A stretch of 64,000 nucleotides of DNA, taken from IMG/VR virus record IMGVR_UViG_3300025844_000001; one strand, 5' to 3'. How positions within the stretch are numbered: position 1 is the first letter of the stretch; each line of letters begins with the position of its first letter. Both the position numbers and the translations under genes were made by a program. The notes beneath the pieces were generated by a model. It was given only the letters and a program-made list of their open reading frames with translations, did not search any database and was not told the DNA's origin. Below are positions 1 through 64,000 of this stretch, piece by piece. This stretch comes from an uncultured virus (IMG/VR IMGVR_UViG_3300025844_000001) (lineage: Duplodnaviria > Heunggongvirae > Uroviricota > Caudoviricetes > Demerecviridae).

Positions 1-1000
1 GACGTCTAGATGGCCAGATGGCTGGACGTCCAGATGGCTAGACGGCTAGAAGTCTGGATGGCTAGACGTCCAGCGTGAATGCACTAAGGCGGTGAGCGCA
101 GCTCGGCGCTTTAGTGCGAAACCGATAAGTGCAAAACCGAGGGTTACTAGTGCGAAACCGACTAAGTGCGAATCCGAACGTGTAGTCTAAATAAATTTTG
201 GTCAAAAAATAAAAATCTACCCTGCGCCAGTGCGAAACCGATCTGTAAAGCAGAATTTCACATTACGTGCACCGGGACTAGCGGGATTCAGTGGCTTCAC
301 CACTGTGACTCGCTGGACTAGCTAGAAAGTGCTATTTCAGGGATATTTGGAGTTATTTGGACTTTTTGGGAGATATTCGAGGCGGACTAGGTTCGTTGGG
401 TTGCTTTTCAGGGATAAATAGAGCTAATCGGAGATTTGGACTATCTCAAAATTGCATACCAGGCACATTTTTATCCCGGAAAGCAACAAAGCGGTACCCG
501 AAGCTAATTAGAGTAATCCCTAAAAAGCAATTGAGCTAGAATTATGTAACAAAGGGAATCGCTAGAATTGTAGAATAAGGGGGAATTGCTAGAATTGTAG
601 AACAAGGGGGAATTGTGGTGTATAAGTGCAAAACCTATATTAGTGCAAGATCTATAAGTAATTGCTAGAAGTGGGTGAAGCGGAAGTTTGGAGTTGCTTT
701 TTCAGGAAATGATGTTCAAAATAAGAGTAGTCTGTTTTTAGGCAAGTCTGTTTTTTAAGGTAGTCTGTTTTTTGAAAAGGGCTTCTAATTCTTAGCGGAA
801 TCGGAAGCTTTCAATGTTGCTGTAAATTTTTTAGGTAAGTCTATTTTTAGACGTAAAGAGCCATAAAGCGTATTTAAGTCCAAGCTTGGACTTGGCTCTT
901 TTCTTTTGTATTAGATAGAGAGTGTTTGGTAGGTTGGGGCGAATCACTCGAGTCGACTGTCGTCGGTTCATTCACCCCACCTCCTTCACCCCTCTCTAGT
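1..1000. repeat. Non-coding repeat/palindrome region, possibly a T5-type terminal-repeat end or injection-stop region
   Basis: GATGGCTAGACG-like tandem at 1-73; AGTGCGAAACCGA-like x5 (113,128,149,165,229); GCTAGAATTGTAG-like repeats at 536-610; AGTCTGTTTTT repeats (729,746,762); perfect 18-bp palindrome 876-893. Confidence 0.6.
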
Positions 1001-1053
1001 TCGGGGGTTTAGTGATTGCAGAAGTCTCGCTTTTCTGCTAAGTATATATTTTA

Positions 1054-1878
1054 CTAGGATTCCATATTTTTGTCAATACATGTTTTTGCAATAAGAACGG
1101 GTATCTCAGTAGAGATTATATATCCTATCTTCACTAGATTACGGTTAATAGTAATCTCCGAGATACGGTCTAACCCTGTGGTATTATTAGTTGCTTCTTC
1201 GGGGAAGTCTGTATCGTCTATAATTATAGATGAATCATACTTATCAATATATGGAAGAGCGTTCTTTATATCCTCCATTAGTTTAGTATATCCCACAGGA
1301 CAAGACCAACTAAAATACTTTAAGAACTTATTATCTGTATTTAGTATAAAAGGAGTGAACTTTGGTATTTCATCTAGCTTAGTATCCGCTTCTGCATTCT
1401 CTGCATAATCTCTAACTATCTGATGTGTTGTTATTACAAAGTTGTTATTAGCTGTGTGAACAACACATAACTTCTTTATATAAGGTCTTAGTTTACCATC
1501 TGTATATACATGTTTAGGGTCTAGAAGTAAAGCCGCATCAGATTGCTTTAAGTACTCTACATTAAATACACGTTTAAATGTTCCAACTTGTGCTTTGTAT
1601 GCTACAATATCATAGTTAGGTTTAGAACTATTCTTACCTTGACTATACACACCTTTTGAGTTCCAAAGTGGTGCTACTGTTTGCTGTAGCTGATATATTT
1701 TAATATCATCCCCATCCCCTGAAAGCAACTTAATCCTATCTTCTTCACTCAACATAATATATATTGCATGAGTTTTTGCTATATCAACAAATTCTCTAAT
1801 ACTAGCGAATTTGTCTTTATCAAGTATAATGTTGACTGGCTCTACTGACCAACCACCTGCTAAATAATCATTAATCAT
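1054..1878 (-). CDS. hypothetical protein
   Basis: Long ORF; start moved to ATG 1878, coupled to upstream stop (TAATG). Confidence 0.75.
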   Translation of the reverse strand: MINDYLAGGWSVEPVNIILDKDKFASIREFVDIAKTHAIYIMLSEEDRIKLLSGDGDDIKIYQLQQTVAPLWNSKGVYSQGKNSSKPNYDIVAYKAQVGTFKRVFNVEYLKQSDAALLLDPKHVYTDGKLRPYIKKLCVVHTANNNFVITTHQIVRDYAENAEADTKLDEIPKFTPFILNTDNKFLKYFSWSCPVGYTKLMEDIKNALPYIDKYDSSIIIDDTDFPEEATNNTTGLDRISEITINRNLVKIGYIISTEIPVLIAKTCIDKNMES

Positions 1879-2330
1879 TAATCTAACTCCATACCAGCGG
1901 GTGTTCCCCACTCTTTATTAAGCTCTTCTTTGGGCTTTCTTCTTTTAGGTTTATTAACTAACTCTTGTTGTTCTAGAGTAGCCTCCTTTATCTCACGCAT
2001 CTCCTTAGTATACTCTAGCAAGGTAAATGCACAATATCCTACGGGACAGTGTTTGACTAATCTTCTAGTGATAATATCTACTCGCATATTATTAACTAAA
2101 TCTAGTATAGTATTAGCAAAATCTTTATTCCCTGAAAAAGCAATTAACATAGCCTTTTGAACTATGATAGCTTCCGACTCTAAAGGATACTCATATACTA
2201 GGTCATCAGAGATATTATGCACTAGTGTAATAGTATTACCATTCCTAATAACTCTAATAGCGCTACCCATATTAGGGTTAACTTTAGTATCCATAAATAT
2301 GAATGAGTTGTGATTTAAATATGTAAACAT
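1878..2330 (-). CDS. hypothetical protein (MFxYxN family)
   Basis: ORF, TAATG coupling. Confidence 0.75.
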   Translation of the reverse strand: MFTYLNHNSFIFMDTKVNPNMGSAIRVIRNGNTITLVHNISDDLVYEYPLESEAIIVQKAMLIAFSGNKDFANTILDLVNNMRVDIITRRLVKHCPVGYCAFTLLEYTKEMREIKEATLEQQELVNKPKRRKPKEELNKEWGTPAGMELD

Positions 2331-2767
2331 TATTCTACCCCCAAATCTGATATATCGAATCTTTTACTAACTTTATCTATTTCCTTTGCGTAACTATCTA
2401 CTACTAGCTTCTTATGAAGTTCTATAGCTGATGCATCTATTACATATAATGTTTCCGCACAATTATAATATACACGGTAGTTACTACAATCTCTAAACTC
2501 TTCGTCAGTACCCTCAAGCATACGTTGCACTAGTAGGAAGATAATATCCTCGTCCAACTTTCTACCACGAGTAGCTATACGTAAGCAACCTTGAACTAGT
2601 AATGCATCCTTTGCACTGCCATATGATACAGTTACTACAATCTCCTTATGGTCTGTAAAGCTTAAAGTTACATCACATCCGCTACGCATAATGTTGTAAC
2701 TACCTATACTAGATAGGAATCTGTGTTGTCCAAATTCGAATGTGTTTCTATTAATATATCTAAACAT
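2330..2767 (-). CDS. hypothetical protein (MFxYxN family)
   Basis: Coupled ORF. Confidence 0.75.
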   Translation of the reverse strand: MFRYINRNTFEFGQHRFLSSIGSYNIMRSGCDVTLSFTDHKEIVVTVSYGSAKDALLVQGCLRIATRGRKLDEDIIFLLVQRMLEGTDEEFRDCSNYRVYYNCAETLYVIDASAIELHKKLVVDSYAKEIDKVSKRFDISDLGVE

Positions 2768-3458
2768 TACTCACCCACTTATCTACGAACTCATGTAGCT
2801 CATGCTTAGTTATTAAGTCTAGGCTAGCTAGTTCTACCATTGTTCTCATATCTTCTTCCCAACGTATACCTCTCTTATTATGTGGGGTTGGGAATCTTTT
2901 ACTAATATAATTAGCTACAGTATCCTTGTTAATGTACCCCATATGTTGCACATATATCAGACTAGCTAATCTCTTAACCCACTTATCCATTGGTTCTACT
3001 TCTTCCACTTCATTCTCCATTGCTTTATCTATTTGCTCTTTTAGTCCTTCACTTCTACCCTTCGCTTCTACTTCTGGTAGTTTACCTTTAAAACGCAGAT
3101 AGTTATCTATTAAGTATAACTCATGACTATTATACTCACCTCTACTTAGTGAGAATCCTCCTCTAATAGCTCTAGCAGCCTCAATTACTCTAGAATATAG
3201 TTTATATGCTTCAGAGCTTCTACCAACATACGCATCAGAGCCTTTACCAGCTAATCTTCTCATTATATTGGTTTCAGTTACTGCCTTAGATATTTCTTGA
3301 TATACAAACTTTGTTTGATATGTGCGTTGTTCGTTTAATAGCATGAAGTTTAGAACAACTACGTTATCTGCTTGATATATCTCAATACATGTAGACTTAG
3401 TTATACTAATCAATTCACCATTAAAATAGAAGTGTTTACTATTTACATATACTAACAT
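2760..3458 (-). CDS. hypothetical protein (MFxYxN family)
   Basis: ORF with AGGAG RBS. Confidence 0.75.
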   Translation of the reverse strand: MLVYVNSKHFYFNGELISITKSTCIEIYQADNVVVLNFMLLNEQRTYQTKFVYQEISKAVTETNIMRRLAGKGSDAYVGRSSEAYKLYSRVIEAARAIRGGFSLSRGEYNSHELYLIDNYLRFKGKLPEVEAKGRSEGLKEQIDKAMENEVEEVEPMDKWVKRLASLIYVQHMGYINKDTVANYISKRFPTPHNKRGIRWEEDMRTMVELASLDLITKHELHEFVDKWVSNV

Positions 3459-3459
3459 T

Positions 3460-3927
3460 TTACTCTCCTAAATGTCCATACTCTAGCATAGCATCTATCT
3501 GCATTTGTGCATAAGTACCAAAGATAGCTGGACTACGTTCTTGTATAATTGTTTTAAACTCTGCAAACTTAGTAATCTTATGTTCACGGAATAGGTTGTG
3601 TAAGAAATCTAAGTTATTAGGGAACTTAACATTGTAACCCTGTGCTTTCAGCACAGAGACTACATGCTTACTTGAATCTCGTGTAGCAAATACTCGTTTA
3701 CCCTTATAGATGCCAGACTCATATTTCTGTTTCTTCAATGCCCATAAGCGTAGGATAGTCAGGTGACGATATGTATACTTGAATACTTCCATATCGTTTG
3801 TTGCTGCAAATATATCACTAGCTATTTGCATAACGTGTTGTTCATTGGTAATCCCTTGGTCTAGCGTTAACGAAGCTAATGTTTCTAATGCAGGATTAAT
3901 TGCTCGCATCTTTTGTAATCTTTTCAT
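3460..3927 (-). CDS. hypothetical protein
   Basis: ORF with GAGGA RBS. Confidence 0.7.
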   Translation of the reverse strand: MKRLQKMRAINPALETLASLTLDQGITNEQHVMQIASDIFAATNDMEVFKYTYRHLTILRLWALKKQKYESGIYKGKRVFATRDSSKHVVSVLKAQGYNVKFPNNLDFLHNLFREHKITKFAEFKTIIQERSPAIFGTYAQMQIDAMLEYGHLGE

Positions 3928-4036
3928 TATAAATATTCCTCTGCTTCTGCACGTACTTGTTCAATTTCTTCATTGATACTGTCTAAATCTTCTATTAGCT
4001 TGTTTCTAATAGACTGTAGTTCTAAAAGTCTGTCCA

Positions 4037-4438
4037 TTAGCTCGTCCATGCCAAACTCCTTTGTATACGGAATAACCAGTATCTAACATCGTATTTAGGT
4101 TGTATCCTAGTTTTAGCTAATAGCTCTTTAATAACATGGTCTAGTAAGTCTTTACGTAAAGTTCCATAATCTCCCTCCCACATTAGTCGATTATACCCAG
4201 ATGCGTAAGTCCACATAGATGAATCCGTAAGATGCTTATCAGTAGAGCGTATTGGCCATGTCGTACTACCACTAAAATGTACCCAAGTAGTAAAGTAAGG
4301 AAATAATTGTTTTGAGTATCTACGCGCATAAAAACATATACCTCTAGAAGCCTTACCTCTATTAACTAGAGATTTTAGTTGTAACATATGGTACAGTAGT
4401 AATCTTTCTTCTTCTTTCATATATTTTTTATTTACCAT
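4037..4438 (-). CDS. hypothetical protein (GIC..W..FSG..W.G.YG.LR family)
   Basis: Motifs shared with 13969 and 14271 ORFs. Confidence 0.75.
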   Translation of the reverse strand: MVNKKYMKEEERLLLYHMLQLKSLVNRGKASRGICFYARRYSKQLFPYFTTWVHFSGSTTWPIRSTDKHLTDSSMWTYASGYNRLMWEGDYGTLRKDLLDHVIKELLAKTRIQPKYDVRYWLFRIQRSLAWTS

Positions 4439-4635
4439 GAAACTTTACCCCAAAATTCAGCACTAGCATACTTTTCTTTACAAAGAGCTAACATTTCCTT
4501 ATAGTGTACTTCCCACTCCTTGGAGCTAGCTCGTCTAGCTAACTTAATATATTCAAAGGCTACCTTTAATTGTTCTTTTGTAGTAGACGAGCGCATTACC
4601 TTATCTGCTTTACAGTATAGTTCCATGTTATTCAT
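4432..4635 (-). CDS. hypothetical protein
   Basis: Packed operon ORF. Confidence 0.65.
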   Translation of the reverse strand: MNNMELYCKADKVMRSSTTKEQLKVAFEYIKLARRASSKEWEVHYKEMLALCKEKYASAEFWGKVSW

Positions 4636-4837
4636 TGAATGCCTCCTCCATCTGTTTGGCGAATATCAAATCGTTTATCTCTAGCATAATTTCTTGTAGT
4701 TCTAGAATACGCTTAGTTTTAAGTTTTTCAATACTAATTCTAGAACTAGGTAGTACATACTCTGTTGTCTCTGCCTGTACTCGTAGTATCTCTTGGTAAA
4801 TCAATTCCATTATAAGCTCTAATTGCTCAATAGTCAT
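4628..4837 (-). CDS. hypothetical protein
   Basis: Packed operon ORF. Confidence 0.65.
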   Translation of the reverse strand: MTIEQLELIMELIYQEILRVQAETTEYVLPSSRISIEKLKTKRILELQEIMLEINDLIFAKQMEEAFNE

Positions 4838-5376
4838 TATTTCATTTCCTCTAGTATAAATGCAAGTACTTCTTGAGGAAGTGAGCTTGCATCTTCGTTA
4901 TCTGGTAAGTAAAGAGCTGTATCACCATATTTGGCTAACTCTTTACCTGCTTTATCTCCCTCACAAAGGGCTACTATATTATGTCCTTTACTACGTAATA
5001 CATTTAGTGTAGATACTAAGTGCTTAGGGTTGTTAGTTAATAGAGCTAAACAGTTATATCCTAAGTTTCGTACTGCTAGAGCATCGAAAGCTCCCTCAAC
5101 TACGTATATGTTCTTTAACTCAGGGTTCAGTGTTTCTAGTCCGTAAGGTGCATACATGCCTTTACGGTTTATTAAGTAATACTTACTTGTTTCTTTACAA
5201 TGCTTGCCTTTCTTCTCACCTTTCCAGTTATACTGTAACGTACCTGCTAAGGCTTGATTTATGCCCCATAGAGGAAATGTAACTAATTCTTTATCAAGGT
5301 CTACCCAATAACCATCTAGGTTCATATGTCTACTTAGTAAATGTTCTGTAAATGTCATGGTTAGTTCTCTCCTCAA
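4837..5376 (-). CDS. stand-alone Toprim-domain (primase-like) protein
   Basis: VVEGAFDALA and EGDKAG Toprim motifs; true start may be slightly downstream (MTF). Confidence 0.8.
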   Translation of the reverse strand: MRRELTMTFTEHLLSRHMNLDGYWVDLDKELVTFPLWGINQALAGTLQYNWKGEKKGKHCKETSKYYLINRKGMYAPYGLETLNPELKNIYVVEGAFDALAVRNLGYNCLALLTNNPKHLVSTLNVLRSKGHNIVALCEGDKAGKELAKYGDTALYLPDNEDASSLPQEVLAFILEEMK

Positions 5377-5432
5377 TTTATAGAACTATTATACCTAATT
5401 TTGATGACTTTGTAAAGCAAAAAAGACCACCC

Positions 5433-5765
5433 TTAGGTAGTCTTTTTTAAGTTAAATCGGTTTCCTTTAGCTAGTATAGCAGCAGCTTTTGTTCTGGATT
5501 CTTCGTTAATGAAGTCTCTAAGGGTTATTGCTCCTTCATAAACAAGCCAGTATTCCTCTTGACTACCTGCAAGTATCACTACTTCACCCGAAGGTACACA
5601 TAGCATAATAGCGGGGTCTCTATGGCTTTTCTCTAACATAGTAGCTATCATTATATCTTCATTACGAACACCTAAGTCATGTAGGAATGAACCCGTAGCA
5701 CAGTGATGTACTTTAATGAAGCATTGTTTATTGATTGGTAGGTGTCTTAGGTTGGCATCTAGCAT
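5433..5765 (-). CDS. hypothetical protein
   Basis: Coupled ORF. Confidence 0.65.
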   Translation of the reverse strand: MLDANLRHLPINKQCFIKVHHCATGSFLHDLGVRNEDIMIATMLEKSHRDPAIMLCVPSGEVVILAGSQEEYWLVYEGAITLRDFINEESRTKAAAILAKGNRFNLKKTT

Positions 5766-6013
5766 TATTCTTTATTCCTTACTTTACATAGGGTTTTCTG
5801 GGATACAGCATACTTATGAGCTTGGGCTATATCATATTTAGCTTTAGTTAAAGCTCGTCGCTGAGTCTCTACTTTCTCAGTTAACTCTACTACTTCTTGC
5901 TTCTTATTTTCTAGCTGTGTACTTAATTCTAAACTGTATATCTGAACAAACCCAGCTATACCATTGACCATTAGAATAGTACCTAGAACTATTAAGGCTA
6001 CTATCTTAGTCAT
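5765..6013 (-). CDS. membrane-anchored coiled-coil protein
   Basis: N-terminal hydrophobic helix followed by heptad-rich tail. Confidence 0.65.
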   Translation of the reverse strand: MTKIVALIVLGTILMVNGIAGFVQIYSLELSTQLENKKQEVVELTEKVETQRRALTKAKYDIAQAHKYAVSQKTLCKVRNKE

Positions 6014-6366
6014 TATTCAACTACCTCTGAGTGGTAAGCCTCTAATTCTTGTTCTACTGTAATTATAATTACACCAGGAAAGTTATCCGGTTTAAATAAT
6101 TCTGTATCCAGTAAATAATAGCCATTAATGTTATCTTTTACAAAGGTTCCGTATCCTTCTAACCATTTATGTGCTCTATACTTAGAGTTCCAAGCCTCAC
6201 TTTGCGACATAAATGTACCAGCAATATCTTCTGCTACTTCTTTTAGGTCATGATACTTAGTAAATATCTTAGCCCATTCACCTAGGATGAAGTATTCGAA
6301 GGCCATATCTTCATCTAAGAATGTAACGGATACTTTTGCTTCAAATGTTGTTTCTGTTTTAAACAT
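6013..6366 (-). CDS. hypothetical protein
   Basis: Coupled ORF. Confidence 0.7.
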   Translation of the reverse strand: MFKTETTFEAKVSVTFLDEDMAFEYFILGEWAKIFTKYHDLKEVAEDIAGTFMSQSEAWNSKYRAHKWLEGYGTFVKDNINGYYLLDTELFKPDNFPGVIIITVEQELEAYHSEVVE

Positions 6367-6583
6367 TTCGGTTTCTCCGATAAAAGGCTACTGATACTTC
6401 CCAGATAATACGCAGTAAAGCTAGTATAAACATTACAGGCATAAATACAATTATAACTACACGCTCTTTTATTGTAAAATGTGCCATTTTTTCTGGTACT
6501 ACTATTAAATCAACTATAAATAAAAAACTAAGCACATATGATGTAATAACGTAGCTTAGTAGTAAATAAATAAATAAACCCAT
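6359..6583 (-). CDS. small membrane protein
   Basis: Two hydrophobic segments, AGGAG RBS. Confidence 0.65.
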   Translation of the reverse strand: MGLFIYLLLSYVITSYVLSFLFIVDLIVVPEKMAHFTIKERVVIIVFMPVMFILALLRIIWEVSVAFYRRNRNV

Positions 6584-6592
6584 GTATTTCTC

Positions 6593-6886
6593 CTAGTAAT
6601 AGAACTTTTTGGTTGTTGTAATTTCGGTGTTAGCTTTAACTAAAGCTTCGCGCATACGGTTTAATTCAGTTATCATTACATCAAGTTTCTCAATGCGCTT
6701 GGCTACTTGATGTGCTTCTTCACAATCAAAATCTAGGCATATATTACTATTACAGTCCGCAATAATTAAACTACCATCTAATATGTCGCCCTTATATGTT
6801 CTATCTTTACCCGACTTAATTTGCCACTTAATGTATCCAGTCTCGTTGAATGAGTTATTAAAGAATGTCTTGCCTCTATCTTTCAT
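6593..6886 (-). CDS. hypothetical protein
   Basis: Coupled ORF. Confidence 0.7.
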   Translation of the reverse strand: MKDRGKTFFNNSFNETGYIKWQIKSGKDRTYKGDILDGSLIIADCNSNICLDFDCEEAHQVAKRIEKLDVMITELNRMREALVKANTEITTTKKFYY

Positions 6887-7380
6887 TATATAATTTCCTT
6901 TACAAAGTGTTGTTTTCTAATTTCGTTACCAGTATCGTTGGATATGTAGAACATATCTTTCTTTTGTATTCTATTATGTCTAATAATGGTTAACTCACAA
7001 TGTTCACCCTTTACTACGTAAAGGAACATTCTAGTTTTTCTAGCAGGTGTCAGGTCTAGAGAGTGGTATGTTAAACCTGTACCACCTAACTCAAGACAGT
7101 AATAGTTCCAAGCTTTACCATGCGACATTTTACCTCCAAAAGCAGCTTCCAATACATGAGCCATTTCGTGTGGTAAAGTATCTGATATTATAAAATCTAG
7201 GCCAGCTTCTTTGTTAAAACGAATAACGAAAGCATCATCTTCCACATAGTAGATAGCTTCGCCTGCTGCACGACCTTTTAAGTCAAATTTAATAGTAACT
7301 CTATGTTTTAGTTCAAAACCATAGGCTATTAGTATGTATCTCATAAGGTTATTTGCTGCTTCTATTATTTGCTTTTCCAT
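6886..7380 (-). CDS. SprT-like metallopeptidase
   Basis: PHEMAH zincin motif plus HGKAW. Confidence 0.85.
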   Translation of the reverse strand: MEKQIIEAANNLMRYILIAYGFELKHRVTIKFDLKGRAAGEAIYYVEDDAFVIRFNKEAGLDFIISDTLPHEMAHVLEAAFGGKMSHGKAWNYYCLELGGTGLTYHSLDLTPARKTRMFLYVVKGEHCELTIIRHNRIQKKDMFYISNDTGNEIRKQHFVKEII

Positions 7381-7385
7381 TATTC

Positions 7386-7449
7386 GTTCCCTTTCTCAAT
7401 TCTATAAAGCTATTATACGCAAAAAGCACCTCCAATGGAAGTGCTTTTT
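7386..7449 (-). promoter_or_regulatory. Terminator-promoter-leader cassette, identical 64-bp copy at 14709-14772
   Basis: AAAAAGCAC..GTGCTTTTT hairpin fused to CGTATAAT -10 and GAATTGAGAAAGG leader. Confidence 0.8.
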
Positions 7450-7461
7450 CAACGTTACAGC

Positions 7462-8343
7462 TTATTTGATAGCTAAAGAGCGATTAATGTTCTTGATATT
7501 GTTACGAATTTCAGTAAGTGTAGTTTCCTTAAATAGTACACTATCTTCAAAGATAATATCTAAGGCGCCACGTGCTTCCATATCCGCTGATACATTCTCT
7601 ACTAATTGATACATAGTATTATCATTGAAAGACTTAACCATCATAAGACCCTTTGCAGAGTTCTTACCTGAGTCAGTAGCAGGCTCTTTCCATATAGGAG
7701 TCCACTCTCTGTTCCACTCAAACTTAATCGCCGTGGACTTCATCGCAAAGCCATGAGTATCACGGGTAACGTATTGATATGAAAAACTACCAATACCCTG
7801 AACACATGTAGGGATAAACATCTTAGCTTCTAGACGTTCAATGAACTCTGCTGAACGAGCTAACGTAATAGAGTCACCATAGATTGCTCCAATATGTGAG
7901 TCTAGAGTACGATAACCCTCTGTATCAGTAGTACCACCGAAAATATCCCATAAACATTCAATTAATCCTTTAACTTCATGTTTCTCTACGTAACAACCAC
8001 GTTCTATATCAACGAAGCGTCCATCTTCTAACTCATATACTTCATAGTCATATGTGTCTTGTGGGAATGCGCTTGCATGGCCAAGTGCGTCATTTAGGGT
8101 TTCAAACTTAAACTTACTAAATAGTTTGTAACCACAAACAATCTTAACTGGGTCACCGGAGTCAGGACGAATAACTAGTGTACCATCCCGAGCCATGATG
8201 GTATTTTTTAGTAGAGGTAGTCCTATAGATACTACTGACCAAAAGTCATAACTATCTGCTACCATAGATAGTATGCCAGTAGGTGCAACTTCTGTCATTA
8301 ATTCTTTCATATGTAAAACTTCTGCTAGTAACTTATTATCCAT
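7462..8343 (-). CDS. nicotinamide phosphoribosyltransferase-family (NAMPT/Namat), C-terminal half
   Basis: SMVADSYD, VIRPDSGDP, IYGDSIT, GIGSFSYQ..TRDTHGFAMK motifs; own AAGGA RBS. Confidence 0.9.
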   Translation of the reverse strand: MDNKLLAEVLHMKELMTEVAPTGILSMVADSYDFWSVVSIGLPLLKNTIMARDGTLVIRPDSGDPVKIVCGYKLFSKFKFETLNDALGHASAFPQDTYDYEVYELEDGRFVDIERGCYVEKHEVKGLIECLWDIFGGTTDTEGYRTLDSHIGAIYGDSITLARSAEFIERLEAKMFIPTCVQGIGSFSYQYVTRDTHGFAMKSTAIKFEWNREWTPIWKEPATDSGKNSAKGLMMVKSFNDNTMYQLVENVSADMEARGALDIIFEDSVLFKETTLTEIRNNIKNINRSLAIK

Positions 8344-8932
8344 TGTGTCTATCCTTATGTATTAATTTAAATGTACACCCTCTATGGGTCTTTTGTCTAC
8401 CTGTTAAGCACGCACTAACACCAGAAGAGGAGTAACCTTTACTTATTATATCTTTGTGTCCTTTAAGTATATCAATTAGTTTTTCTTCTTTATTGTATAC
8501 TTCTACATCTCCACGATAGTTATGAGCTTTATCTCCAAAAGGATTCTCTTTTAATCCCATATTAATAGCATGTTTCTTATTCCCACTAGAGGTACTCCAT
8601 TCTAGGCTAGATACCCTATTATCTTCTTTTTTACCATAAAGATGATTCACTTCCGGTAGATTTTGTGGGTTAGGTATAAAATGTTCAGCCACTAATCTAT
8701 GCACTTTAAATGTTTTCTGTTTACCCTCTGTACTTAAAGATAAGTACAGATAACCTTTCCTGTCTGAGTTGAACTTAAGAACCTTACCAAGGTACTTTCT
8801 AGTAACTTCCTTACCATTTAGACCACAAATTTGTTGAACTGTCCTAGTTAAGGATCTAACATTTCCTTGGTCAGATACTTGGTAGAGCCCCTCATAACCC
8901 CTAATATCCTTCCAATTCTCTAATCCATTCAT
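8336..8932 (-). CDS. NUMOD4-HNH homing endonuclease
   Basis: WKDIRGYEGLYQVSDQGNVRS (NUMOD4); VHRLVA..VNH..DN..LEW (HNH). Confidence 0.92.
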   Translation of the reverse strand: MNGLENWKDIRGYEGLYQVSDQGNVRSLTRTVQQICGLNGKEVTRKYLGKVLKFNSDRKGYLYLSLSTEGKQKTFKVHRLVAEHFIPNPQNLPEVNHLYGKKEDNRVSSLEWSTSSGNKKHAINMGLKENPFGDKAHNYRGDVEVYNKEEKLIDILKGHKDIISKGYSSSGVSACLTGRQKTHRGCTFKLIHKDRHNG

Positions 8933-9785
8933 TATTAGTTTTTCCTTTATATTTACCTGTATCTCTTAATTCATTCTCAATAGTAGTTATTGCACTAGTA
9001 GCTACTGAGTGTTCAGTAGCGTTAACAGAGGCAAATGTAGGCTCTACATCATGACCAGCAAATGCTCCACCTACGTCAGCTCCGTAATACTTCCAAGCAA
9101 AGATAGCTGCTGGTGTGGTATCAGAACCATAGAATGAGGTTAGGTGGCCGAAACCAATCATACCTGCTGCTACATGTCCAGGTAGTCCACGATAACTAAA
9201 GTCATGACCCATGAATGGAATCATTTCTTTTGCAATACGAGACTTCTCAAACGTGATTAAGTAGTTAAACGCTGTAGTAGCAGAAGTTGTAATAGGCCAA
9301 ATCTCAGCACTAAATTCATCCTCTAAAGCACCTACTAGCCAACCAAAACCTGGTACTGTATTTTGCATTGTTACCGTAGGTACACCATAAGGAACAAAAG
9401 TACCCTCAGGTAAAGCTTTGATACGTAAAGGTAAATACCCTAAGTCATGTAGTGCTTCAATATGGGTAGTATCTACCTGCTTAAATAATGCTCCTTCAAT
9501 AAAGTACTTATACTCGGCAATTATTTCAGCTTTATTACGACAAAAGAAGTCACGATTAAATAGTTTAATTAAGATTTCCTTAACTAAATACTGTGCTCCT
9601 ACTGTTACTACACCATTTAACTTGGTATTAGAGTGCTTACCATGACGTGGTGTTAAATTAGAGTAGTTATAAGCTACTCCCGGTTTTGTAGCGAACTTGT
9701 GAAAGCTCTTATACATATCCTGTAAGGTCATAGGCATAACTTCATGAGATAAACGTTCCATACTATTCATTTTCTGTAAGTTCAT
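8901..9785 (-). CDS. nicotinamide phosphoribosyltransferase-family (NAMPT/Namat), N-terminal half
   Basis: DMYKSFH, LGYLPLRIKALPEG, HDFSYRG, GSDT, ATEHSV motifs. Confidence 0.9.
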   Translation of the reverse strand: MNLQKMNSMERLSHEVMPMTLQDMYKSFHKFATKPGVAYNYSNLTPRHGKHSNTKLNGVVTVGAQYLVKEILIKLFNRDFFCRNKAEIIAEYKYFIEGALFKQVDTTHIEALHDLGYLPLRIKALPEGTFVPYGVPTVTMQNTVPGFGWLVGALEDEFSAEIWPITTSATTAFNYLITFEKSRIAKEMIPFMGHDFSYRGLPGHVAAGMIGFGHLTSFYGSDTTPAAIFAWKYYGADVGGAFAGHDVEPTFASVNATEHSVATSAITTIENELRDTGKYKGKTNNEWIRELEGY

Positions 9786-9788
9786 ATG

Positions 9789-10184
9789 TTAAACCCCTAA
9801 GTATTTTTTAATTAAGTCAATGGCATCTTTACCATTAACAGTTTTATTCTCTGATTTAGCGAAGATATTAAGTGACTTAACTACATCACCCATCTTTTGA
9901 CCCATTGGGTTAGTTTCCATTAAGAACTGGATTACTTCATCATTAGTCATTACTTTAGGTAAGTAGTTACCGATAATACGAATCTCTAGCTCATTTGGTA
10001 CAGCAGACTTTGATAACTGCTTCTGTACTGTAGTTAAAACTTTGATAACAGCTTCATTGCTATGGTCTTTACCTGCTCGGTCAATTTCACCTAATAGGAA
10101 TGAGTAGAACTTAATTCTATCTGCCTTCTTGTGGCGACGCATAACAATTAAGTCACCTTTTAATGTACCGTATACGTTTTCCAT
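9789..10184 (-). CDS. GatB/YqeY-like protein
   Basis: LLGEI..E..II..YLPK.M...E pattern. Confidence 0.55.
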   Translation of the reverse strand: MENVYGTLKGDLIVMRRHKKADRIKFYSFLLGEIDRAGKDHSNEAVIKVLTTVQKQLSKSAVPNELEIRIIGNYLPKVMTNDEVIQFLMETNPMGQKMGDVVKSLNIFAKSENKTVNGKDAIDLIKKYLGV

Positions 10185-10185
10185 T

Positions 10186-10395
10186 TTATTTTCCTTTGTA
10201 ATCTGTTAATGCATCTAATAACATTTTAACTGTTCTTTCTAATTGTGAAACTCTATATTCTAGATTAGATACTTTACAACTTGGCGTATTATCTACTTTA
10301 GGTTTCATTGCTGCTGCTCCATAAGTAGGCTCAGCATCCATTTTAATATGTTTTAATGCTTTAGGTTTCATTGTTTTGTACCTTTCCCAATCCAA
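10186..10395 (-). CDS. hypothetical protein
   Basis: ORF after promoter-like CGTATAAT; start uncertain. Confidence 0.55.
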   Translation of the reverse strand: MDWERYKTMKPKALKHIKMDAEPTYGAAAMKPKVDNTPSCKVSNLEYRVSQLERTVKMLLDALTDYKGK

Positions 10396-10440
10396 TAAAG
10401 CTATTATACGTTAATAATAGCTTTAATGGAAGGAAATTAT

Positions 10441-10701
10441 CTATTTTAGTTGTATAAACGCTGCAATAGAAAGTATATTTAAAATAGGTATACATGCTAA
10501 AATACATGTCCCTAGAGCCAATGAGCCAGCTAGTTTATCCTTTGTAGGGACTTCATTAAATACTTCTGCAAAGTGTAGCTTAATTTGTGGGTCATTATAT
10601 ACTCTAGAAAATTTAGGGTGGTCTGGGTTTAGAAATATCCACCCAGCACAAGCCCATAGTAGTAGTACTGGTAGTATATATAGTAGTATTAAGTAAATCA
10701 T
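10441..10701 (-). CDS. membrane protein (IPILN motif)
   Basis: Two TM segments. Confidence 0.7.
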   Translation of the reverse strand: MIYLILLYILPVLLLWACAGWIFLNPDHPKFSRVYNDPQIKLHFAEVFNEVPTKDKLAGSLALGTCILACIPILNILSIAAFIQLK

Positions 10702-10964
10702 TTAGTTCTCCATTTTATAATTATTGCAGATGTAATTGTAAGTGTATTAAGTATAGGTATTAAGGCTAAAAATATAATAGATATACCTATGTTAATTCTT
10801 AGTTGTTCATTGGAACTAATATTACCTGAACCTAGGCTGGCTAATTTCTCTTTAAACTCTTTTGAATATATTTCATGTCTATAGTCTTTATGTACAAGAG
10901 TGGAAACTCCTATAGCCATTAAGGTAGCAAACGATAAAATATATATAATAAATAATACCAACAT
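10698..10964 (-). CDS. membrane protein (IPILN motif)
   Basis: Two TM segments, resembles neighbour. Confidence 0.7.
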   Translation of the reverse strand: MLVLFIIYILSFATLMAIGVSTLVHKDYRHEIYSKEFKEKLASLGSGNISSNEQLRINIGISIIFLALIPILNTLTITSAIIIKWRTK

Positions 10965-10966
10965 AA

Positions 10967-11836
10967 TTACTCCTTAGTCCAGTCATAAGCTGCGGCTACA
11001 ACTTCATAGTATTTACTTAATCTAACTTTAGCATTTTTAGCAAAAATACCATGAGTTACTAGTAACGCTGCTCCTGAAAATTCTTGTTCATCACCTGCAT
11101 CACGAGGTTTACCTCTTAGCAATCCTTTTTCTACCAGAGCACTACCTAATCCTAGGAATGTTCCACCACCATCACAAATATCATCTACAATAAGTAACTT
11201 ACCACCCTTACTAATTCTATCTTTAACATACTCAATAGTTAACTGATTAGTAAACTGTATCTCTACGTTAGATAGCATGCCTGTAGAAGTATTTCTAGAC
11301 TTAGTAGCAGTTAAAAGTGGTAGCTCAAGTTTATCCGCAAATTTCTTAGCTTTTTTAAGCGAACCAACATCAGGTGCTAATACCATATCTTGTGAATGGA
11401 AACCACTATGGCTATGGTATACATTAACTAGTAAAGCTTCTTGTGGAATCTCCATAACATTTTTAATCAATGCTAGGGCTACAGGACTATGCGAGTCTGA
11501 TACTACTACCTTGTCAAAGTTCATAGCATTTAGCATATCGGCAAATACTTTAATACCTAAGGCCTCACCTACATTAGCTACTCTATCCTGTCTAGCATAA
11601 GGTATATAAGGCATAGTTAGTACTACTGGTTGTCTAGTGAATACGTTCAATCTATCAATAGCATCTTTAACCATAACTAATTCCATTAGGTCATCTGCTG
11701 TCTTGATAAGAGCTTCCAGCTTAATTTTGTTTAATTTGTAACTTCCCCACTTTACTGTAGTGTGTACTTCCCCACCATTAAAATATACTGTAGGTTTATC
11801 AAATTGAATTGAACTATCTTCTGAAAATTTAATCAT
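10967..11836 (-). CDS. prs: ribose-phosphate pyrophosphokinase-like (Adps-like) protein
   Basis: FNGGE, MPYIPYARQDR, DSHS, APDVG, IVDDICDGGGTF, VTHGIF. Confidence 0.92.
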   Translation of the reverse strand: MIKFSEDSSIQFDKPTVYFNGGEVHTTVKWGSYKLNKIKLEALIKTADDLMELVMVKDAIDRLNVFTRQPVVLTMPYIPYARQDRVANVGEALGIKVFADMLNAMNFDKVVVSDSHSPVALALIKNVMEIPQEALLVNVYHSHSGFHSQDMVLAPDVGSLKKAKKFADKLELPLLTATKSRNTSTGMLSNVEIQFTNQLTIEYVKDRISKGGKLLIVDDICDGGGTFLGLGSALVEKGLLRGKPRDAGDEQEFSGAALLVTHGIFAKNAKVRLSKYYEVVAAAYDWTKE

Positions 11837-11839
11837 GGT

Positions 11840-12166
11840 CTATACCTTATAGTCACGTAATGTCTTACGATTAATAGTTAATGGTTCACGTGGTAGTTTT
11901 AATACTAATGCACTAAAGCTACTAGGCGCAATATTAAAATGCTCTTTACTTACATAGATAGAGTTAGAACCACGGTTATACAGGGATACCATCTTCTCTA
12001 GTGAAATATACTTACGTCTAGGTTTATCTAATAAGAGGCCATCTTTGCTCCATACCTCTCTCCAGATATGCCATGTACCTTTGGTTTTGGTAATATGGTA
12101 TCCTAGGATACTTGCAAATGTAGCTAAGGCAGTAACTTGGTCTTGTAGTCTATATAACTGTTTCAT
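11840..12166 (-). CDS. hypothetical protein
   Basis: Coupled ORF. Confidence 0.7.
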   Translation of the reverse strand: MKQLYRLQDQVTALATFASILGYHITKTKGTWHIWREVWSKDGLLLDKPRRKYISLEKMVSLYNRGSNSIYVSKEHFNIAPSSFSALVLKLPREPLTINRKTLRDYKV

Positions 12167-12687
12167 TATTTTAATTCCTTTAGTTCTAGGTTTAGTTTAT
12201 CCCGTAAAGCAATTAGGCGTGATAGTTCATCTTCTAAGCTAAGAATCTTACTGTTAACACGACCCATCTCTTGTTCTTTGTTTTCTAATTCACGTACTCG
12301 TAGAAATTTATTCAGGACACTAGTATCACGATACTCCTCTGCTCCTGGACATAGTATATGGTCTTCATCTGTTTCATCATACTTAACCCAACGTGCATCT
12401 GAGTTACTTTCAATGAATGAGCTTTCTTCTTCATCCTCTATATCTGGTTCATCACACTCACAGTCATCTACATCATCCCCGCAGTTAATGCAAGTACAAG
12501 AAGGGCTTCCGTATGAACTAGAACAATCAGCTTGCATTTCCCATACGTAAGAAGATACAGTATCTTCCTCTGACTCATTAGGTACTACAGGTATAGCGTG
12601 TATCTCATAATGGTTACCAGCACATACCGATAACTCGCCCCAAATACGGTTCTCTACTACGATAGCATATAAATAATAGTCTTTCAT
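12166..12687 (-). CDS. acidic Cys-rich protein with C-terminal coiled coil
   Basis: CTCINC..CEC; first gene after promoter cassette. Confidence 0.75.
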   Translation of the reverse strand: MKDYYLYAIVVENRIWGELSVCAGNHYEIHAIPVVPNESEEDTVSSYVWEMQADCSSSYGSPSCTCINCGDDVDDCECDEPDIEDEEESSFIESNSDARWVKYDETDEDHILCPGAEEYRDTSVLNKFLRVRELENKEQEMGRVNSKILSLEDELSRLIALRDKLNLELKELK

Positions 12688-12694
12688 TTCTTTA

Positions 12695-12759
12695 TTTCCT
12701 TTCTTGATTCTATAAAGCTATTATACAGAAAAAGCACCCCCCTTAGGAAGTGCTTTTTT
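12695..12759 (-). promoter_or_regulatory. Terminator-promoter cassette variant
   Basis: AAAAAGCAC..GTGCTTTTT plus TATAAT and AAAGGAAA RBS. Confidence 0.75.
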
Positions 12760-12774
12760 AGTTTTAATGCTTCT

Positions 12775-13383
12775 TTAGTGTAATACAATAATTAGACACA
12801 CAATTAACTGGATTATATAACTTAATACAATCATTACTGAGGCGTTTTCATTAGTTGAACGCCAAGGAGTGTATAAAGGTACTTTCTTGCTACCCATATC
12901 AAAACCAAATAGTGTACGTTTTTGTTCCTCATAACCCTCTAATGATAGGTGTCTGCGGAAAGCTCTACAACCTAATACCATTATTAATAGAACTATTAAG
13001 CTAATAGAGTAGGAAATTAGGTCATCCCCAAATACCTGCCAACCAATGAAAACTGCCGTTAACTTACCTGCATCAGTTTTTAAAAAGTCATCTACTGCTA
13101 CACCAAACTCTTTAGCAGCAACACCAATAGCTTTAGCAAAGCGTAGAGAAATCTCAGACCATTTATCCATATTTTCTATACTAGAAGTATTAATACTTGG
13201 GCTTGTTGTTGTGGCTTCTTTTAACTTATTCTGCTCACACTGGACAATCATAGTCTGTTTAACTGTATCACTTAGACCATCAATACTATTAATCTGTGTA
13301 GAGCAATTAGCTGTATAAGCTAGTGCTGGTGTAGTAAATAGGCTAGCCAATATAATTGTAGCTCCTAATAAAATCTTATTCAT
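12775..13383 (-). CDS. exported/membrane protein
   Basis: Signal peptide (ALA) and two C-terminal TM segments. Confidence 0.8.
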   Translation of the reverse strand: MNKILLGATIILASLFTTPALAYTANCSTQINSIDGLSDTVKQTMIVQCEQNKLKEATTTSPSINTSSIENMDKWSEISLRFAKAIGVAAKEFGVAVDDFLKTDAGKLTAVFIGWQVFGDDLISYSISLIVLLIMVLGCRAFRRHLSLEGYEEQKRTLFGFDMGSKKVPLYTPWRSTNENASVMIVLSYIIQLIVCLIIVLH

Positions 13384-13685
13384 TACTTATCTCCCTCACA
13401 GCGAATTTGACTAAAGGTATCAGCACGATACCAGCTAAAGTTATCATTGTAGTTATTGGCTACTAAAAATTCAAACTCCATAGCCGATACTTGACGCATA
13501 TCTCGTATCTTAGTCCATTGATTATATCGTGGGCCATTATGGAATAATGCTTCGATTTTTGTTTTACCTGCTTCTACACATGTCATTACTTCTACTACGT
13601 TACCCATAGCTTCGTAAGCTTCTACTCTAGCTTCTGCAGGGGTTACTAGTGTGGCTAATACTGCTACTAATAATAATTTCTTCAT
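13383..13685 (-). CDS. secreted hypothetical protein
   Basis: Signal peptide MKKLLLVAVLA..AEA. Confidence 0.75.
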   Translation of the reverse strand: MKKLLLVAVLATLVTPAEARVEAYEAMGNVVEVMTCVEAGKTKIEALFHNGPRYNQWTKIRDMRQVSAMEFEFLVANNYNDNFSWYRADTFSQIRCEGDK

Positions 13686-13978
13686 TTGTTAAATTCCTTT
13701 AAATATTCAAGACTGAACTTGTTTATAATTATTTCTCGTAAAATTGATTGGTGATACGCTTTTGTTCTATTCACACTATTACTAGTGCTATAGAAGCTAT
13801 TTAATCTACAATTTAGATTCACATCTCTTATAAACTTAAACCTTAAATCGATGCGTAATTCTTCATCATTAGTTATTTTATTATTTAATAGGTCTATAAG
13901 CATTAATACTAAGGCACATACAGATAAAGTAATGCCTGTACTAATGCTAAACGGTAGGTATAATAGACTTAACTCCAT
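13682..13978 (-). CDS. hypothetical membrane protein
   Basis: Coupled ORF with hydrophobic N-terminus. Confidence 0.6.
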   Translation of the reverse strand: MELSLLYLPFSISTGITLSVCALVLMLIDLLNNKITNDEELRIDLRFKFIRDVNLNCRLNSFYSTSNSVNRTKAYHQSILREIIINKFSLEYLKEFNK

Positions 13979-14280
13979 CTATCTACCGAATCTATTAAGT
14001 GTTGTAGTAGATCAATACGTAACTCACCATACTCACCAACCCATAGGTTATCTATAGTTAAAAATGCTTTATCAGGGTCTAGTGACGGATAGGGCACAGG
14101 GTACCTATAGTCACCTGAAAAATGTTTCCAAGAGTAGAAATACTTAGTAATATCATCTTCATCATATCTAAAATTAGATAGGTAATATAGGTTTGAACAT
14201 ATACCTACATTTATAGATAAAGCTTCATCTTTTAATAGTGCTAAGTCCATAATCTGTTGTAAGTACTGTACTAATCGCAT
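13969..14280 (-). CDS. hypothetical protein (GIC..W..FSG family)
   Basis: Paralogue motifs. Confidence 0.75.
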   Translation of the reverse strand: MRLVQYLQQIMDLALLKDEALSINVGICSNLYYLSNFRYDEDDITKYFYSWKHFSGDYRYPVPYPSLDPDKAFLTIDNLWVGEYGELRIDLLQHLIDSVDRWS

Positions 14281-14702
14281 AATTCTAGCCCCTGTTTAGC
14301 TGACTTAATAATATGGTCTAAAAGTTCACGGCGTAATGTGCCATACTCACCAATCCATACATTATCACATATAACATAAGCTAGTTTAGCACAGTATTCT
14401 GGACTATTTAACCCTGTATCTACTACGTTTGCTATATAATCTATATTAGCTCTGGTTAACTTTGATCTATATATCTCACCTACATAAGGTACTGGGTATG
14501 ACTCGTTACCTGAATACTTATCCCAAGTAATAAAATACTCTTTTAGCTTTCTAGTGCTAGTATCTTGTTGGAATTTTGAAATAGCTATCATAGATAGTAA
14601 TCCACATATACCTGTCTCTACTTCGCTTTTATGTATTAAGTTATTATCTACTTGGTCTTTTAAGATTATAGCACTTTGTAATATTAATTCTACTTGGTTC
14701 AT
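14271..14702 (-). CDS. hypothetical protein (GIC..W..YSG family)
   Basis: Paralogue motifs; first gene after cassette. Confidence 0.75.
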   Translation of the reverse strand: MNQVELILQSAIILKDQVDNNLIHKSEVETGICGLLSMIAISKFQQDTSTRKLKEYFITWDKYSGNESYPVPYVGEIYRSKLTRANIDYIANVVDTGLNSPEYCAKLAYVICDNVWIGEYGTLRRELLDHIIKSAKQGLELCD

Positions 14703-14708
14703 TGCTTT

Positions 14709-14772
14709 GTTCCCTTTCTCAATTCTATAAAGCTATTATACGCAAAAAGCACCTCCAATGGAAGTGCTTTTT
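14709..14772 (-). promoter_or_regulatory. Terminator-promoter-leader cassette, direct repeat of 7386-7449
   Basis: 64-bp identity by eye. Confidence 0.8.
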
Positions 14773-14794
14773 TAACTTTATTACTTAGAACTAA

Positions 14795-15196
14795 CTAAAT
14801 TAATTTAATTGATTGTGCAAGGCGCATAGCTTGTTTTTTACGAACTTCTTCTGGTACATCATGTATTGAGTCACTACCATGTCTATTCTCTACTACTAGG
14901 CATGTTACTTTATAACCACGTTCCTGAGCAAACTCTAGATACTTAGCTATTTCTTTTTCTGTTGTATTAGTATTATCTACTATCACATCATTCCCTGAAA
15001 GCAACTCCATACGGAACATATCGTAGCAATACTCATGTGCTTGCTTTAGTTTAGCAGGGTCAAATACATAACCCCCAAATGGCTGTATGAAGTATTTATC
15101 AGCAGATACTACTACAGCACCTAGTTGTGTTAACATATTTGCTATAGTAGACTTACCTGAGCCGGATACTCCACGTAATATAGTTACTGTAGGCAT
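14795..15196 (-). CDS. P-loop (AAA_33, polynucleotide-kinase-like) kinase
   Basis: RGVSGSGKST, SAD, VIVDNTN, HDVP. Confidence 0.85.
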   Translation of the reverse strand: MPTVTILRGVSGSGKSTIANMLTQLGAVVVSADKYFIQPFGGYVFDPAKLKQAHEYCYDMFRMELLSGNDVIVDNTNTTEKEIAKYLEFAQERGYKVTCLVVENRHGSDSIHDVPEEVRKKQAMRLAQSIKLI

Positions 15197-15411
15197 TACG
15201 TACCCTCTGTTATAATTAAACCATCTTCCACGTTTACGTTATCTTCATCTTCCATAAATTCTTCTTTCATGTTAGTAACAACTAAATGGATTTGGCAGTT
15301 TCCAACTCTACCAATTAAACTAGTACCAACAACATCATTACCTAGTTCTTCTACTGCTAGAAGTTCTTCTTCTACTAACTTTTGCAACTCTTGTGTATTA
15401 ATATGTACCAT
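15196..15411 (-). CDS. hypothetical acidic protein
   Basis: Coupled ORF. Confidence 0.65.
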   Translation of the reverse strand: MVHINTQELQKLVEEELLAVEELGNDVVGTSLIGRVGNCQIHLVVTNMKEEFMEDEDNVNVEDGLIITEGT

Positions 15412-16337
15412 TATTCTTCTCCTACTAGAGTTAAAACTAATTCTACGAATCTAATTCGTTCTTGCTCACCTAAAGCTGTCCATTCTTCTTGACTAAAAGC
15501 ACCACGAATCTTTTCGATAACGGATAAGAACTCCTCCTCTAGCCCTAAGTTAAATACTTCTCTTGCCTCCATTCCCCATAGACGAGCAGTTTTCTTAGAA
15601 CCACCTCTAGCGATGAACTTAGTACCTAGGTAGTGCGGAGACTTAACCTTAGCTACTATCTTTCCATCGAAGTCACGAACCATGAACCCTTCCATCTTAC
15701 AGTTCTTAACTAAAGAATCCAGTTCCTCTTTATTCTTAACTAAACGATGCTCTTTTCTATACCACTTAAAGTTACTAGCTAAAATATCTAGCTCACACTC
15801 TAACATCATAGTACCAGTATCTTTGCGTCTAGCTCCAATTAAATAGATACCAGGTTCTTCTTTTACTATGTGTGGGTCATCTGTGTGGCATACCTCAAAC
15901 ATAAGAGTAAAGCTATCTAGTAACTTATCTAAGATTAATGAGTTAGCAAATGTATCATTGTTATCTTTCCAGTGCCAAACAAAAGAATCTCTCCACATAG
16001 TAACAAATGGTGAGTCTAGTGAACCTGTTGTTGAGAATGTATCTCTACCCTCATATCGAGTAATAACACCTAAGAATCCATTAACCTTATCTACTAGTGT
16101 GAAAGGGAACTCTGGGTATCCCGTGCCATTTTCACCAATGTTAAATACTTTAGTGAAAGGATGGGCTACAACATTATTATCTAAGTCTAGTACTAGTCCT
16201 CTACATTCCTTTAATAATGGATGTACTTCCCATAGGTTATCATAAAATACTTTTCGTGCGTACTTTACTACTTTAAGTTTACCTACTTGTTTTACTGTAA
16301 TTAAATCTGCTGGTATTGCTTTTAAGTTAAATTTCAT
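15411..16337 (-). CDS. RNA ligase (Rnl1-like)
   Basis: ECRGLV, PFTKVFN, KVNGFLG (motif I), EGFMVR, KVKS. Confidence 0.88.
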   Translation of the reverse strand: MKFNLKAIPADLITVKQVGKLKVVKYARKVFYDNLWEVHPLLKECRGLVLDLDNNVVAHPFTKVFNIGENGTGYPEFPFTLVDKVNGFLGVITRYEGRDTFSTTGSLDSPFVTMWRDSFVWHWKDNNDTFANSLILDKLLDSFTLMFEVCHTDDPHIVKEEPGIYLIGARRKDTGTMMLECELDILASNFKWYRKEHRLVKNKEELDSLVKNCKMEGFMVRDFDGKIVAKVKSPHYLGTKFIARGGSKKTARLWGMEAREVFNLGLEEEFLSVIEKIRGAFSQEEWTALGEQERIRFVELVLTLVGEE

Positions 16338-16573
16338 CGTTGTATCCCATCTCTAATTATTTTTGATGCTAATAAGAAAAAACTATGTAACTTCTTAGCT
16401 TTACTATGTTCCCGTTCAAGCAACGTAGCTGCATAGCGTTGACCTGCAATAAATCCCTCAGAAAAGGCTTCGGCTCTAATATCGGCTCTTTGCTTTCCTT
16501 CTGGAGTAACTGGGACTCCATAGGCTTCATGTCTACGCCAAGCCCTGTACCATGCATAATCAGTAATATTCAT
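16334..16573 (-). CDS. hypothetical protein
   Basis: ORF after promoter with RBS. Confidence 0.7.
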   Translation of the reverse strand: MNITDYAWYRAWRRHEAYGVPVTPEGKQRADIRAEAFSEGFIAGQRYAATLLEREHSKAKKLHSFFLLASKIIRDGIQR

Positions 16574-16582
16574 AATTTGTTT

Positions 16583-16643
16583 CCTTTCTCAATTCTATAA
16601 AGCTATTATACGTAAAAAGCACCCCTAATGGAAGTGCTTTTTT
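16583..16643 (-). promoter_or_regulatory. Terminator-promoter cassette variant
   Basis: Same hairpin, CGTATAAT and leader. Confidence 0.75.
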
Positions 16644-16650
16644 ACTTTTC

Positions 16651-17058
16651 TTATTCTATTGAGTTTAACAAAATAGATAGTGTACGCATTGCCGAACCTA
16701 AACCTGCACGGTCATCTAAAAGTAAGGAGAAGAAAATCTTTCTACTATTTAAAAGCATATACTTATCTGGTACGTCATTTATCATAAAATCAGTAATACC
16801 GAAAGTAGCTAAATAAGTACGAATACTAGGGTATCTACTAGGCTCGCTACAAGTCCATAGTACTAAATCTAGGCCAACTTTCTGACAGCGGAGCATTAAG
16901 TCAATACAATCTTTTAGATTCTTTGGGTTATCCCCATGATAGTCAAATAAAGTATTATCATAGTCAAATGCGATACATAAGTTACCATGTGTTTGATAAT
17001 CTTTCTTTAGTCTATCTGCATTTTCTATTACACTAGTATAGTCTGGTCTTAAATTCAT
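16651..17058 (-). CDS. HAD-family phosphatase
   Basis: FDYDNT, LWTC, LDDRA. Confidence 0.8.
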   Translation of the reverse strand: MNLRPDYTSVIENADRLKKDYQTHGNLCIAFDYDNTLFDYHGDNPKNLKDCIDLMLRCQKVGLDLVLWTCSEPSRYPSIRTYLATFGITDFMINDVPDKYMLLNSRKIFFSLLLDDRAGLGSAMRTLSILLNSIE

Positions 17059-17069
17059 TAATCTATTCC

Positions 17070-17624
17070 TTATTTATGGTGGTCTACTTGGTGTGATTGC
17101 CTATTTTCCATAATATCTACCAAGTCTTGAGTGGAAAATATACCTGGCTTATTAAATATATTGAAGTAGTTATCCCAACCAATATCAATAGATCTACCTA
17201 ATCCCTCGTAAGAGCCGTGGGTATGGCCAAATAGGTGCCAAGCCCCATGATGCATCTTATTCCAAGATACTAGTGGAAAATGACATAGTACTACTGTCTT
17301 ATCCCCTAGCTTTATCTCACAAAGTGTTGGCAAAATCTCTACATTAGATAGTTTTTCATAAGCATTTAAGGCTTTCTTATTATCATGGTTCCCTGGTACT
17401 AGCTTAATATTACAGTTAATACGTGATATATAATCTACAGCTTTGGTAATAGAGCCGAGAGCTACATCACCTAGTATGTACAAGGTATCATTAGGTGTAA
17501 CTTTTTTATTGATAGTACTGATAATACTTTCGTTCATTTCTTCTACATCAGAGTAGTATGGCCTATTATACGCAATAATATTCTTGTGTAGGAAATGCAA
17601 ATCTGATGTAAAATATGTTGTCAT
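17070..17624 (-). CDS. calcineurin-like metallophosphoesterase
   Basis: SDLHFLH, LGD, GNHD, HFP, GHTH. Confidence 0.9.
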   Translation of the reverse strand: MTTYFTSDLHFLHKNIIAYNRPYYSDVEEMNESIISTINKKVTPNDTLYILGDVALGSITKAVDYISRINCNIKLVPGNHDNKKALNAYEKLSNVEILPTLCEIKLGDKTVVLCHFPLVSWNKMHHGAWHLFGHTHGSYEGLGRSIDIGWDNYFNIFNKPGIFSTQDLVDIMENRQSHQVDHHK

Positions 17625-17872
17625 TCTATTATAATATCCACATAGCAGTATGGTATCCCTAAGAACTTATGTACTATTGTTAGGGTATCAAATCGGTTAA
17701 TTGGTATATCTACATTATTATATAATATAGATGTTATGCCAGCTTCTTTACATTTATGGGCTGTTTCCATTAATCCCATTAAGGAATCATCTAAGGTTTT
17801 ACTAGACCAAGAAGTAGGTACTTTTTGTATTAATACCTTCTCTTTAGAGTCTAGTACTTGTCTACTAAACAT
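17621..17872 (-). CDS. hypothetical protein
   Basis: GAGG RBS, coupled. Confidence 0.65.
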   Translation of the reverse strand: MFSRQVLDSKEKVLIQKVPTSWSSKTLDDSLMGLMETAHKCKEAGITSILYNNVDIPINRFDTLTIVHKFLGIPYCYVDIIIE

Positions 17873-17880
17873 ATAACCTC

Positions 17881-18177
17881 CTAGTGTTTCATTGGCTTAG
17901 TTATAGTTAGATACTCTGGCCTTAACGAGTCTCTAAAACTATCCAGAGTTCTTACCTTATCAAATGCCTTTAGTAGTAAATTAGTTTCTTGGCTAAGAAT
18001 CACTTGAACTTCTACTGGTGCCTTCTTTGAAATATGTTCTAGCACTAAGCTATGAACTCCTAGAATCTCTTGGAGTGCTTCTCTATACTCTACTACTAGT
18101 TCAAATAAGGCTATTAAAGCTTCTTCTCTATTTAGAGCTATTTTTGGCTGTTCCTGTATTTCCATAAAATTCTCCAC
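17881..18177 (-). CDS. hypothetical protein
   Basis: ORF; start probably MEIQ. Confidence 0.65.
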   Translation of the reverse strand: MENFMEIQEQPKIALNREEALIALFELVVEYREALQEILGVHSLVLEHISKKAPVEVQVILSQETNLLLKAFDKVRTLDSFRDSLRPEYLTITKPMKH

Positions 18178-18571
18178 CTAAACTATGTGACTTGGCTGTT
18201 GACATAATCCAATCAAATACATCTTTACGATTAATCATGCAATTATAATTATTGATTACGTGCCCTACCCAACTACGCACATTACGATACTTAGCTGGCT
18301 CATAGACTTCTGTTAAGAACACTTCTTTGGACATAGCAGTTTCTACCTTGATAAATGTAAACTTAGTAGGTATATTCTTGCCAAATACTTGATTAAATGC
18401 TTTTTGTAATTGGGTACGTGATATATTTTCTTCTAACGAATCCCGTAAGAAGTACATATCAATATGTCCCTTATTATCTAGTAGCATTTCTGCTGTTGCC
18501 GCCCCCATAGAGGTTGCACTCATTTCACTGTTCTTTGCTAACTCAGTTAGAAACTGTACTAGTTTTTCCAT
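18128..18571 (-). CDS. hypothetical protein
   Basis: Coupled ORF. Confidence 0.7.
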   Translation of the reverse strand: MEKLVQFLTELAKNSEMSATSMGAATAEMLLDNKGHIDMYFLRDSLEENISRTQLQKAFNQVFGKNIPTKFTFIKVETAMSKEVFLTEVYEPAKYRNVRSWVGHVINNYNCMINRKDVFDWIMSTAKSHSLGGEFYGNTGTAKNSSK

Positions 18572-18840
18572 TATTTATTACCCTTTAATTTACGCTGTAA
18601 TTTACGAACTTCTGCCTCTAAAGCAACGATACGTGCCTTGGCTATGAATGCTTCGTTCTTAGCAGCCTTTGCTTCCTCTTTAACTAACTGCCATGAGTTA
18701 GCATTACGTAGAAGCCCTTGATACATAGCTTCTAGTGTAGGGACGGTTAGTTTTTGTAATCCAGTAGTTTGCTGTACACATGATAGTAGAATAGCAATAG
18801 AGTTTACTAAAGTAGCTTTGTTTGATGTTTCGTTTGTCAT
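18571..18840 (-). CDS. hypothetical coiled-coil protein
   Basis: ORF after TTTACT/TATAAT promoter. Confidence 0.75.
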   Translation of the reverse strand: MTNETSNKATLVNSIAILLSCVQQTTGLQKLTVPTLEAMYQGLLRNANSWQLVKEEAKAAKNEAFIAKARIVALEAEVRKLQRKLKGNK

Positions 18841-18920
18841 GTTTTTCGTTCCTTTTGCAATTCAATAAAGCTATTATACGTTAAATGTATGACTTAGTAA
18901 AGAGAAGTTTTAGCGTATAG

Positions 18921-18952
18921 AAAAGGGCTACTCTATTAGGGTAGCCCTTTTT
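18921..18952. terminator. intrinsic terminator
   Basis: AAAAGGGCTAC..GTAGCCCTTTT. Confidence 0.8.
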
Positions 18953-18956
18953 CTTA

Positions 18957-19982
18957 CTACTCAGCAGTATCTGAGTCTACCGCGTCAAGGTTAGCAACAA
19001 TAGAACCAATCTTAGTTGTTAATCCCGATACTAGCGTATCGAAGTCAATTAAGCTAAATAGTTTAAGTGCTGCGGCATCAGATGCTAATGCTGCTCCTTT
19101 AACTAATTTTTGGTTAGTTACCATACCGCTAGAAGTGATACTTACTAGGATAGCAGCAGATAGTACATCCATTAAAGGAGAATCCATAACTGCTGATACA
19201 GAATCTTCTACTTTAGCCTTGCCTAGTGTACGTTGTACAAAACCTTTAGGCTGTAGCATCTTACGTAGAGCAGGTTCTAGTGTAGGACGTAGAGCTGCTT
19301 TAACAACTGCGTTAGTTGCGTTACCTGCTGTGATACTAGCTGCTAAAGTTACGCTGCTTTTACCTGTAGCTAATACTGTTGATGCTGCTTTATTTAATTT
19401 AGACATTGTGTTTGATTCCTGTGTGTTAGTTTTAGTTGTTCCATTGATAGTAAAGTTATCACTATTAATGTTGGTATTTTGTGTTTGTTCTGCTGAGCAT
19501 ATATCAGCTACTCTACCATCAATATCGTCTATAGTTTCCCTATTGAACATAGATATATCAGATAAATCTCTAATTAAGTCGCTAACATTTCCTGCGTAAT
19601 ACGAAGGAAATATTGGAATTATAGTAGCTATGTCAATAGTCTCTACTGTTTCCGCGATTCTGCCACTACTAAATCTTTCCTTTACTGTTACTTTAGCAGT
19701 TTTATCCGTAATGAAATTAATATTGGATAATGTTACCGTTCTGGTACTAAAGCAACGTTTATCAACTAATAAAGCGTTGAGCCTACCACCATTAAACCAG
19801 AACTTTACTCTATCTTGGTAGGGTGACCCAGACTTACTAGGGTAATGCTTGCTACGTTCCATCCATACATAGACGAAGTTTCTTACCATTAGATTTTCTG
19901 AGTGGGCAAAAGATGTAATTCTTTCCTTAAATAAGACTTGGAACGTCTTATCAAAAAACCTTGCTAATAACTCGTTATTCAT
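18957..19982 (-). CDS. two-domain hypothetical protein with probable internal start
   Basis: 341-aa ORF; second AGGA+ATG in frame at 19406. Confidence 0.75.
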   Translation of the reverse strand: MNNELLARFFDKTFQVLFKERITSFAHSENLMVRNFVYVWMERSKHYPSKSGSPYQDRVKFWFNGGRLNALLVDKRCFSTRTVTLSNINFITDKTAKVTVKERFSSGRIAETVETIDIATIIPIFPSYYAGNVSDLIRDLSDISMFNRETIDDIDGRVADICSAEQTQNTNINSDNFTINGTTKTNTQESNTMSKLNKAASTVLATGKSSVTLAASITAGNATNAVVKAALRPTLEPALRKMLQPKGFVQRTLGKAKVEDSVSAVMDSPLMDVLSAAILVSITSSGMVTNQKLVKGAALASDAAALKLFSLIDFDTLVSGLTTKIGSIVANLDAVDSDTAE

Positions 19983-20043
19983 ATTGTTTCCTTAATTTAT
20001 TTGTATATTATACGGTAAATTAAGCGGTATGTAAACTACAATT

Positions 20044-20214
20044 TTAGTCTTTTTTGCTTAATTCATCAATACGTTCTTGTAAATCTTTAATCCATGCTTT
20101 AAGTTCGTAGACTTCTTTTTCAGCAGTCCTTAGCCCATCACTTGCTACGTCTTTAATCTTCTTTAGACGGTCAACTGAGGTAATACTTTGTAGGAACTCA
20201 TTATCTAGTGCCAT
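20044..20214 (-). CDS. small coiled-coil protein (56 aa)
   Basis: Read manually: MALDNEFLQ..; AAGGA RBS. Confidence 0.6.
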   Translation of the reverse strand: MALDNEFLQSITSVDRLKKIKDVASDGLRTAEKEVYELKAWIKDLQERIDELSKKD

Positions 20215-20527
20215 TGATTATTTCCTTAATAGTAACTAATGTTAGTTTGTTCCAGTCTAACTCAGGAAACATTATGCTAAGTTGATTAACATAGTCTTTC
20301 TTTAGTTTACCTGTAATAGTAGACTTAACATCTTTTAAATTTGCTTCCAACCATAACATCTGGTCTTTGCCTAGCTTATCCACACCTGAGATACCAATAT
20401 CCTCTTGAATATCTGATTTAGTGCGTTTCTCTCTAGCAGAAATAGGTCTGTGACAAAAAGCCATAATTTCCGCTACAGTTTTTAAATTGTGAGCTTTACC
20501 AATCTGCTGATAAAATCGTTCACCCAT
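20201..20527 (-). CDS. hypothetical protein (T5-like conserved)
   Basis: MGERFYQQ start; follows promoter. Confidence 0.7.
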   Translation of the reverse strand: MGERFYQQIGKAHNLKTVAEIMAFCHRPISAREKRTKSDIQEDIGISGVDKLGKDQMLWLEANLKDVKSTITGKLKKDYVNQLSIMFPELDWNKLTLVTIKEIINGTR

Positions 20528-20640
20528 AGCGTTTAATCCCTCTTTGCCAATTCAATAAAGATATTATACGTGAATATAAGCAGAAAGGGAACTAATTTTT
20601 AAAAGCAAAAAGGGTGCTGCCTTAAGACAACACCCTCTTT

Positions 20641-20994
20641 TTACCCCCAGCGTGCCGGGGAATCCGTTCTTGTATCTACGTGTGTGAAGGTTTTGTATCT
20701 TCCTAGTGATATTTTAATACCAAAAGTATTATCCAAGTAAGCATAAACTTCCTCCACGGATACGTCCTTTACTACAATATCTGCTGCCCTAGCTTTAACA
20801 TGTTGGGAATTTTTAGCTCCCCCTATCTTAGCGTTGTATACAGCACATCTACATCCTGAGTTAATAGTAACACTCTTATTAAAGTGTTCCCGTACAGCAA
20901 CTAGTATGTCATACAAAGCTACATCTACGGTATCAAACCCACACCCACATTTACACGCAAATTCTTTCCTACTAAATCCTTTATCCCAGTTCAT
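20641..20994 (-). CDS. endolysin, peptidase M15 family
   Basis: CKCGCG, SGCRC, SQHVKARAAD, HVDTR; next to holin. Confidence 0.9.
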   Translation of the reverse strand: MNWDKGFSRKEFACKCGCGFDTVDVALYDILVAVREHFNKSVTINSGCRCAVYNAKIGGAKNSQHVKARAADIVVKDVSVEEVYAYLDNTFGIKISLGRYKTFTHVDTRTDSPARWG

Positions 20995-21641
20995 TATAAA
21001 TATCTCCCGATTGCTCTTGCATTAGGTTTACAGATAGAATCTATAAACTCTTGCGTTAGACTAAAAGAAGGATCTTTGTAGCCTATACCAATATGTCCTG
21101 AATAGATATTATCTATAGAGTATATTGGGCATGTGTATAAAACCTTTATACCTGCTGCTTCAAGCTTAGTAGAATCGAATAAAATATCAACATAACTATT
21201 CTTTGTTAAATCTAGTGTAAATGTTCTGCTAGATAAGTGCTCTAAGTACATCTTGGATGCTTTCTTAATAACTAATCTAGTTCGCATATCGACGGAGACT
21301 CCATTAGATTCTCCCTCCTTTGCTAGTATTCGCATATAATCGTTCTGTTGTTTGGGGTTATAGGTTGCTACATAAACTAAATCAGCATAAACCTGACCAT
21401 AGATTAAGTTAATACGTTCTCTAGCAATTACAGGCAAGAGATTTACTCTTTCTCTTTCTAATGATTCTACTACAGATCCTCTTGTAAATTCTTTAGCTAC
21501 CTTAACGACAGCATCAGGATTATCAATAAGAACCCAACCAAATAGAAGCACTAATAGAGTAAGAGTACGTAATAAAAACGTCTTAGGGTCTTTTATCTCC
21601 GAGAGTAGTTTAAACATATATGTTAACAATTGTTCTTTCAT
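20994..21641 (-). CDS. holin (T5/T4-T type)
   Basis: Single N-terminal TM, large periplasmic domain with CPIY..YSGHIG. Confidence 0.8.
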   Translation of the reverse strand: MKEQLLTYMFKLLSEIKDPKTFLLRTLTLLVLLFGWVLIDNPDAVVKVAKEFTRGSVVESLERERVNLLPVIARERINLIYGQVYADLVYVATYNPKQQNDYMRILAKEGESNGVSVDMRTRLVIKKASKMYLEHLSSRTFTLDLTKNSYVDILFDSTKLEAAGIKVLYTCPIYSIDNIYSGHIGIGYKDPSFSLTQEFIDSICKPNARAIGRYL

Positions 21642-21765
21642 TAAAGTATATCCTCTCAGGCTAGAGTATACTATTAAACTTTTATTTTTGCAAATAGTTT
21701 TTTCCGAAAGACAACTGAAACTAGACTATCAGCTCTAATTTCTAATTTCTGTAAAAACTACTACT

Positions 21766-22470
21766 TTATATTAGTAGATTATTATTAAATAACATAGTAA
21801 CTACACGAGCCTTTAAAGATGCTCTAGATTCTGCATCATACGAAGCAAAGTAGTTATGTAAAATCTCATCTTCGGCTATAAGAGGTATTTCTTGCTCTGA
21901 GGCATGAGCTTTTGCGGTTTCATCCTCAATACGTGTATCTTTCCCTAGTACCCTAACTATTAAGAAACCATCTTCTTTAAGAAGTTTAGCTTCGTTGATA
22001 AAACGTAAATCATCAATGATATTGTAGTTATTATCTAAAGCAACATCTACCCAGGTAGTATCTTTGAAGTGTCGGATAATCTCAGTACCAAGTAGTTGCT
22101 GTAATCGTCTAGAGGATATACTATGTAGCGTCCAATACCCTTCTTTTCCTACACCATTTAAATTATCTTGTAGGACTATTACGAATCTATCCCACATTCT
22201 ATCAAAGGAAACATGGTTGTCTAACCCATAATCCATATAAAACTTAGCTGCTTCATTAAATGACTCAGGTGTTATAATGAATGTCATTGGTATTTCTTTA
22301 AATTCACCGTATAGGTGCTGGTCTGTCATGTTACATAGTTTACGAAAAAACTCTTTTATTGGAAAAGCAAAACTACCTTTAGTTGGTGCTTTATCTTTTA
22401 GTATCTCTTGTATTAACTCGGCTACTAAACCTTTTCCTGCTCCAGCAAATCCTGTTAGGGCTATCTTCAT
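21766..22470 (-). CDS. dnk: deoxynucleoside monophosphate kinase
   Basis: GFAGAGK, SFA.PIK, LQQLLGTE, DLRFINE, HASE. Confidence 0.9.
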   Translation of the reverse strand: MKIALTGFAGAGKGLVAELIQEILKDKAPTKGSFAFPIKEFFRKLCNMTDQHLYGEFKEIPMTFIITPESFNEAAKFYMDYGLDNHVSFDRMWDRFVIVLQDNLNGVGKEGYWTLHSISSRRLQQLLGTEIIRHFKDTTWVDVALDNNYNIIDDLRFINEAKLLKEDGFLIVRVLGKDTRIEDETAKAHASEQEIPLIAEDEILHNYFASYDAESRASLKARVVTMLFNNNLLI

Positions 22471-22757
22471 TTATTTAATTCCTTGCATCTAGTGTCTGTT
22501 ATTTGGTGGGTACAAATTATTTGGGTTAAGTCTTTAATGTATCTAAACATATCTCGTTCGCAAACTGCTATGTTTATATTATCTTGGTATGATAGTATTA
22601 CTCTACCCTGGTTATCTATCTCTACTGAACTTATTTCACATGTAGCCATAGGACTAGGCCAAGGTAGTAAAAGTGGTTCTGTAGGAGGAGCACTATTTAA
22701 TGCACATCCTGTAAGAAATATAACTGGTAGTACTAGACTACTTCTTATCCAGTTCAT
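22467..22757 (-). CDS. o-spanin (Rz1-like lipoprotein)
   Basis: Lipobox LTGC, Pro-rich, overlaps i-spanin end. Confidence 0.82.
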   Translation of the reverse strand: MNWIRSSLVLPVIFLTGCALNSAPPTEPLLLPWPSPMATCEISSVEIDNQGRVILSYQDNINIAVCERDMFRYIKDLTQIICTHQITDTRCKELNK

Positions 22758-23115
22758 TACATGCCTCCTTATTACCAGAGTAGCATGCTTTTTCTAGATG
22801 AAACTTAGCATAGCTTGATTCAATCTTTCTAGATACTAATGTAGGTTTAGCTATTATAACATCTAGTCTAGAAGTGCTAGACTGGAGTTTTCTAATAGTA
22901 GAATTAGTTTCTTCTTGGTTATTACCAAATTTGGTTACAACTGATTTTATACCAGTTATATTAGTTTCTAAGTTATCAACTCTATTATTAGATATTTCTA
23001 ACTTACTTTCTAGGTTACTAATGGTGTACTCTTGGTATTTATATACTCCGAAAAGAGTGCTTGTAACCAATATTAAACCCAGCCATAGGTAGGGGTTCAT
23101 CAATTGTTGCAACAT
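22738..23115 (-). CDS. i-spanin (Rz-like)
   Basis: N-terminal TM plus coiled coil, C-terminal Cys. Confidence 0.8.
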   Translation of the reverse strand: MLQQLMNPYLWLGLILVTSTLFGVYKYQEYTISNLESKLEISNNRVDNLETNITGIKSVVTKFGNNQEETNSTIRKLQSSTSRLDVIIAKPTLVSRKIESSYAKFHLEKACYSGNKEACNELDKK

Positions 23116-23728
23116 CCGGTACTTCCTCCTTAGGAATTACTTCTGGTATTACAGTATCAGCGGGTTCTTCATATATATTTTGTATTACAGAATAGGAGAA
23201 CTCAGGAGATACTGATGGTGTGACTAGGCTAGTAGCCCAGAATATCTTAGCTAGAGCTTCTTCAATATTTTCTAGCTTTATGGGTAGGGATAGGTATATT
23301 GCTCCTAGTGCAGCATCTGTGCCACTACCAATTGCAATGATTTCTGAATCGTAATCTAGTAATGAGTAGTTAAACTGCATACAGTATATTCTATCTTCGT
23401 AAAGTAATATGAATGTTCCGCCTAAATCCTCTAAACCATCTTTAGTACCATACCCATATGTTTTAAAGATAGCACGTATAGATTCTACTAAGGTTACATT
23501 AACAAAGTTTTCAGCGGTTTGTCCCTCTACTCTAGGTGGTAAAGTCCAGTAATGCTCTAGTATTTGACCCATTCTAAAAGAAGAAGTATATCCTATAGCA
23601 CAGCTTTCTGATTTGTTAAATACCTTTGAGTTTGCTACTTTATTAAAGTGGTGTCCATTACTAGCCATGTAATCTCCAGCTATAATGCTGTGGCCTTCTT
23701 CCGTTTTAAATGCTACTATGCATGTCAT
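23039..23728 (-). CDS. HslV/proteasome-beta-like Ntn protease
   Basis: N-terminal MTCIVA (catalytic Thr), GD, K, AIGSG. Confidence 0.8.
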   Translation of the reverse strand: MTCIVAFKTEEGHSIIAGDYMASNGHHFNKVANSKVFNKSESCAIGYTSSFRMGQILEHYWTLPPRVEGQTAENFVNVTLVESIRAIFKTYGYGTKDGLEDLGGTFILLYEDRIYCMQFNYSLLDYDSEIIAIGSGTDAALGAIYLSLPIKLENIEEALAKIFWATSLVTPSVSPEFSYSVIQNIYEEPADTVIPEVIPKEEVPDVATIDEPLPMAGFNIGYKHSFRSI

Positions 23729-23917
23729 ACTAATTATACTCCATAATTATTTATTAAAGTTTATTTGTATCTATATTATACGATAGTTTTTAGCTTATTG
23801 TAAACAACATTTTTGCCTTATGATTTAGGTATACCACTGATTTCCTGATTCTTGCTATTTTACACTCGCGCCTTATACCATATTTCCATCTACTACCAAC
23901 TATAAATTACGGGCATG

Positions 23918-23948
23918 AAAAAGGGTACACCTAAAAAGATGTACCCTC
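23918..23948 (-). terminator. intrinsic terminator after candidate ncRNA
   Basis: AGGGTACATC..GGTGTACCCT followed by U-run on minus strand. Confidence 0.8.
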
Positions 23949-23949
23949 C

Positions 23950-24230
23950 GGGACGTAGAAGTAGCGCGGGGGTGGCTTCACCAAGGAATTACTAATAACC
24001 TTAACTTCCCCTTTTCCGCGATTTTAATAATTACTAAGCTATATTACTTGAAGTCTATTAGCTTATACCTGAATACTATGGGCTGATTAATGAACACTGA
24101 GCTTTGAGGGCTTCAACGGCTTCTGGATCGTGTCCAGAACATTAATTATTCCAATTAAGTATTATGGTAAGCGGTTTAACCCTGACCGCTTGACGGGAGT
24201 ATTATTTGATGATGTTCTCTACTACATCCC
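23950..24230 (-). ncRNA. candidate structured ncRNA with heptamer array
   Basis: Closing stem GGGAUGUAG/CUACGUCCC, internal hairpins, 13 heptamers in register. Confidence 0.65.
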
Positions 24231-24243
24231 TAATTCAAAACCG

Positions 24244-24876
24244 TTATACTACTAAGTCTAACTCAATCTTAGTAGTAGCATTGGATTCGTTTAAAGCAAT
24301 ATCGACTTCTGCCATGAACTTATCTACTGACTCACGCTTTTTAATTAACAACTTGAAAATATCACATGGCTCGATAGTTTCCAACTTGTATAAATCCTCA
24401 ACGCTAGCTTTCGCTAAGTCTAAAGCTTCCTTAGTTACGGCCTTGTCACGTCCTGCTAGAATCTGGGCACGGTTAGATGCTTCTTCTTCAATAGAACGTT
24501 CTGCACTGTTAATAGCTGTGGTAACGGCAGTTGAGGCCTTTGACAGTAAGTTACAGAATGCTTTTTCCTTTTCGATGTTATTCTTACGGTCGATAGCTGC
24601 TGCTACTGTCATAGGGACACCATCAACTACTAATGAAGTAACTGCATTTGATTGCGTGATTGATGCTGCAATCTTATCGCGTCTAGCAATAGCTGACTCT
24701 AGGCTTTGTAAGAAAGCACGTTGGCGATTACGCAATACATCTTTGTCGGATGTAGGCATAGAAACCTTAGCTACTGTGGCTACTGATGCTGCTGGGCTTG
24801 ATAGTAAACGATCTAGTTCTTTTTCTACTACTTTCTTCATTACTAGTAAGCGAGTGATTGAGTATAATTGTGACAT
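24244..24876 (-). CDS. alpha-helical protein, resembling DIP1984/septicolysin-annotated family
   Basis: ITQSNAVT..MTVAAAI..EVDIALNESNATTKIE pattern; start at MSQ with AAAGGA RBS. Confidence 0.7.
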   Translation of the reverse strand: MSQLYSITRLLVMKKVVEKELDRLLSSPAASVATVAKVSMPTSDKDVLRNRQRAFLQSLESAIARRDKIAASITQSNAVTSLVVDGVPMTVAAAIDRKNNIEKEKAFCNLLSKASTAVTTAINSAERSIEEEASNRAQILAGRDKAVTKEALDLAKASVEDLYKLETIEPCDIFKLLIKKRESVDKFMAEVDIALNESNATTKIELDLVV

Positions 24877-24926
24877 TTTATATTTCCTTTTCAATGATTA
24901 GTTTAATTTGTTTTTTAGTAATAATT

Positions 24927-25004
24927 TGGTAGTCCAAGGCGGTTTCGAACCGCTCCTTCCTCCAGTTATGAGCTGGGCGCATTAACCAATTATGCTATTA
25001 GACC
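24927..25004 (-). tRNA. tRNA-Met/Ile2 (CAT)
   Basis: Cloverleaf, loop CTCATAA, CCA. Confidence 0.9.
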
Positions 25005-25103
25005 ATTATTAAATAGGAGCCTCCAGAGACGATGAAAGCAGGGAAGGAGACAAAGAAAGAGAGGCTCCTATTTAATAGCCTCTCGTAAGAAAGGCTGGTA
25101 TTG

Positions 25104-25337
25104 TTATAAAGCTTTAATCTGTTTAACTACTTGTTTGGTTTGTTGGTAAACTGCTCGACCACAACTAGGGTCTAACATAATAGTAACTGTAGGATATGTA
25201 GAAACTACTTTACCCTCTGCATTCTTGATTGGCTTCAAACGTTCTGTGCCTTCCATTTGCATATACTTAGTAGTACCTGTACCGATACCTTGTTGGCGTA
25301 GTACACGACGAATCTGTTTGGCTTTTTTATTACGCAT
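25104..25337 (-). CDS. small basic hypothetical protein
   Basis: MRNKKAKQIRR..CGRAVYQ; AAGGA RBS. Confidence 0.75.
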   Translation of the reverse strand: MRNKKAKQIRRVLRQQGIGTGTTKYMQMEGTERLKPIKNAEGKVVSTYPTVTIMLDPSCGRAVYQQTKQVVKQIKAL

Positions 25338-25367
25338 TGTTACTTTCCTTTTATAAGATTAATTAAT

Positions 25368-25734
25368 TAGTGCTGGTTACGTATTCGGGCAGAACCCTTT
25401 ATCCAGCGTCGTGGTTGACTAGAAGCCTTGACCGTTGTATCACGTTATTTATTCTCGATTATCTAGCATACGAGTGTAAGTGCGTAGCTTGGAACAAATT
25501 GGTTAAACACAGTAATAGAGGGCTTTCCTCATGTACGCAATCACTAGTTTACAACCTAACTGACGATCTTAATGGGCAACGTAGATAAGAAAGCTATCTA
25601 CTGTAGGTTCCAGGGTTGTTGTCGGTAATACGAACCTTTGTTACACGCTAGTTTGGTTTTTCTGAGGACGCTAGGTCGTCCCTTTTATTGGATTGCCGTT
25701 CTTTTCGCTATACTACGGTAGCCTGCTAGCACTA
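25368..25734 (-). ncRNA. candidate ~370-nt ncRNA
   Basis: Own promoter without RBS leader, closing stem UAGUGCU/AGCACUA, multiple hairpins, no sense ORF. Confidence 0.55.
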
Positions 25735-25830
25735 TTAGTGCCACTTCTCCATATCTAGTCATACACGAACTCGTCTCTCAATTCAATAAATATATTATAC
25801 GCTAATCTAAGCATTTAGTAAAGGAGTTTT

Positions 25831-26103
25831 TTAATCTTCTACGTCATGCCCTTCTTCATCATAGCAATCATTACATATGCCTTCATCATTACTATTAGTA
25901 AATTCAAGAATTTCGCCTGGATGACCCCACCAAGAGCAACCTGGGCATCTAAACTGTTCTACTTTAGCACATACTTCTTCAAGGTCAAACGCACTTAAAC
26001 CTAGACTGACTAACATATCTTCACCACGTTGGTTATCACAACCACCAGCTACTTGGTCTGCAATCTCGTCAATCTGTGTACTAGTTAAGTCATCAATATT
26101 CAT
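25831..26103 (-). CDS. acidic Zn-ribbon-like protein
   Basis: CPGC..CNDC; promoter plus RBS. Confidence 0.75.
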   Translation of the reverse strand: MNIDDLTSTQIDEIADQVAGGCDNQRGEDMLVSLGLSAFDLEEVCAKVEQFRCPGCSWWGHPGEILEFTNSNDEGICNDCYDEEGHDVED

Positions 26104-26171
26104 TGCTTATTTCCTTTCTCAATTCAATAAAGCTATTATACGCTAAGATAAGCATCTAGTAAAGAAGTTTT

Positions 26172-26630
26172 TTAATATTTTTCTAGCGCTGACTTCAATT
26201 GTACGTAAGCCTTTTGGTACTTCTGCATACGTTCAAAGTCTTTATCAGTTAATCCTTTTAAACGAGTAAGGTCGCTGTTATGACGTAAGTCTGCTAACTT
26301 AACTAGGATAGCATCTTTATTAGTACAGATACCATCAATGTATGCTTGATAGCTAACGCCCTTGACATGCGTTAAAAGATGCAAAGCATCTGTAGCGCGT
26401 GTGTGGAACCCTAAGGAAATTAAGTCAGATAACTTAGTGCTAGTATCTTCTAGTAAGTCATGCATTACTGCAATCTGTTTAACTACTGGGTCGCTAGACC
26501 TTACTTTATGCATAACTGTTAAGCAATGTAAAATATAAGGTTGACCACCACGGTCAAACTGGTCTTGATGACCTTGTGCGGCTAAAGCAATTGCTTTTGC
26601 TAGTAGTTCTTGTTGTGTTTTCATTTCCAT
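26172..26630 (-). CDS. HD-domain (p)ppGpp-hydrolase-like (SAH/MESH1-like) protein
   Basis: H..Q..R.GQPYILH, MHDLLEDT, VKLADLRHN. Confidence 0.88.
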   Translation of the reverse strand: MEMKTQQELLAKAIALAAQGHQDQFDRGGQPYILHCLTVMHKVRSSDPVVKQIAVMHDLLEDTSTKLSDLISLGFHTRATDALHLLTHVKGVSYQAYIDGICTNKDAILVKLADLRHNSDLTRLKGLTDKDFERMQKYQKAYVQLKSALEKY

Positions 26631-26839
26631 AACTGTTCTCCATTAATAACTGTACACCATGTACTATCAATTCTTGTCATAAAAGGTTTTCTCTGTGGAT
26701 TACCATGACTATCATGGGTTACAGCTACATATAGTAACGGTGTAGTACCTTTACGAAATATAATATGTTTTACTTCACCTGTCCATCTAGCTCTAAAGTG
26801 GGAACGTACTATGGTACTAACTTTTATTTGGTTTTTCAT
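26621..26839 (-). CDS. hypothetical protein
   Basis: Promoter plus RBS. Confidence 0.7.
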   Translation of the reverse strand: MKNQIKVSTIVRSHFRARWTGEVKHIIFRKGTTPLLYVAVTHDSHGNPQRKPFMTRIDSTWCTVINGEQLWK

Positions 26840-26876
26840 TTCTGTACCTTTCCTAACTCAATAAAGCTATTATACG

Positions 26877-27245
26877 TTATTTATACGAGGTATGCAACGT
26901 ATTTTTTACTCTTTCTATAGTTGCTTTTAATGCTTTTGCTTCCATTTTTGATTTTTCGCTAATACGTCTAGTATACGTAATAACTTCTTTCTCTGTTCTA
27001 CCTATTACATCAAAGGTGGAGCATATGTGCCCAAAGAAATCCTCTAATGAGGTGATAGAGTATATTAGGCAACCCTTGCTTTGAGCATCTATCTCCACAC
27101 TAGCTACTACATTTACAACATAAGGACTGGTGTAGCTTCCACCATTATTTTTAGCTACCCAGATATTCTCTCCTACTGAGGGAATAGTCTCCCATCCTTT
27201 ATCCTTTAAGCTAGTATTTATAACTGTTCCTACATTTAGTTTCAT
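26877..27245 (-). CDS. hypothetical protein
   Basis: AAGGA RBS. Confidence 0.7.
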   Translation of the reverse strand: MKLNVGTVINTSLKDKGWETIPSVGENIWVAKNNGGSYTSPYVVNVVASVEIDAQSKGCLIYSITSLEDFFGHICSTFDVIGRTEKEVITYTRRISEKSKMEAKALKATIERVKNTLHTSYK

Positions 27246-27247
27246 AC

Positions 27248-27415
27248 TTATTTCCTTAAATACTTGGGTGTAAGTCCTAGCTCACGTTCAAACATATTTC
27301 TAAAATGGATTACTATATCATCTACCGTAATCTGTGATTCCAACTGTTGTGCTTTTTCTAATATCTTAGGCATCTTGTGCCCAGCTCTCCAACAATCAAA
27401 CATTAATTTATCCAT
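27248..27415 (-). CDS. small hypothetical protein (55 aa)
   Basis: Read manually: MDKLMFDCW..; AAGGA RBS. Confidence 0.6.
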   Translation of the reverse strand: MDKLMFDCWRAGHKMPKILEKAQQLESQITVDDIVIHFRNMFERELGLTPKYLRK

Positions 27416-27424
27416 AACTATTCC

Positions 27425-27871
27425 TTACCAGTCGTAATAAACAGAGCTAATAGCAGCTTTCATTAATGCTTCGCGTAGCTCAACCATCATTGGGTGATTA
27501 ACTAATATTAAATATGGGTCATCACATCCTGCTTCTTCTAGTCTATAGTACTCCTTAGAGAACTTACTATCCTCGTTACATACTAGTGACTCCATAATAG
27601 CTTCTAGCTGCTCAACTAGGTCAATGCTACTATATCTCTCAGCATGTACCATACCATCATAGCAAATAGGTTCATCATGTTCTGGTATAATATTATTCCA
27701 ACCATCCCATGTGTAACGGTGCTCACTACCACCTAGTCTATACCAAGCTAGGTAGTGTTCCCAACGTCTATTGTGCCCAATAAATTCAGTATCTTGGAAT
27801 GTACGTCTTAGGGCAAACATTAAAGCTATTTTTCTTTCAGATAATTCTTTCTCTTCTAGTATTAAGTCCAT
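27425..27871 (-). CDS. hypothetical protein
   Basis: AAGGAG RBS. Confidence 0.75.
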   Translation of the reverse strand: MDLILEEKELSERKIALMFALRRTFQDTEFIGHNRRWEHYLAWYRLGGSEHRYTWDGWNNIIPEHDEPICYDGMVHAERYSSIDLVEQLEAIMESLVCNEDSKFSKEYYRLEEAGCDDPYLILVNHPMMVELREALMKAAISSVYYDW

Positions 27872-27881
27872 AATTAGCTCC

Positions 27882-28253
27882 TTAGCTTAAATTAGTAAAG
27901 TATTGTATACCTTCGTCTGACCAGTAAGTAAGTGTTACTGCAATAACAGGTGCTTCTAAGTCTGTGTAGAATCTATCCATTTCTATGCCTTCCATATCAG
28001 ATACTAAGTCATATCCTTCTATATCAGAAATTTCTACATCTTCTAAGTTATTCTCATATACATATAAGCATTCTAGATAGAAATTTAATACCTTTAATAA
28101 CTTTACTTCATCATACTCACTAAACATAAGTACTATGTCTGATTCCCCGTCAGCATCACCATGCATAAAATCTACGTCTAACTGGTAGGAATTTGTATGT
28201 GGTTTTCCAATAGGGACTTGACTTCCTAATTGTATTTTTTTAATTTTTTTCAT
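27882..28253 (-). CDS. hypothetical acidic protein
   Basis: Promoter plus RBS; FMHGDAD. Confidence 0.75.
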   Translation of the reverse strand: MKKIKKIQLGSQVPIGKPHTNSYQLDVDFMHGDADGESDIVLMFSEYDEVKLLKVLNFYLECLYVYENNLEDVEISDIEGYDLVSDMEGIEMDRFYTDLEAPVIAVTLTYWSDEGIQYFTNLS

Positions 28254-28345
28254 CTGCTTTCTTCCTTTCTTAATTCAATATAGCTATTATACGCTAGATT
28301 TAGCGGTTAGTAAAGAAAATTATTACAAAAAAGCCCTGACTAATG

Positions 28346-28693
28346 TCAAGGCTCTTTATGATAACTTCCGTACATACAGTGCAACACTTCATGTCCTAGG
28401 ATTCTTTCTACTTCACTAGATGCCGTAGTCGGCTTTACTATGTGAACTATACAAGTATTCGTGGGGTCGTTTAGATACCATGTAGCTAAACCGGCAACCA
28501 TTACATGATTAGGGTTGTATGTATCCTTAATATATCTATTAAGTTCCATATCGTCTTTAAATAATTTTACTTCTAGCTGTACCTGAGTACGAACAGTACT
28601 ATTATCTAATACTGGGTAGATCCTGCCACAAGCTGCTGCCAGTAATAGGGTAAATACTATCATTATAAATAAGTTTTTAATGATAACCTCCAA
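28346..28693 (-). CDS. putative lipoprotein with HExxH motif
   Basis: LAAAC lipobox-like, GHEVLH. Confidence 0.65.
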   Translation of the reverse strand: MEVIIKNLFIMIVFTLLLAAACGRIYPVLDNSTVRTQVQLEVKLFKDDMELNRYIKDTYNPNHVMVAGLATWYLNDPTNTCIVHIVKPTTASSEVERILGHEVLHCMYGSYHKEP

Positions 28694-28787
28694 GTTTAAA
28701 ACGTGCTAAAACCCTAGAGTATTAGTCTAAGGTTCTGCAATTTGCTTATTTAAAGTCCTAAGCTGTGGGACTATTGTTGTAACAATT

Positions 28788-28875
28788 TGGCGGAAGTAGT
28801 AGGACTCGAACCTACATAGCGTTGCCACTGTCTCTCCTTAGCAAGGAGGCCGTTTACCATTGAACGTATACTTCC
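28788..28875 (-). tRNA. tRNA-Ser (GCT)
   Basis: Long variable arm, G73, CCA. Confidence 0.9.
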
Positions 28876-28876
28876 T

Positions 28877-29155
28877 TTAATTCTTAATAACGTCTATTGT
28901 TTTACCCTCGATATTTGTAACATAGCAAGTGTGATAATACTGTTTTTCGGCAAAATCTGGTGAAGCTTCTAGAGCTTGTGCTACCTTCTCTGAGCAAACT
29001 ATATAATCTACTCCATTAGTTTGGGTAAGTCCAGGATAGACAGTAACTGTCTTAATTCCGGATGTGTGAGTATACACTACATAATTTGGTACTGCTACAG
29101 TTGCTTGCACGTTTGTACTAGAGTTAAATATTGAACTGAATTTTAATGTTAACAT
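28877..29155 (-). CDS. hypothetical protein
   Basis: TAAGGA RBS. Confidence 0.75.
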   Translation of the reverse strand: MLTLKFSSIFNSSTNVQATVAVPNYVVYTHTSGIKTVTVYPGLTQTNGVDYIVCSEKVAQALEASPDFAEKQYYHTCYVTNIEGKTIDVIKN

Positions 29156-29298
29156 ATGTTTCCTTATTTGTTTGCTTATTTGTTTGATTAGTTGACTGGC
29201 TTGTTGAGGACTTTAACCCCTCCAACCGTACAAGCGCTCTAAGATAAACGGTTAACAGTCTAACAATACATTCCGTAGTAGCGGTATTGTGGCTGATT

Positions 29299-29372
29299 TG
29301 GTACTCACTGTTGGAATCGAACCAACGTCGCTTCCGTGTAAAGGAAGTGCATATCCCCTTTGCTAAGCGAGC
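29299..29372 (-). tRNA. tRNA-Val (TAC)
   Basis: Cloverleaf, CCA. Confidence 0.9.
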
Positions 29373-29489
29373 TTAATTAGTCGTAGTACTTCATCTATAG
29401 CAGGTTTAGCAGTCTCAGTATGCTCCCCTACTAACTCTATGAACTTAACTAGTACATTAATATAATCTATTCGTTCTTGTATGCCCATA

Positions 29490-29783
29490 CTAAAAATCCC
29501 ATAACTGTTCTTTCATTAGTCTAGTTTCTTCTTCAAAATCAATGCCAAGCTTAAACACTTCATTGGCAGTAGCTAAGGACATACCCCAAAACGCTTGAGT
29601 ATCGTTTTCTACTACTTCCATTGCTTCGGTTAACTCTTCACTCATTTTAGCTTCTCTTGCAGGTATTTCTGCGTAAGAGCCGTGCATCAAACTTCTGTCC
29701 CAGTTACGAATAGCTTCATCCATATTAGTTAAACCACATACAAAAGCTAATTCTACTGCAAACTTAATACTAGGATACTCCAT
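29490..29783 (-). CDS. hypothetical protein
   Basis: ORF with RBS. Confidence 0.7.
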   Translation of the reverse strand: MEYPSIKFAVELAFVCGLTNMDEAIRNWDRSLMHGSYAEIPAREAKMSEELTEAMEVVENDTQAFWGMSLATANEVFKLGIDFEEETRLMKEQLWDF

Positions 29784-29923
29784 TAGTCTCTCTCCTTACC
29801 ACATATTCGGCATTCAGATACATGTACAGAATCATTATGTACTATATAGGAGAACTTAAACTTGTAGTCATGTTCTCCCTCAGCACATTCTTTTTTATCT
29901 GATTCTTTAGGTTTATTCGTCAT
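29783..29923 (-). CDS. small Cys/His protein (46 aa)
   Basis: Read manually: MTNKPK..CRICGK; coupled both sides. Confidence 0.55.
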   Translation of the reverse strand: MTNKPKESDKKECAEGEHDYKFKFSYIVHNDSVHVSECRICGKERD

Positions 29924-30134
29924 CTGAGTCATATGCATCTTCCTCGTATTGCGGAGTTAATTTATCTTGATCAATTAACTCATAATTTTCATTATATAGA
30001 CGAATAATGCCAGTATCTAAATCAATTAATTGGCAACGAGTTGTTCCTGAAACTAACTCTAAAGCATCTGATATAGATGGGCTAACAAATACAGTAGGGT
30101 AGCTATTACCTAAGTCTTGTACTAATATGGTCAT
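29913..30134 (-). CDS. hypothetical protein
   Basis: AAAGGA RBS. Confidence 0.7.
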   Translation of the reverse strand: MTILVQDLGNSYPTVFVSPSISDALELVSGTTRCQLIDLDTGIIRLYNENYELIDQDKLTPQYEEDAYDSDDE

Positions 30135-30153
30135 AATGTTTCCTTTAATTAAT

Positions 30154-30264
30154 TGGTGTCTGACCCTTCGGCTCGACCGAAGTAGCGGTACTGGCCAAGT
30201 ACGCCCTCATTACGAGAGAGCTGGGAACTCAATATCCCTAAATGCTTGTGCAACTATGTCAGAC
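30154..30264 (-). ncRNA. expanded tRNA-like RNA (CCA end)
   Basis: 7-bp acceptor GUCUGAC/GUCAGAC, A73-CCA, T-like arm, extra hairpins. Confidence 0.7.
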
Positions 30265-30270
30265 ATTGTT

Positions 30271-30348
30271 TGGTGGAGTATACGGGACTACGTAGTTACC
30301 CGTTCAGGCATTTGCTAATCCCTGCGTGTTAGACGATTGCATTACCCC
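30271..30348 (-). ncRNA. tRNA-Ala-like RNA with G3:U70 and aberrant T arm
   Basis: GGGGUA..UACUCCACCA; loop UUAGCAA. Confidence 0.65.
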
Positions 30349-30354
30349 ATTGTT

Positions 30355-30447
30355 TGGCGGAAGCCGTGGGGATCGAACCCACACGCCCATCACTGAGCTA
30401 ACTGTTTTCAAGACAGCATCCGTCGCCAGCCTTCGGATGGGACTTCC
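30355..30447 (-). tRNA. tRNA-Ser (TGA)
   Basis: Long variable arm, CCA. Confidence 0.92.
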
Positions 30448-30455
30448 TTAATTCT

Positions 30456-30686
30456 TTATTTAACGCTAGCAGTAGATAATGTAGCTAGAACCATACACTT
30501 AGGGTCTTGGTTATAGCTATCATCTAGAGCACAGCTAATAGCTACGGGAGATACTCCATCTTTAACCATTTGAGCAACAATGTTATTTTTGTTATTATAA
30601 TACCCTGTAATTGATAATACTAGAGCTATAGCAAACACTAATACCATTGAACAAATACTTGTATAAAATTTTGCGTCGCTGTCCAT
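30456..30686 (-). CDS. small membrane protein
   Basis: Single TM, TAAGGA RBS. Confidence 0.75.
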   Translation of the reverse strand: MDSDAKFYTSICSMVLVFAIALVLSITGYYNNKNNIVAQMVKDGVSPVAISCALDDSYNQDPKCMVLATLSTASVK

Positions 30687-30863
30687 TTTGTTTCCTTATT
30701 GCGTTTATGGTTATTATTTTTAAACAACTCTATTCCACAACCACCTATTGACTAGATAGACATGTTGCTTTCCATTAGTCTCAGTCAAAGACCTTAGTGC
30801 CCCTCTTTGGGGCATAGTAGAGGGTTTCAAATCCCCCACCCTAAAAGCTGTTTAAAAATAAGG

Positions 30864-31160
30864 TTAGATAGCAACCTTAACATGTTTCTTTTTCTTCAAT
30901 TTAATACTGCAAGCTATACCTATTGCTCCACCTAGAGCAGTTGGTATTAGACTTTGATAAGGGTCATTAGAAATAATCCCGATAGAAGCAACTGTGCAGA
31001 CTGACATTAATAGGCTAGTAAGCATTGCTGCTAAAGTTTCTTCTCTAATTACGTTAAACGTCTGTACTCCGCGTAGGAATATAGAGCCTAATGTTACAAT
31101 GAACTGCGTAGTAAAGAACGCTAAGTCAAATGTAAATATAGCGTATATGTGGTCTAACAT
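30864..31160 (-). CDS. multi-pass membrane protein
   Basis: Start reset to MLDH to avoid tRNA-Thr; AGGA RBS. Confidence 0.75.
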   Translation of the reverse strand: MLDHIYAIFTFDLAFFTTQFIVTLGSIFLRGVQTFNVIREETLAAMLTSLLMSVCTVASIGIISNDPYQSLIPTALGGAIGIACSIKLKKKKHVKVAI

Positions 31161-31179
31161 AGTTGCTTTCCTATTTATT

Positions 31180-31254
31180 TGGTGCCCGTACACGGATTCG
31201 AACCGCGATAACTTGATTACAAAACAAGCGTAATAGCCTTTATACGATACAGGC
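31180..31254 (-). tRNA. tRNA-Thr (TGT)
   Basis: Loop TTTGTAA, GCC acceptor, CCA. Confidence 0.88.
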
Positions 31255-31340
31255 GAATGTATCGGCACTATCTAATCTTTATCCAACCTGATTTCGCAGG
31301 GAATCGAACCCCGTTTTAAGTTACATAGATAGTGCCAAAT

Positions 31341-31418
31341 TGGTCTCCCTGAGTGGATTCGAACCACTGACCCCTCGCGTCCAAGGCGAGCACGCTGACC
31401 AGACTGCGCTACAGAGAG
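31341..31418 (-). tRNA. tRNA-Pro (TGG)
   Basis: Canonical cloverleaf. Confidence 0.93.
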
Positions 31419-31501
31419 TTTATTTAATTTGTAGTACCTAGCGGGCGTTAGGTTGCTAGGATTCCCTATTCACGTCTTAGGTGTTTCCTTTACTACAAAA
31501 T

Positions 31502-31584
31502 TGGTACAGATGACTGGAATCGAACCAGTATTTACAACTCCTATTACGGTTACTTGCTTCGTAGGCAAGCTCGGTTACATCTGC
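31502..31584 (-). tRNA. atypical D-armless tRNA-Arg (ACG)
   Basis: Acceptor, anticodon and T arms intact; 8 nt in place of D arm; 23-nt variable region. Confidence 0.7.
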
Positions 31585-31585
31585 A

Positions 31586-31873
31586 TTATATATCTTCTGA
31601 CACCCTATAATAGGTGCTCTCTAAATGTTCTTTAGATGAACTCCACATAATTTCTAGGTTATTGTGAATTTCACTTTCAAATGGGTTATGTACCATGTAG
31701 ATGGTAATACCTGCATTTAGTTTATTAAACATTTTCATCCAGTGAGTATCTTTATACTCACCTGAACTAGGTAGATTAGTAACTCCTGCCCCTTTCAATG
31801 CCGCTACTAGCTCATAAGTATTATCAAACTTAGTATGGGTAAGCTTGGTTATTAACCATTCTACTTGAATCAT
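31586..31873 (-). CDS. hypothetical protein
   Basis: Start reset to MIQVEW after tRNA-Tyr; AAGGT RBS. Confidence 0.7.
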   Translation of the reverse strand: MIQVEWLITKLTHTKFDNTYELVAALKGAGVTNLPSSGEYKDTHWMKMFNKLNAGITIYMVHNPFESEIHNNLEIMWSSSKEHLESTYYRVSEDI

Positions 31874-31889
31874 AACTTTACCTTTAAAT

Positions 31890-31979
31890 TGGTGGAGCTG
31901 GGTGGAATCGAACCACGTGCCCAGAGGGACAGGATTTACAGTCCTGCGAAGCTCCATAGCCTCCTTACATGCCACCTCC
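31890..31979 (-). tRNA. tRNA-Tyr (GTA), atypical D region
   Basis: CAGGA-CTGTAAA-TCCTG, variable arm, CCA. Confidence 0.8.
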
Positions 31980-32357
31980 AAAATATTGAGAGCTTTAACG
32001 TAGCCCAGATAAGATTAGTATCAACGATAGGTTATTTAGTTGTCTACCTACTTAGACTAGTGTGGACTTTCCACCCACTTGCAACACCAAGTTAAACGCT
32101 ATTGTGCTTCGTAGCGATGCATATTTTAAGGCCACCCCATTTAGGGTCTAACATTCATTTTTAAACACTCTAGTCTAAGTGCTTTCCAGTCAGAGGTTGT
32201 ATCCGCCCCTCTCTTAAACGTTCCCTAGGGAACTAACCACAACTGACGTAATCTGTGGCAACTGTACTTTTCCACCCTCCATAGGATTCGCATTGCTAGG
32301 TGGTATCTTCATCAACCAGTATTTTCCTACCATAGGACTGGGTGGTTGATGAAAATT

Positions 32358-32432
32358 TGGTACCCTGTGGGAGAATTGAACTCCCCTTGCTAGGTTGAAA
32401 ACCTAGAGTCCTAACCGATAGACGAACAGGGC
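32358..32432 (-). tRNA. tRNA-Glu (TTC)
   Basis: Cloverleaf, CCA. Confidence 0.92.
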
Positions 32433-32441
32433 TTTAAATTA

Positions 32442-32696
32442 TTAACCGATGTGTACTTCCACCACAGAGACTCGGTAAATCTCATGTAGTATTTCTTTTA
32501 CAGTTCCTGGGTCTAATTCTTGGTCACTTTCTTTACCAGCAATTAACTCATATAAGTCTTTATTAAGTGACTCTAGTACCTTTAGAATAGCTTGTACTTC
32601 CTTTGATTCACCCTCACATAATACTAATTCATGATGTAATACATCACTATTATAGTCATACATAGCTACTGCATAAGTTATTGTTCTAATACTCAT
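32442..32696 (-). CDS. hypothetical protein
   Basis: Promoter plus RBS. Confidence 0.75.
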   Translation of the reverse strand: MSIRTITYAVAMYDYNSDVLHHELVLCEGESKEVQAILKVLESLNKDLYELIAGKESDQELDPGTVKEILHEIYRVSVVEVHIG

Positions 32697-32705
32697 TGTT
32701 TTCTT

Positions 32706-32769
32706 CCTTTCTCAATTCAATAAAGCTATTATACGCTAGATTGAGCGGTTAGTAAAGATAAACTTTAAA
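32706..32769 (-). promoter_or_regulatory. repeated early promoter TTTACT-N17-TATAAT with ATTGAATTGAGAAAGG leader
   Basis: Near-identical copies at ~35470 and ~38713; related copies at ~18860, 25780, 26115, 28265 (minus) and ~55133, 56476, 57699, 58830, 60194 (plus). Confidence 0.85.
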
Positions 32770-32775
32770 TCAATT

Positions 32776-32852
32776 TGGTGGGAACTACTCGAATTGAACG
32801 AGTGGCCTCCTGTGTTTCAAACAGGCGCTCTAACCAACTGAGCTAAGTCCCC
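32776..32852 (-). tRNA. tRNA-Phe (GAA)
   Basis: Cloverleaf, CCA. Confidence 0.92.
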
Positions 32853-32950
32853 TAATCTTCTTGACAATCATCAATGCCTTGTTTAACCCCTAAAAGGAAC
32901 CCTACAATAAACACTGAATAAATTGCTAAACCTATAACTAAATAAGTCAT
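32852..32950 (-). CDS. small membrane peptide (32 aa)
   Basis: MTYLVIGLAIYSVF; AAAGGA RBS. Confidence 0.55.
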   Translation of the reverse strand: MTYLVIGLAIYSVFIVGFLLGVKQGIDDCQED

Positions 32951-32965
32951 AACTATTCCTTTAAT

Positions 32966-33048
32966 TGGCAAAGGCGTGGGGAGTCGAACCCAATGCAGTG
33001 GATTTGGAATCCACCCTCCGACCACTCGGAGTTGAAGCACACGCCAAT
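32966..33048 (-). tRNA. tRNA-Trp (CCA), atypical
   Basis: GTGGA-TTCCAAA-TCCAC, T arm, G73-CCA; weak acceptor stem. Confidence 0.7.
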
Positions 33049-33054
33049 ATTGTT

Positions 33055-33131
33055 TGGAAGACCAGACCGGATTCGAACCGGTGAATCGAAGATTTGCAAT
33101 CCCCTCCCTTAGGCCTCTCGGGCACTGGTCA
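33055..33131 (-). tRNA. tRNA-Cys (GCA)
   Basis: U73, CCA. Confidence 0.9.
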
Positions 33132-33139
33132 ATTGTTCT

Positions 33140-33388
33140 TTAACGAGTTAGTACAATTCTCATTCCTAGCATTTCTGTTAGGCATAATTTATGATAATGG
33201 GATACGCCCGGTGGTAAACCTGAATCATTTATGTTGTTACCTACAACTCCACCACCTATTCCTTTATCTTTTCTAGAATCTGTAAAATGGATATTCCCTA
33301 GAACAGCAACCCCACCTAAGTTAGTATGGGCTGTATCTTCGATAACTTCACCACAAATATCACAAATAACTTTGAATTTAATTGCCAT
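33140..33388 (-). CDS. hypothetical protein (CxxC)
   Basis: CDICG..HKLC; GAGGT RBS. Confidence 0.7.
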   Translation of the reverse strand: MAIKFKVICDICGEVIEDTAHTNLGGVAVLGNIHFTDSRKDKGIGGGVVGNNINDSGLPPGVSHYHKLCLTEMLGMRIVLTR

Positions 33389-33692
33389 TGTTTACCTCAT
33401 AAAATTGTTTTGGTAATAGTACTTCTACTATTGGTTTGATGGTGCCACCTATATCGTAGTGGGAGTCTAGGCTAGAGAAATAATCCTCAGGACTAGGCCA
33501 ACCATCACAAACACAAACAAAGTAGAATCTCTTACCACAGTACCAAGCCAAGTCTGTAATTCTAGAGTTAACATGGTACCATGTATCTGGTTTTAATTTA
33601 TCAATACCCAAGTACTTTGTTCTTGGTGTTCTATCAAGCAACTTTTCTATTGCCTTTAGTTGCTTTATTTCTTCGGTATTAAAATCCATCAT
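33378..33692 (-). CDS. hypothetical protein
   Basis: GAGGT RBS. Confidence 0.7.
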   Translation of the reverse strand: MMDFNTEEIKQLKAIEKLLDRTPRTKYLGIDKLKPDTWYHVNSRITDLAWYCGKRFYFVCVCDGWPSPEDYFSSLDSHYDIGGTIKPIVEVLLPKQFYEVNNGN

Positions 33693-33708
33693 TACCTCGT
33701 TGTTTAAT

Positions 33709-33783
33709 TGGTGCGGGTAAAGAGACTCGAACTCTTAACTAATGCTTGGCAAGCACTCGTGTTACCATTGACACTATACACGC
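33709..33783 (-). tRNA. tRNA-Gly (GCC)
   Basis: Cloverleaf, CCA. Confidence 0.9.
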
Positions 33784-33789
33784 ATTGTT

Positions 33790-33864
33790 TGGAGCGTCTA
33801 CTCGGACTCGAACCGAGAACTTCGACTTGGAAGGACGTTATGTTACCATTAACACCATAGACGC
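33790..33864 (-). tRNA. tRNA-Gly (TCC)
   Basis: Cloverleaf, U73, CCA. Confidence 0.9.
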
Positions 33865-34026
33865 TTAAATTGGTTTTACTGTGATATTAAGTTTGTTTAG
33901 TTTAAATCCCTCTGGCTTATAGTTTTTATGTAAAAACCATTTTGCCTCCTGAATATGGCGGGTTGTTTTTATACCTAAACCTCTTGCAAGGTAGTGTCCA
34001 GAACTATTAATTAAAACATAATACAT
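33865..34026 (-). CDS. small hypothetical protein (53 aa)
   Basis: Read manually: MYYVLINSSGHYL; fills the tRNA spacer. Confidence 0.5.
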   Translation of the reverse strand: MYYVLINSSGHYLARGLGIKTTRHIQEAKWFLHKNYKPEGFKLNKLNITVKPI

Positions 34027-34045
34027 ATAATATCCACACTAAATT

Positions 34046-34116
34046 TGGTAGGCACTAGATAGAGTTCTCCTAGTATTAAGTTTATATCCTTAATGTATTA
34101 AGGTCTCAAAACGCCC
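34046..34116 (-). ncRNA. degenerate tRNA-like CCA-ended RNA
   Basis: GGGCG/UGCCU-A-CCA, two hairpins, no TTCG. Confidence 0.4.
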
Positions 34117-34124
34117 TTTTCATT

Positions 34125-34201
34125 TGGGGTGACTGACGGGACTCGAACCCGCTAACACTTGAATCACAATCAAGATGCTATCCTCTTTGCACTCAGTCAC
34201 A
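34125..34201 (-). tRNA. tRNA-His (GTG)
   Basis: C73, CCA; -1 base is T. Confidence 0.9.
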
Positions 34202-34261
34202 TCATAATGCTCTATTTAAAAGCTCTATGATGTAACTACTATTTCTAGTAGGTACATTGTT

Positions 34262-34337
34262 TGGTAGAAGCGGTGGGATTCGAACCCACTATCGACTGGT
34301 TAAAAGCCAGATGCTTGTCCTAATAAGCTCCACTCCT
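34262..34337 (-). tRNA. tRNA-Lys (TTT)
   Basis: Cloverleaf, CCA. Confidence 0.9.
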
Positions 34338-34683
34338 ATAAGTTTACTTTTGATAGATATACTATCAGAAGTAAACTTCCGGCTAGAGGGTTACGACCCC
34401 TTCTAACTAAATACTCTACACGTATACTTCCATTAAAGGTAAATAAATAACCATTCCCTAGCCGCGACTAATGGGTAGTTACATATTATATATTGTAGTT
34501 CTGACCGTGCCTGTGTATTCTAATCAGGCTGGATATTGGAATCTTCACTTCCATTATCGGTTAGGCTATGTGAAGAACCTAACATTGTCTCCTTTGTTTA
34601 ACATTGCTAGGGAGGTAGGTATTATAGGCTTTTCTTTAGCCTACCTCTCTGACGTTACTCAGCTTCGAGAGTCCTAGCAAATT

Positions 34684-34760
34684 TGGCGCGAATGATGGGA
34701 GTCGAACCCACTTTCTCTACCGTGACAGGGTAGCGTATCCTCCATTTCTACTTCATCCGC
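34684..34760 (-). tRNA. tRNA-Asp (GTC)
   Basis: G73, CCA. Confidence 0.9.
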
Positions 34761-34765
34761 ATATC

Positions 34766-34842
34766 TGGTGGGACTGATGGATTCGAACCATCAAGCTATA
34801 ATAAAAGACGCCTGAATTTTATATAGTATCAACCATTGTCCC
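34766..34842 (-). ncRNA. minihelix-like tRNA mimic
   Basis: GGGAC/GUCCC-A-CCA with perfect T arm, one irregular central hairpin. Confidence 0.6.
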
Positions 34843-34848
34843 GTTGTT

Positions 34849-34922
34849 TGGTGGAGGATGAGAGAATCGAACTCTCATCACCTACGTGCAAGGCAGGTGT
34901 AATTCCGTTATACTAAACCCCC
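34849..34922 (-). tRNA. tRNA-Ala (TGC)
   Basis: G3:U70, CCA. Confidence 0.92.
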
Positions 34923-34929
34923 GTAAATC

Positions 34930-35175
34930 ATTTAATACAGCACCCTGATAGCGCTAACTTATTTTATCCATCAGGGTCTTTTAGGAGTGATCAATCTCCA
35001 AGCTCTACCACATTATACGTATTTATAAGTAACCCGCCAGGGTAGGGAATCGAACCCTTACCTACTATATAGTGTTTAGAATGTTGTGAACTAGGCTCTC
35101 CACCTAATCCACTACTCATGAAGAGTTGTACGTCCTCTCCCACTAAACTACACACGCCGTGTTGCTGTATTAAAT
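34930..35175 (-). ncRNA. candidate structured RNA with internal T arm
   Basis: 13-bp terminal stem; internal GGGTTCGATTCCC. Confidence 0.55.
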
Positions 35176-35185
35176 AATCTAAAAT

Positions 35186-35277
35186 TGGTGCCCGATGTGA
35201 GATTCGAACTCACAAGCCACATCAAAGGGCTACTGGCTTCTAAGACCAGCGTGTACTTCCATTACCACCAATCGGGC
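35186..35277 (-). tRNA. tRNA-Leu (TAG)
   Basis: Long variable arm, CCA. Confidence 0.92.
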
Positions 35278-35460
35278 TTATTCTTCTTCACTTACATAAT
35301 CGTCAAATGCACTAACACAATCTTCGCATAGGTCGTTATGGTCTAAATCCTCTTGACAACTAATACTGTCACAGTTTCTACAGTAACAAGCTTCTACATG
35401 TTCATGTGAATCATCATTACATAAATCACTGTGTGTTCCACATATTGTGCAATATTCCAT
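35278..35460 (-). CDS. Cys-rich small protein
   Basis: Start MEYC after AAAGGA leader. Confidence 0.7.
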   Translation of the reverse strand: MEYCTICGTHSDLCNDDSHEHVEACYCRNCDSISCQEDLDHNDLCEDCVSAFDDYVSEEE

Positions 35461-35662
35461 GTTTCTTTCCTTTCTCAATTCAATAAAGATATTATACGCT
35501 AGATTGAACGGTTAGTAAAGATAAACTTTAAATTAAGTTGATTATTAGATAACTCAACTGTCTTTACCTTTTCATAGCTATATTGGAGAACCTCGTTAAA
35601 GGGGTATTGCTCAAGCTAGTACTACGGTCAGGGGAGTATCGTTTTAGGCTTTGCCACAAAAA

Positions 35663-35848
35663 CTAATAATCTTCCATTTCTTTTTCAAATGCTGCTTTCC
35701 TATCCATTTCAGCACAATGTTCTCGGTATCTATCATCCATTGCTGTAAGACAGGCTCCACTATTACATGTTGCTGCTGAGGTTCTCCCATACCAGCGAGT
35801 AGCTACAGCTTCATTACAAATATCACACTTTCCACTAGGTTTTTGCAT
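35663..35848 (-). CDS. Zn-finger-like small protein
   Basis: CDIC..CNSGAC; TAAGGA RBS. Confidence 0.7.
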   Translation of the reverse strand: MQKPSGKCDICNEAVATRWYGRTSAATCNSGACLTAMDDRYREHCAEMDRKAAFEKEMEDY

Positions 35849-35870
35849 TTCTAGTATTCCTTATCTAAAT

Positions 35871-35947
35871 TGGCGGACGCGGTAGGACTCGAACCTACTA
35901 TCTTCTACTTAACAGGCAGTCGCTTATACCACTTAAGCTTCACATCC
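35871..35947 (-). tRNA. tRNA-Asn (GTT)
   Basis: G73, CCA. Confidence 0.9.
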
Positions 35948-36218
35948 AAAATTTGTTGCCAGTTTCTTAAATTACATTGAGTTCACCTTAATACGTTTCC
36001 TAGGACATACTAAGTCACCTAAATGCTATACCTTTCGGTACTGGCGAAGTCTTTATTAGTAAAGTACACTCTACTTTAGCGCGTCCGCTATATTTAGAAC
36101 TCTGTTACATACAACCGGTAGGTGCTTTCGAATTTATTACCACCTTGGGCTTTTCAATGGATATTATAGTAATTCTTAATCCATATCTGCTGTTCTAAAA
36201 TGTACTTGACTAATAAAT

Positions 36219-36294
36219 TGGTAGAGAGTACTGGATTTGAACCAGTATCAGTCAGCTTATGAGGCTGCTATCGTTACCATTAGACCAACCCTCT
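36219..36294 (-). tRNA. tRNA-Met/Ile2 (CAT)
   Basis: Cloverleaf, CCA. Confidence 0.88.
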
Positions 36295-36576
36295 ATGTTG
36301 CAGGTTTACGTTATGGGGAGCATTGACCTGCTTACTTCCCCTACCATTTTGTGGTCGTTAGACACCCATATTAATATGGACTTAATGCAGAACAAAGGAT
36401 AACCCGTAAAGATACTGCATCTTACTTTTATTTTTACTAATATTCTAGATATTGGTTGCGTTATAGTCATAAGAGTCTATTCGCCTAGTAAAGCTCCTTA
36501 TCCATTTGCTTTACTAATTAGTCTAACCTCACAGGGTAATATTTTAAAGTGCTAATACCTGCTTGCACGTTGGATT

Positions 36577-36654
36577 TGGATGCGAGAACAGGAGTCGAAC
36601 CTGCAATCTCTAGGTTATGAGCCTAGTATGGTAAATCCGTTCCACCACCTCGCT
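36577..36654 (-). tRNA. tRNA-Met (CAT), initiator-like
   Basis: 1:72 mismatch, GCGAG acceptor, CCA. Confidence 0.85.
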
Positions 36655-36660
36655 ATTGTT

Positions 36661-36735
36661 TGGTGAGATTCTCTAGGCTTTTACTAGATACTTAAAATAG
36701 GCGTCTCCTACCCATATATGCTTGAGTTGTCTCCC
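36661..36735 (-). ncRNA. degenerate tRNA-like CCA-ended RNA
   Basis: GAGA/UCUC-A-CCA, 5-bp/7-nt T-sized hairpin lacking TTC. Confidence 0.35.
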
Positions 36736-36857
36736 GACTAACGGCTTTCCATCCGAGCTTTAATTCCAAAGCTATATGTATCTACCTAGTAGAGATAGTG
36801 GTTTTCCGTACCATCTACATTAAACGGCCTAGTTATTTGATACTAGGAAACTGGATT

Positions 36858-36931
36858 TGGTACTCAGTGCTAGAGTTGAACTAGCATCAATCGCTTATCA
36901 AGCGAACGTTCTACCATTGAACTAACCGAGC
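36858..36931 (-). tRNA. tRNA-Ile (GAT)
   Basis: Cloverleaf, CCA. Confidence 0.9.
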
Positions 36932-36998
36932 ATTGTTTTCTTAATTTCTAAAATCTATTTTACAGGTTTTTAAGCTGTTTAGCAAGAAGTTTATTAAA

Positions 36999-37211
36999 CT
37001 ATATAAAGCCGTACTGACACTCAGTAGCTAGAACTACTCTACCATCATCTAACTGGATTATAGCTAAATAAGGCTCGGATATATCATCACGAATCATAGT
37101 ACCTAGATAAGCTGTGTCAGTATTGTAATTAAAGTACACATTAACACGTCTACCTACATCTTTATCTTGCTTAGGATATAATTTACCACTTATGTATGCG
37201 GATACGCCCAT
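36999..37211 (-). CDS. hypothetical protein
   Basis: AAAGGA RBS; IIQLDDGRVVLATECQY. Confidence 0.75.
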   Translation of the reverse strand: MGVSAYISGKLYPKQDKDVGRRVNVYFNYNTDTAYLGTMIRDDISEPYLAIIQLDDGRVVLATECQYGFI

Positions 37212-37233
37212 ATACTGTTCCTTTATATTAATT

Positions 37234-37310
37234 TGGCAGAGGATACTGGATTTGAACCAGTGGTCACGGCTTCAAAGGCCGCTGCATTAACCAGACTATG
37301 CTAATCCCCA
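37234..37310 (-). tRNA. tRNA-Gln (TTG)
   Basis: G73, CCA. Confidence 0.9.
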
Positions 37311-37320
37311 ATTGTTTGTT

Positions 37321-37409
37321 TGGTATACCCTGAGGGATTTGAACCCACCGACTTCCAGACCCTCAGTTTAACGTCGTCCGCTTAGAAGGCGGGTAAGGGA
37401 ACAGGGTAC
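37321..37409 (-). tRNA. atypical D-armless tRNA-Arg (TCT)
   Basis: Acceptor, anticodon loop CTTCTAA and T arm; no D arm; long variable region. Confidence 0.7.
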
Positions 37410-37413
37410 ATTA

Positions 37414-37695
37414 TTAATCCTTAAAATTTAATGCGTCTAGTGATGTTATAATACCGTTATCTTTTAAATACCAGTACATATATCTTTGTACTGTACTTAG
37501 CTCACCTAAGCAGCTAGCTAAAGCTAATTCTTTTACCATTTCATCTACTACAGTATAGCTTAGGTGTGTAAAATAGCTAGGTGGTTTAGTTAAATAGCAA
37601 GTATTATGCGGGTCTGTTTCTCCAATAGTGTGTCCCATAGTGGTATACGCTCTTTGGATAGAGACCTTTTCGTCTAGTGTTAAATTTTTTGGCAT
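37414..37695 (-). CDS. hypothetical protein
   Basis: AGGGGT RBS. Confidence 0.7.
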   Translation of the reverse strand: MPKNLTLDEKVSIQRAYTTMGHTIGETDPHNTCYLTKPPSYFTHLSYTVVDEMVKELALASCLGELSTVQRYMYWYLKDNGIITSLDALNFKD

Positions 37696-37713
37696 AAATA
37701 CCCCTATATTAAA

Positions 37714-37805
37714 TGGTACGAGTAATGAGATTCGAACTCATAAGCCACATCAAAGGGCTATGGGATTTTAAGTCCCACGTGTACTTCCATTACCACCATA
37801 CTCGC
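37714..37805 (-). tRNA. tRNA-Leu (TAA)
   Basis: Long variable arm, CCA. Confidence 0.92.
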
Positions 37806-38167
37806 ATTAAAATCTCTTTGATACAATAAACTATATTGGATTATATTTCCCGATCTGGTACTCTATAACACCATCTCTGCAACATATTTAAGCTAAGTTA
37901 CGGCCAAGTAACTACGAGCGACCATCTTCGTATCGACCCTATTTGGGTTGCTTTATTTTGGCATCAGTCGTACAGCTAATTTATTGTTCAAAGAAATCTT
38001 TCCCGATTTCTTAAATATATTATACGTTATTTTCACTATTTAGTAAAGAACGTTTTTAACTTTATTTGATTGCAACCCACTAAATTAAAACGATAAGGTT
38101 TAGTGGGTTACTTTTCAAATCTAGGAATATATTATAAAACAATATTGGTTCCCTGTAAAGCAAATTT

Positions 38168-38398
38168 TTAATTTTCTTTTACAAAGTGATCGTAAAAGTA
38201 TTTAACACAGAATTGTCTATCTAAAGAGTTATACCAAATATAGTGGTCTGGTAGCTCTCTAGCTGCTTCTGTAATCTCCTTAGGTAATATATTATATAAC
38301 CCTTGTCCTACCCGATAACTAGGCTCTAGAGCTACTAGCTCATTAACAGCTTTTACTTCAAAAACTGCCTCAGCAGGTGTAAAAATCCTACAAGTCAT
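38168..38398 (-). CDS. hypothetical protein
   Basis: YRVGQGLYN motif; RBS. Confidence 0.7.
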   Translation of the reverse strand: MTCRIFTPAEAVFEVKAVNELVALEPSYRVGQGLYNILPKEITEAARELPDHYIWYNSLDRQFCVKYFYDHFVKEN

Positions 38399-38406
38399 AT
38401 ATTTTC

Positions 38407-38703
38407 CTACAAGTTAAAGAATTTAATAGCTTGTTCTCTAGTAATAAGAACACAACCTTCCTCGTCACTACAGATAGCCATTTTACCATTAAAAGATGTA
38501 ACCTCTACTTCCATAGTACCTTCTGCTACTAGCTTAGTTGCAGTGAAGTCATTAGATATACACCCAAAAACAGGAGCATAAGAAGCTGGTACATCTGATT
38601 GCTCATAATGTGAAGCATTACAATGCCCACATTCAAAGGTAGTGTCGTACATACCAGATTCTACTATCTTCCACTTATGTGGAAAATTGTTGGTTTTAGT
38701 CAT
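38407..38703 (-). CDS. hypothetical protein
   Basis: Promoter plus RBS. Confidence 0.7.
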   Translation of the reverse strand: MTKTNNFPHKWKIVESGMYDTTFECGHCNASHYEQSDVPASYAPVFGCISNDFTATKLVAEGTMEVEVTSFNGKMAICSDEEGCVLITREQAIKFFNL

Positions 38704-38776
38704 TAGCTTATTCCTTTCTCAATTCAATAAAGCTATTATACGCTAGATTGAGCGGTTAGTAAAGATAGTTTTTAAC

Positions 38777-39028
38777 TTATTTTGCTAAACCCTGTATATA
38801 AGCAGCTAACTCCCTAGCACCACCAATAAATTCATTATCTATTAGTACAACAGGTACTGTTCTAATAGGTTGTTCTAGTAAATCCTCTAAGCCTTCAATA
38901 TCCCAGTCGCCTTTACTAATATCTTTGTACTCAAAATCTAATCCAGCCTTATCTGCCATTTTCTTTGCTTGTATACAGAAATGACATACAGGGGCTGAGC
39001 GTCCATAAATTACTACTTGTGCTGTCAT
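38777..39028 (-). CDS. glutaredoxin
   Basis: CHFC, TVP, FIGG. Confidence 0.9.
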   Translation of the reverse strand: MTAQVVIYGRSAPVCHFCIQAKKMADKAGLDFEYKDISKGDWDIEGLEDLLEQPIRTVPVVLIDNEFIGGARELAAYIQGLAK

Positions 39029-39065
39029 ATGTTCTCCTATTGAACTTCATGTTATACTCTAGTAA

Positions 39066-39188
39066 TTAAAGTATAATAGGAGGTTCAATATCGTAATCAT
39101 TAACTGATAGTTTCTGTCGAGTATAATCTTTTGCAGAAGCATGAGTAGATGCTCTGTTGTAGTTGTGTTTTGCTACAAAGTTGTTCAT
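39066..39188 (-). CDS. small conserved phage protein (40 aa)
   Basis: Read manually: MNNFVAKHNYNRASTH; GGAG RBS. Confidence 0.65.
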   Translation of the reverse strand: MNNFVAKHNYNRASTHASAKDYTRQKLSVNDYDIEPPIIL

Positions 39189-39269
39189 TTTGTTCTCCGT
39201 TTATGAAAATAAGTTGCCCTAAATTGGATATATAGTATACCTGCATTAGAGCAACTTGTCAATAAAATT

Positions 39270-40178
39270 TTAATCTAAGATTGTAACTTTAGGCATAAAT
39301 CCTGGCATTTCCTGGTCTCTACCACCATTAAATACGTAACCACGTCCATTCATTATTAAACGACAACCATTTAAATGAATATCCATACGATTATGTGTAT
39401 GACCACAACCCCAAAGGTACACGTCACTCATTATAAATTCTAGATTTGAGTAGTAGCCTTTATCTAACATATTACCGCTATGTTTTGGGCTTAGACATAC
39501 TTTACTAGGAGTATGATGTGTAAATACTATTAGTGGCTTATTTATAGCCTTAGCTTCCAGTACTGCTGCCTCTAAGTAGTATAGACTTTGTATATGCCAG
39601 AAAGTAGTTAACTTTGTACAGATTGTTTTAGGTCGTGCACAAATACCGTTTACATAGCCTATCTTAGTAGCTGGGCTACCTTGTGCCCAAGACATAGGAT
39701 CTTCTAGTCTAAAGTCCATTAATCTTTCGTAGAAGTCATCTTCTCTAGGGTCGAATGCTTGGATTGATCTAATCTTGTAGTAATCATTCATACCATACTG
39801 GATATACGCTTGATCTTCTGGTGTATCAATATTAGTCCATAGAGTACAGCCTGCGAATAGGAAATTATCTGTTTCGTAGAATGTTGTACCATCTAAGAAT
39901 ACAAATGAATCCTCTGGTTGCTCTTTAGCAAAAGCTCTCCATCTACAGTCAATATCTTCTACTGTTTTATTGTAGTATTCATGGTTACCAGTTGTCATGA
40001 AGATTGTCTTATACTTCTTAGAAGCAATAAGTTCCTCAATAAAAGGGCGGTGTTGCATACCTACGCCGATATCACCACATAAGGCTAGGTACGTTGCATC
40101 TGGCCATGTGCTAATATCGATTCTAGTACCGAACTCTAAGTGCAAATCCGATACCTGTACTAGTGTTTCTTTATTCAT
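39270..40178 (-). CDS. metallophosphoesterase
   Basis: SDLHLE, GDI, GNHEYY, THH.P, GHTH. Confidence 0.9.
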   Translation of the reverse strand: MNKETLVQVSDLHLEFGTRIDISTWPDATYLALCGDIGVGMQHRPFIEELIASKKYKTIFMTTGNHEYYNKTVEDIDCRWRAFAKEQPEDSFVFLDGTTFYETDNFLFAGCTLWTNIDTPEDQAYIQYGMNDYYKIRSIQAFDPREDDFYERLMDFRLEDPMSWAQGSPATKIGYVNGICARPKTICTKLTTFWHIQSLYYLEAAVLEAKAINKPLIVFTHHTPSKVCLSPKHSGNMLDKGYYSNLEFIMSDVYLWGCGHTHNRMDIHLNGCRLIMNGRGYVFNGGRDQEMPGFMPKVTILD

Positions 40179-40500
40179 CTTTTAATACCTTCTCTGCATT
40201 ATTATATAATTTGAGTTGTTTAGCTTGTCTTATTAAGCTCATTTCTTTTTCGTATAATTTGTCTACTGCGTTATATACTTTGGTAAGTTGGTAAGTGCTT
40301 AAATGTGAACATATATTACCTTCATTTAGAAATATACGTATATTGTATTTACTATACTTTACTATACTTAGTCTACCTAACTTAGTATTAACTACTAATC
40401 CTGATCTATCTAGTTCTATAGGTGCAACAACTTTCCCTGCATAAATAAGACTTAGTAGCTTTTTTGTATGTTTATGTAAGAAAGGATTGAATTTCCACAT
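40171..40500 (-). CDS. hypothetical protein
   Basis: Coupled ORF. Confidence 0.65.
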   Translation of the reverse strand: MWKFNPFLHKHTKKLLSLIYAGKVVAPIELDRSGLVVNTKLGRLSIVKYSKYNIRIFLNEGNICSHLSTYQLTKVYNAVDKLYEKEMSLIRQAKQLKLYNNAEKVLKDE

Positions 40501-40502
40501 AA

Positions 40503-40964
40503 CTAAACTCCGTAATTATCTAGTTCTTCATTACAAATAGCATCAGCTTTATCATTACCTGTATTTCCTGAATGTCCTTTTACTTTCTTAACTAGTAAGT
40601 TAGCTGGTACTTTCTTCATTAACTCATAAATCTGCTTCCACTGTTCTTGATTTTTAACATCACCACCAGCAGCAGTTTTCCAATCTCTACGAACCCAGCC
40701 AGCTAACCAACTACTACATCCGTTTTGGACGTATGCGGAGTCTGTTAGTATTACTGCATTACTAGCTACATCTGCGTGTCTAGAGCACCAGTCCAAGGCT
40801 TCAATTACCCCTTGTAACTCTGCTTGGTTATTAGTGCCAATAGATAATACTCCAGATTTCTTTCCTTTGTATTCCCCATTTATATATACGGCCATAGCCC
40901 AAGAGGCAGGTGCTGGGATAGAAGGATTACCTCTTCTAGCACCATCCGTGTAAACTTCAATCAT
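40503..40964 (-). CDS. rnh: ribonuclease HI
   Basis: YTDGA, TNNQAEL, TDSAYV, VKGHSG..ND.AD. Confidence 0.95.
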   Translation of the reverse strand: MIEVYTDGARRGNPSIPAPASWAMAVYINGEYKGKKSGVLSIGTNNQAELQGVIEALDWCSRHADVASNAVILTDSAYVQNGCSSWLAGWVRRDWKTAAGGDVKNQEQWKQIYELMKKVPANLLVKKVKGHSGNTGNDKADAICNEELDNYGV

Positions 40965-41646
40965 ATATTATCTCCTGTAAATTATATAATATGTTATTTA
41001 TCTCTAGCATTAAACTATTTTCTTCTATATCAAAAAACTCAGTTATACCATTGTTTACATTATAATTTCTAACTCTGTATTTTTCTAACTTAGTATGGCA
41101 TTCTTTTTCTATAACTAAAGCAGTTCCTTTTGTTATATAAGCTTTAAGTAATACCATTGATTTTGATATATTATTTATTCGTGATTTTAAGGTAGAAGTA
41201 GAATAGGTTATACCTATTTTTATTAACCCATTATCCGTATCTTTTGCTATATACAAAATATCTTGACTAGGTTTACAAGTAGTACAAGTAAACCCATGAC
41301 TTAAAATACTATGAGGTACTATACTACCATTTGTTTTACACTTATTACATGTATAAGGCACTTTAATATGCGCCCCCTCATATCTATATAGTGTTATATC
41401 TATACCTTTATTATTTACTTCTTCGTTTATCTGTTTTAGAGTTTTCTTTACATTATTTGCACACTTAGGACAGCCGTACCCAGATAGTAAATCATTTGGT
41501 CTAGATTCCCAAGAGTGTGAGTCTAATGAACATTTAACTAGTATTTTTGTTTTATTATTGATATATTGTGTACCTAATACTAGGATATTTGGATGTTTAA
41601 CTAGACATTGTCTTTTAAATTCTTCTAATGTCTTTCTTTTAGTCAC
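40957..41646 (-). CDS. putative free-standing homing endonuclease (Zn ribbons plus GIY-YIG/T5orf172-like)
   Basis: GCPKC repeats; LY..KIGIT..IEK..H..GITEFF. Confidence 0.75.
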   Translation of the reverse strand: MTKRKTLEEFKRQCLVKHPNILVLGTQYINNKTKILVKCSLDSHSWESRPNDLLSGYGCPKCANNVKKTLKQINEEVNNKGIDITLYRYEGAHIKVPYTCNKCKTNGSIVPHSILSHGFTCTTCKPSQDILYIAKDTDNGLIKIGITYSTSTLKSRINNISKSMVLLKAYITKGTALVIEKECHTKLEKYRVRNYNVNNGITEFFDIEENSLMLEINNILYNLQEIIYD

Positions 41647-41795
41647 TACTTATCCTCTAGCCAAGTTAGAAATTCTTCGTATAACTCATACTCTGATAAG
41701 TCAGCAGCACATAATGTTTCTTCCATTTCACCTCGGAACTCGTCAAATAATGAGTGTTCACGGAAGTTGCGCAGGTTTAATACTACATTAAGCAT
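41643..41795 (-). CDS. small acidic protein (~50 aa)
   Basis: Read manually: MLNVVLNLRNF..; coupled both sides. Confidence 0.55.
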
Positions 41796-42471
41796 TTACT
41801 TTCTCCTTTACTTCTTTTAGGTAGGCTCTAGCATCATTTAACATGCTTAGTTGCTTTAAGCAATCATACTCAGCATTATGTAAAGCTTCACATGTGTGTC
41901 CTAGGTGACTGTACTCACCACGCAATACTTTGGCAGTAAAGTTAGACCCTGCTGCTCGCCTATCAAAACCTAAATATGTAGCGATTTTAAGTATCTCTCT
42001 ATAATCAGTATTCTCAAAATAAGTCCAAGGTAAAGGCTGACTAGAGTATTTAGCAAATAAACGTATTACTTTAGAGTTATCTGCAATTAAGTTATTACCT
42101 AGAACATTTACTTCTAAGAATGGCTGCTCTGCCAATTGTCTAGCATTATAGATAGCATCTACTATTGATACTAGAACACTATCAATACTATTAGTTTGCT
42201 CTACTGTTCTAGCCATTTCTGCCCCAAATAATGGCTGCTTAGTCCAGAACTCTAGCATACAGTCTCTGCCAAATTTAGCACCTGAGTTCAGTTGTTCTTG
42301 GAAACTTACTGCGAAGTTATCACTAGATACAATTTCCCCGTTTAATTGGATTACCATACCAATAGAGCTTACTATTGGAAAAGCATCTTGACCAGGAAAA
42401 TCCTTGACCATATCTGTTTCTGTTCCAAAAAACTCTAAGTCTAACATAATATCTAATACATCTTTACTCAT
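41788..42471 (-). CDS. DEDDh 3'-5' exonuclease
   Basis: MLDLE, PW.YF..DYR, HNAEYDC. Confidence 0.8.
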   Translation of the reverse strand: MSKDVLDIMLDLEFFGTETDMVKDFPGQDAFPIVSSIGMVIQLNGEIVSSDNFAVSFQEQLNSGAKFGRDCMLEFWTKQPLFGAEMARTVEQTNSIDSVLVSIVDAIYNARQLAEQPFLEVNVLGNNLIADNSKVIRLFAKYSSQPLPWTYFENTDYREILKIATYLGFDRRAAGSNFTAKVLRGEYSHLGHTCEALHNAEYDCLKQLSMLNDARAYLKEVKEKVNA

Positions 42472-42544
42472 GATTACTTTCCTCTATTAATTTAATATGT
42501 TTATTATAGCAAAAAGCCCCTCTCTATGGAAGGGCTTTTTTAAT

Positions 42545-43078
42545 TTAATTAGTAAGTGTTATTAGTTTAATATTTTCTCTGTATTTACCTGCGGTACATA
42601 GGTTAAACATCTTACTTAAATCTACTAGTTTGTATTGTAGATTATCTACTGTGTTAATATATTTGCTTCTAGATACATCTAGGATTATAGTGTGGAATGT
42701 TTCTTCCATAGATAGCTTTCTACCTCGTAGTATATCAAGGTCATTTAGTAGATTTGCTAGATTTATAGAGATATTCCCTATAGCTATTTGCTTCTTATGG
42801 AAATCTAATGTAAAACCCGAGTCTGATATACACAAAACACCAGCAGCATTAAAGGATAGTAATTCAGTAGAAGTACCAATACGTCGAGTAACTGTTAATT
42901 CCTCTATGTATGATTCTCTGCGGGATATAGCTCTATAAAGTCTATATTTTAATCTATTTCTTTCTTCCTCTGCTACTAGTCTTAGTTTATTAGTTTCAGC
43001 AGTTATCTCGTCCTTAATGGTATTAAGGAGTTTCTCTTGTGCTGCTAGTGCTATCTCTAATTGTTCTATTCTTGACAT
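42545..43078 (-). CDS. hypothetical protein
   Basis: AAGGAG RBS. Confidence 0.7.
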   Translation of the reverse strand: MSRIEQLEIALAAQEKLLNTIKDEITAETNKLRLVAEEERNRLKYRLYRAISRRESYIEELTVTRRIGTSTELLSFNAAGVLCISDSGFTLDFHKKQIAIGNISINLANLLNDLDILRGRKLSMEETFHTIILDVSRSKYINTVDNLQYKLVDLSKMFNLCTAGKYRENIKLITLTN

Positions 43079-43087
43079 ATGTACTCC

Positions 43088-43963
43088 TTATGCTGACATG
43101 TTAGCTTTTATAGCTAGGTGGCTTTCATAGCCTTTTAATATAAACTCATTAGGTTCGCAGTAAAGTAGCTCCTCCAATGATGTGAACTTTGGTAGTACTA
43201 ATGTTGGTAGTTCTAGGCAATTTCTAGATAACTGCTCTTTAACCTGGTCTCTATGGTCATTATAGATGTGTACATTAGTTAAGTCACCAACTAACTTTCT
43301 AGGAGTTAAACCTAGTAGTTGTGCAAATATATGTTGTAATAATGCATAACTAGCGATATTGAATGGTAGTCCTAGAAATACGTCTACGGAACGTTGATGC
43401 CATTTCATATCTAAGAAGCCATTATCAATATACAGTTCAAATGCCCAGTGGCATGGTGGTAATGAAGATACAGCTAATGCATTGGGATTCCAAGCCGATA
43501 CTAATAGTCTACGGGAGTCTGGGTTGTCTCTAGCTTCTTTTAGAAGTTCTACAATCTGGTCAACCTTATCTCCTACTGCCTCTAAGTTACCATGATCAGT
43601 AATCTTATAATTAGCAAAAGCTCTCCACTGTCTACCATATACTGCGCCTAAGTCACCTCCAGTCAAACCTAAATCAACTGCTTGCTTATTGTAGTTAGCG
43701 TCCCAGATAGTTTGTTTACGACCTAATACTCCATGGGTTAGTCTACGTAAATCATCTACGTTACTAGAACCTGATAAGAACCACATTAACTCTGCACGTA
43801 CAGCATTCCAAGCTAGTTTCTTAGTAGTGCATGCTGGAAATCCATCACGTAGGTCAAATTCTATTCTATAATCAAAAATAGATAATGTACCTGTTCCAGT
43901 TCTATCTCCTCTGATAGTACCCTCATTACATATTGTTTTTAATAGTTGTTTATATTGAATCAT
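43088..43963 (-). CDS. thyA: thymidylate synthase
   Basis: DRTGTGT, LPPCH, QRSVDVFLGLPFNIASY, HIY. Confidence 0.97.
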   Translation of the reverse strand: MIQYKQLLKTICNEGTIRGDRTGTGTLSIFDYRIEFDLRDGFPACTTKKLAWNAVRAELMWFLSGSSNVDDLRRLTHGVLGRKQTIWDANYNKQAVDLGLTGGDLGAVYGRQWRAFANYKITDHGNLEAVGDKVDQIVELLKEARDNPDSRRLLVSAWNPNALAVSSLPPCHWAFELYIDNGFLDMKWHQRSVDVFLGLPFNIASYALLQHIFAQLLGLTPRKLVGDLTNVHIYNDHRDQVKEQLSRNCLELPTLVLPKFTSLEELLYCEPNEFILKGYESHLAIKANMSA

Positions 43964-44549
43964 GTTTTGAAGCCACCTTTAGTATGTATCCGTCTTTAAT
44001 TTCTTTGACTAATGCCTGTGGACAAGTATCTAGGATTAGTTGAGTATATGGGTTTATTGTATGTGTTGCTTTGGCTTTATCTCTACCTTTAAGAATAGTA
44101 ACGTAAGATACATCGCTTATATTCATCATATTCGATAAGAATCTAGGGCTACCTAGATAGAGTATATTACTTACAGTATTAGTATCTAAGAATAAACCAA
44201 TACCATTTAATATTTCGTGTTTGAATATCTTAGCGTGGTTAGAAACTTCTGGTAGCCTAAACTTATAATGCCCTTTCGGGGTAAAATTACGTATATCAGT
44301 ACTTAGCAATACTACCTTATAATTTAATTCTTCTAGTAAATCAAACATAGACCTTGGTAGTAACTTAGCAGTTCCTAAAGTAAGTAATACTACATTAGTA
44401 CCTACTTCAGAGTTAGCAATAGATCTGATTGTTTCTTTTAGGAACGCCATATCCTCTGCATTTCGTTCCCATGGTAGATTATAGTTTTGTTCATCATCTA
44501 CACCCATAACTCCTTCAGGAGTCATAGCAAATATTGTTGTTATCTTCAT
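43950..44549 (-). CDS. frd: dihydrofolate reductase (divergent)
   Basis: IFAM..GVMG..LPW..EDMAF; upstream of thyA. Confidence 0.65.
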   Translation of the reverse strand: MKITTIFAMTPEGVMGVDDEQNYNLPWERNAEDMAFLKETIRSIANSEVGTNVVLLTLGTAKLLPRSMFDLLEELNYKVVLLSTDIRNFTPKGHYKFRLPEVSNHAKIFKHEILNGIGLFLDTNTVSNILYLGSPRFLSNMMNISDVSYVTILKGRDKAKATHTINPYTQLILDTCPQALVKEIKDGYILKVASKHDSI

Positions 44550-45232
44550 TTATTTGCCTCATATACCGCTCGTGCAAAACCTCTAGGAGTTGCTGAGCGA
44601 ATGTTCTTAGTTTTCTTACTTCGTCCACCACAGCGATTATTAAAACTAGTTGAGTCTAGCACATCACCTACTGGTTTCTTTTCTGGCATTATAAATCCGT
44701 TACCAGTCCATAGGCAGGTTTTCTTAGGATATGCGTCTCTAGGAGGGAACTTGTCTGGATAAATTGGGTGTTCATCATCTTCGGGCAAGTATCCGCCATA
44801 CTCATAAGGGCTAAATATATAATTAGGCTTACGCCATTTAGTAGAAATAACACTTACAGGATTTTCTAGGAAGTAAGGAGCATTTGATTCTTCACCTACA
44901 TCGCGGCATAAATATACTAGGTTCATTGCTTTTTCTTGAAACTCTGGATCTTTCTCCCTTTTTCTAGCAAAATGGGCTGCTCCAGATACAGCTAAATCTG
45001 TACATTCAGGAAAACCAAATACAATCTTAACTTCATCTTTATTAATCTGTTCCCATACATTATTAGTTGATGTTAGCCAACCACCTACTTTTATAATATT
45101 GGGGCGTTCTTTATCAACAGTAAAACCTTTTGGGTGTTGTGCATCAAAGATAAAGCAGGTATAACCTGCCTTAGCCCAAGGCTCAACCATGATACCTGTT
45201 AAATCACATAAACTTACTATAATATTTCTCAT
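44546..45232 (-). CDS. DNA cytosine methyltransferase-like protein
   Basis: FPECTDL catalytic Cys, ENP, KKTCLW, RSATPRGFA. Confidence 0.8.
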   Translation of the reverse strand: MRNIIVSLCDLTGIMVEPWAKAGYTCFIFDAQHPKGFTVDKERPNIIKVGGWLTSTNNVWEQINKDEVKIVFGFPECTDLAVSGAAHFARKREKDPEFQEKAMNLVYLCRDVGEESNAPYFLENPVSVISTKWRKPNYIFSPYEYGGYLPEDDEHPIYPDKFPPRDAYPKKTCLWTGNGFIMPEKKPVGDVLDSTSFNNRCGGRSKKTKNIRSATPRGFARAVYEANK

Positions 45233-45241
45233 TATTAACCC

Positions 45242-46336
45242 CTAACAATCAAAGTCATTGAAGTTAATACCTGTAATATCAATACCTGCTGTAATATAAC
45301 TAGTAACTTCAGTTTCCTGAGGTGCTACTTGTCTATCATCTGTTTTTAACCAGTTATTCATCCAAGGTAAAGGGTTTTTAGTAATGGTTCTTTCTTCTGC
45401 CATTAAACCTACAGTGCGCATACGTTGGTTTGCAATATAGTCAATATAGTTATTGATAATCTTTTCGTTTAAACCAACAACAGCACCTAGAGACATTAAA
45501 TATACTCCCCAGTCTTTTTCTTCTCGCTTTGCAGTTTCAAAGATATAAACAGCTTCGTCATGGCATTCATCAGCAATACGTTTCCATTCTGCTCCACCAT
45601 CACCACGTTGCCAGTGTCTAATAGTCCACTGAGTACCTTTTAAATGTAGTGCTTCGTCTCTAGCGATAAGAGCGATAGTTTTAGCTACACCTTCCATAAT
45701 TTTGCGCTCACCGAATGAGAATGTAATAGCAAAGGATACATAGAAACGAATAGCTTCCAGTGCATTTACAGCGTGCATACATAAGTATAGCGCTTTTTTA
45801 TGAGCATATTCATTGTATCCTGCTGTACGTAGCTCTCTCATACAGTTAAAACGGATTAAGTCATCGTAATAACCACCAATAGAGGTAGCTCGCTTCATGA
45901 TTTCTTCTGTATCAATAATACTATCGAATACTTCTGTAGCAGTAGTTGGTAGTACTGTACGTAAAATATGGGTATAGCTTTCTGAGTGAATAGTCTCACT
46001 AAACGCCCAAGTTTCAATCCAACGCTCATATCCAGGGTCTGAACAGATAGGTAAGAACGCCATAGTTGGCGCTCTACCCTGTACAGAATCTAGTAAGGAT
46101 TGGTATTTTAAGTTGGCTAAAAACATAAAGGACTCATGTGGTTTTAGTTCTGCATAATCTATTACATCCTTCATTAAGTTTACTTCCGAGGGGCGCCAAA
46201 AGAAACCTAATTGCTTGTTAGTTAGCTCCTCAATCACTTTGTGTCTTACTGTTTCTGTGCGGGCCACGTTTAACTCCTCACCAAAAAAGATTGGTTGAGC
46301 TAAGTGGTCTACTTTACTTTTATTAAATACTGTCAC
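45242..46336 (-). CDS. nrdB: class Ia ribonucleotide reductase beta subunit
   Basis: FFWRPSEV, DSVQGR, ETIHS, EAIRFYVSF, RDEALH; likely GTG start. Confidence 0.96.
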   Translation of the reverse strand: MTVFNKSKVDHLAQPIFFGEELNVARTETVRHKVIEELTNKQLGFFWRPSEVNLMKDVIDYAELKPHESFMFLANLKYQSLLDSVQGRAPTMAFLPICSDPGYERWIETWAFSETIHSESYTHILRTVLPTTATEVFDSIIDTEEIMKRATSIGGYYDDLIRFNCMRELRTAGYNEYAHKKALYLCMHAVNALEAIRFYVSFAITFSFGERKIMEGVAKTIALIARDEALHLKGTQWTIRHWQRGDGGAEWKRIADECHDEAVYIFETAKREEKDWGVYLMSLGAVVGLNEKIINNYIDYIANQRMRTVGLMAEERTITKNPLPWMNNWLKTDDRQVAPQETEVTSYITAGIDITGINFNDFDC

Positions 46337-47078
46337 TGTTAAAATCCTCAATTATTTTATTAATTTTATATAAGTCTAAAGTATCAAGTTTAAAAAACTC
46401 TGTACTACCCGCATTAGCTAGTAAAGAATTTACTTGCTTTTCTTTAAATAAACTATGCAAGTACTTCTCTAGTACCCTTGCTTTTTTATCCCTAATATCC
46501 CAGTACTGGACTATTTGTATATCTTTGTGAATTTGTTTAGCTCTTTTACCCACTTTTTGATTATCTTTAGTAATACCTATTTTATATAAATCTTCTTCTT
46601 TCAAGTATAGTAGGTAAACTACAGAATATACTTGGTTAGCACAACTAGGGCATCCCGTCCCATTATGTACTATACATCTGGGTATAGTTGTCCAAATAAA
46701 AGAGCATAGTTTACATTTAAAATCTAAGTAAGTTCTCATTCCGCTGTATATACCTAGCGTCTCTAATCCCTCTGGTAGCATATCTAAGAATTGTTCGTGG
46801 GTTATTTTTAGTAAACCAGAACAATTAGGGCAGCCGTGTCCTTTAAGGAGGTGCAATAGCAATGGGTTCCACTCGTAGCTGCAAGTAGTACATAGGGTAT
46901 GTATAGGATTACCTACCTTAGTGTACATGCCTAATAGTTTTAGGTTGGGATTTAGTTGTTTTACTCTATATTTGGTTATATCTAACTTAATAGAGGCATC
47001 TAAGTTTTGCTTTACTCTTAAAGTAGGTGTGGCGCATTTCGGCCACACCTCGTACCAAGGTTTATCTATATCTTGCAT
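46323..47078 (-). CDS. putative free-standing homing endonuclease (Zn ribbons plus GIY-YIG-like)
   Basis: GCPNC and GCPSC; VYLL..YKIGIT..LEK..H..GSTEFF; between nrdA and nrdB. Confidence 0.78.
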   Translation of the reverse strand: MQDIDKPWYEVWPKCATPTLRVKQNLDASIKLDITKYRVKQLNPNLKLLGMYTKVGNPIHTLCTTCSYEWNPLLLHLLKGHGCPNCSGLLKITHEQFLDMLPEGLETLGIYSGMRTYLDFKCKLCSFIWTTIPRCIVHNGTGCPSCANQVYSVVYLLYLKEEDLYKIGITKDNQKVGKRAKQIHKDIQIVQYWDIRDKKARVLEKYLHSLFKEKQVNSLLANAGSTEFFKLDTLDLYKINKIIEDFNSDSI

Positions 47079-49321
47079 GCCCCACTCTCGCAATCTTCTT
47101 CTTCAATGTTACCGTCAGCATTTCCACCATCATAGGTATTATGATAGTACCAAGTCTTTACACCTAAGTTATAAGAGTAAATTAAATCACCTAGTATAAC
47201 ATTAGCTGGAACCATCCCTGTAGGATAATTACTTGGTCTATAATATGTATTAGCACTAATTGCTTGGTCTACGAACTTTTGCATAATAGCAACTAAATCA
47301 ATATAGCCTCTATTATCTTTCATATCCCATGCGTAATCATATGCGTACATTAAGTTTTCTACATCAGGTACTACTTGACGGTATACACCATCTTTAGAGC
47401 CTTTAGTAGTGATTGGTGAACGTGGTGGCTCAATACCATTTGTTGCATTACTAATTTGACTAGATGTTTCACTAGGCATTAATGCGGTTAATGTAGAGTT
47501 ACGTAATCCATGCTCTAAGATACTTTCTGTTAAGCTAGCCCAGTCATGTTGATAAATTGGATTAATTAACTTATCTACATTCTTATTATAGTTATCTACT
47601 GGTGTGTACCCTTTAGAGTATTTAGTATGACTAAATAGACCACAAGCACCTTTCTCAATAGCTAATTCATTACTAGTAACTAATAAGCTATACTGTAATG
47701 TTTCGAATGTTTTATGAGTATACTCTTTAGCTCCTTGGTCTGCATAACGTAAACCTCGTTTAGCTAAGGCATGAGCAAAGTTAATTACACCTATACCTAG
47801 TGTTCTACGCAATTTATTCTTTAAAGCAGCTGGTACAGCATAGTCCTGATAGTCTAGTAAGTTATCTAGGGCGCGTACTAATACTCTAGAAATCTTTAAG
47901 AACTGGCTTGGAGTCTCTACTAAACCTAAGTTAACTGCGGCTAATGTACATAATGCAATTTCTTCTTCTGGGCTTCCCATTGGTTCTGTAGGTAGTAGGA
48001 TTTCTAAACATAAGTTAGACTGACGTACTGGTGCTAACTCAGGAATAAATACACCTTGTTTAGTACAATTATCTACGTTTTGAATATAGATACGAGCTGT
48101 CTGTGAGCGTTCAGTTGCTAGAGATAGGAATAAATCTAGTGCTGGTATTGTTTTCTTTTTAACTGATGGGTCTTGCTCTAACTGCTCGTATAGCTTAACA
48201 AACTTTTCTTCGCTTTCAAAGAATAGTTTATACAACTCCCCATTAGCTACTTCAGGACTAAATAATGTGATGTTTTCACCTTTAATTAATCTTTTATAAA
48301 ATAAGCCAGAAAGTTGTATACCATAGTCCAGGTTACGTACACGGTTATCATCTGTACCACGGTTATTTTTAAGAACTAGTAAGTTCTCTACTTCTAAGTG
48401 CCACATTGGATAGAATAGTGTAGCAGAACCACCGCGCATAGCTCCTTGACTACAACTCTTAACGGCTGCTGCAAACATCTTGTAGAATGGGATTACACCT
48501 GTATGTGAGGCTTCGCCTCCACGGATAGGTGAGCCTAAGGCTCTTATTGCCCCACCATTAATACCTACACCTGCACGCTTACTGATATACTTTACGATAG
48601 CTGCTGTTGTATCTGTAATAGAATCTAATGAGTCGCCTGATTCTATTAAGCAACATGAGCTGAACTGTCTAGTTGGTGTACGAACTCCACCCATAATAGG
48701 TGATGGTAAACTTCCACGGTTATTTGAAATTTCATCGTAGAAATCAAGTACATAACTTATACGCTTTTCTTTTGGCTCATTAGCGTGTAAACACATAGCA
48801 ATTAGCATAATAGCTATTTGAGGTGATTCATAAATCTTTTTGGTTGTTCTGTCTTGTACTAAGTACTTCTCAGCCCACTGGATTACTGCTGGGTAGCTAT
48901 ACTCTAGGTCACGTTCGTGAATTAGGAAGTCCTCTAGGAAGTCAATCTCCTTTTTGGAGTAATCCTCTAGAATATGTTTATCATACTTACCTAAACTAGT
49001 TAATAGCTTTATATGATTATATAAATGTGGCGGCAAGAACTCCCCAAAGGCTTGTTTACGCATTTGGAAAATCTTTAAACGTGCTGCTACTCTACCATAG
49101 TCGGGGTTATTAAAGTCAACTAAATCATTAGCTGCTCTGATTAATGCGTCGTGTATCTCTGAAGTAGAGGGTAGTTTATCTACCTTAGATGCTGCTGACA
49201 TTAATATTGATGACGCGCATACATCTAAGCCTTCACATGCCCACTCTACTACTTTATTAACTTTCTCTGCAATGAAAGGTTCGGCTTTACCATTGCGTTT
49301 TAATACTTTTTCAAACTTCAA
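47066..49321 (-). CDS. nrdA: class Ia ribonucleotide reductase alpha subunit
   Basis: ATP cone, QFSSC, QSNLCLE, CESGACKI. Confidence 0.97.
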   Translation of the reverse strand: MKFEKVLKRNGKAEPFIAEKVNKVVEWACEGLDVCASSILMSAASKVDKLPSTSEIHDALIRAANDLVDFNNPDYGRVAARLKIFQMRKQAFGEFLPPHLYNHIKLLTSLGKYDKHILEDYSKKEIDFLEDFLIHERDLEYSYPAVIQWAEKYLVQDRTTKKIYESPQIAIMLIAMCLHANEPKEKRISYVLDFYDEISNNRGSLPSPIMGGVRTPTRQFSSCCLIESGDSLDSITDTTAAIVKYISKRAGVGINGGAIRALGSPIRGGEASHTGVIPFYKMFAAAVKSCSQGAMRGGSATLFYPMWHLEVENLLVLKNNRGTDDNRVRNLDYGIQLSGLFYKRLIKGENITLFSPEVANGELYKLFFESEEKFVKLYEQLEQDPSVKKKTIPALDLFLSLATERSQTARIYIQNVDNCTKQGVFIPELAPVRQSNLCLEILLPTEPMGSPEEEIALCTLAAVNLGLVETPSQFLKISRVLVRALDNLLDYQDYAVPAALKNKLRRTLGIGVINFAHALAKRGLRYADQGAKEYTHKTFETLQYSLLVTSNELAIEKGACGLFSHTKYSKGYTPVDNYNKNVDKLINPIYQHDWASLTESILEHGLRNSTLTALMPSETSSQISNATNGIEPPRSPITTKGSKDGVYRQVVPDVENLMYAYDYAWDMKDNRGYIDLVAIMQKFVDQAISANTYYRPSNYPTGMVPANVILGDLIYSYNLGVKTWYYHNTYDGGNADGNIEEEDCESGACKI

Positions 49322-49556
49322 TTATGTCTCCTACGATATGATTGTTAATGCAATTAGAAAATTTGTCCATACAGCTGCTAGGAACTGTAACGTAACTTCA
49401 TCGTGTGAAATCTCTATTAAAACTGTTTGTAGGTAATCATTCATGCTATTTACTTCCTTCTATTAATTTAAAGTAATTATACGCTAACTTATACCATTTA
49501 GTCAACAAAATTTTCAGACGAAAACACCCTGCCTATGAGGACAGGGTGTATGTTTT

Positions 49557-49736
49557 CTACCAAGTTAGTTTTTCAGCTCGCTCACGAACACTCTTTAGAG
49601 CTAATTCGTGTGCCTGCTTTACTGCTAACTTAGAAGTGGCTGGTGGTTCAATTCCCAATATTCTAGCATTTGAATTAGCTAGTTGGTGGTAGCGTAGTTC
49701 AGTTAAGTGTGCTGGTCTAGGTAGTTGTATAACCAT
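49557..49736 (-). CDS. small hypothetical protein (59 aa)
   Basis: Read manually: MVIQLPRPAH..; TAATG coupling to phoH. Confidence 0.6.
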   Translation of the reverse strand: MVIQLPRPAHLTELRYHQLANSNARILGIEPPATSKLAVKQAHELALKSVRERAEKLTW

Positions 49737-50515
49737 TAATATTCAATCTCCAATTCTTCAAACATCATAGCAAATGCTGATGATTCCTCAGATCGTACGT
49801 TCTTATCTAATTCTCGATACATAAAGGGTACACGTTCATACTCTTTCATCAATGTTAGGAATAAGCTCATACCAGAATCTTTAATATCTGCCTGTTTAAT
49901 GTCACCACAGAATACTACTTTTGCATCCATACCTTTACGTAGTAGGGACACGGCAGTTGCTCTCTGGGATAAGTTGTTAGCTTCGTCAATAATTACAAAG
50001 CAGTTGTTCCAAGTACGTCCACGTAGATGGTCTACTAAAACATATTCAATCTTATCCTGTGCCATTAATCTATCTGCACCTACTTTACCTACCATATACT
50101 CAATACCATCTAAGATAGGTACTAGGAATGGGCGCATCTTCTCTTCTTTTGTTCCTGGTAGGAATCCAACTCCTTTACCTAGTGTTTCTGGGGGTCTTAC
50201 TAAGATTATTCTATCTATCTTACTATTGGGATCTAACAACATCTCTGTTGCTTTAGCAGCAGCTAGGAAGGTTTTACCTGATCCTACGCGTCCTGCAACT
50301 ACAGTTATACCTGAGTTCTCTATAGCGTTAAGCACGCTACGTTGTTCGTCGTTCTTAGGATGTAGTTTCCCTCTTAAAAATACTTGTTTCTTCTCCTGTG
50401 AAAAGTCAACATTAACTACGTTAGAATCTTTCTTAGAGCTGCTTCTACGAAGTTCTCTACGTTCTTTTCTTTCGCAACGTTTTTGTTTTCTAGTCATAGA
50501 TGTGTTATTAGACAT
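49736..50515 (-). CDS. phoH: PhoH-family ATPase
   Basis: GRVGSGKT, GFLPG..EK, LRGRT, IDEA.N, GD..Q.D. Confidence 0.93.
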   Translation of the reverse strand: MSNNTSMTRKQKRCERKERRELRRSSSKKDSNVVNVDFSQEKKQVFLRGKLHPKNDEQRSVLNAIENSGITVVAGRVGSGKTFLAAAKATEMLLDPNSKIDRIILVRPPETLGKGVGFLPGTKEEKMRPFLVPILDGIEYMVGKVGADRLMAQDKIEYVLVDHLRGRTWNNCFVIIDEANNLSQRATAVSLLRKGMDAKVVFCGDIKQADIKDSGMSLFLTLMKEYERVPFMYRELDKNVRSEESSAFAMMFEELEIEY

Positions 50516-50966
50516 GTATATCCCCTTATAGGCTCGCCATAGGAGTAAATTACTCGTGGCTTGTGTTTTAATTCACTTACTATAATACGCCAAATTGAGG
50601 TGGGTTGCAAGTACATTTTTAATTTACTTACTAAAAAGATCTTTAAAGAGCGTTACTCCACAATTAAATCTTGGTGCGGCGCCGTACCCCAAAATCGAAT
50701 ATTAAATCTCAGAAGTTACGTGTATGAATGTGTACCTGAGAAAATATATTCTCGAACGAGGAAAATTTATAGGGTACAACTCGCGTTTTCATTTATAATT
50801 AATAACGAGTGTCTACTGGATTATTCTTGACAGTCTGCGTAAAACATTATAAAATATCTTTTGGATTTCAAAATATTTTAATACACGAAAATTACAAATC
50901 TTCTTTACATACTGTCGCAAATTATAGTATACTTCTCATAGGAAATTGCCTAAGTAGGAGAAATAA
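50516..50966. promoter_or_regulatory. Divergent promoter region and candidate replication origin
   Basis: Strand switch; TTGACA..TAAAAT and TTTACA..TATACT (plus), TTGCAA..TATTAT (minus); AT-rich, upstream of obp. Confidence 0.55.
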
Positions 50967-53753
50967 ATGTTTAGCATATTGAAAGGGCATGAGGGGTATC
51001 ACTTTAATCAAGTTATGGGCAACTGGGATTTTATCGGTGCTAATGATTGGGTTTTTGCCAAAGTGTTTCGTTTAAACAACGATAATAAGCACAGTGCTGC
51101 CCCTGCAATGCTACCTAGCAAATTTAATCTGGTTGAGGAAGCTAATCCAGATAATTTAGAAGAGGCGTTCACCTTAATTAATAAGTTAGCTGCTAACCCT
51201 AGTTTAGTTGCTATTAGAGCGCAAAAGACAGTTACGATTGAACCTTTCAAGCGTAATAGAAAGAATTTTAACTCTGCCGTACCTAGTAAGATTGTGGCGT
51301 TGGACGTGGATAGTGTTCCGCTACCCGCTAGTCTAGCTATGGATAATTTAAATATTGAGAAATGGGCAGAGTATATCATAGATTGTTTTGTACAAATAAG
51401 TCCAGATGTATTCAGTGAGGACATGGGCTTTATTGCACATGCCTCTAGTAGTGCTGGGCTAAAGAAAGGTGTGCGTATGCACATGCTTTTTGAAGCTAAT
51501 ATCCCAGTTACACAGAGTCAGTTGAAGTATTTCTTTAGTGAGGTAAATATTAAGGCTAAAACAATGTTTCAATTTGAGATTGCCGATTTAAACTATTATT
51601 CAGCTACTCAACCACACTTCTTTGCAGATCCTATCTTTAATGATGGTATTGTAGACCCATTTAAAGGTCGTTCTAGAATTGTGTATAGAGAGGGTGATAC
51701 AGCTATCTTCCCTAATCACTTACCTGAGTTCGTTTCTCGTAAAGCTGATGTTGTAAAGGATGACTTTATATTGTTTGATATGATTGATGGTAAACGTTCT
51801 TTTCCAAAAGAAGTGCAGGGAACTATCGATGAATTAATTAATGCTGAGGATGGTGTATTCTTACGTATTATGCCTAAGCTGTATCATAAAGCTTGGCAGA
51901 ATGGTGTGAATATTAAATGGTTAGAGAAGCAAATAACACCAATTATAGAACAGTATATCTATTATGCTGATCGTAGGGATAGAAGTGTGCAGGATTACCT
52001 AGATAATGGTAGAGCTGAGGCACTACGCGCTTTCTTAGGCGAAGCTAGACGTCTAATTCCTAGCATGATTGATGGTGTGCGTGTAACCTATCTAGATACC
52101 ACATCTGAGGAAGATGAAGTGTTCTTAAAGATGCGTACATTGCCACCTAAAGGTTCAGTTACTTTTGTAAAAGCTAGTCTAGGTACTGGTAAGACTACTG
52201 CTGTAGTTAACTGGTTAAAGACTGGTATGGTTAAAGGTAACTTCTTGGCGATTACTAACACTAGATCTCTAGTATCCTCTAACGCGGAGAAATTCGGTGC
52301 TGGACAGTATAGTAAGACTATGGATATGCTTGACTTTATGTCAGGTACACAAACGCGTATGAGTACTACTATCCATAGTTTACAGAAGTTTGCCCCAACA
52401 GCAGATAAGATTAACTTCTTGTTTATTGATGAATGTGATGCTGTAATGAATGACTTATTATTTAGTCCTATTCTAAAGAAACGTAAAGAGTGTATTGATA
52501 CCTTACATGAAATTATGAGTAAGGCAGACTATATTATCCTTAGTGATGGTGATATTAGTGAGGAAACTATTAGTGCATATGGTTCTTTAATTGACTATAA
52601 TAAACCTATTACAGCAATCGACCATAGACGTAAAATGCTAGCTGAAAGTGATGCTTATGAGTTTTGCGATGAAAAATCTATTTGGTCGGCTTTTAAGTCC
52701 TGCCTAGAGTTGGGAGAAAAGTGTATCTTAGTATCTGACTGTAGCCCAGATGATTTAAATGAGAAAGCTATGGTTTTACGGCAACAGACTGGTGCAGTTA
52801 TTAAAGAGGTTCATTCATCTTCTACAGAGGATGAAGATATTCGTAGAATCTTAGACTATACCAACGAAGAGTTAAAGCATCAGAAAATTGATGGGCTACT
52901 TTGTAGTCCGTCAGTAACTAGTGGTGTAGACTTTAGGTATTTTGATAACGTGTTCGTTTTGACACTAAGTAATAATCATACCCCTAACCTTAGATTCCAA
53001 GCTCTACGTCGAGACAGGGGTGCCCAGAGTATCTTCTACTATACCGACCCAGGTACTAGAGGATTCCAAGCAGGTTCTGACCAGTATAATATTGACGAGG
53101 ATTGGATTGATAAAGCTCAACACCTTTATGCTAAGCGTAGAGAGATTGAAAGTATGCACTTCCAAAATACATTTAGGTACTATCTAATGGAGCAGGGTTG
53201 TAAGATTAAGATTATCGAAGAATCCTGGGGCGACTTAGGGGATACTAAAGACGCGGAGTTATCCTACAAGGAACAACGTATTAACGCGGTTCTTGAGTCA
53301 ACTTTAACTTATAGTCCACCTAGACATAATGATGCGTACCAAGTTAAGCTAGCTATTATTAGGTACTACCAACTAGATAGTACTACTGATGTAGATGAAA
53401 TAGTTATTAATCGATACCTAGAAGAAAAACCAGATAAAGCAGCAGAGTTCTTTCATAAGTTGTATAAGAATTTTTGGAAACATATTAAACTGTGTACTAA
53501 TGGATTTCAACCCTTTATTGATTCGTTAAAAAATCATAAAAGAGATTTTTATCTAGATACTGGTTGCAATGCTAATGCTAGGTTCTTTAAAATATACTTG
53601 AAGAAAGCTGGTATCATCGAACCAAGTGAGTTTACAAATATTATTAACTGGTATAGAATATTTTGTATTGATAATAATATTGACATTCCTACAGAGTTTT
53701 TAACCGAAGAAGAAAGTGCACTGAAGATGCAATCAGTGCTGGAGCTAGTATAA
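50967..53753 (+). CDS. obp: replication origin-binding protein / SF2 helicase
   Basis: KASLGTGKT, IDECD, SPSVTSGVD, QALRRDR; T5-like size and position. Confidence 0.9.
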   Translation: MFSILKGHEGYHFNQVMGNWDFIGANDWVFAKVFRLNNDNKHSAAPAMLPSKFNLVEEANPDNLEEAFTLINKLAANPSLVAIRAQKTVTIEPFKRNRKNFNSAVPSKIVALDVDSVPLPASLAMDNLNIEKWAEYIIDCFVQISPDVFSEDMGFIAHASSSAGLKKGVRMHMLFEANIPVTQSQLKYFFSEVNIKAKTMFQFEIADLNYYSATQPHFFADPIFNDGIVDPFKGRSRIVYREGDTAIFPNHLPEFVSRKADVVKDDFILFDMIDGKRSFPKEVQGTIDELINAEDGVFLRIMPKLYHKAWQNGVNIKWLEKQITPIIEQYIYYADRRDRSVQDYLDNGRAEALRAFLGEARRLIPSMIDGVRVTYLDTTSEEDEVFLKMRTLPPKGSVTFVKASLGTGKTTAVVNWLKTGMVKGNFLAITNTRSLVSSNAEKFGAGQYSKTMDMLDFMSGTQTRMSTTIHSLQKFAPTADKINFLFIDECDAVMNDLLFSPILKKRKECIDTLHEIMSKADYIILSDGDISEETISAYGSLIDYNKPITAIDHRRKMLAESDAYEFCDEKSIWSAFKSCLELGEKCILVSDCSPDDLNEKAMVLRQQTGAVIKEVHSSSTEDEDIRRILDYTNEELKHQKIDGLLCSPSVTSGVDFRYFDNVFVLTLSNNHTPNLRFQALRRDRGAQSIFYYTDPGTRGFQAGSDQYNIDEDWIDKAQHLYAKRREIESMHFQNTFRYYLMEQGCKIKIIEESWGDLGDTKDAELSYKEQRINAVLESTLTYSPPRHNDAYQVKLAIIRYYQLDSTTDVDEIVINRYLEEKPDKAAEFFHKLYKNFWKHIKLCTNGFQPFIDSLKNHKRDFYLDTGCNANARFFKIYLKKAGIIEPSEFTNIINWYRIFCIDNNIDIPTEFLTEEESALKMQSVLELV

Positions 53754-54085
53754 TGGAGAAGAAGTGGGGTACTACTCGTGTACCAGATAATGAAAGGTTT
53801 CGTAAGAAAAATACTGGTAAGAAGATTACTGGTAGAGAAGAATACGAAGCCTATGTTAGAAAACTAGAAAGAGTTATCCCTGACGAGGAGTTAAGAGAGT
53901 TAGGGAATAACTTTGGTACTAAACGTAAAGATGTTGACTATGATAATATATGTCGTGTTGTGCCTGCTGATTGGATTAATTCACCACAGTTGCTAGATAT
54001 GAATAAAGAGAACGGCATATACCCAGAACTAATTATAAAGGAAAAATACCATGAATTGCTTGGAAAAGTTACGCGCGCAAAATAA
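53753..54085 (+). CDS. hypothetical protein
   Basis: Coupled ORF. Confidence 0.7.
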   Translation: MEKKWGTTRVPDNERFRKKNTGKKITGREEYEAYVRKLERVIPDEELRELGNNFGTKRKDVDYDNICRVVPADWINSPQLLDMNKENGIYPELIIKEKYHELLGKVTRAK

Positions 54086-54893
54086 TAAGAGTAAACTAAC
54101 TAGTGTAGTAGACTGGAAAGTTAAGTTTAAGGATTACGTTACTGCTAATGGTAATATGAAACGTAGCCTGACCCCCGAACAGAAAACAGAAGTGTTCCAG
54201 TATAGAGTTAAAGATAACTATAATGTACTTGGTACCTTTACAAATAATAAGACTAGAGTATTGTGTGAATGCGTTGTTTGTGATACTAAGATGGAGCTGA
54301 TACCAGAAGTAGTACTAGCAGGTAAGACTCCTTGTCAAGCTTGTGCTGGTAAACTAAAACGTGAAGATACTTCTACCGGAATTGTACCTATAAACTTGAG
54401 AGATAAGTTCCCTGAGCATGTTACCATAAAAGGTATTCACGCGCCTTACCGAGGAGTTTTATGGATAGACATGGATAGGATTAACCGTGAGATTTTCTAT
54501 ATAGTAAAGCAAGCTAATAGAGAGTTATATTCATTTGTTACCCTAGACTTAAAATGGTTTAAAGGTTCCGACCCAGTACTAGCACAATTATATGCTCTAG
54601 GTTGTGAGTATACTAGTGCTACTGCTATGGCAGTATTATATGACGAGATACCTAACTTTGAAATTGGGCATAAAACTTGGGAGGGGTGGGAGCATTCTGA
54701 AAGAAAGTCTTGGCATACGAAGTACGCTGAGGTGATTAAGTACTGTATGGAGAAGCGTTTTAAAAAACGTAGGTATCCACATCTTATGGGGACAGATGAA
54801 AGAGATATACCTTGCTTTTGTTTAACTCCCGAAGATTTAGCGGAGCTTGCTGCTATAAAAGACATTGAGGAAGTATTAGATTGGAAATTATAG
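54051..54893 (+). CDS. Zn-ribbon-containing hypothetical protein
   Basis: CVVC..CQAC. Confidence 0.7.
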   Translation: MNCLEKLRAQNNKSKLTSVVDWKVKFKDYVTANGNMKRSLTPEQKTEVFQYRVKDNYNVLGTFTNNKTRVLCECVVCDTKMELIPEVVLAGKTPCQACAGKLKREDTSTGIVPINLRDKFPEHVTIKGIHAPYRGVLWIDMDRINREIFYIVKQANRELYSFVTLDLKWFKGSDPVLAQLYALGCEYTSATAMAVLYDEIPNFEIGHKTWEGWEHSERKSWHTKYAEVIKYCMEKRFKKRRYPHLMGTDERDIPCFCLTPEDLAELAAIKDIEEVLDWKL

Positions 54894-55190
54894 GATTTCT
54901 TTCCAGTGGCCGGAGTGAATAAACGTATGAGCCTTTTTCGCTGGGAGAAAATTTTTCCCATATATAAAAGAAAAAGATTACTCGCAAGAAGCATCTATTC
55001 CCATGAAAGCAACGTATTTAATATAGACAATATCAGTAATATTATTGACGTAAAGTTCTTCAGTAAATGAGCAACTCAGCTGAGCGCGGTGCGCTAATTA
55101 CCGTCTCGGAGCCCCAAGATGATAATTGTTCTTTACTATCCGATGAATATAACGTATAATAGTTTTATAAATTAATAAACAGAGGCAAAC

Positions 55191-55772
55191 ATGCTGAATA
55201 AAATCATAACGAGCTGGCAAAATATCGAAAGCTCAGTGAAAACACCAGTTATTGTAACAGGTGTTACCCTTGCTACTGCTATTTTTACATATTATGGTCT
55301 TGACAGTCATGTATCCAAAGTATCTGAATGCATAGCGATTACAGAGAAGTATGTACAAGCAGAGTTCTCCGAGACTACGCTAGAACCATATACTTACCCT
55401 TGTGGTAATGGACTATCTTGTAGTGGTATGCGTCCAGAAACCTACTACTGGGATGAAAAGGTATCTGATTCTTGGACTGCTAGAACAGTGAATGGTAAAG
55501 TAGAGTATACACTAGACCATGGGTTTCGTCCCGCAGTTCATCTAGAGCGTGGATTCTACACTACAGATTACCCTCCTGTATATGACGACTTTATACCAAA
55601 CATTGACTTTGATAGATTTTCAGAGAAATTCAGATTTCATGGTACTACCAACCTATCGGATGGAAGCTATGTATCCTTAGCAGCTAAAGATTACTTAGGC
55701 TGTCTAGTTAAACTTAACAGTCCCGTAGAAGTTAATACTTGGTACGGGATACAGTACTCCGCAAATTACTAG
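55191..55772 (+). CDS. membrane-anchored hypothetical protein
   Basis: Promoter, GAGG RBS, TM helix. Confidence 0.75.
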   Translation: MLNKIITSWQNIESSVKTPVIVTGVTLATAIFTYYGLDSHVSKVSECIAITEKYVQAEFSETTLEPYTYPCGNGLSCSGMRPETYYWDEKVSDSWTARTVNGKVEYTLDHGFRPAVHLERGFYTTDYPPVYDDFIPNIDFDRFSEKFRFHGTTNLSDGSYVSLAAKDYLGCLVKLNSPVEVNTWYGIQYSANY

Positions 55773-55781
55773 GAACACATT

Positions 55782-55994
55782 ATGTTAGACTATATTTTAA
55801 TAGAAGGCACAAAAACAGCATTTGAGGGTAAACTCCGTACAAAGGTAGAAGAAGGGTATGCTCCTATTGGGCAACACACAGCTACCTATAAAGAGAGTAC
55901 ACGTGAGATTATCTTTAGTGTTATTATGTGTAAAACTATACAAAGATCGTTACATGGACGCACTCCACCACCAACCGTAGAATATAACAGATAG
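55782..55994 (+). CDS. hypothetical protein (DUF1737-like)
   Basis: F...V.EGY.P.G pattern. Confidence 0.6.
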   Translation: MLDYILIEGTKTAFEGKLRTKVEEGYAPIGQHTATYKESTREIIFSVIMCKTIQRSLHGRTPPPTVEYNR

Positions 55995-56003
55995 GAGTTT
56001 ATT

Positions 56004-56258
56004 ATGGAATCAACAATTGAAAAACTACGCGAAGATTTAACCAAAGGTATTGTAGAGTTAAACTTCATTAAAACAAATGGTGAAGCACGTACTATTTATG
56101 CTTCAATGAGTGTAGATTACTTACCAAAGCCAAAAGCTACTAAGAACCCTGAAATGGCTAGACCTATACCCCCAGAAAACGTTATCTTCTGGGATATGGA
56201 CGCATTACACTTTAAGAGCTGTAAGTGGGAAAATGTTATTGGATGGAAATCAGAATGA
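56004..56258 (+). CDS. WYL_2/SH3-like small protein
   Basis: F.KTNGE.R..FWDMD..FKS. Confidence 0.7.
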   Translation: MESTIEKLREDLTKGIVELNFIKTNGEARTIYASMSVDYLPKPKATKNPEMARPIPPENVIFWDMDALHFKSCKWENVIGWKSE

Positions 56259-56467
56259 GAAGTCGTACTATAAACGAAAGTATTTGGAAGAAGTCTCCTA
56301 AGTACACTAATCCTTTATTTGGGGATACGGAGTATATCAAGCATGACGGAACCTTTTGGTTTAGAGTAGAGCGTGAGACTTATTCCCTATGGAGCAAAGC
56401 TCTAATCTCCACTAGAATAGTGTATATTCGTACAGGCGCACTGAATACATTTAACCCAGTAAAGTAA
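56255..56467 (+). CDS. hypothetical protein
   Basis: ATGA coupling, start MRSR. Confidence 0.55.
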   Translation: MRSRTINESIWKKSPKYTNPLFGDTEYIKHDGTFWFRVERETYSLWSKALISTRIVYIRTGALNTFNPVK

Positions 56468-56543
56468 AATTATTCTTTACTAAACGATATATAAAGCGTA
56501 TAATAGCTTTATTGAATTGAAACACCTTTTAAGGAGCGAACAC

Positions 56544-57236
56544 ATGGCACCAAGAATCAAAGCAGATATTTCAGACGAACAATATAAAGCAGCTATTTCT
56601 GCACTAGAGAATGGTGCCACTAAGAAAGCTGCTTGTGAAATATTAAACATTGCTTATAATACAACTCGTCTTACTACACTAATTGAAACGTATACTAAAG
56701 AAAAGGAGAATGAACTACGCTTACGTAAATCTAAGCGAGGTACTCCTGTGTCTGATGCAGAAATGATTGATATTATTGAGCGTTATTTCGATGGTGAGTC
56801 TATGGAAGAAATTTCAAAACGCACATTCCGACCAATGCCTTTAATTAAGTTAAAGCTAGAACAACATGGAGCAATGCTTAAATCACGTAAAACAGTTAAC
56901 CCAATGAACCCACCAATGATTCCAGACGAATGCGTAGAAGAACACTTCGCTCTTAAAGAACATGTTTGGGTAGCTGGTTATAACTGCTTAGGTGAGATTG
57001 ATGCCATTGTACCAGACCAAGCTGAAACTACATATCGCATCTACTTACTAGACCGTGATAAACATCGTTATGTTTACTACGCATGGTATGAGTTAGGTAG
57101 CTTACGTCACTTACAAGCTCTTGGCCTAGATGTAACTAAGCTAGGAAGTATTATGAGTAAAGAAGATAGAGATATTTGTTTAAGTGAAGCATTAAAGCAG
57201 GCTCGTATGTCTGCAAAAGTTAAAGGGGATAAATAA
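56544..57236 (+). CDS. D2: T5 D2-like DNA-binding protein
   Basis: LENGATKKAACEIL..KRGTP; start after AAGGAG. Confidence 0.88.
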   Translation: MAPRIKADISDEQYKAAISALENGATKKAACEILNIAYNTTRLTTLIETYTKEKENELRLRKSKRGTPVSDAEMIDIIERYFDGESMEEISKRTFRPMPLIKLKLEQHGAMLKSRKTVNPMNPPMIPDECVEEHFALKEHVWVAGYNCLGEIDAIVPDQAETTYRIYLLDRDKHRYVYYAWYELGSLRHLQALGLDVTKLGSIMSKEDRDICLSEALKQARMSAKVKGDK

Positions 57237-57442
57237 TGTCAGGTATATCAATAGTAGAAGATACCAGTTTGCAAAAAGCTGAGTATGCATCCGTAGCTCT
57301 AGATATGCTACAATATGCTAAGGAAGAAGGTTTAGGTGCAGAAGTATTAATGACTTATACTAACCTAGTACGTGAAGACACCGCTATATTTTGGAATGCC
57401 ACACAATTAATGGAAAGGGCATTACTAGAGTGGGATTTATAA
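57236..57442 (+). CDS. hypothetical protein
   Basis: Coupled; ALLEWDL end. Confidence 0.7.
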   Translation: MSGISIVEDTSLQKAEYASVALDMLQYAKEEGLGAEVLMTYTNLVREDTAIFWNATQLMERALLEWDL

Positions 57443-57690
57443 TGGGGATAATGGATGAACCTAATCCTTTTAGGGAAAATAGTGTTAAGGTAGATATGCC
57501 TTTTGCTGACGATAGTAATCAAGGCAGAATGCTTACGTATAAAATCTATATAGTACAGACTATGTTAGAGCTAGCACTGAGAATCTCTACCAGGGAGTTA
57601 CAAGATTTATATACTAGGGTAGATACCTTAGTAGCAACTGGTAGGTATTTAGAGATTCTAGAGTTGATAGAGTCCTACGATAAAGATTAA
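57442..57690 (+). CDS. hypothetical protein
   Basis: TAATG coupling, start MGIM. Confidence 0.65.
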   Translation: MGIMDEPNPFRENSVKVDMPFADDSNQGRMLTYKIYIVQTMLELALRISTRELQDLYTRVDTLVATGRYLEILELIESYDKD

Positions 57691-57764
57691 AAATCTACTT
57701 TACTCATTACTTATAAAAACGTATAATAATTACTTAATCAATTGACTACAAAGGAAATACAAAT

Positions 57765-58190
57765 ATGACTACACCATTCAAATGGACTGACGAGTTACGT
57801 GCTGTTGCTGTTGAAGAATACAAGAACCGTATTGAAGAAGTAGCGGAAAACGATCGTCCTAGCCACACACAAGAAGTTGCGGAAGGCTTAGCCCAAGAGT
57901 TAGGTTGTACTTTAAACTCACTTCGCACAATCTTACAACGTGCTAAAAATCCAGATGGTACATCCGTCTATATCTCTAAAGCAGCAGCTAAAGCCAAAGC
58001 TACACCTAAAGATGGTGCTGTAGCAGGCAAACGTCGTGGTAAAGCCGAATCACATGCAGACTTAGTTGCCGCTATTCAAGCAATGGCTGGTGAAGATGCA
58101 GTAGATATGGAAGTTATTGAAAAGTTAACAGGTAAAGCCGCAGATTACGTTACTAGCGTGTTATTAACAATTCAATCAGATTCTGAATAA
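57765..58190 (+). CDS. D3: T5 D3-like protein
   Basis: WT.EL..EY..RP..KA.SHADL. Confidence 0.85.
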   Translation: MTTPFKWTDELRAVAVEEYKNRIEEVAENDRPSHTQEVAEGLAQELGCTLNSLRTILQRAKNPDGTSVYISKAAAKAKATPKDGAVAGKRRGKAESHADLVAAIQAMAGEDAVDMEVIEKLTGKAADYVTSVLLTIQSDSE

Positions 58191-58202
58191 TAGGGGCTTG
58201 TC

Positions 58203-58523
58203 ATGGATGCAAATAAATTCGAAGATTTAATGACTAAATATGGTGTGTCGTTTATTACGTACACACCTGAAACTGTCATTAACGGAAGAAAATCAACATT
58301 CGTAGTTGGCACAACCGACTTCAATGATAAACATATAGCTCGAATCGAAGCTAAGAATAAAGCTACGTATGGTTCCCCTAGACCAGAAGTAGGTGAGGGC
58401 GAAGTGTTAATCTTCTCCTATTCTAAAGATAAATTCCGCACTCTATCACTAGAATCTATTAAACAAGTAACTAGTTTAAATGCTGAATTGAAAAAGTCTG
58501 CTCGTGTTTCCCGAGGAAATTGA
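58203..58523 (+). CDS. T5-like conserved hypothetical protein
   Basis: VGTTDF; position after D3. Confidence 0.75.
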   Translation: MDANKFEDLMTKYGVSFITYTPETVINGRKSTFVVGTTDFNDKHIARIEAKNKATYGSPRPEVGEGEVLIFSYSKDKFRTLSLESIKQVTSLNAELKKSARVSRGN

Positions 58524-58806
58524 GCAACTAGAGGACTTGGGTTCTAAGATAGTGTGTGACAAAGGAGACAAACAGCTTAGGTTGGCTGTCTCCGAGTTTA
58601 GGGACACGCTATATGTATCATTAAGATGGTGGAAGCTATCTTTTGATGAAGAAACTTATTACCCAACCAAAGAAGGTGTAACATTACCCTATACTATCGA
58701 CTCTGTTGCTAGTCTATGGGGTTCTTTAGTATCGCTAATGAGCGAAGGCGAAGTAATAACTAAGCTACTAGAGCATGGCATCGACCTAAGAAAGCCCACT
58801 GAATAG
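58504..58806 (+). CDS. PC4/p15-like ssDNA-binding protein
   Basis: VSEFRD..YVSLR.W..PTKEG. Confidence 0.85.
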   Translation: MFPEEIEQLEDLGSKIVCDKGDKQLRLAVSEFRDTLYVSLRWWKLSFDEETYYPTKEGVTLPYTIDSVASLWGSLVSLMSEGEVITKLLEHGIDLRKPTE

Positions 58807-58818
58807 GTGGGCTTTTTT
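58790..58818 (+). terminator. intrinsic terminator
   Basis: AAAGCCCAC..GTGGGCTTTTTT. Confidence 0.8.
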
Positions 58819-58887
58819 GTATTCTTTTATTGACTATATGCTTAAATTAGCGTATAATATCTTTATTGAATTGAGAAAGGGCTAATA

Positions 58888-59082
58888 ATGAAAAATACCG
58901 ATAAGTACAGAGTAAAGCTGAGACTTGTAGTTCAAAAAGGACGTAAGTACTCAATGTACGTAGTACAAGAGAAATGTAGCTTATTAGGTATTATTAGCTA
59001 CTGGAAAGATACGGGTACAACTTCTAGGGATGCATCCCATATAAACTACCTAGTTAATAAGATGAACAAGGAATATAAATGA
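58888..59082 (+). CDS. hypothetical protein
   Basis: Promoter plus leader. Confidence 0.65.
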   Translation: MKNTDKYRVKLRLVVQKGRKYSMYVVQEKCSLLGIISYWKDTGTTSRDASHINYLVNKMNKEYK

Positions 59083-60077
59083 AAGACTTAATTGCAAAAT
59101 ACCAAGAAGCTTACTACTTAGGTAATCCCTTGATTACTGACGAACAGTATGATGCTCTTGTTTCCCACAACGAAGATAGCGAAACTAGTATAGGGCCAAC
59201 AGGTGACATAGATCATCTAAATCCTATGTACTCGCTACAGAAGTTCTACCCTTGTCGTGGTGATACATTACCAAATCATGTAGGATGGGTAGAATCCAAT
59301 AAGCTAGACGGTGCTGCTTTAGAGCTAGTATACGAGAAAGTAGGTGTTGATTTATACGTATTAAATCGTATAGTTACTCGTGGTAGTGTAGCTGCTGGTA
59401 TGATAGTTCCGCATATTCGCCATGCCCACTTAAAAATACCAAGTTCTTTTGAACTAAACTCAGTACACGACTTTATCCAAGTTAATGGCGAAGTAGCAGC
59501 TACTAAAGATGTAGATAACGCCCGTAACTTAGCTAGTGGTAAATTACAGTTATCTAGTGATACAGAGTTTGCAGAAGAAGCCGCTAAACTAGGACTTATG
59601 TTCTTTGCCTACAATGTAACTGGTAAAGGTACAGTACCTCTTACAGCTACATATACCCAAGATATGGTAGAGCTTGATAAATTTGGTTTTAATACTGTAC
59701 TGGGAGTACCAGAATTACTAAGTGCAAAACCGATGCTAAAAATTGCATTTGATGGTAGAGTGCTTCGTATGGATGATAATGCTCAGTTTTATAAACTAGG
59801 ATTTACTGCTAAGTTCCCAAGAGGTGCATTCTCGATAAAAGAAGATAAAGAGTTTATGGTAACTACGTTACTATCTATTGAGTGGAATACAGGTAGAACT
59901 GGTAAAGTAGTGCCTAAAGCTATTATTGAACCAATAGAAATTGATGGAGCCAAAGTATCTAAGGCCACTTTAAACAATCCTAAATTTATTGAAGCTATGG
60001 GACTTTATGTGGGTTGTAAAGTGAAGATTATTCGTTCTGGAGAAATTATCCCGTGTATTATTGGGATGGTTGAATAA
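59079..60077 (+). CDS. ligA: NAD-dependent DNA ligase subunit A
   Basis: AYY.G..D..YD, KLDG, GE, RN.ASG, DG.V, GRTG, TLNN, RSGEIIP. Confidence 0.93.
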   Translation: MKDLIAKYQEAYYLGNPLITDEQYDALVSHNEDSETSIGPTGDIDHLNPMYSLQKFYPCRGDTLPNHVGWVESNKLDGAALELVYEKVGVDLYVLNRIVTRGSVAAGMIVPHIRHAHLKIPSSFELNSVHDFIQVNGEVAATKDVDNARNLASGKLQLSSDTEFAEEAAKLGLMFFAYNVTGKGTVPLTATYTQDMVELDKFGFNTVLGVPELLSAKPMLKIAFDGRVLRMDDNAQFYKLGFTAKFPRGAFSIKEDKEFMVTTLLSIEWNTGRTGKVVPKAIIEPIEIDGAKVSKATLNNPKFIEAMGLYVGCKVKIIRSGEIIPCIIGMVE

Positions 60078-60332
60078 CTCCTAACCTAAATTATAAAGTA
60101 ATCTTGACGTTTAGCATTTACTTAGCTATAATATATTTTCTCTTTTGAAGCAATCCACTAAATACTGTGAGGCACAGAAGTTTAAAATATTTCTTTACTA
60201 ATCGATTTATATCAGTTATAATAGTTTTAGAAATTAGGTAATGAGCAGCAAGCGAATAGCAAACCTAAATAGATTAAAAATTTGCTTGACTGGCTTGTCA
60301 CTTAACTAGTATACTAATAAGGAATTAAGAAA

Positions 60333-61103
60333 TTGATTCAAATACCAAAATATTGCCCGTCTTGTGGTGAACTGCTTGAAATGACAGCTACAGAATTATT
60401 CTGTAGAAATACTGAAGATTGTCCTGCTCAGAATACTAAGAGATTAGAGAACTTCACTAAAGTGATGAAGATTAAAGGGTTGGGAGAGAAATCTATTGAG
60501 AAACTATTTGAACATGGATTCATTAGTATTCCTCAATTATACGAAATTACATTAGATGAATTAACCGATATTCTTGGTATCGCCAACGGTACAAAGATAT
60601 ATGACGGAATCATAGCGTCAAGGTCACAAAAGCTAGAGTTATTTATTCAAGGCTTAGGTATTAAATCTATCGCATTATCTTCAAGCAAAATAATTGCAAA
60701 CAAGATTAAGAAGATAGAAGCGCTTAGGTCTCCAGAGTTACTAACTGAATCATTCGTAAAAGAGTTAGGTAAAGTTAAACATGCTAGTCTTGTTAGCTTT
60801 ATTGAAAGTCCTTTATGCGATAGGGTATTAGCTTTAGATCTTGATTTGCAAAGTCCAGTAAGTTTAACAAGTACCACTGCAATTAAAGGGTGTGTTTGTA
60901 TTACTGGCAAATTAAATGACTTTCCTAATCGTGGAGCAGCAGAAGCTTTCTTATTGCCTCTAGGATGGGAATCAAAAACCTCAGTTACTAAAGTAGTAAC
61001 TCATCTTATTTGTGAGGATGACTCGAAGAAGTCAAGTGCATCTTATAAGAAAGCTGTAGCTATGGGAATCCCCATTGTTACTATTAAACAACTAACTTCT
61101 TAA
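60333..61103 (+). CDS. ligB: NAD-dependent DNA ligase subunit B (Zn finger-HhH-BRCT)
   Basis: CPSCG..C..CPAQ, IKGLG, CITGK..SVTK. Confidence 0.9.
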   Translation: MIQIPKYCPSCGELLEMTATELFCRNTEDCPAQNTKRLENFTKVMKIKGLGEKSIEKLFEHGFISIPQLYEITLDELTDILGIANGTKIYDGIIASRSQKLELFIQGLGIKSIALSSSKIIANKIKKIEALRSPELLTESFVKELGKVKHASLVSFIESPLCDRVLALDLDLQSPVSLTSTTAIKGCVCITGKLNDFPNRGAAEAFLLPLGWESKTSVTKVVTHLICEDDSKKSSASYKKAVAMGIPIVTIKQLTS

Positions 61104-61132
61104 AATAAAATTTCCTTGGAGGAAAACTATAC

Positions 61133-61879
61133 ATGTCAAACAATAAAATCACTTGGAACGAAGAAAACACCGCAACTCTAGAAGCTTCAGTAGCTGGAAT
61201 GGAAGTTGTATCTCAAGCAACTGTTGCTGAAATCGCAGAAGCTATGGGTGGAAGTACACGTTCAGTAGGTGCTAAGTTACGTAAACTTGGTCACGAAGTA
61301 GAAAAAGCATCAGCTAAAGCGTCAATCTGGACTGCTGAAATGGAAGCTGAACTACGTTCATTCCTAGAATCACATGATGCAACTCACACATATGCTGAAA
61401 TTGCTCAAGTATTATTTAGTGGTGCTGGCATTACTGATAAGCAAGTTCAAGGTAAAATCCTCAGCATGGAATTAACTGGTTCAGTTAAACCTACTCCTAA
61501 GCGTGAAGCAAAACGTACTTATAGCCCTGAACAAGAAGCTATCTATGTTGAAATGGCAGAAGCAAACGCATCTCTAGAAGATATTGCAGAAGCACTTGGT
61601 GTTTCAGTTGTTTCAGCTCGCGGTAAAGGTTTAAGCCTTGTTCGTGAGGGTCGCTTAACAGCTCAACCAGTACAAGCAACTTCAACGGCTGCACGTCGTA
61701 AAGACCCATTAGATGGTTTAGATATCGCTGGTTCTACACTAGAAGCTTTATGTACCGCTACTAATATGTCAGCTCGTGGATTAAAGAATATGCTAACCCG
61801 CCGTGGTATTAGCTGTCTTGACCATGATGGTGCTAAGAAACGTGCCTCATTAGACGCAAAGAAAGATTCTGCTGAATAA
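61133..61879 (+). CDS. D5: T5 D5-like DNA-binding protein
   Basis: RSVGAKLRKLG, TYAEIA, KQVQGKILS.ELT, MLTRRG. Confidence 0.9.
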   Translation: MSNNKITWNEENTATLEASVAGMEVVSQATVAEIAEAMGGSTRSVGAKLRKLGHEVEKASAKASIWTAEMEAELRSFLESHDATHTYAEIAQVLFSGAGITDKQVQGKILSMELTGSVKPTPKREAKRTYSPEQEAIYVEMAEANASLEDIAEALGVSVVSARGKGLSLVREGRLTAQPVQATSTAARRKDPLDGLDIAGSTLEALCTATNMSARGLKNMLTRRGISCLDHDGAKKRASLDAKKDSAE

Positions 61880-61900
61880 GCAACACGTTTTATAACCATT

Positions 61901-61928
61901 AAGGGGAGGCTTCGGTCTCCCCTTTTTT
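61901..61928 (+). terminator. intrinsic terminator
   Basis: GGGGAGGC-TTCG-GTCTCCCC-TTTTT. Confidence 0.85.
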
Positions 61929-61943
61929 ATTAGGAACAACAAA

Positions 61944-62774
61944 ATGATTAAGTACAAAACCGATAGTATAATGTCAACTAAAGGTAATGCTCTGCAGCAC
62001 ACTAGTAATATACAAGCAGTCTGTATTACAGAGGAGGACTTATTCGCTGCAATGGAAAAGGTAGAGTTACCTATGCCAATTCAGTTTAGTAAGGATAAAG
62101 ATAATATAATAGGTAATGTAGTAGAATTATTTAGGTCAGAGTATTTAGGTGAGAAAAGCATAGGTGCTATATTTGAGCTACATGAGGAACTATTAGATGA
62201 TAAATTAAAGTTATCTATAGGTTTTACCTGTGTACCTACCCTAGGTAAAAATGAAGAGATAGAGCTACTAGCATTTAGAATAAAGCTATTCTTTATTGAA
62301 AAGTCCTTAGCTTATGACGATATTGCCCCTGTACATCTATTAGGAGAAACAAAAATGATTAAGTGCAAAACCGATAGTATAATGTCAATTATAGCTAATC
62401 CAACTAAAGAAAATATAGCTATGTATGGTAGAGGTAGTTATGTAATCTCAGTAGATGAACTAAGATTAGCTGTATCTAAGGTTAAGCTTCCAATGGTAAT
62501 ACTAGAAGATTATAGAGAGGATTTACCTCCAGTTGGTGTAATAACAGAACTATTTGAATCTGTTCATAATGGATTATTTAGTATTGGTGCCCATTTTAAC
62601 TTAATGCCAAATAATAACTTTAAATACGTATCAGTAGGTTTTAGTTTCTTATGTAAAGATGAGGATTCCTCTAGTAATACAAAGTTTATTAAAGACGTAG
62701 AAATAGTAAATGCTGCTGCTTTTACTATTACAGGATATGATGATGTAGCTGAATTTAAAATCCTGGAGGACTAA
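61944..62774 (+). CDS. hypothetical protein made of two duplicated domains
   Basis: MIK.KTDSIMS occurs twice. Confidence 0.75.
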   Translation: MIKYKTDSIMSTKGNALQHTSNIQAVCITEEDLFAAMEKVELPMPIQFSKDKDNIIGNVVELFRSEYLGEKSIGAIFELHEELLDDKLKLSIGFTCVPTLGKNEEIELLAFRIKLFFIEKSLAYDDIAPVHLLGETKMIKCKTDSIMSIIANPTKENIAMYGRGSYVISVDELRLAVSKVKLPMVILEDYREDLPPVGVITELFESVHNGLFSIGAHFNLMPNNNFKYVSVGFSFLCKDEDSSSNTKFIKDVEIVNAAAFTITGYDDVAEFKILED

Positions 62775-63082
62775 TGAGAGTATTAATTATTTCACCAGAT
62801 GAAGAATCTATTTCCCCCCAACAAGCAATTGAGCAGGCTAAGCTTGCTCATGGCTCCTACGCAACGGTAATTGCTCTACCATCCTCTGGCAATGATTACG
62901 CCAACTTATATTTCTGTGCTCAAACTCTATTAGCCGAGAAGATTGCGAATATTCTAGTTGACTCTAAGGACAAAGAGTATTATAATATTGCAAAAGATAA
63001 GTTAATAACAGATGTAATTACCCAGTTTAGGGAGATATTAGATGAAGTAGTATCTGATACAGAAGAAAAGATGAATAAATGA
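62774..63082 (+). CDS. hypothetical protein
   Basis: Coupled ORF. Confidence 0.7.
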   Translation: MRVLIISPDEESISPQQAIEQAKLAHGSYATVIALPSSGNDYANLYFCAQTLLAEKIANILVDSKDKEYYNIAKDKLITDVITQFREILDEVVSDTEEKMNK

Positions 63083-64000
63083 ATGTAGAAGCAGTAGTAA
63101 TATATCTGCTGCTAAAATCAGAGTCAAGAGAGGAAGCGTTAACTAGGTATACAGAAGTAAAGAGAGAGTACTTTACCCCTGCGTATACTTCGATTCTACA
63201 AGCTATATCTAGGTTTTATGATAGACATGGTAAAATGCCCACTTTAGGGGAGCTGAAGTTAGATAGTTCTCGTAGTCCTATGCTTAGCATTAGTATAGCA
63301 GCATTAGAATCACTAGATATACCTGACATTACTGACTTTGACTTAGCAATAGAAACCTTAAAGGATCAATATACCCAACAACAATTTTTAACGTTGATAT
63401 CTAAAGCAATTGATGATATTTCGTTAAAGTCATCTTCGGAGATAATGGAACTAGCAAACTCTATTCCTGTAACTCTAGAAGAATCTATAAAACCATCATC
63501 ATATATGCATACAGCTAGAGATATTACCATCTTCAAAACAAAAGAAGATGCCGCAGAAGAAGTTATGTACTCAGGTATCAGTAATAAACTGGATGCAGAG
63601 TATGGAGCGTTACGTCGTGGTGAAGTATTCCTTATAGGTGGTAGACGTGGTGCAGGTAAATCAGTAATATGTATTAATATTGCTAAAAAGTCCGTGCAAG
63701 AAGAAAAGTTATTTGTACCTTATTTCTCTATAGAAATGTCAGCAGAAGAAACAATGCTACGTTATATAGGTATATGTGCAGGTATTGATGCAATTAAAGT
63801 TCGTAACCAAGACTATACCATTACAGATTTAGAGAACATGGCTAGAGTTCGTGCCGATATGTTTATAAATGGTAGAGAGATTCTAGCTAGTTGTGGTACC
63901 TTAGTAGAATTTGATGACTTTATTAAGTTAGAAAAACTGCTACAGACCCAAGGCATAGATGACCCAGACAAAGGTTTAATTGTAATTGATGACCCGGAAC
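63079..64000 (+). CDS. D6: DnaB-like replicative helicase (T5 D6-like), truncated by window end
   Basis: Read manually: MNVEAVVIYLLL..GGRRGAGKS..YFSIEM. Confidence 0.88.
   Translation, partial: MNVEAVVIYLLLKSESREEALTRYTEVKREYFTPAYTSILQAISRFYDRHGKMPTLGELKLDSSRSPMLSISIAALESLDIPDITDFDLAIETLKDQYTQQQFLTLISKAIDDISLKSSSEIMELANSIPVTLEESIKPSSYMHTARDITIFKTKEDAAEEVMYSGISNKLDAEYGALRRGEVFLIGGRRGAGKSVICINIAKKSVQEEKLFVPYFSIEMSAEETMLRYIGICAGIDAIKVRNQDYTITDLENMARVRADMFINGREILASCGTLVEFDDFIKLEKLLQTQGIDDPDKGLIVIDDPE

Follow-up and report, generated by a model that had tools for sequence, protein, structure and literature searches.

The Namat gene in the window, i.e. the whole 64,000-nt stretch of DNA that was analysed, is divided by an intron-less HNH endonuclease gene into two reading frames, each with its own start. 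We consider it probable (about 0.78) that the outer frames encode the two chains of a functional Namat and that the split is carried by a homing cassette, the halves and the nuclease being known here from their sequences. The split is not new: at the same site it is already in print for Pectobacterium phage CB7, together with a negative splicing test (PMC7344957), and the window is a further instance, not the first. What is absent from the literature found is the comparative case for a mobile tail–nuclease–head cassette; a search outside the subscription journals returned no paper on the mobility of such a cassette.

In a complete virus record of 116,783 bp, the window makes up the first 64 kb. 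The genome contains a two-part NAD ligase, an origin-binding protein, nrdAB and 21 tRNA matches, and we read the phage as T5-like. Its NAD-dependent DNA ligase is encoded by two genes (window 59079–61103), each with its own PHROG family match; the two-gene form of this ligase is a known T5-type arrangement. Three more endonuclease-like genes (phrog_681/559) are located at window 40957–41646, 46323–47093 and 54051–54893, one of them between nrdA and nrdB.

The Namat locus consists of three ORFs on the minus strand that start in three different reading frames (Table 1). Its layout agrees with what the earlier note had claimed: (i) the HNH gene overlaps the N-half by 32 nt (8901–8932) and the C-half by 8 nt (8336–8343); (ii) the N-half ends soon after ATEHSV (aa 256–261, nt 9020–9003), with its stop 33 residues past this motif; (iii) the C-half resumes before SMVADSYD, which begins at its aa 26; and (iv) both downstream starts have an AAGGA ribosome-binding site (RBS), at a distance of 10 nt from the ATG of the HNH gene and 8 nt from that of the C-half. 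A similar RBS motif is found for 74 of the 106 ORFs of ≥120 aa, so AAGGA is ordinary here. The split is not an assembly error, because the 2324-nt locus stretch recurs in three IMG/VR contigs with 0, 1 and 1 differences, although one of these contigs may be the window's own source.

Table 1. Features of the split Namat locus and its surroundings (window coordinates)
Feature	Position	Strand	Remarks
Namat N-half, 294 aa (P0001)	8901..9785	-	Carries D23, Y25, F196, S197, R199, D222, A256 and the conserved His H259
ATEHSV codons	9003..9020	-	In filled/empty allele pairs, left boundary of the exchanged cassette; intact alleles are presumably cut nearby
C-terminal tail of N-half, 34 aa	8901..9005	-	Predicted helix / small hairpin / short helix
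AAGGA RBS of HNH gene	8943..8947	-	Within tail-coding sequence
NUMOD4-HNH endonuclease, 198 aa (P0002), I-HmuI-like	8336..8932	-	43% identical to CB7_245
AAGGA RBS of C-half	8352..8356	-	Within HNH gene
Namat C-half, 293 aa (P0003), own ATG	7462..8343	-	R59, D61, G156, D157, G185, S186, F187, Y191, T193, R194, D195
GSFSYQYVTRD, Namat selectivity-clamp helix motif	7759..7791	-	Motif definition from PMC12774641
PRPP-synthetase-like gene	10967..11836	-	Expected Adps partner of NARP1; profile/family matches
YqeY-like ORF	9789..10184	-	Directly upstream of N-half; match below Pfam cut-off
Repeated phage promoter-like element, one copy	10381..10411	-	Putative start of the split-gene transcription unit
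Hairpin + T run after C-half	7421..7449	-	Terminator-like by eye; not flagged by terminator scan

The next promoter-like copy is at 7420, right after the hairpin that follows the C-half. This promoter-plus-RBS element has 16 copies genome-wide at ≤6 mismatches (window 7420, 10411, 12728, 14743, 16613 and others), three of which stand close after the same terminator-like hairpin. A sigma-70 promoter scan returned fewer sites than in shuffles (9 versus 19).

The outer ORFs match positions 6–242 and 241–462 of one 465-position NCBIfam nicotinate/nicotinamide phosphoribosyltransferase model, as well as the first and second halves of solved Namat/Nampt structures. Residue roles were taken from PMC12774641 and mapped via an alignment to PDB 9w5x, the numbering of which fits the SpbetaL1 Namat paper. 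The ligand-binding residues are present but divided between the chains: eight are on the N-half (Table 1), and the C-half contributes R59, D61, G156 and D157 plus the clamp motif (aa 185–195). Equivalents of SpbetaL1 D13, Y15, F189, R192, D215, the His, R306, D308, G360 and D361 are present, while A362 is Ser here. The Namat selectivity clamp is a GSX-X-X-TRD helix with aromatics at positions 3 and 7 (PMC12774641), as found in GSFSYQYVTRD, and the Adps-like gene expected within 10 genes for NARP1 is located ~1.2 kb upstream. The locus therefore resembles the NARP1 Adps/Namat pair (bioRxiv 10.1101/2024.02.11.579819; structure PMC12774641) in its nearby Adps-like gene, clamp motif and shared catalytic residues. 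In contrast to the two chains here, the characterised Namats are single chains, and the word 'split' is absent from the bioRxiv main text. An 803-aa Adps–Namat fusion protein was also observed (L161:2071–4482).

The proposal of an NAD-salvage enzyme making NMN/NAD stands for NAD but not for NMN as the main product: because the enzyme is of the Namat type by its clamp motif and Adps neighbour, the expected main product is NAD+ from ADPR-PP. Neither half could presumably function alone, since the catalytic residues are divided. Since intact Namat dimerises, with its active sites at the interface, a working enzyme would take the form (N.C)2.

In CB7 (KY514263), the HNH gene CB7_245 interrupts the nicotinamide phosphoribosyltransferase gene CB7_244/246. 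RT-PCR and Sanger sequencing indicated that CB7_245 is not removed by splicing, while other CB7 introns are spliced, and its authors proposed a two-chain enzyme like Aeh1 NrdA (PMC7344957). One sentence in section 2.6 of that paper places a nicotinamide phosphoribosyltransferase intron, tagged CB7_202, among the spliced ones; we take this to be a slip in the paper, since according to its abstract and table it is nrdA that is spliced, with CB7_245 given as unspliced. CB7 and the window share the enzyme family, a break at the same place (~33 residues past A[ST]EHSV), a homologous tail and C-half start, a NUMOD4-HNH protein (43% identical), overlaps on both sides of the HNH gene and a PRPP-synthetase-like gene upstream. 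By contrast, CB7 is a Certrevirus and the window's phage is T5-like, their halves are only 37–38% identical and they belong to different Namat clades. PMC7344957 calls the CB7 insert an intron and reads the enzyme as Nampt, and the portions of it consulted do not describe the tails or mobility.

The tested genes-in-pieces precedent is the nrdA-a/mobE/nrdA-b arrangement of Aeromonas phage Aeh1, in which the pieces assemble into an active enzyme and the insert-derived tails are needed for activity (PMC3045599); the earlier note already cited this system. As in the window, an intron-less HNH gene splits the active-site residues over two chains, extra tails are present at the break and a dimer of heterodimers is expected (PMC3045599, and Friedrich 2007 via it). 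Two features typical of Aeh1 recur here: the endonuclease gene is inside the host gene without an intron or intein, and the extra break tails are absent from most intact alleles, a minority of which carry related sequence in fused form. Several differences are evident. The host enzyme is different, and the Aeh1 split is described as unique among ~1200 nrdA genes whereas the Namat split is recurrent in many lineages. The mobE RBS is hidden by a hairpin, but no hairpin masks the HNH RBS here (folding z +0.97). The Aeh1 tails are oppositely charged and were shown to be essential. In the window, tail and head each have a charge close to neutral (−1 and −1), which prevents a direct transfer of the Aeh1 charge-pairing model.

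We then compared Namat alleles across phages. Among 119 listed relatives of the N-half, 20 are <400 aa long, and 15 of these 20 end 28–42 residues past ATEHS; 25 C-only proteins were picked among 120 listed relatives of the C-half, all starting with a similar short head. Length and motif served to select these 15 and 25 database proteins, most of which come without DNA context. At the DNA level, 292 fetched loci (a redundant set) comprise 259 intact and 23 split loci, the latter consisting of 13 from this phage, three dropped as artefacts and seven same-site splits; an eighth same-site split (L111) is cut by a contig end. Loci dropped before the count are L168/L170 (poly-G frameshift in a short allele), L115 (internal deletion), the 13 loci of the window's phage, L270, L047, L084, L101 and L103 (partial or at contig ends) and L212 (different site). 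All 80 loci fetched from bacterial genomes are intact.

The content of the split differs among alleles: a sense HNH gene (L195 and L111), an antisense HNH gene (L223 and L249/L288) or an antisense GIY-YIG-like gene (L266), as we take these inserts to be from their motifs. In L136/L175, which are split in the same way, no ORF separates the halves; the spacer is 55 nt long and contains a promoter-like TTGACA-17-TATACT. Other irregular Namat genes were also observed. A second split site occurs inside the clamp helix (L212:4416–4667); the remnant there is short, degenerate and nuclease-like, and the restart is at MALTRD. Two intact Namats (L025:1285–3822 and L045:1081–3489) have in-frame inserts, presumably intein-like from their motifs, in one case immediately ahead of the conserved His motif and in the other within RPDSG. 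A short-loop Namat is broken by an 8-G run in two contigs (L168/L170:3720–3741), which is either a sequencing error or phase variation.

The view that the enzyme is cut at a variable loop holds only in part. In most of the intact alleles examined, the connection at the site is short (234 of 265 distinct junction sequences), and the ~30-residue tail and first C-half helix appear to travel with the endonuclease. The window's tail is homologous to the tails of CB7 and of distant split alleles. A profile of eight window-clade tails scores 36–70 on six of 14 other split tails, including those of the distant L111, L195 and P0092, and reaches a maximum of −0.6 on the 234 short intact junctions. The remaining eight split tails score −14 to 11, five of them belonging to a second type, which is acidic. 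A degenerate DNA pattern for the tail retrieved only the window's phage and three chance matches (6 loci). Some intact proteins (P0012, P0015 and P0026) carry tail-like sequence fused to the head (tail profile 54–63), as do, by inspection, the intact CR3 and Pakpunavirus alleles. In the predicted model of the natural intact P0012 with fused tail and head (pLDDT 95.8), the break site is in a 6-residue linker between helices, after a folded helix–hairpin–helix; a model of the lone N-half has the same tail elements with lower confidence. The long intact alleles could be either the cassette source or re-fusions.

The middle ORF encodes a NUMOD4-HNH protein, and its only PDB match is I-HmuI (1u3e). 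The architecture is NUMOD4 + HNH + NUMOD-like, with HNH_3 and NUMOD-like matches below Pfam cut-offs. Residues N96/H97/N118 align with I-HmuI D74/H75/N96, positions that we take to be catalytic. The protein differs from I-HmuI in the loop after H97, and the nuclease may be weak or dead. It resembles I-HmuI and the free-standing T4 seg/mob endonucleases, which undergo intronless homing (PMC2988022), in architecture, aligned active-site positions and co-conversion-like tracts; unlike them, it is not surrounded by a group I intron and lies inside its presumed target gene, not between genes. A search of viral contigs with the HNH protein returned only the window's phage and one weak match (4 loci). 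Several phages have related free-standing HNH genes in the interval from the Adps-like gene to Namat (L004:1182–1715, L111:438–995 and L376:7971–8528), which are a possible source of the inserted nuclease.

Trees of the N-core, which are unrooted and leave out the tails, place split alleles beside intact sisters in scattered positions, i.e. the split is polyphyletic. In a tree of 132 rows, the 23 split rows need 18 changes, at least 9 of which are forced by strong branches, and in an AU test on 39 rows, the grouping of the 14 same-tail alleles as a single clade is rejected (p 2e-75). Tree shuffle tests are uninformative because the sister rows were picked by hand, and the C-half tree includes some cassette residues. 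We also considered one old split within the long-loop clade, which the trees and the AU test reject.

Allele pairs delimit the exchanged tract. Split L266 and intact L289 share 97.5% identity over 2010 nt; their sequences part at the ATEH codons and come together again within the C-half. The Certrevirus Namat genes are mosaic along their length: the first 773 nt of DU_PP_IV are 95% identical to intact CR3 (CB7: 80%), and its tail, HNH and head are 98–100% identical to CB7. The CB7/DU_PP_IV flanks are far more diverged (dS 0.95 and 0.49 versus 0.03 for the HNH gene), and both phages depart from CR3 ~40 nt downstream of the ATEHSV codons. These tracts fit homing with co-conversion, a concept described for endonuclease homing (PMC2988022), and the tail, endonuclease and head seem to be transferred together as a cassette. 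Mosaic phage recombination by itself can also produce shared tracts. Homing of the endonuclease into intact alleles, as the earlier note suggested, is thus backed by comparative data (L266/L289, DU_PP_IV/CR3/CB7 and split polyphyly).

An alternative that we regard as unlikely, but still worth weighing, is that the two-chain enzyme works while the HNH protein is a passive passenger or cuts elsewhere, the patchy tree being due to ordinary recombination and repeated re-fusion. Related HNH genes do stand free just upstream of Namat (L004, L111 and CB7_243), and both the mosaic Certrevirus genes and unrooted trees, from which the direction of change is unreadable, would suit this explanation. However, the tract of highest CB7/DU_PP_IV identity has the cassette in its middle and short flanks, the pattern of co-conversion (PMC2988022), and unrelated endonuclease types occupy this one site.

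Conservation suggests that the two-chain enzyme is functional. The 8/8 catalytic positions checked on the N-half are invariant in 16/16 split N-halves, and 8 of the 11 C-half positions are invariant in 26/26 C-halves, the other three varying only F/Y, Y/F/L or T/S. In the nearest split relative (P0005/P0125), the halves are 77% and 70% identical to the window's and both are open. The dN/dS values are 0.12 and 0.15 for the CB7 and DU_PP_IV halves, mostly reflecting divergence of intact backgrounds before cassette arrival, and 0.08 and 0.27 for the L136 and L175 halves, from only 5 and 17 changes. Both pairs are outside the window's own lineage, in which post-split selection is indicated indirectly. 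The literature found, outside the subscription journals, contains no experiment on assembly, activity or cleavage for any split Namat.

Gene decay is conceivable because Namat is dispensable on hosts without NAD-depleting defences, NARP1 being important mainly on hosts that carry NAD-depleting systems (bioRxiv 2024.02.11.579819). HNH insertion could then have inactivated a dispensable anti-defence enzyme, with the cassette spreading selfishly whether or not the halves work; recent invasions would keep their residues for lack of time, and the DU_PP_IV and L266 cassettes do look recent. We consider such a dead or dying gene distinctly improbable: each half retains an RBS and start of its own, the window's lineage has stayed split and open through 23–30% protein divergence (P0005/P0125), the tails are conserved as protein between distant lineages, and the endonuclease-free L136/L175 alleles keep both halves plus the promoter-like spacer.

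Restoration of a single frame by RNA splicing is even harder to reconcile with the data. I-HmuI-like HNH genes often reside in group I introns, and a real one is present in this genome's helicase, in which the Walker A motif is interrupted by a group I intron with an endonuclease-like ORF (~68767–69782 of the genome, outside the window; G000:C1, L381). The covariance-model scan proposed by the earlier note gave 0 Rfam matches at E ≤ 10 over 7000–10500. The same scan detected both positive controls, i.e. the helicase intron (RF00028, E 1e-8) and the spliced CB7 terminase intron (E 3e-6), and found nothing intron-like at the Certrevirus Namat split. Folding over the junctions, from 9150 to 8191, gave 0/15 120-nt windows better than z −1.2. 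These results support the reading without a group I intron. Excision of the HNH gene by a cryptic, strongly reduced group I or other intron is thus very improbable: non-coding flanks are absent, conservation of the tail is at the protein level, splicing was not seen for the CB7 homologue (PMC7344957), and antisense and insert-free alleles occur at the same site. The exclusion of an intein likewise holds, given the three frames and a Pfam search with no intein (Hint) domain in either half.

Four aquifer RNA-library runs contain the locus as contigs with no joint inside the split, one contig spanning 7442–12200 unchanged; these contigs are probably DNA carry-over because the runs contain 35–42 kb contigs with flat depth, and they are not taken as a sign of expression or of absent splicing. 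In run X1 (record 3), a related phage has the same two promoter-like repeats (window 7449–10374) joined by 2201 other letters versus 2924, and its contig may hold a shorter or different cassette.

A single full-length protein made by ribosomal bypassing or frameshifting, or by non-intein ligation of the chains, finds a parallel in T4 gene 60, whose bypassing is associated with a mobile element, and in natural alleles with tail and head fused in frame, but it is hardly credible given a gap of ~560 nt with a full ORF inside, a C-half with its own RBS and ATG in each allele for which DNA was inspected, inserts that are wholly different between alleles and the absence of a Pfam intein domain from both halves.

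The genes-in-pieces reading of the earlier note is thus supported by the divided conserved residues, separate starts and RBSs, recurrent same-site splits and unspliced CB7 homologue. We envisage that (i) a single unspliced mRNA would be translated with coupling between the frames; (ii) the two chains would fold together without splicing into an (N.C)2 heterotetramer; (iii) this enzyme would convert Adps-made ADPR-PP and nicotinamide to NAD+, countering NAD-depleting defences; (iv) the HNH protein would nick or cut intact Namat alleles near the ATEHS codons; and (v) repair would copy the cassette, i.e. tail, endonuclease and first helix of the C-half, so that the invader would bring its own stop, restart and folded chain ends.

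In a wider and more tentative proposal, to which we give slightly less than an even chance, tail + endonuclease + head would represent a widespread class of self-neutralising mobile elements, a third route beside introns and inteins. Such an element would replace ~100 nt after the Namat catalytic His with pre-built chain ends that let the two halves fold together. It would home between unrelated phages, swap its nuclease (sense HNH, antisense HNH or GIY-YIG-like), could lose it, leaving a promoter-like spacer, and could re-fuse to give the longer loop of intact Certrevirus and Pakpunavirus Namats.

In the literature found, Aeh1 NrdA is the only experimentally working enzyme after an intron-less endonuclease split. 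Namat would be a second case, amenable to a simple assay, and its filled, empty, nuclease-free and fused alleles all occur in nature, some of them in the cultured phages CB7, DU_PP_IV and CR3; tail origin and cassette homing are therefore directly testable in this natural allele series. NARP1 surveys that demand a full-length Namat will miss split alleles, which are also natural split-enzyme designs. If the wider proposal is true, this anti-defence gene is a battleground of phage–phage gene conversion.

Follow-up and report, generated by a model that had tools for sequence, protein, structure and literature searches.

Outside mitochondria, the order of the arms of the tRNA cloverleaf is treated as fixed (PMC13092985, PMC10424219). 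In canonical bacterial tRNA-Arg(ICG) and tRNA-Arg(UCU) (RF00005), a D hairpin (10-13/22-25) lies between the acceptor and the anticodon arm, and the Arg identity set has been given as A20, C35, U/G36 and A/G73 (PMC9976931). Several systems depart from the standard in one respect or another. In the D-armless mitochondrial tRNA-Ser, the connector has been described as a flexible replacement (PMC7609411), and in tRNA-Sec a 16-59 contact joins the D loop to the T loop (PMC7609411). The 8/4 allo-tRNAs have been described as cloverleaves that vary in the acceptor branch, and an amber 8/4 variant for which a test is reported inserted mainly Ala and Ser (Mukai et al., PMC5389517). In the permuted tRNA genes of red and green algae and of one archaeon, the 5' half has changed places with the 3' half, and bulge-helix-bulge splicing gives a normal mature cloverleaf (PMC3978253).

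The tRNA cluster of a T5-like phage (24927..37805, minus strand; the window, i.e. the whole stretch of DNA analysed, has 64,000 nucleotides) contains two Arg elements of another kind, an ACG copy (31502..31584) and a TCT copy (37321..37409). The sequence confirms both at the predicted coordinates, on the minus strand. Counting them together with atypical Tyr and Trp genes, the cluster covers all 20 amino acids, and they are the sole Arg tRNAs in the window, in which ARAGORN, Rfam and our own descriptor scan found no canonical tRNA-Arg, in line with the original prediction; record G001 holds no tRNA in addition to the cluster. The Arg codons AGA (235) and CGU (204) are the two most frequent among the 561 in 52 window ORFs. 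The window ORFs scanned (43 in PHROGs and 66 in Pfam, overlapping sets) yielded no recognisable synthetase or tRNA-modifying enzyme, and a promoter scan remained at chance level (24 versus 25.0 expected). The tRNA-Arg(UCU) of T5 itself is canonical.

The ACG copy is a tRNA-Arg(ACG) of type B, subfamily B2, with a nested 7/5 fold. A 7-bp acceptor is followed by an 8-nt linker, a 5-bp anticodon stem with the loop CUACGAA (anticodon at 31560..31562), a 23-nt region 3' of the anticodon arm, a 5-bp T stem, A73 and an encoded CCA. The strands of the D stem are split by the anticodon arm, and the D loop is a bulge on the 3' side. U8 and linker nt 9-15 (31570..31577) supply both core helices with their 5' strands: nt 12-14 are the partner of the relocated D-stem strand at nt 36-38 (31547..31549), with an A.C mismatch of nt 14 and nt 36, and nt 9-11 that of GUU at nt 47-49 (31536..31538), which closes the D-loop bulge. 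The relocated D loop itself (nt 39-46, 31539..31546) holds the A14/A15 equivalents and G18-G19-A20 at 31541-31539. A P2-like hairpin (UAAC/GUUG) appears in the minimum-energy fold of this copy; it was rejected because covariation pairs the GUU with the linker.

The TCT copy is a tRNA-Arg(UCU) of type A, with an 8/4 acceptor branch and a pseudoknotted core in which helix P1 crosses helix P2. It has a 9-nt linker, the loop CUUCUAA (anticodon at 37384..37386, by sequence), a 28-nt 3' region, A73 and an encoded CCA. In the best reading, an 8-bp acceptor including G8-C65 is combined with a 4-bp T stem that contains one U.U pair, and the anticodon stem has four pairs with a C.A at the top. The 5' strand of P1 (nt 11-15, 37395..37399) abuts the anticodon stem on its 5' side and its 3' strand (nt 46-50, 37360..37364) is the relocated D-stem strand, while P2 consists of nt 34-37 (37373..37376), immediately 3' of the anticodon stem, and nt 58-61 (37349..37352), which run into the T arm. 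Nt 51-57 (37353..37359) form the relocated D loop, with G18-G19-A20 at 37356-37354 and, as its first nt, a U that is complementary to T-loop nt 59 (A). The minimum-energy fold (-30.2 kcal/mol) differs from the proposed one, whose nested parts come to -22.7 and -23.6 kcal/mol, with pseudoknots outside the scoring.

Both copies have a 7-nt anticodon loop with U33 and purine 37, and the predicted 8-9 nt in the place of the D arm and 23-28 nt 3' of the anticodon arm were measured in both. The original prediction also assigned them normal acceptor, anticodon and T arms and CCA, which holds for the ACG copy and, apart from the CCA, has to be qualified for the TCT copy because of its U.U and C.A pairs. 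The CCCUUA/UGAGGG pairing that it had seen in the TCT copy is present and covaries. The description as D-armless is right in that no D hairpin precedes the anticodon arm, but the linker is paired and a D loop with G18-G19-A20 is kept on the 3' side. The idea of a single fold had to be given up, as there are two related folds, an 8/4 pseudoknot in the TCT copy and a nested 7/5 fold in the ACG copy.

With canonical tRNA-Arg the two copies have the acceptor and T arms, CCA, the loops CUACGAA and CUUCUAA, G18-G19-A20, A73 and, for the ACG copy, the A34 editing signature in common, as well as, in type B, an equivalent of the 15-48 pair. They differ in that no D hairpin separates the acceptor from the anticodon arm; the 5' strand of the D stem and the D loop are found 3' of the anticodon arm instead. 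Metazoan mitochondrial tRNA-Ser(AGY/UCU) likewise has a short connector in the place of the D arm, but it is organellar, whereas the class described here is bacterial and phage-borne, its linker is base-paired and covaries, and GG-N20 is kept 3' of the anticodon arm. Type A shares the 8-bp acceptor, the 4-bp T stem and the occurrence in phage clusters with 8/4 allo-tRNAs and the phage (8/4) tRNA-Ser and tRNA-His, but has no D hairpin and has P1 crossing P2, and type B is 7/5. In bacteria, tRNA-Sec has an 8-bp acceptor, and the 16-59 contact of tRNA-Sec recurs in type A; it differs by a long D hairpin and the UCA anticodon, and the TCT copy reaches only 21.4 bits with the tRNA-Sec model (cut-off 47). 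As in circularly permuted tRNA genes, segments are out of their usual order, but in the window copies it is an internal segment that is moved, with the acceptor strands at their normal ends.

Pattern scans, which give lower bounds and not frequencies, gathered at least 343 distinct relatives in phage and bacterial sequences (at least 41 of the TCT type and at least 302 of the ACG type); one of the scans parsed 26 of 53 loci, including one AT-rich false parse (L355). Besides Arg and Ile, the isotypes include an occasional Trp, Cys or Tyr, of which the TCT type has one member each. An 82-nt member has matches in 263 phage records, and in 252 of these the match spans at least 80% of the member. 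Laboratory coliphages of the Felix O1 group carry the class, and the Felix O1 member has an identical copy in E. coli K-12 phages; when cultured phages were searched by BLAST with the ACG copy, no match covered its full length. That scanners would overlook such genes had been anticipated, and indeed ARAGORN recovers only 5 of 262 members tested; of the two window copies, it reports the ACG one but misplaces its 5' end, and it misses the TCT one. With Rfam RF00005, the ACG copy scores 36.9 bits, compared to 41.6-69.8 for the remaining matches in the window, and the TCT copy has no match at gathering level; no Rfam 15 family other than tRNA reached the gathering cut-off in the window or in ten loci of relatives. 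With our model R2, from whose training set it was left out, the ACG copy scores 49.8 bits, other tRNAs at most 35.6. In public records, members are left blank, tagged tRNA-OTHER or given a wrong isotype, and no description of the class was found in Rfam or in the literature searched.

The secondary structure of the class is established by covariation, which was tested against tree-aware nulls with helices that the scans had not imposed. In B2 (alignment A3, 60 of 83 sequences), the pairs 10-48, 13-37 and 14-36 score 91, 70 and 59, with 55 as the null maximum. On 17 branches both members of pair 10-48 changed, and on no branch did just one of them; nt 10/nt 48 as well as nt 13/nt 37 are paired in 83/83. 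In B1, the pairs 12-38, 11-39 and 13-37 score 381, 350 and 158 versus a null maximum of 131. The type B helix was tested with an anchored alignment of 196 of 222 type B rows, the others being dropped for length, in place of the fixed-column alignment A2, which mixes registers and understates this helix. In type A, where the tree test covered 30 gap-free rows of 41 and left out the TCT copy of the window, pair 14-47 exceeds every null and 13-48 has E=0.13. Across the 41 sequences, 5/5 P1 pairs show changes on both sides with 95.6% of cells paired, the middle pair of P2 is A-U in 30 and G-C in 11, its outer pair is unpaired in 18, and G8-C65 occurs as G-C (32), C-G (4) or U-A (2). Covarying homologues, for which the original prediction had asked, thus exist in both folds.

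A relocated UA(A/G)..GGA was found in 32/32 distinct elements from a scan without that requirement, and the type B core residues U8, A14, R15-Y48, G18, G19 and A21 are present, relocated, in these 32/32 and in 83/83 B2 sequences. The B2 equivalent of 15-48 is A-U in 73, G-C in 10 and nothing else among 83, though the tree-aware test gives it no significance (E=5.3, with 4 changes among 60 sequences). Type A keeps G18-G19, pairs G8 into the acceptor and has no clear 15-48 equivalent; its 16-59 contact is a standard pair in 38/41 (tree-aware E=0.28). The L-shaped core is probably kept despite the changed strand order, with the 15-48 and 16-59 correlations as indirect signs of it.

Both window copies carry A20, C35, U/G36 and A/G73, with A20 in the relocated loop. 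The relocated position 20 is A in 104/104 type B Arg members, and in 117/117 Ile-family members it is U, C or G, never A. Arg and Ile members form mostly separate clades (11 label changes versus 63 when shuffled), and the correlation therefore rests on few independent events. A scan for Ile members with A20 was meant to be free of Arg anticodons, but a register shift admitted TCT and TCG; none was among the matches listed (38 parsed of at least 120 loci, all Arg). Together with the covarying helices, the way in which the relocated GG-N20 tracks isotype bears out the proposed rebuilding of the D domain from the 3' side.

In the ACG copy, A34 (31562) reads as G in the RNA libraries. The contigs of 3/3 metatranscriptomes compared (X19, X20, X21) have T>C on the plus strand at this position, which is absent from DNA run X1 and is the only one listed across 8,001 bases; the comparison is one of assembled contigs, with RNA runs from 2020 and one DNA run from 2017. 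The remaining 19 TACG motifs of the same strand show no such change. This is the signature of inosine, with a GCG allele as the alternative. TadA requires a UACG motif and is described to edit mRNA stem-loops too (PMC12255301), and therefore what the editing shows is that the gene is transcribed and its anticodon hairpin is correct, but not that the fold as a whole is formed.

It is thus likely that both elements are phage tRNA-Arg genes with a transposed strand order and a core that is probably kept. The order would be the acceptor 5' strand, the equivalent of D-stem 22-26, the anticodon arm and a short linker, then the equivalent of D-stem 10-13, the D loop with A14, R15, G18, G19 and A20, position 48 and the T arm. 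In three dimensions, the relocated D loop would pack against the T loop, and the host ArgRS would read A20, C35, G/U36 and A73. Arginylated in this way and accepted by EF-Tu and the ribosome, the ACG copy would decode CGU, CGC and CGA after A34-to-I editing, and the TCT copy AGA.

Structured mimics or decoys, with a real fold but no work on the ribosome, could instead soak up host anticodon nucleases, synthetases or tRNA-binding defence proteins. Among the sequences seen, the class is indeed confined to phages and tRNA arrays, and in 4/5 cellular genomes a canonical tRNA-Arg(UCU) pattern lies alongside the element, which is therefore accessory there; in G006 this pattern had no match, which is not a sign of absence. 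U73 occurs in 21 of the 39 type A Arg members and a U following GG in 2, and the stems of the TCT copy are imperfect. On the other hand, in 28 tRNA-rich loci (near-copies of the window included, stretches bounded by flank limits) the stretch retrieved lacks a canonical tRNA with the same anticodon for 37/38 members, so the canonical isoacceptor is replaced and not accompanied. Synthetase determinants beyond the anticodon are kept, A20 for Arg and A73 in 117/117 Ile-family members, and the acceptor-plus-T branch is constant at 12 bp in both folds, all of which makes the decoy function unlikely.

Far less probable is a gene order rearranged in the genome and reversed by RNA processing to give a normal cloverleaf. 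Splicing-repaired permuted genes are known (PMC3978253), and the phage encodes an RNA ligase, but the transposition is internal and not circular, with the acceptor strands normally placed, and the B2 helix 9-11/47-49 and P2 of type A have no counterpart in the cloverleaf. The RNA contigs contain no joint inside either element, a weak point because rare forms are lost from contigs. Decaying pseudogenes or chance look-alikes would account for the low or missing scores of standard scanners and the absent, tRNA-OTHER or wrong annotations, but covariation refutes them and leaves them next to no probability: the at least 343 distinct members have compensatory changes in every helix, in agreement with the original argument against decay, 30 doublet shuffles of the window gave 0 elements of the class, and the 82-nt member alone occurs in 263 phage records.

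For the preferred reading as phage tRNA-Arg genes, the best guess why the altered order is kept, a tentative one, is that it hides Arg and Ile tRNAs from host enzymes which recognise a normal D-arm or core. Nearly as likely, it could be neutral, an alternative wiring carried along with the tRNA arrays. In the widest sense, and this is rather speculative, the class may be a second natural tRNA topology in bacteria, whose core comes in at least three strand-transposed wirings (one of them pseudoknotted), that is charged by ordinary ArgRS or IleRS, is active on the ribosome and allows phages to go on decoding Arg and Ile codons while host defences target the D-arm or core of normal tRNAs.

As ARAGORN finds so few members and public records are blank or mislabelled, Arg and Ile tRNAs are undercounted in inventories of phages and tRNA arrays. 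The class would offer a natural alternative tRNA scaffold, and with core contacts and synthetase determinants in a new strand order it would show that it is the fold, not the order, that is conserved.

The two arginine tRNA-like elements of the original prediction are present where they had been placed and have the architecture described, both on the minus strand: tRNA-Arg(ACG) at 31502-31584 and tRNA-Arg(UCU) at 37321-37409, here the ACG and the TCT copy. Standard scanners fail on them as anticipated, since ARAGORN misses the TCT copy and gives the ACG copy a wrong 5' end. Rfam recognises the ACG copy as tRNA at 36.9 bits and offers only tRNA-Sec, at 21.4 bits, for the TCT copy; no family besides tRNA reached the Rfam cut-off in the window or at 10 loci of relatives, and 30 shuffles of the window searched with the same descriptor contained no such element.

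The ACG copy is of type B. A search of this type requiring no more than the ACG loop, the T loop and CCA matched at least 120 loci. Among the matches listed, 43 have both stems and 39 a short linker (the nucleotides between the acceptor 5' strand and the anticodon arm), and all of the 32 distinct sequences that these 39 represent carry U8-A9, UA(A/G)..GGA downstream of the anticodon arm and AU upstream of the T stem. Across 196 anchored type B rows, the three pairs of the linker have covariation scores of 381, 350 and 158, where the null reaches no more than 131. The ACG copy falls in a subfamily with an 8-nt linker. A scan for this subfamily accepted any N-C-N anticodon; its 111 loci yielded 83 distinct complete parses, every one with an Arg anticodon. 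Pairs 10-48 and 13-37, neither constrained by the scan, are each present in 83/83, and at the equivalent of the 15-48 pair 73 sequences have A-U and 10 have G-C. When 60 of the 83 rows were tested for covariation, 10-48, 13-37 and 14-36 lay above the null maximum, with both sides of 10-48 changed on 17 branches and one side on none, while the 15-48 equivalent was not significant alone; 14.36 is an A.C mismatch in the ACG copy, as in 22 of the 83. The subfamily fold is nested, with helices 9-11/47-49 and 12-14/36-38 and the D loop as an 8-nt bulge between them.

For the TCT copy, which is of type A, BLAST found two full-length, unannotated relatives in Vibrio phages, and such relatives together with pattern scans of IMG/VR make up a set of 41 distinct sequences. 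In their alignment the linker pairs with a strand that follows the anticodon arm, and this helix (P1), never imposed by any scan, has changes on both sides in 5/5 pairs, with 95.6% of cells paired. A further helix (P2) joins the start of the 3' region to its end; of the 41 sequences, 30 have A-U and 11 have G-C as the middle pair of P2, and the outer pair fails to form in 18. As P1 and P2 cross, the type A core is a pseudoknot, and a GG is kept between their 3' strands. The 8-65 pair is G-C in 32, C-G in 4 and U-A in 2 of the 41, and type A therefore has an 8/4 branch. When 30 gap-free rows, which do not include the window copy, were compared by G-test with two tree-aware nulls, P1 pair 14-47 stood above every null and 13-48 had E=0.13, and an unexpected pair, of T-loop position 59 with the base that opens the relocated loop, had E=0.28. 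This contact is a standard pair in 38/41 (U-A in the TCT copy) and resembles the 16-59 contact that tRNA-Sec has (PMC7609411, excerpt). The anticodons of the set are TCT (35), CCT (3), ACG, CCA and GCA (one each). The type A fold occurs with the anticodons of Tyr (L359:5632-5721, minus), Trp (L510:579-667) and Cys (L516:520-609, minus), where the GG is followed by C, U and A, respectively. On the scoring model R1, a Tyr(GUA) member from outside the R1 training set reaches 54.6 bits. In Vibrio phage 1.084.O, an unannotated 91-nt tRNA-like element (L002:12799-12889) has an acceptor, T arm, CCA and a CAU-containing loop, and is not a cloverleaf.

Covarying homologues thus exist for both types, the new helices varying compensatorily in either alignment, and the idea that the D domain is rebuilt 3' of the anticodon arm is borne out by the linker-pairing strands and the relocated GG loop found there. 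The claim of one shared fold holds for the relocated D elements, but not for the topology, which is a pseudoknot in type A and nested in type B. In canonical tRNA the D stem is formed by 10-13/22-25, U8, A14, G18, G19 and A21 are conserved, 15 pairs with 48, and G18-G19 docks on the T loop (PMC10424219, excerpt). All these features would have type B counterparts, but in a different chain order, in which the acceptor is followed by 22-26, the anticodon arm, 10-21, 48 and the T arm. In the tRNA structure, 8 adjoins 21 and 22, and 21 adjoins 48, which is why the new links look short in space. The order in type A would be similar, G8 being part of the acceptor and P2 an addition. A link between the types is hinted at by the member in phage Felix O1, to which the B model gives 58.8 and the A model 43.8.

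The main determinant of E. coli ArgRS is A20, in addition to C35, U/G36 and A/G73 (PMC9976931, excerpt). Scans for a base other than A at position 20, directly after the relocated GG, gave a second large group with the anticodons GAU, UAU and CAU. Among the type B matches listed, 104/104 Arg members have A at position 20 and 117/117 Ile-family members have U, C or G, in a sampling partly built on that base; two scans left Arg without A20 open and another Ile with A20, and neither was parsed among their listed matches. Against an identity reading, the Arg and Ile groups are mostly separate clades (11 changes versus 63 when shuffled, on a weak tree), and the type A Arg members have U after the GG in 2/39 and U73 in 21/39. 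Four other loci (L082, L101, L122, L140) have a Leu-like canonical D arm and a long variable arm, yet an ACG (Arg) anticodon, and are possible missense or recoding tRNAs.

Four metatranscriptome runs contain the region. Three of these and one DNA run were compared over 30,300-38,300 as assembled contigs, with DNA and RNA from different years, and the sole listed difference is a T-to-C change at 31,562, A34 of the ACG copy, in 3/3 RNA runs and absent from the DNA run; the 19 other TACG motifs on that strand are unchanged. Inosine is read as G (PMC12255301, excerpt), and the change may be an inosine signature at A34, but because the contigs date from another year a genomic allele is also possible. 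As TadA edits mRNA hairpins as well (same excerpt), the A34 signal supports only that the ACG copy is transcribed and forms the correct anticodon hairpin. The RNA contigs cover the TCT copy without changes, and show no joints inside either copy.

Judged by its sequence, the window derives from the genome of a T5-like phage; its origin-binding protein is 51-52% identical to T5-like counterparts, and it encodes a split NAD-dependent ligase, a D5-like regulator and nucleotide-metabolism genes. Any one cultured phage covers at most 3% of the tRNA region, and identical DNA is contained in aquifer and groundwater metagenomes. The tRNA cluster (24,927-37,805, minus; 23 genes by ARAGORN) covers all 20 amino acids if the ACG and TCT copies and atypical Tyr and Trp genes are counted. 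The tRNA-Tyr(GUA) at 31890-31979 (minus), called neither by ARAGORN nor by Rfam at gathering level, has an additional hairpin in its long D region, an acceptor G.G mismatch and a 12-nt variable region, and the tRNA-Trp(CCA) at 32966-33045 (minus), called by neither scanner, has a shifted acceptor pairing that leaves bases ahead of CCA unpaired, and a hairpin of 6 bp at the D position. No other Arg tRNA was found within the window, and the commonest Arg codons of the phage, AGA and CGU, match the two Arg genes. The cluster also holds a tRNA-like element at 34766-34845 (minus) with acceptor, T arm and CCA and no recognisable anticodon arm, a structured RNA of ~130 nt at 35030-35160 (minus) without an Rfam match, which ends in a T-arm-like hairpin and recalls T5's annotated stable tRNA-like RNAs, and three copies of a candidate sigma-70-like promoter element (38047, 35519 and 32756, minus; 10/12 matches, 17-nt spacer). 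Elsewhere, a nicotinamide phosphoribosyltransferase is divided between two ORFs (7462-9785, minus) that flank a NUMOD4 endonuclease ORF, possibly an intron, and a T4-type RNA ligase adjoins an AAA_33 kinase-like ORF (14795-16337, minus), a possible tRNA repair pair.

At least 343 distinct members were collected in all. Streptomyces phage Mildred21 has four copies, of which one is annotated as tRNA-OTHER, two are blank and one, a type B tRNA-Arg(UCG) at L365:31367-31445, is mislabelled tRNA-Phe(gaa). Other cultured carriers are Xanthomonas phage XacN1, Mesorhizobium phage Cp1R7A-A1 and Felix O1, whose unannotated type B tRNA-Arg(UCU) (L650:5952-6033) overlaps the beginning of an ORF annotated as HNH endonuclease and is matched by 263 records; in Microbacterium, Rhodococcus and Caulobacter phages there are BLAST matches, as sequence matches only. 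Of 53 loci that matched the pattern in assemblies of bacteria and archaea, 25 are real members, and many of these lie within long tRNA arrays. A canonical neighbour with the same anticodon is absent for 37/38 members at the 28 loci with at least 8 ARAGORN tRNAs, and a canonical tRNA-Arg(UCU) pattern occurs elsewhere in 4 of 5 cellular genomes examined.

No description of the rewired fold was found in the full-text literature, covered as main texts in open journals, or in the excerpts of PMC7609411, PMC8421152, PMC9976931, PMC5389517, PMC12255301, PMC13092985, PMC6409571, PMC10424219 and PMC3978253. The fold is almost certainly real and conserved, and the ACG and TCT copies are likely working Arg tRNAs. 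As their predicted function is that of tRNA-Arg, yet both lack the D hairpin that defines the cloverleaf family, the class is filed as a new structural variant of tRNA.
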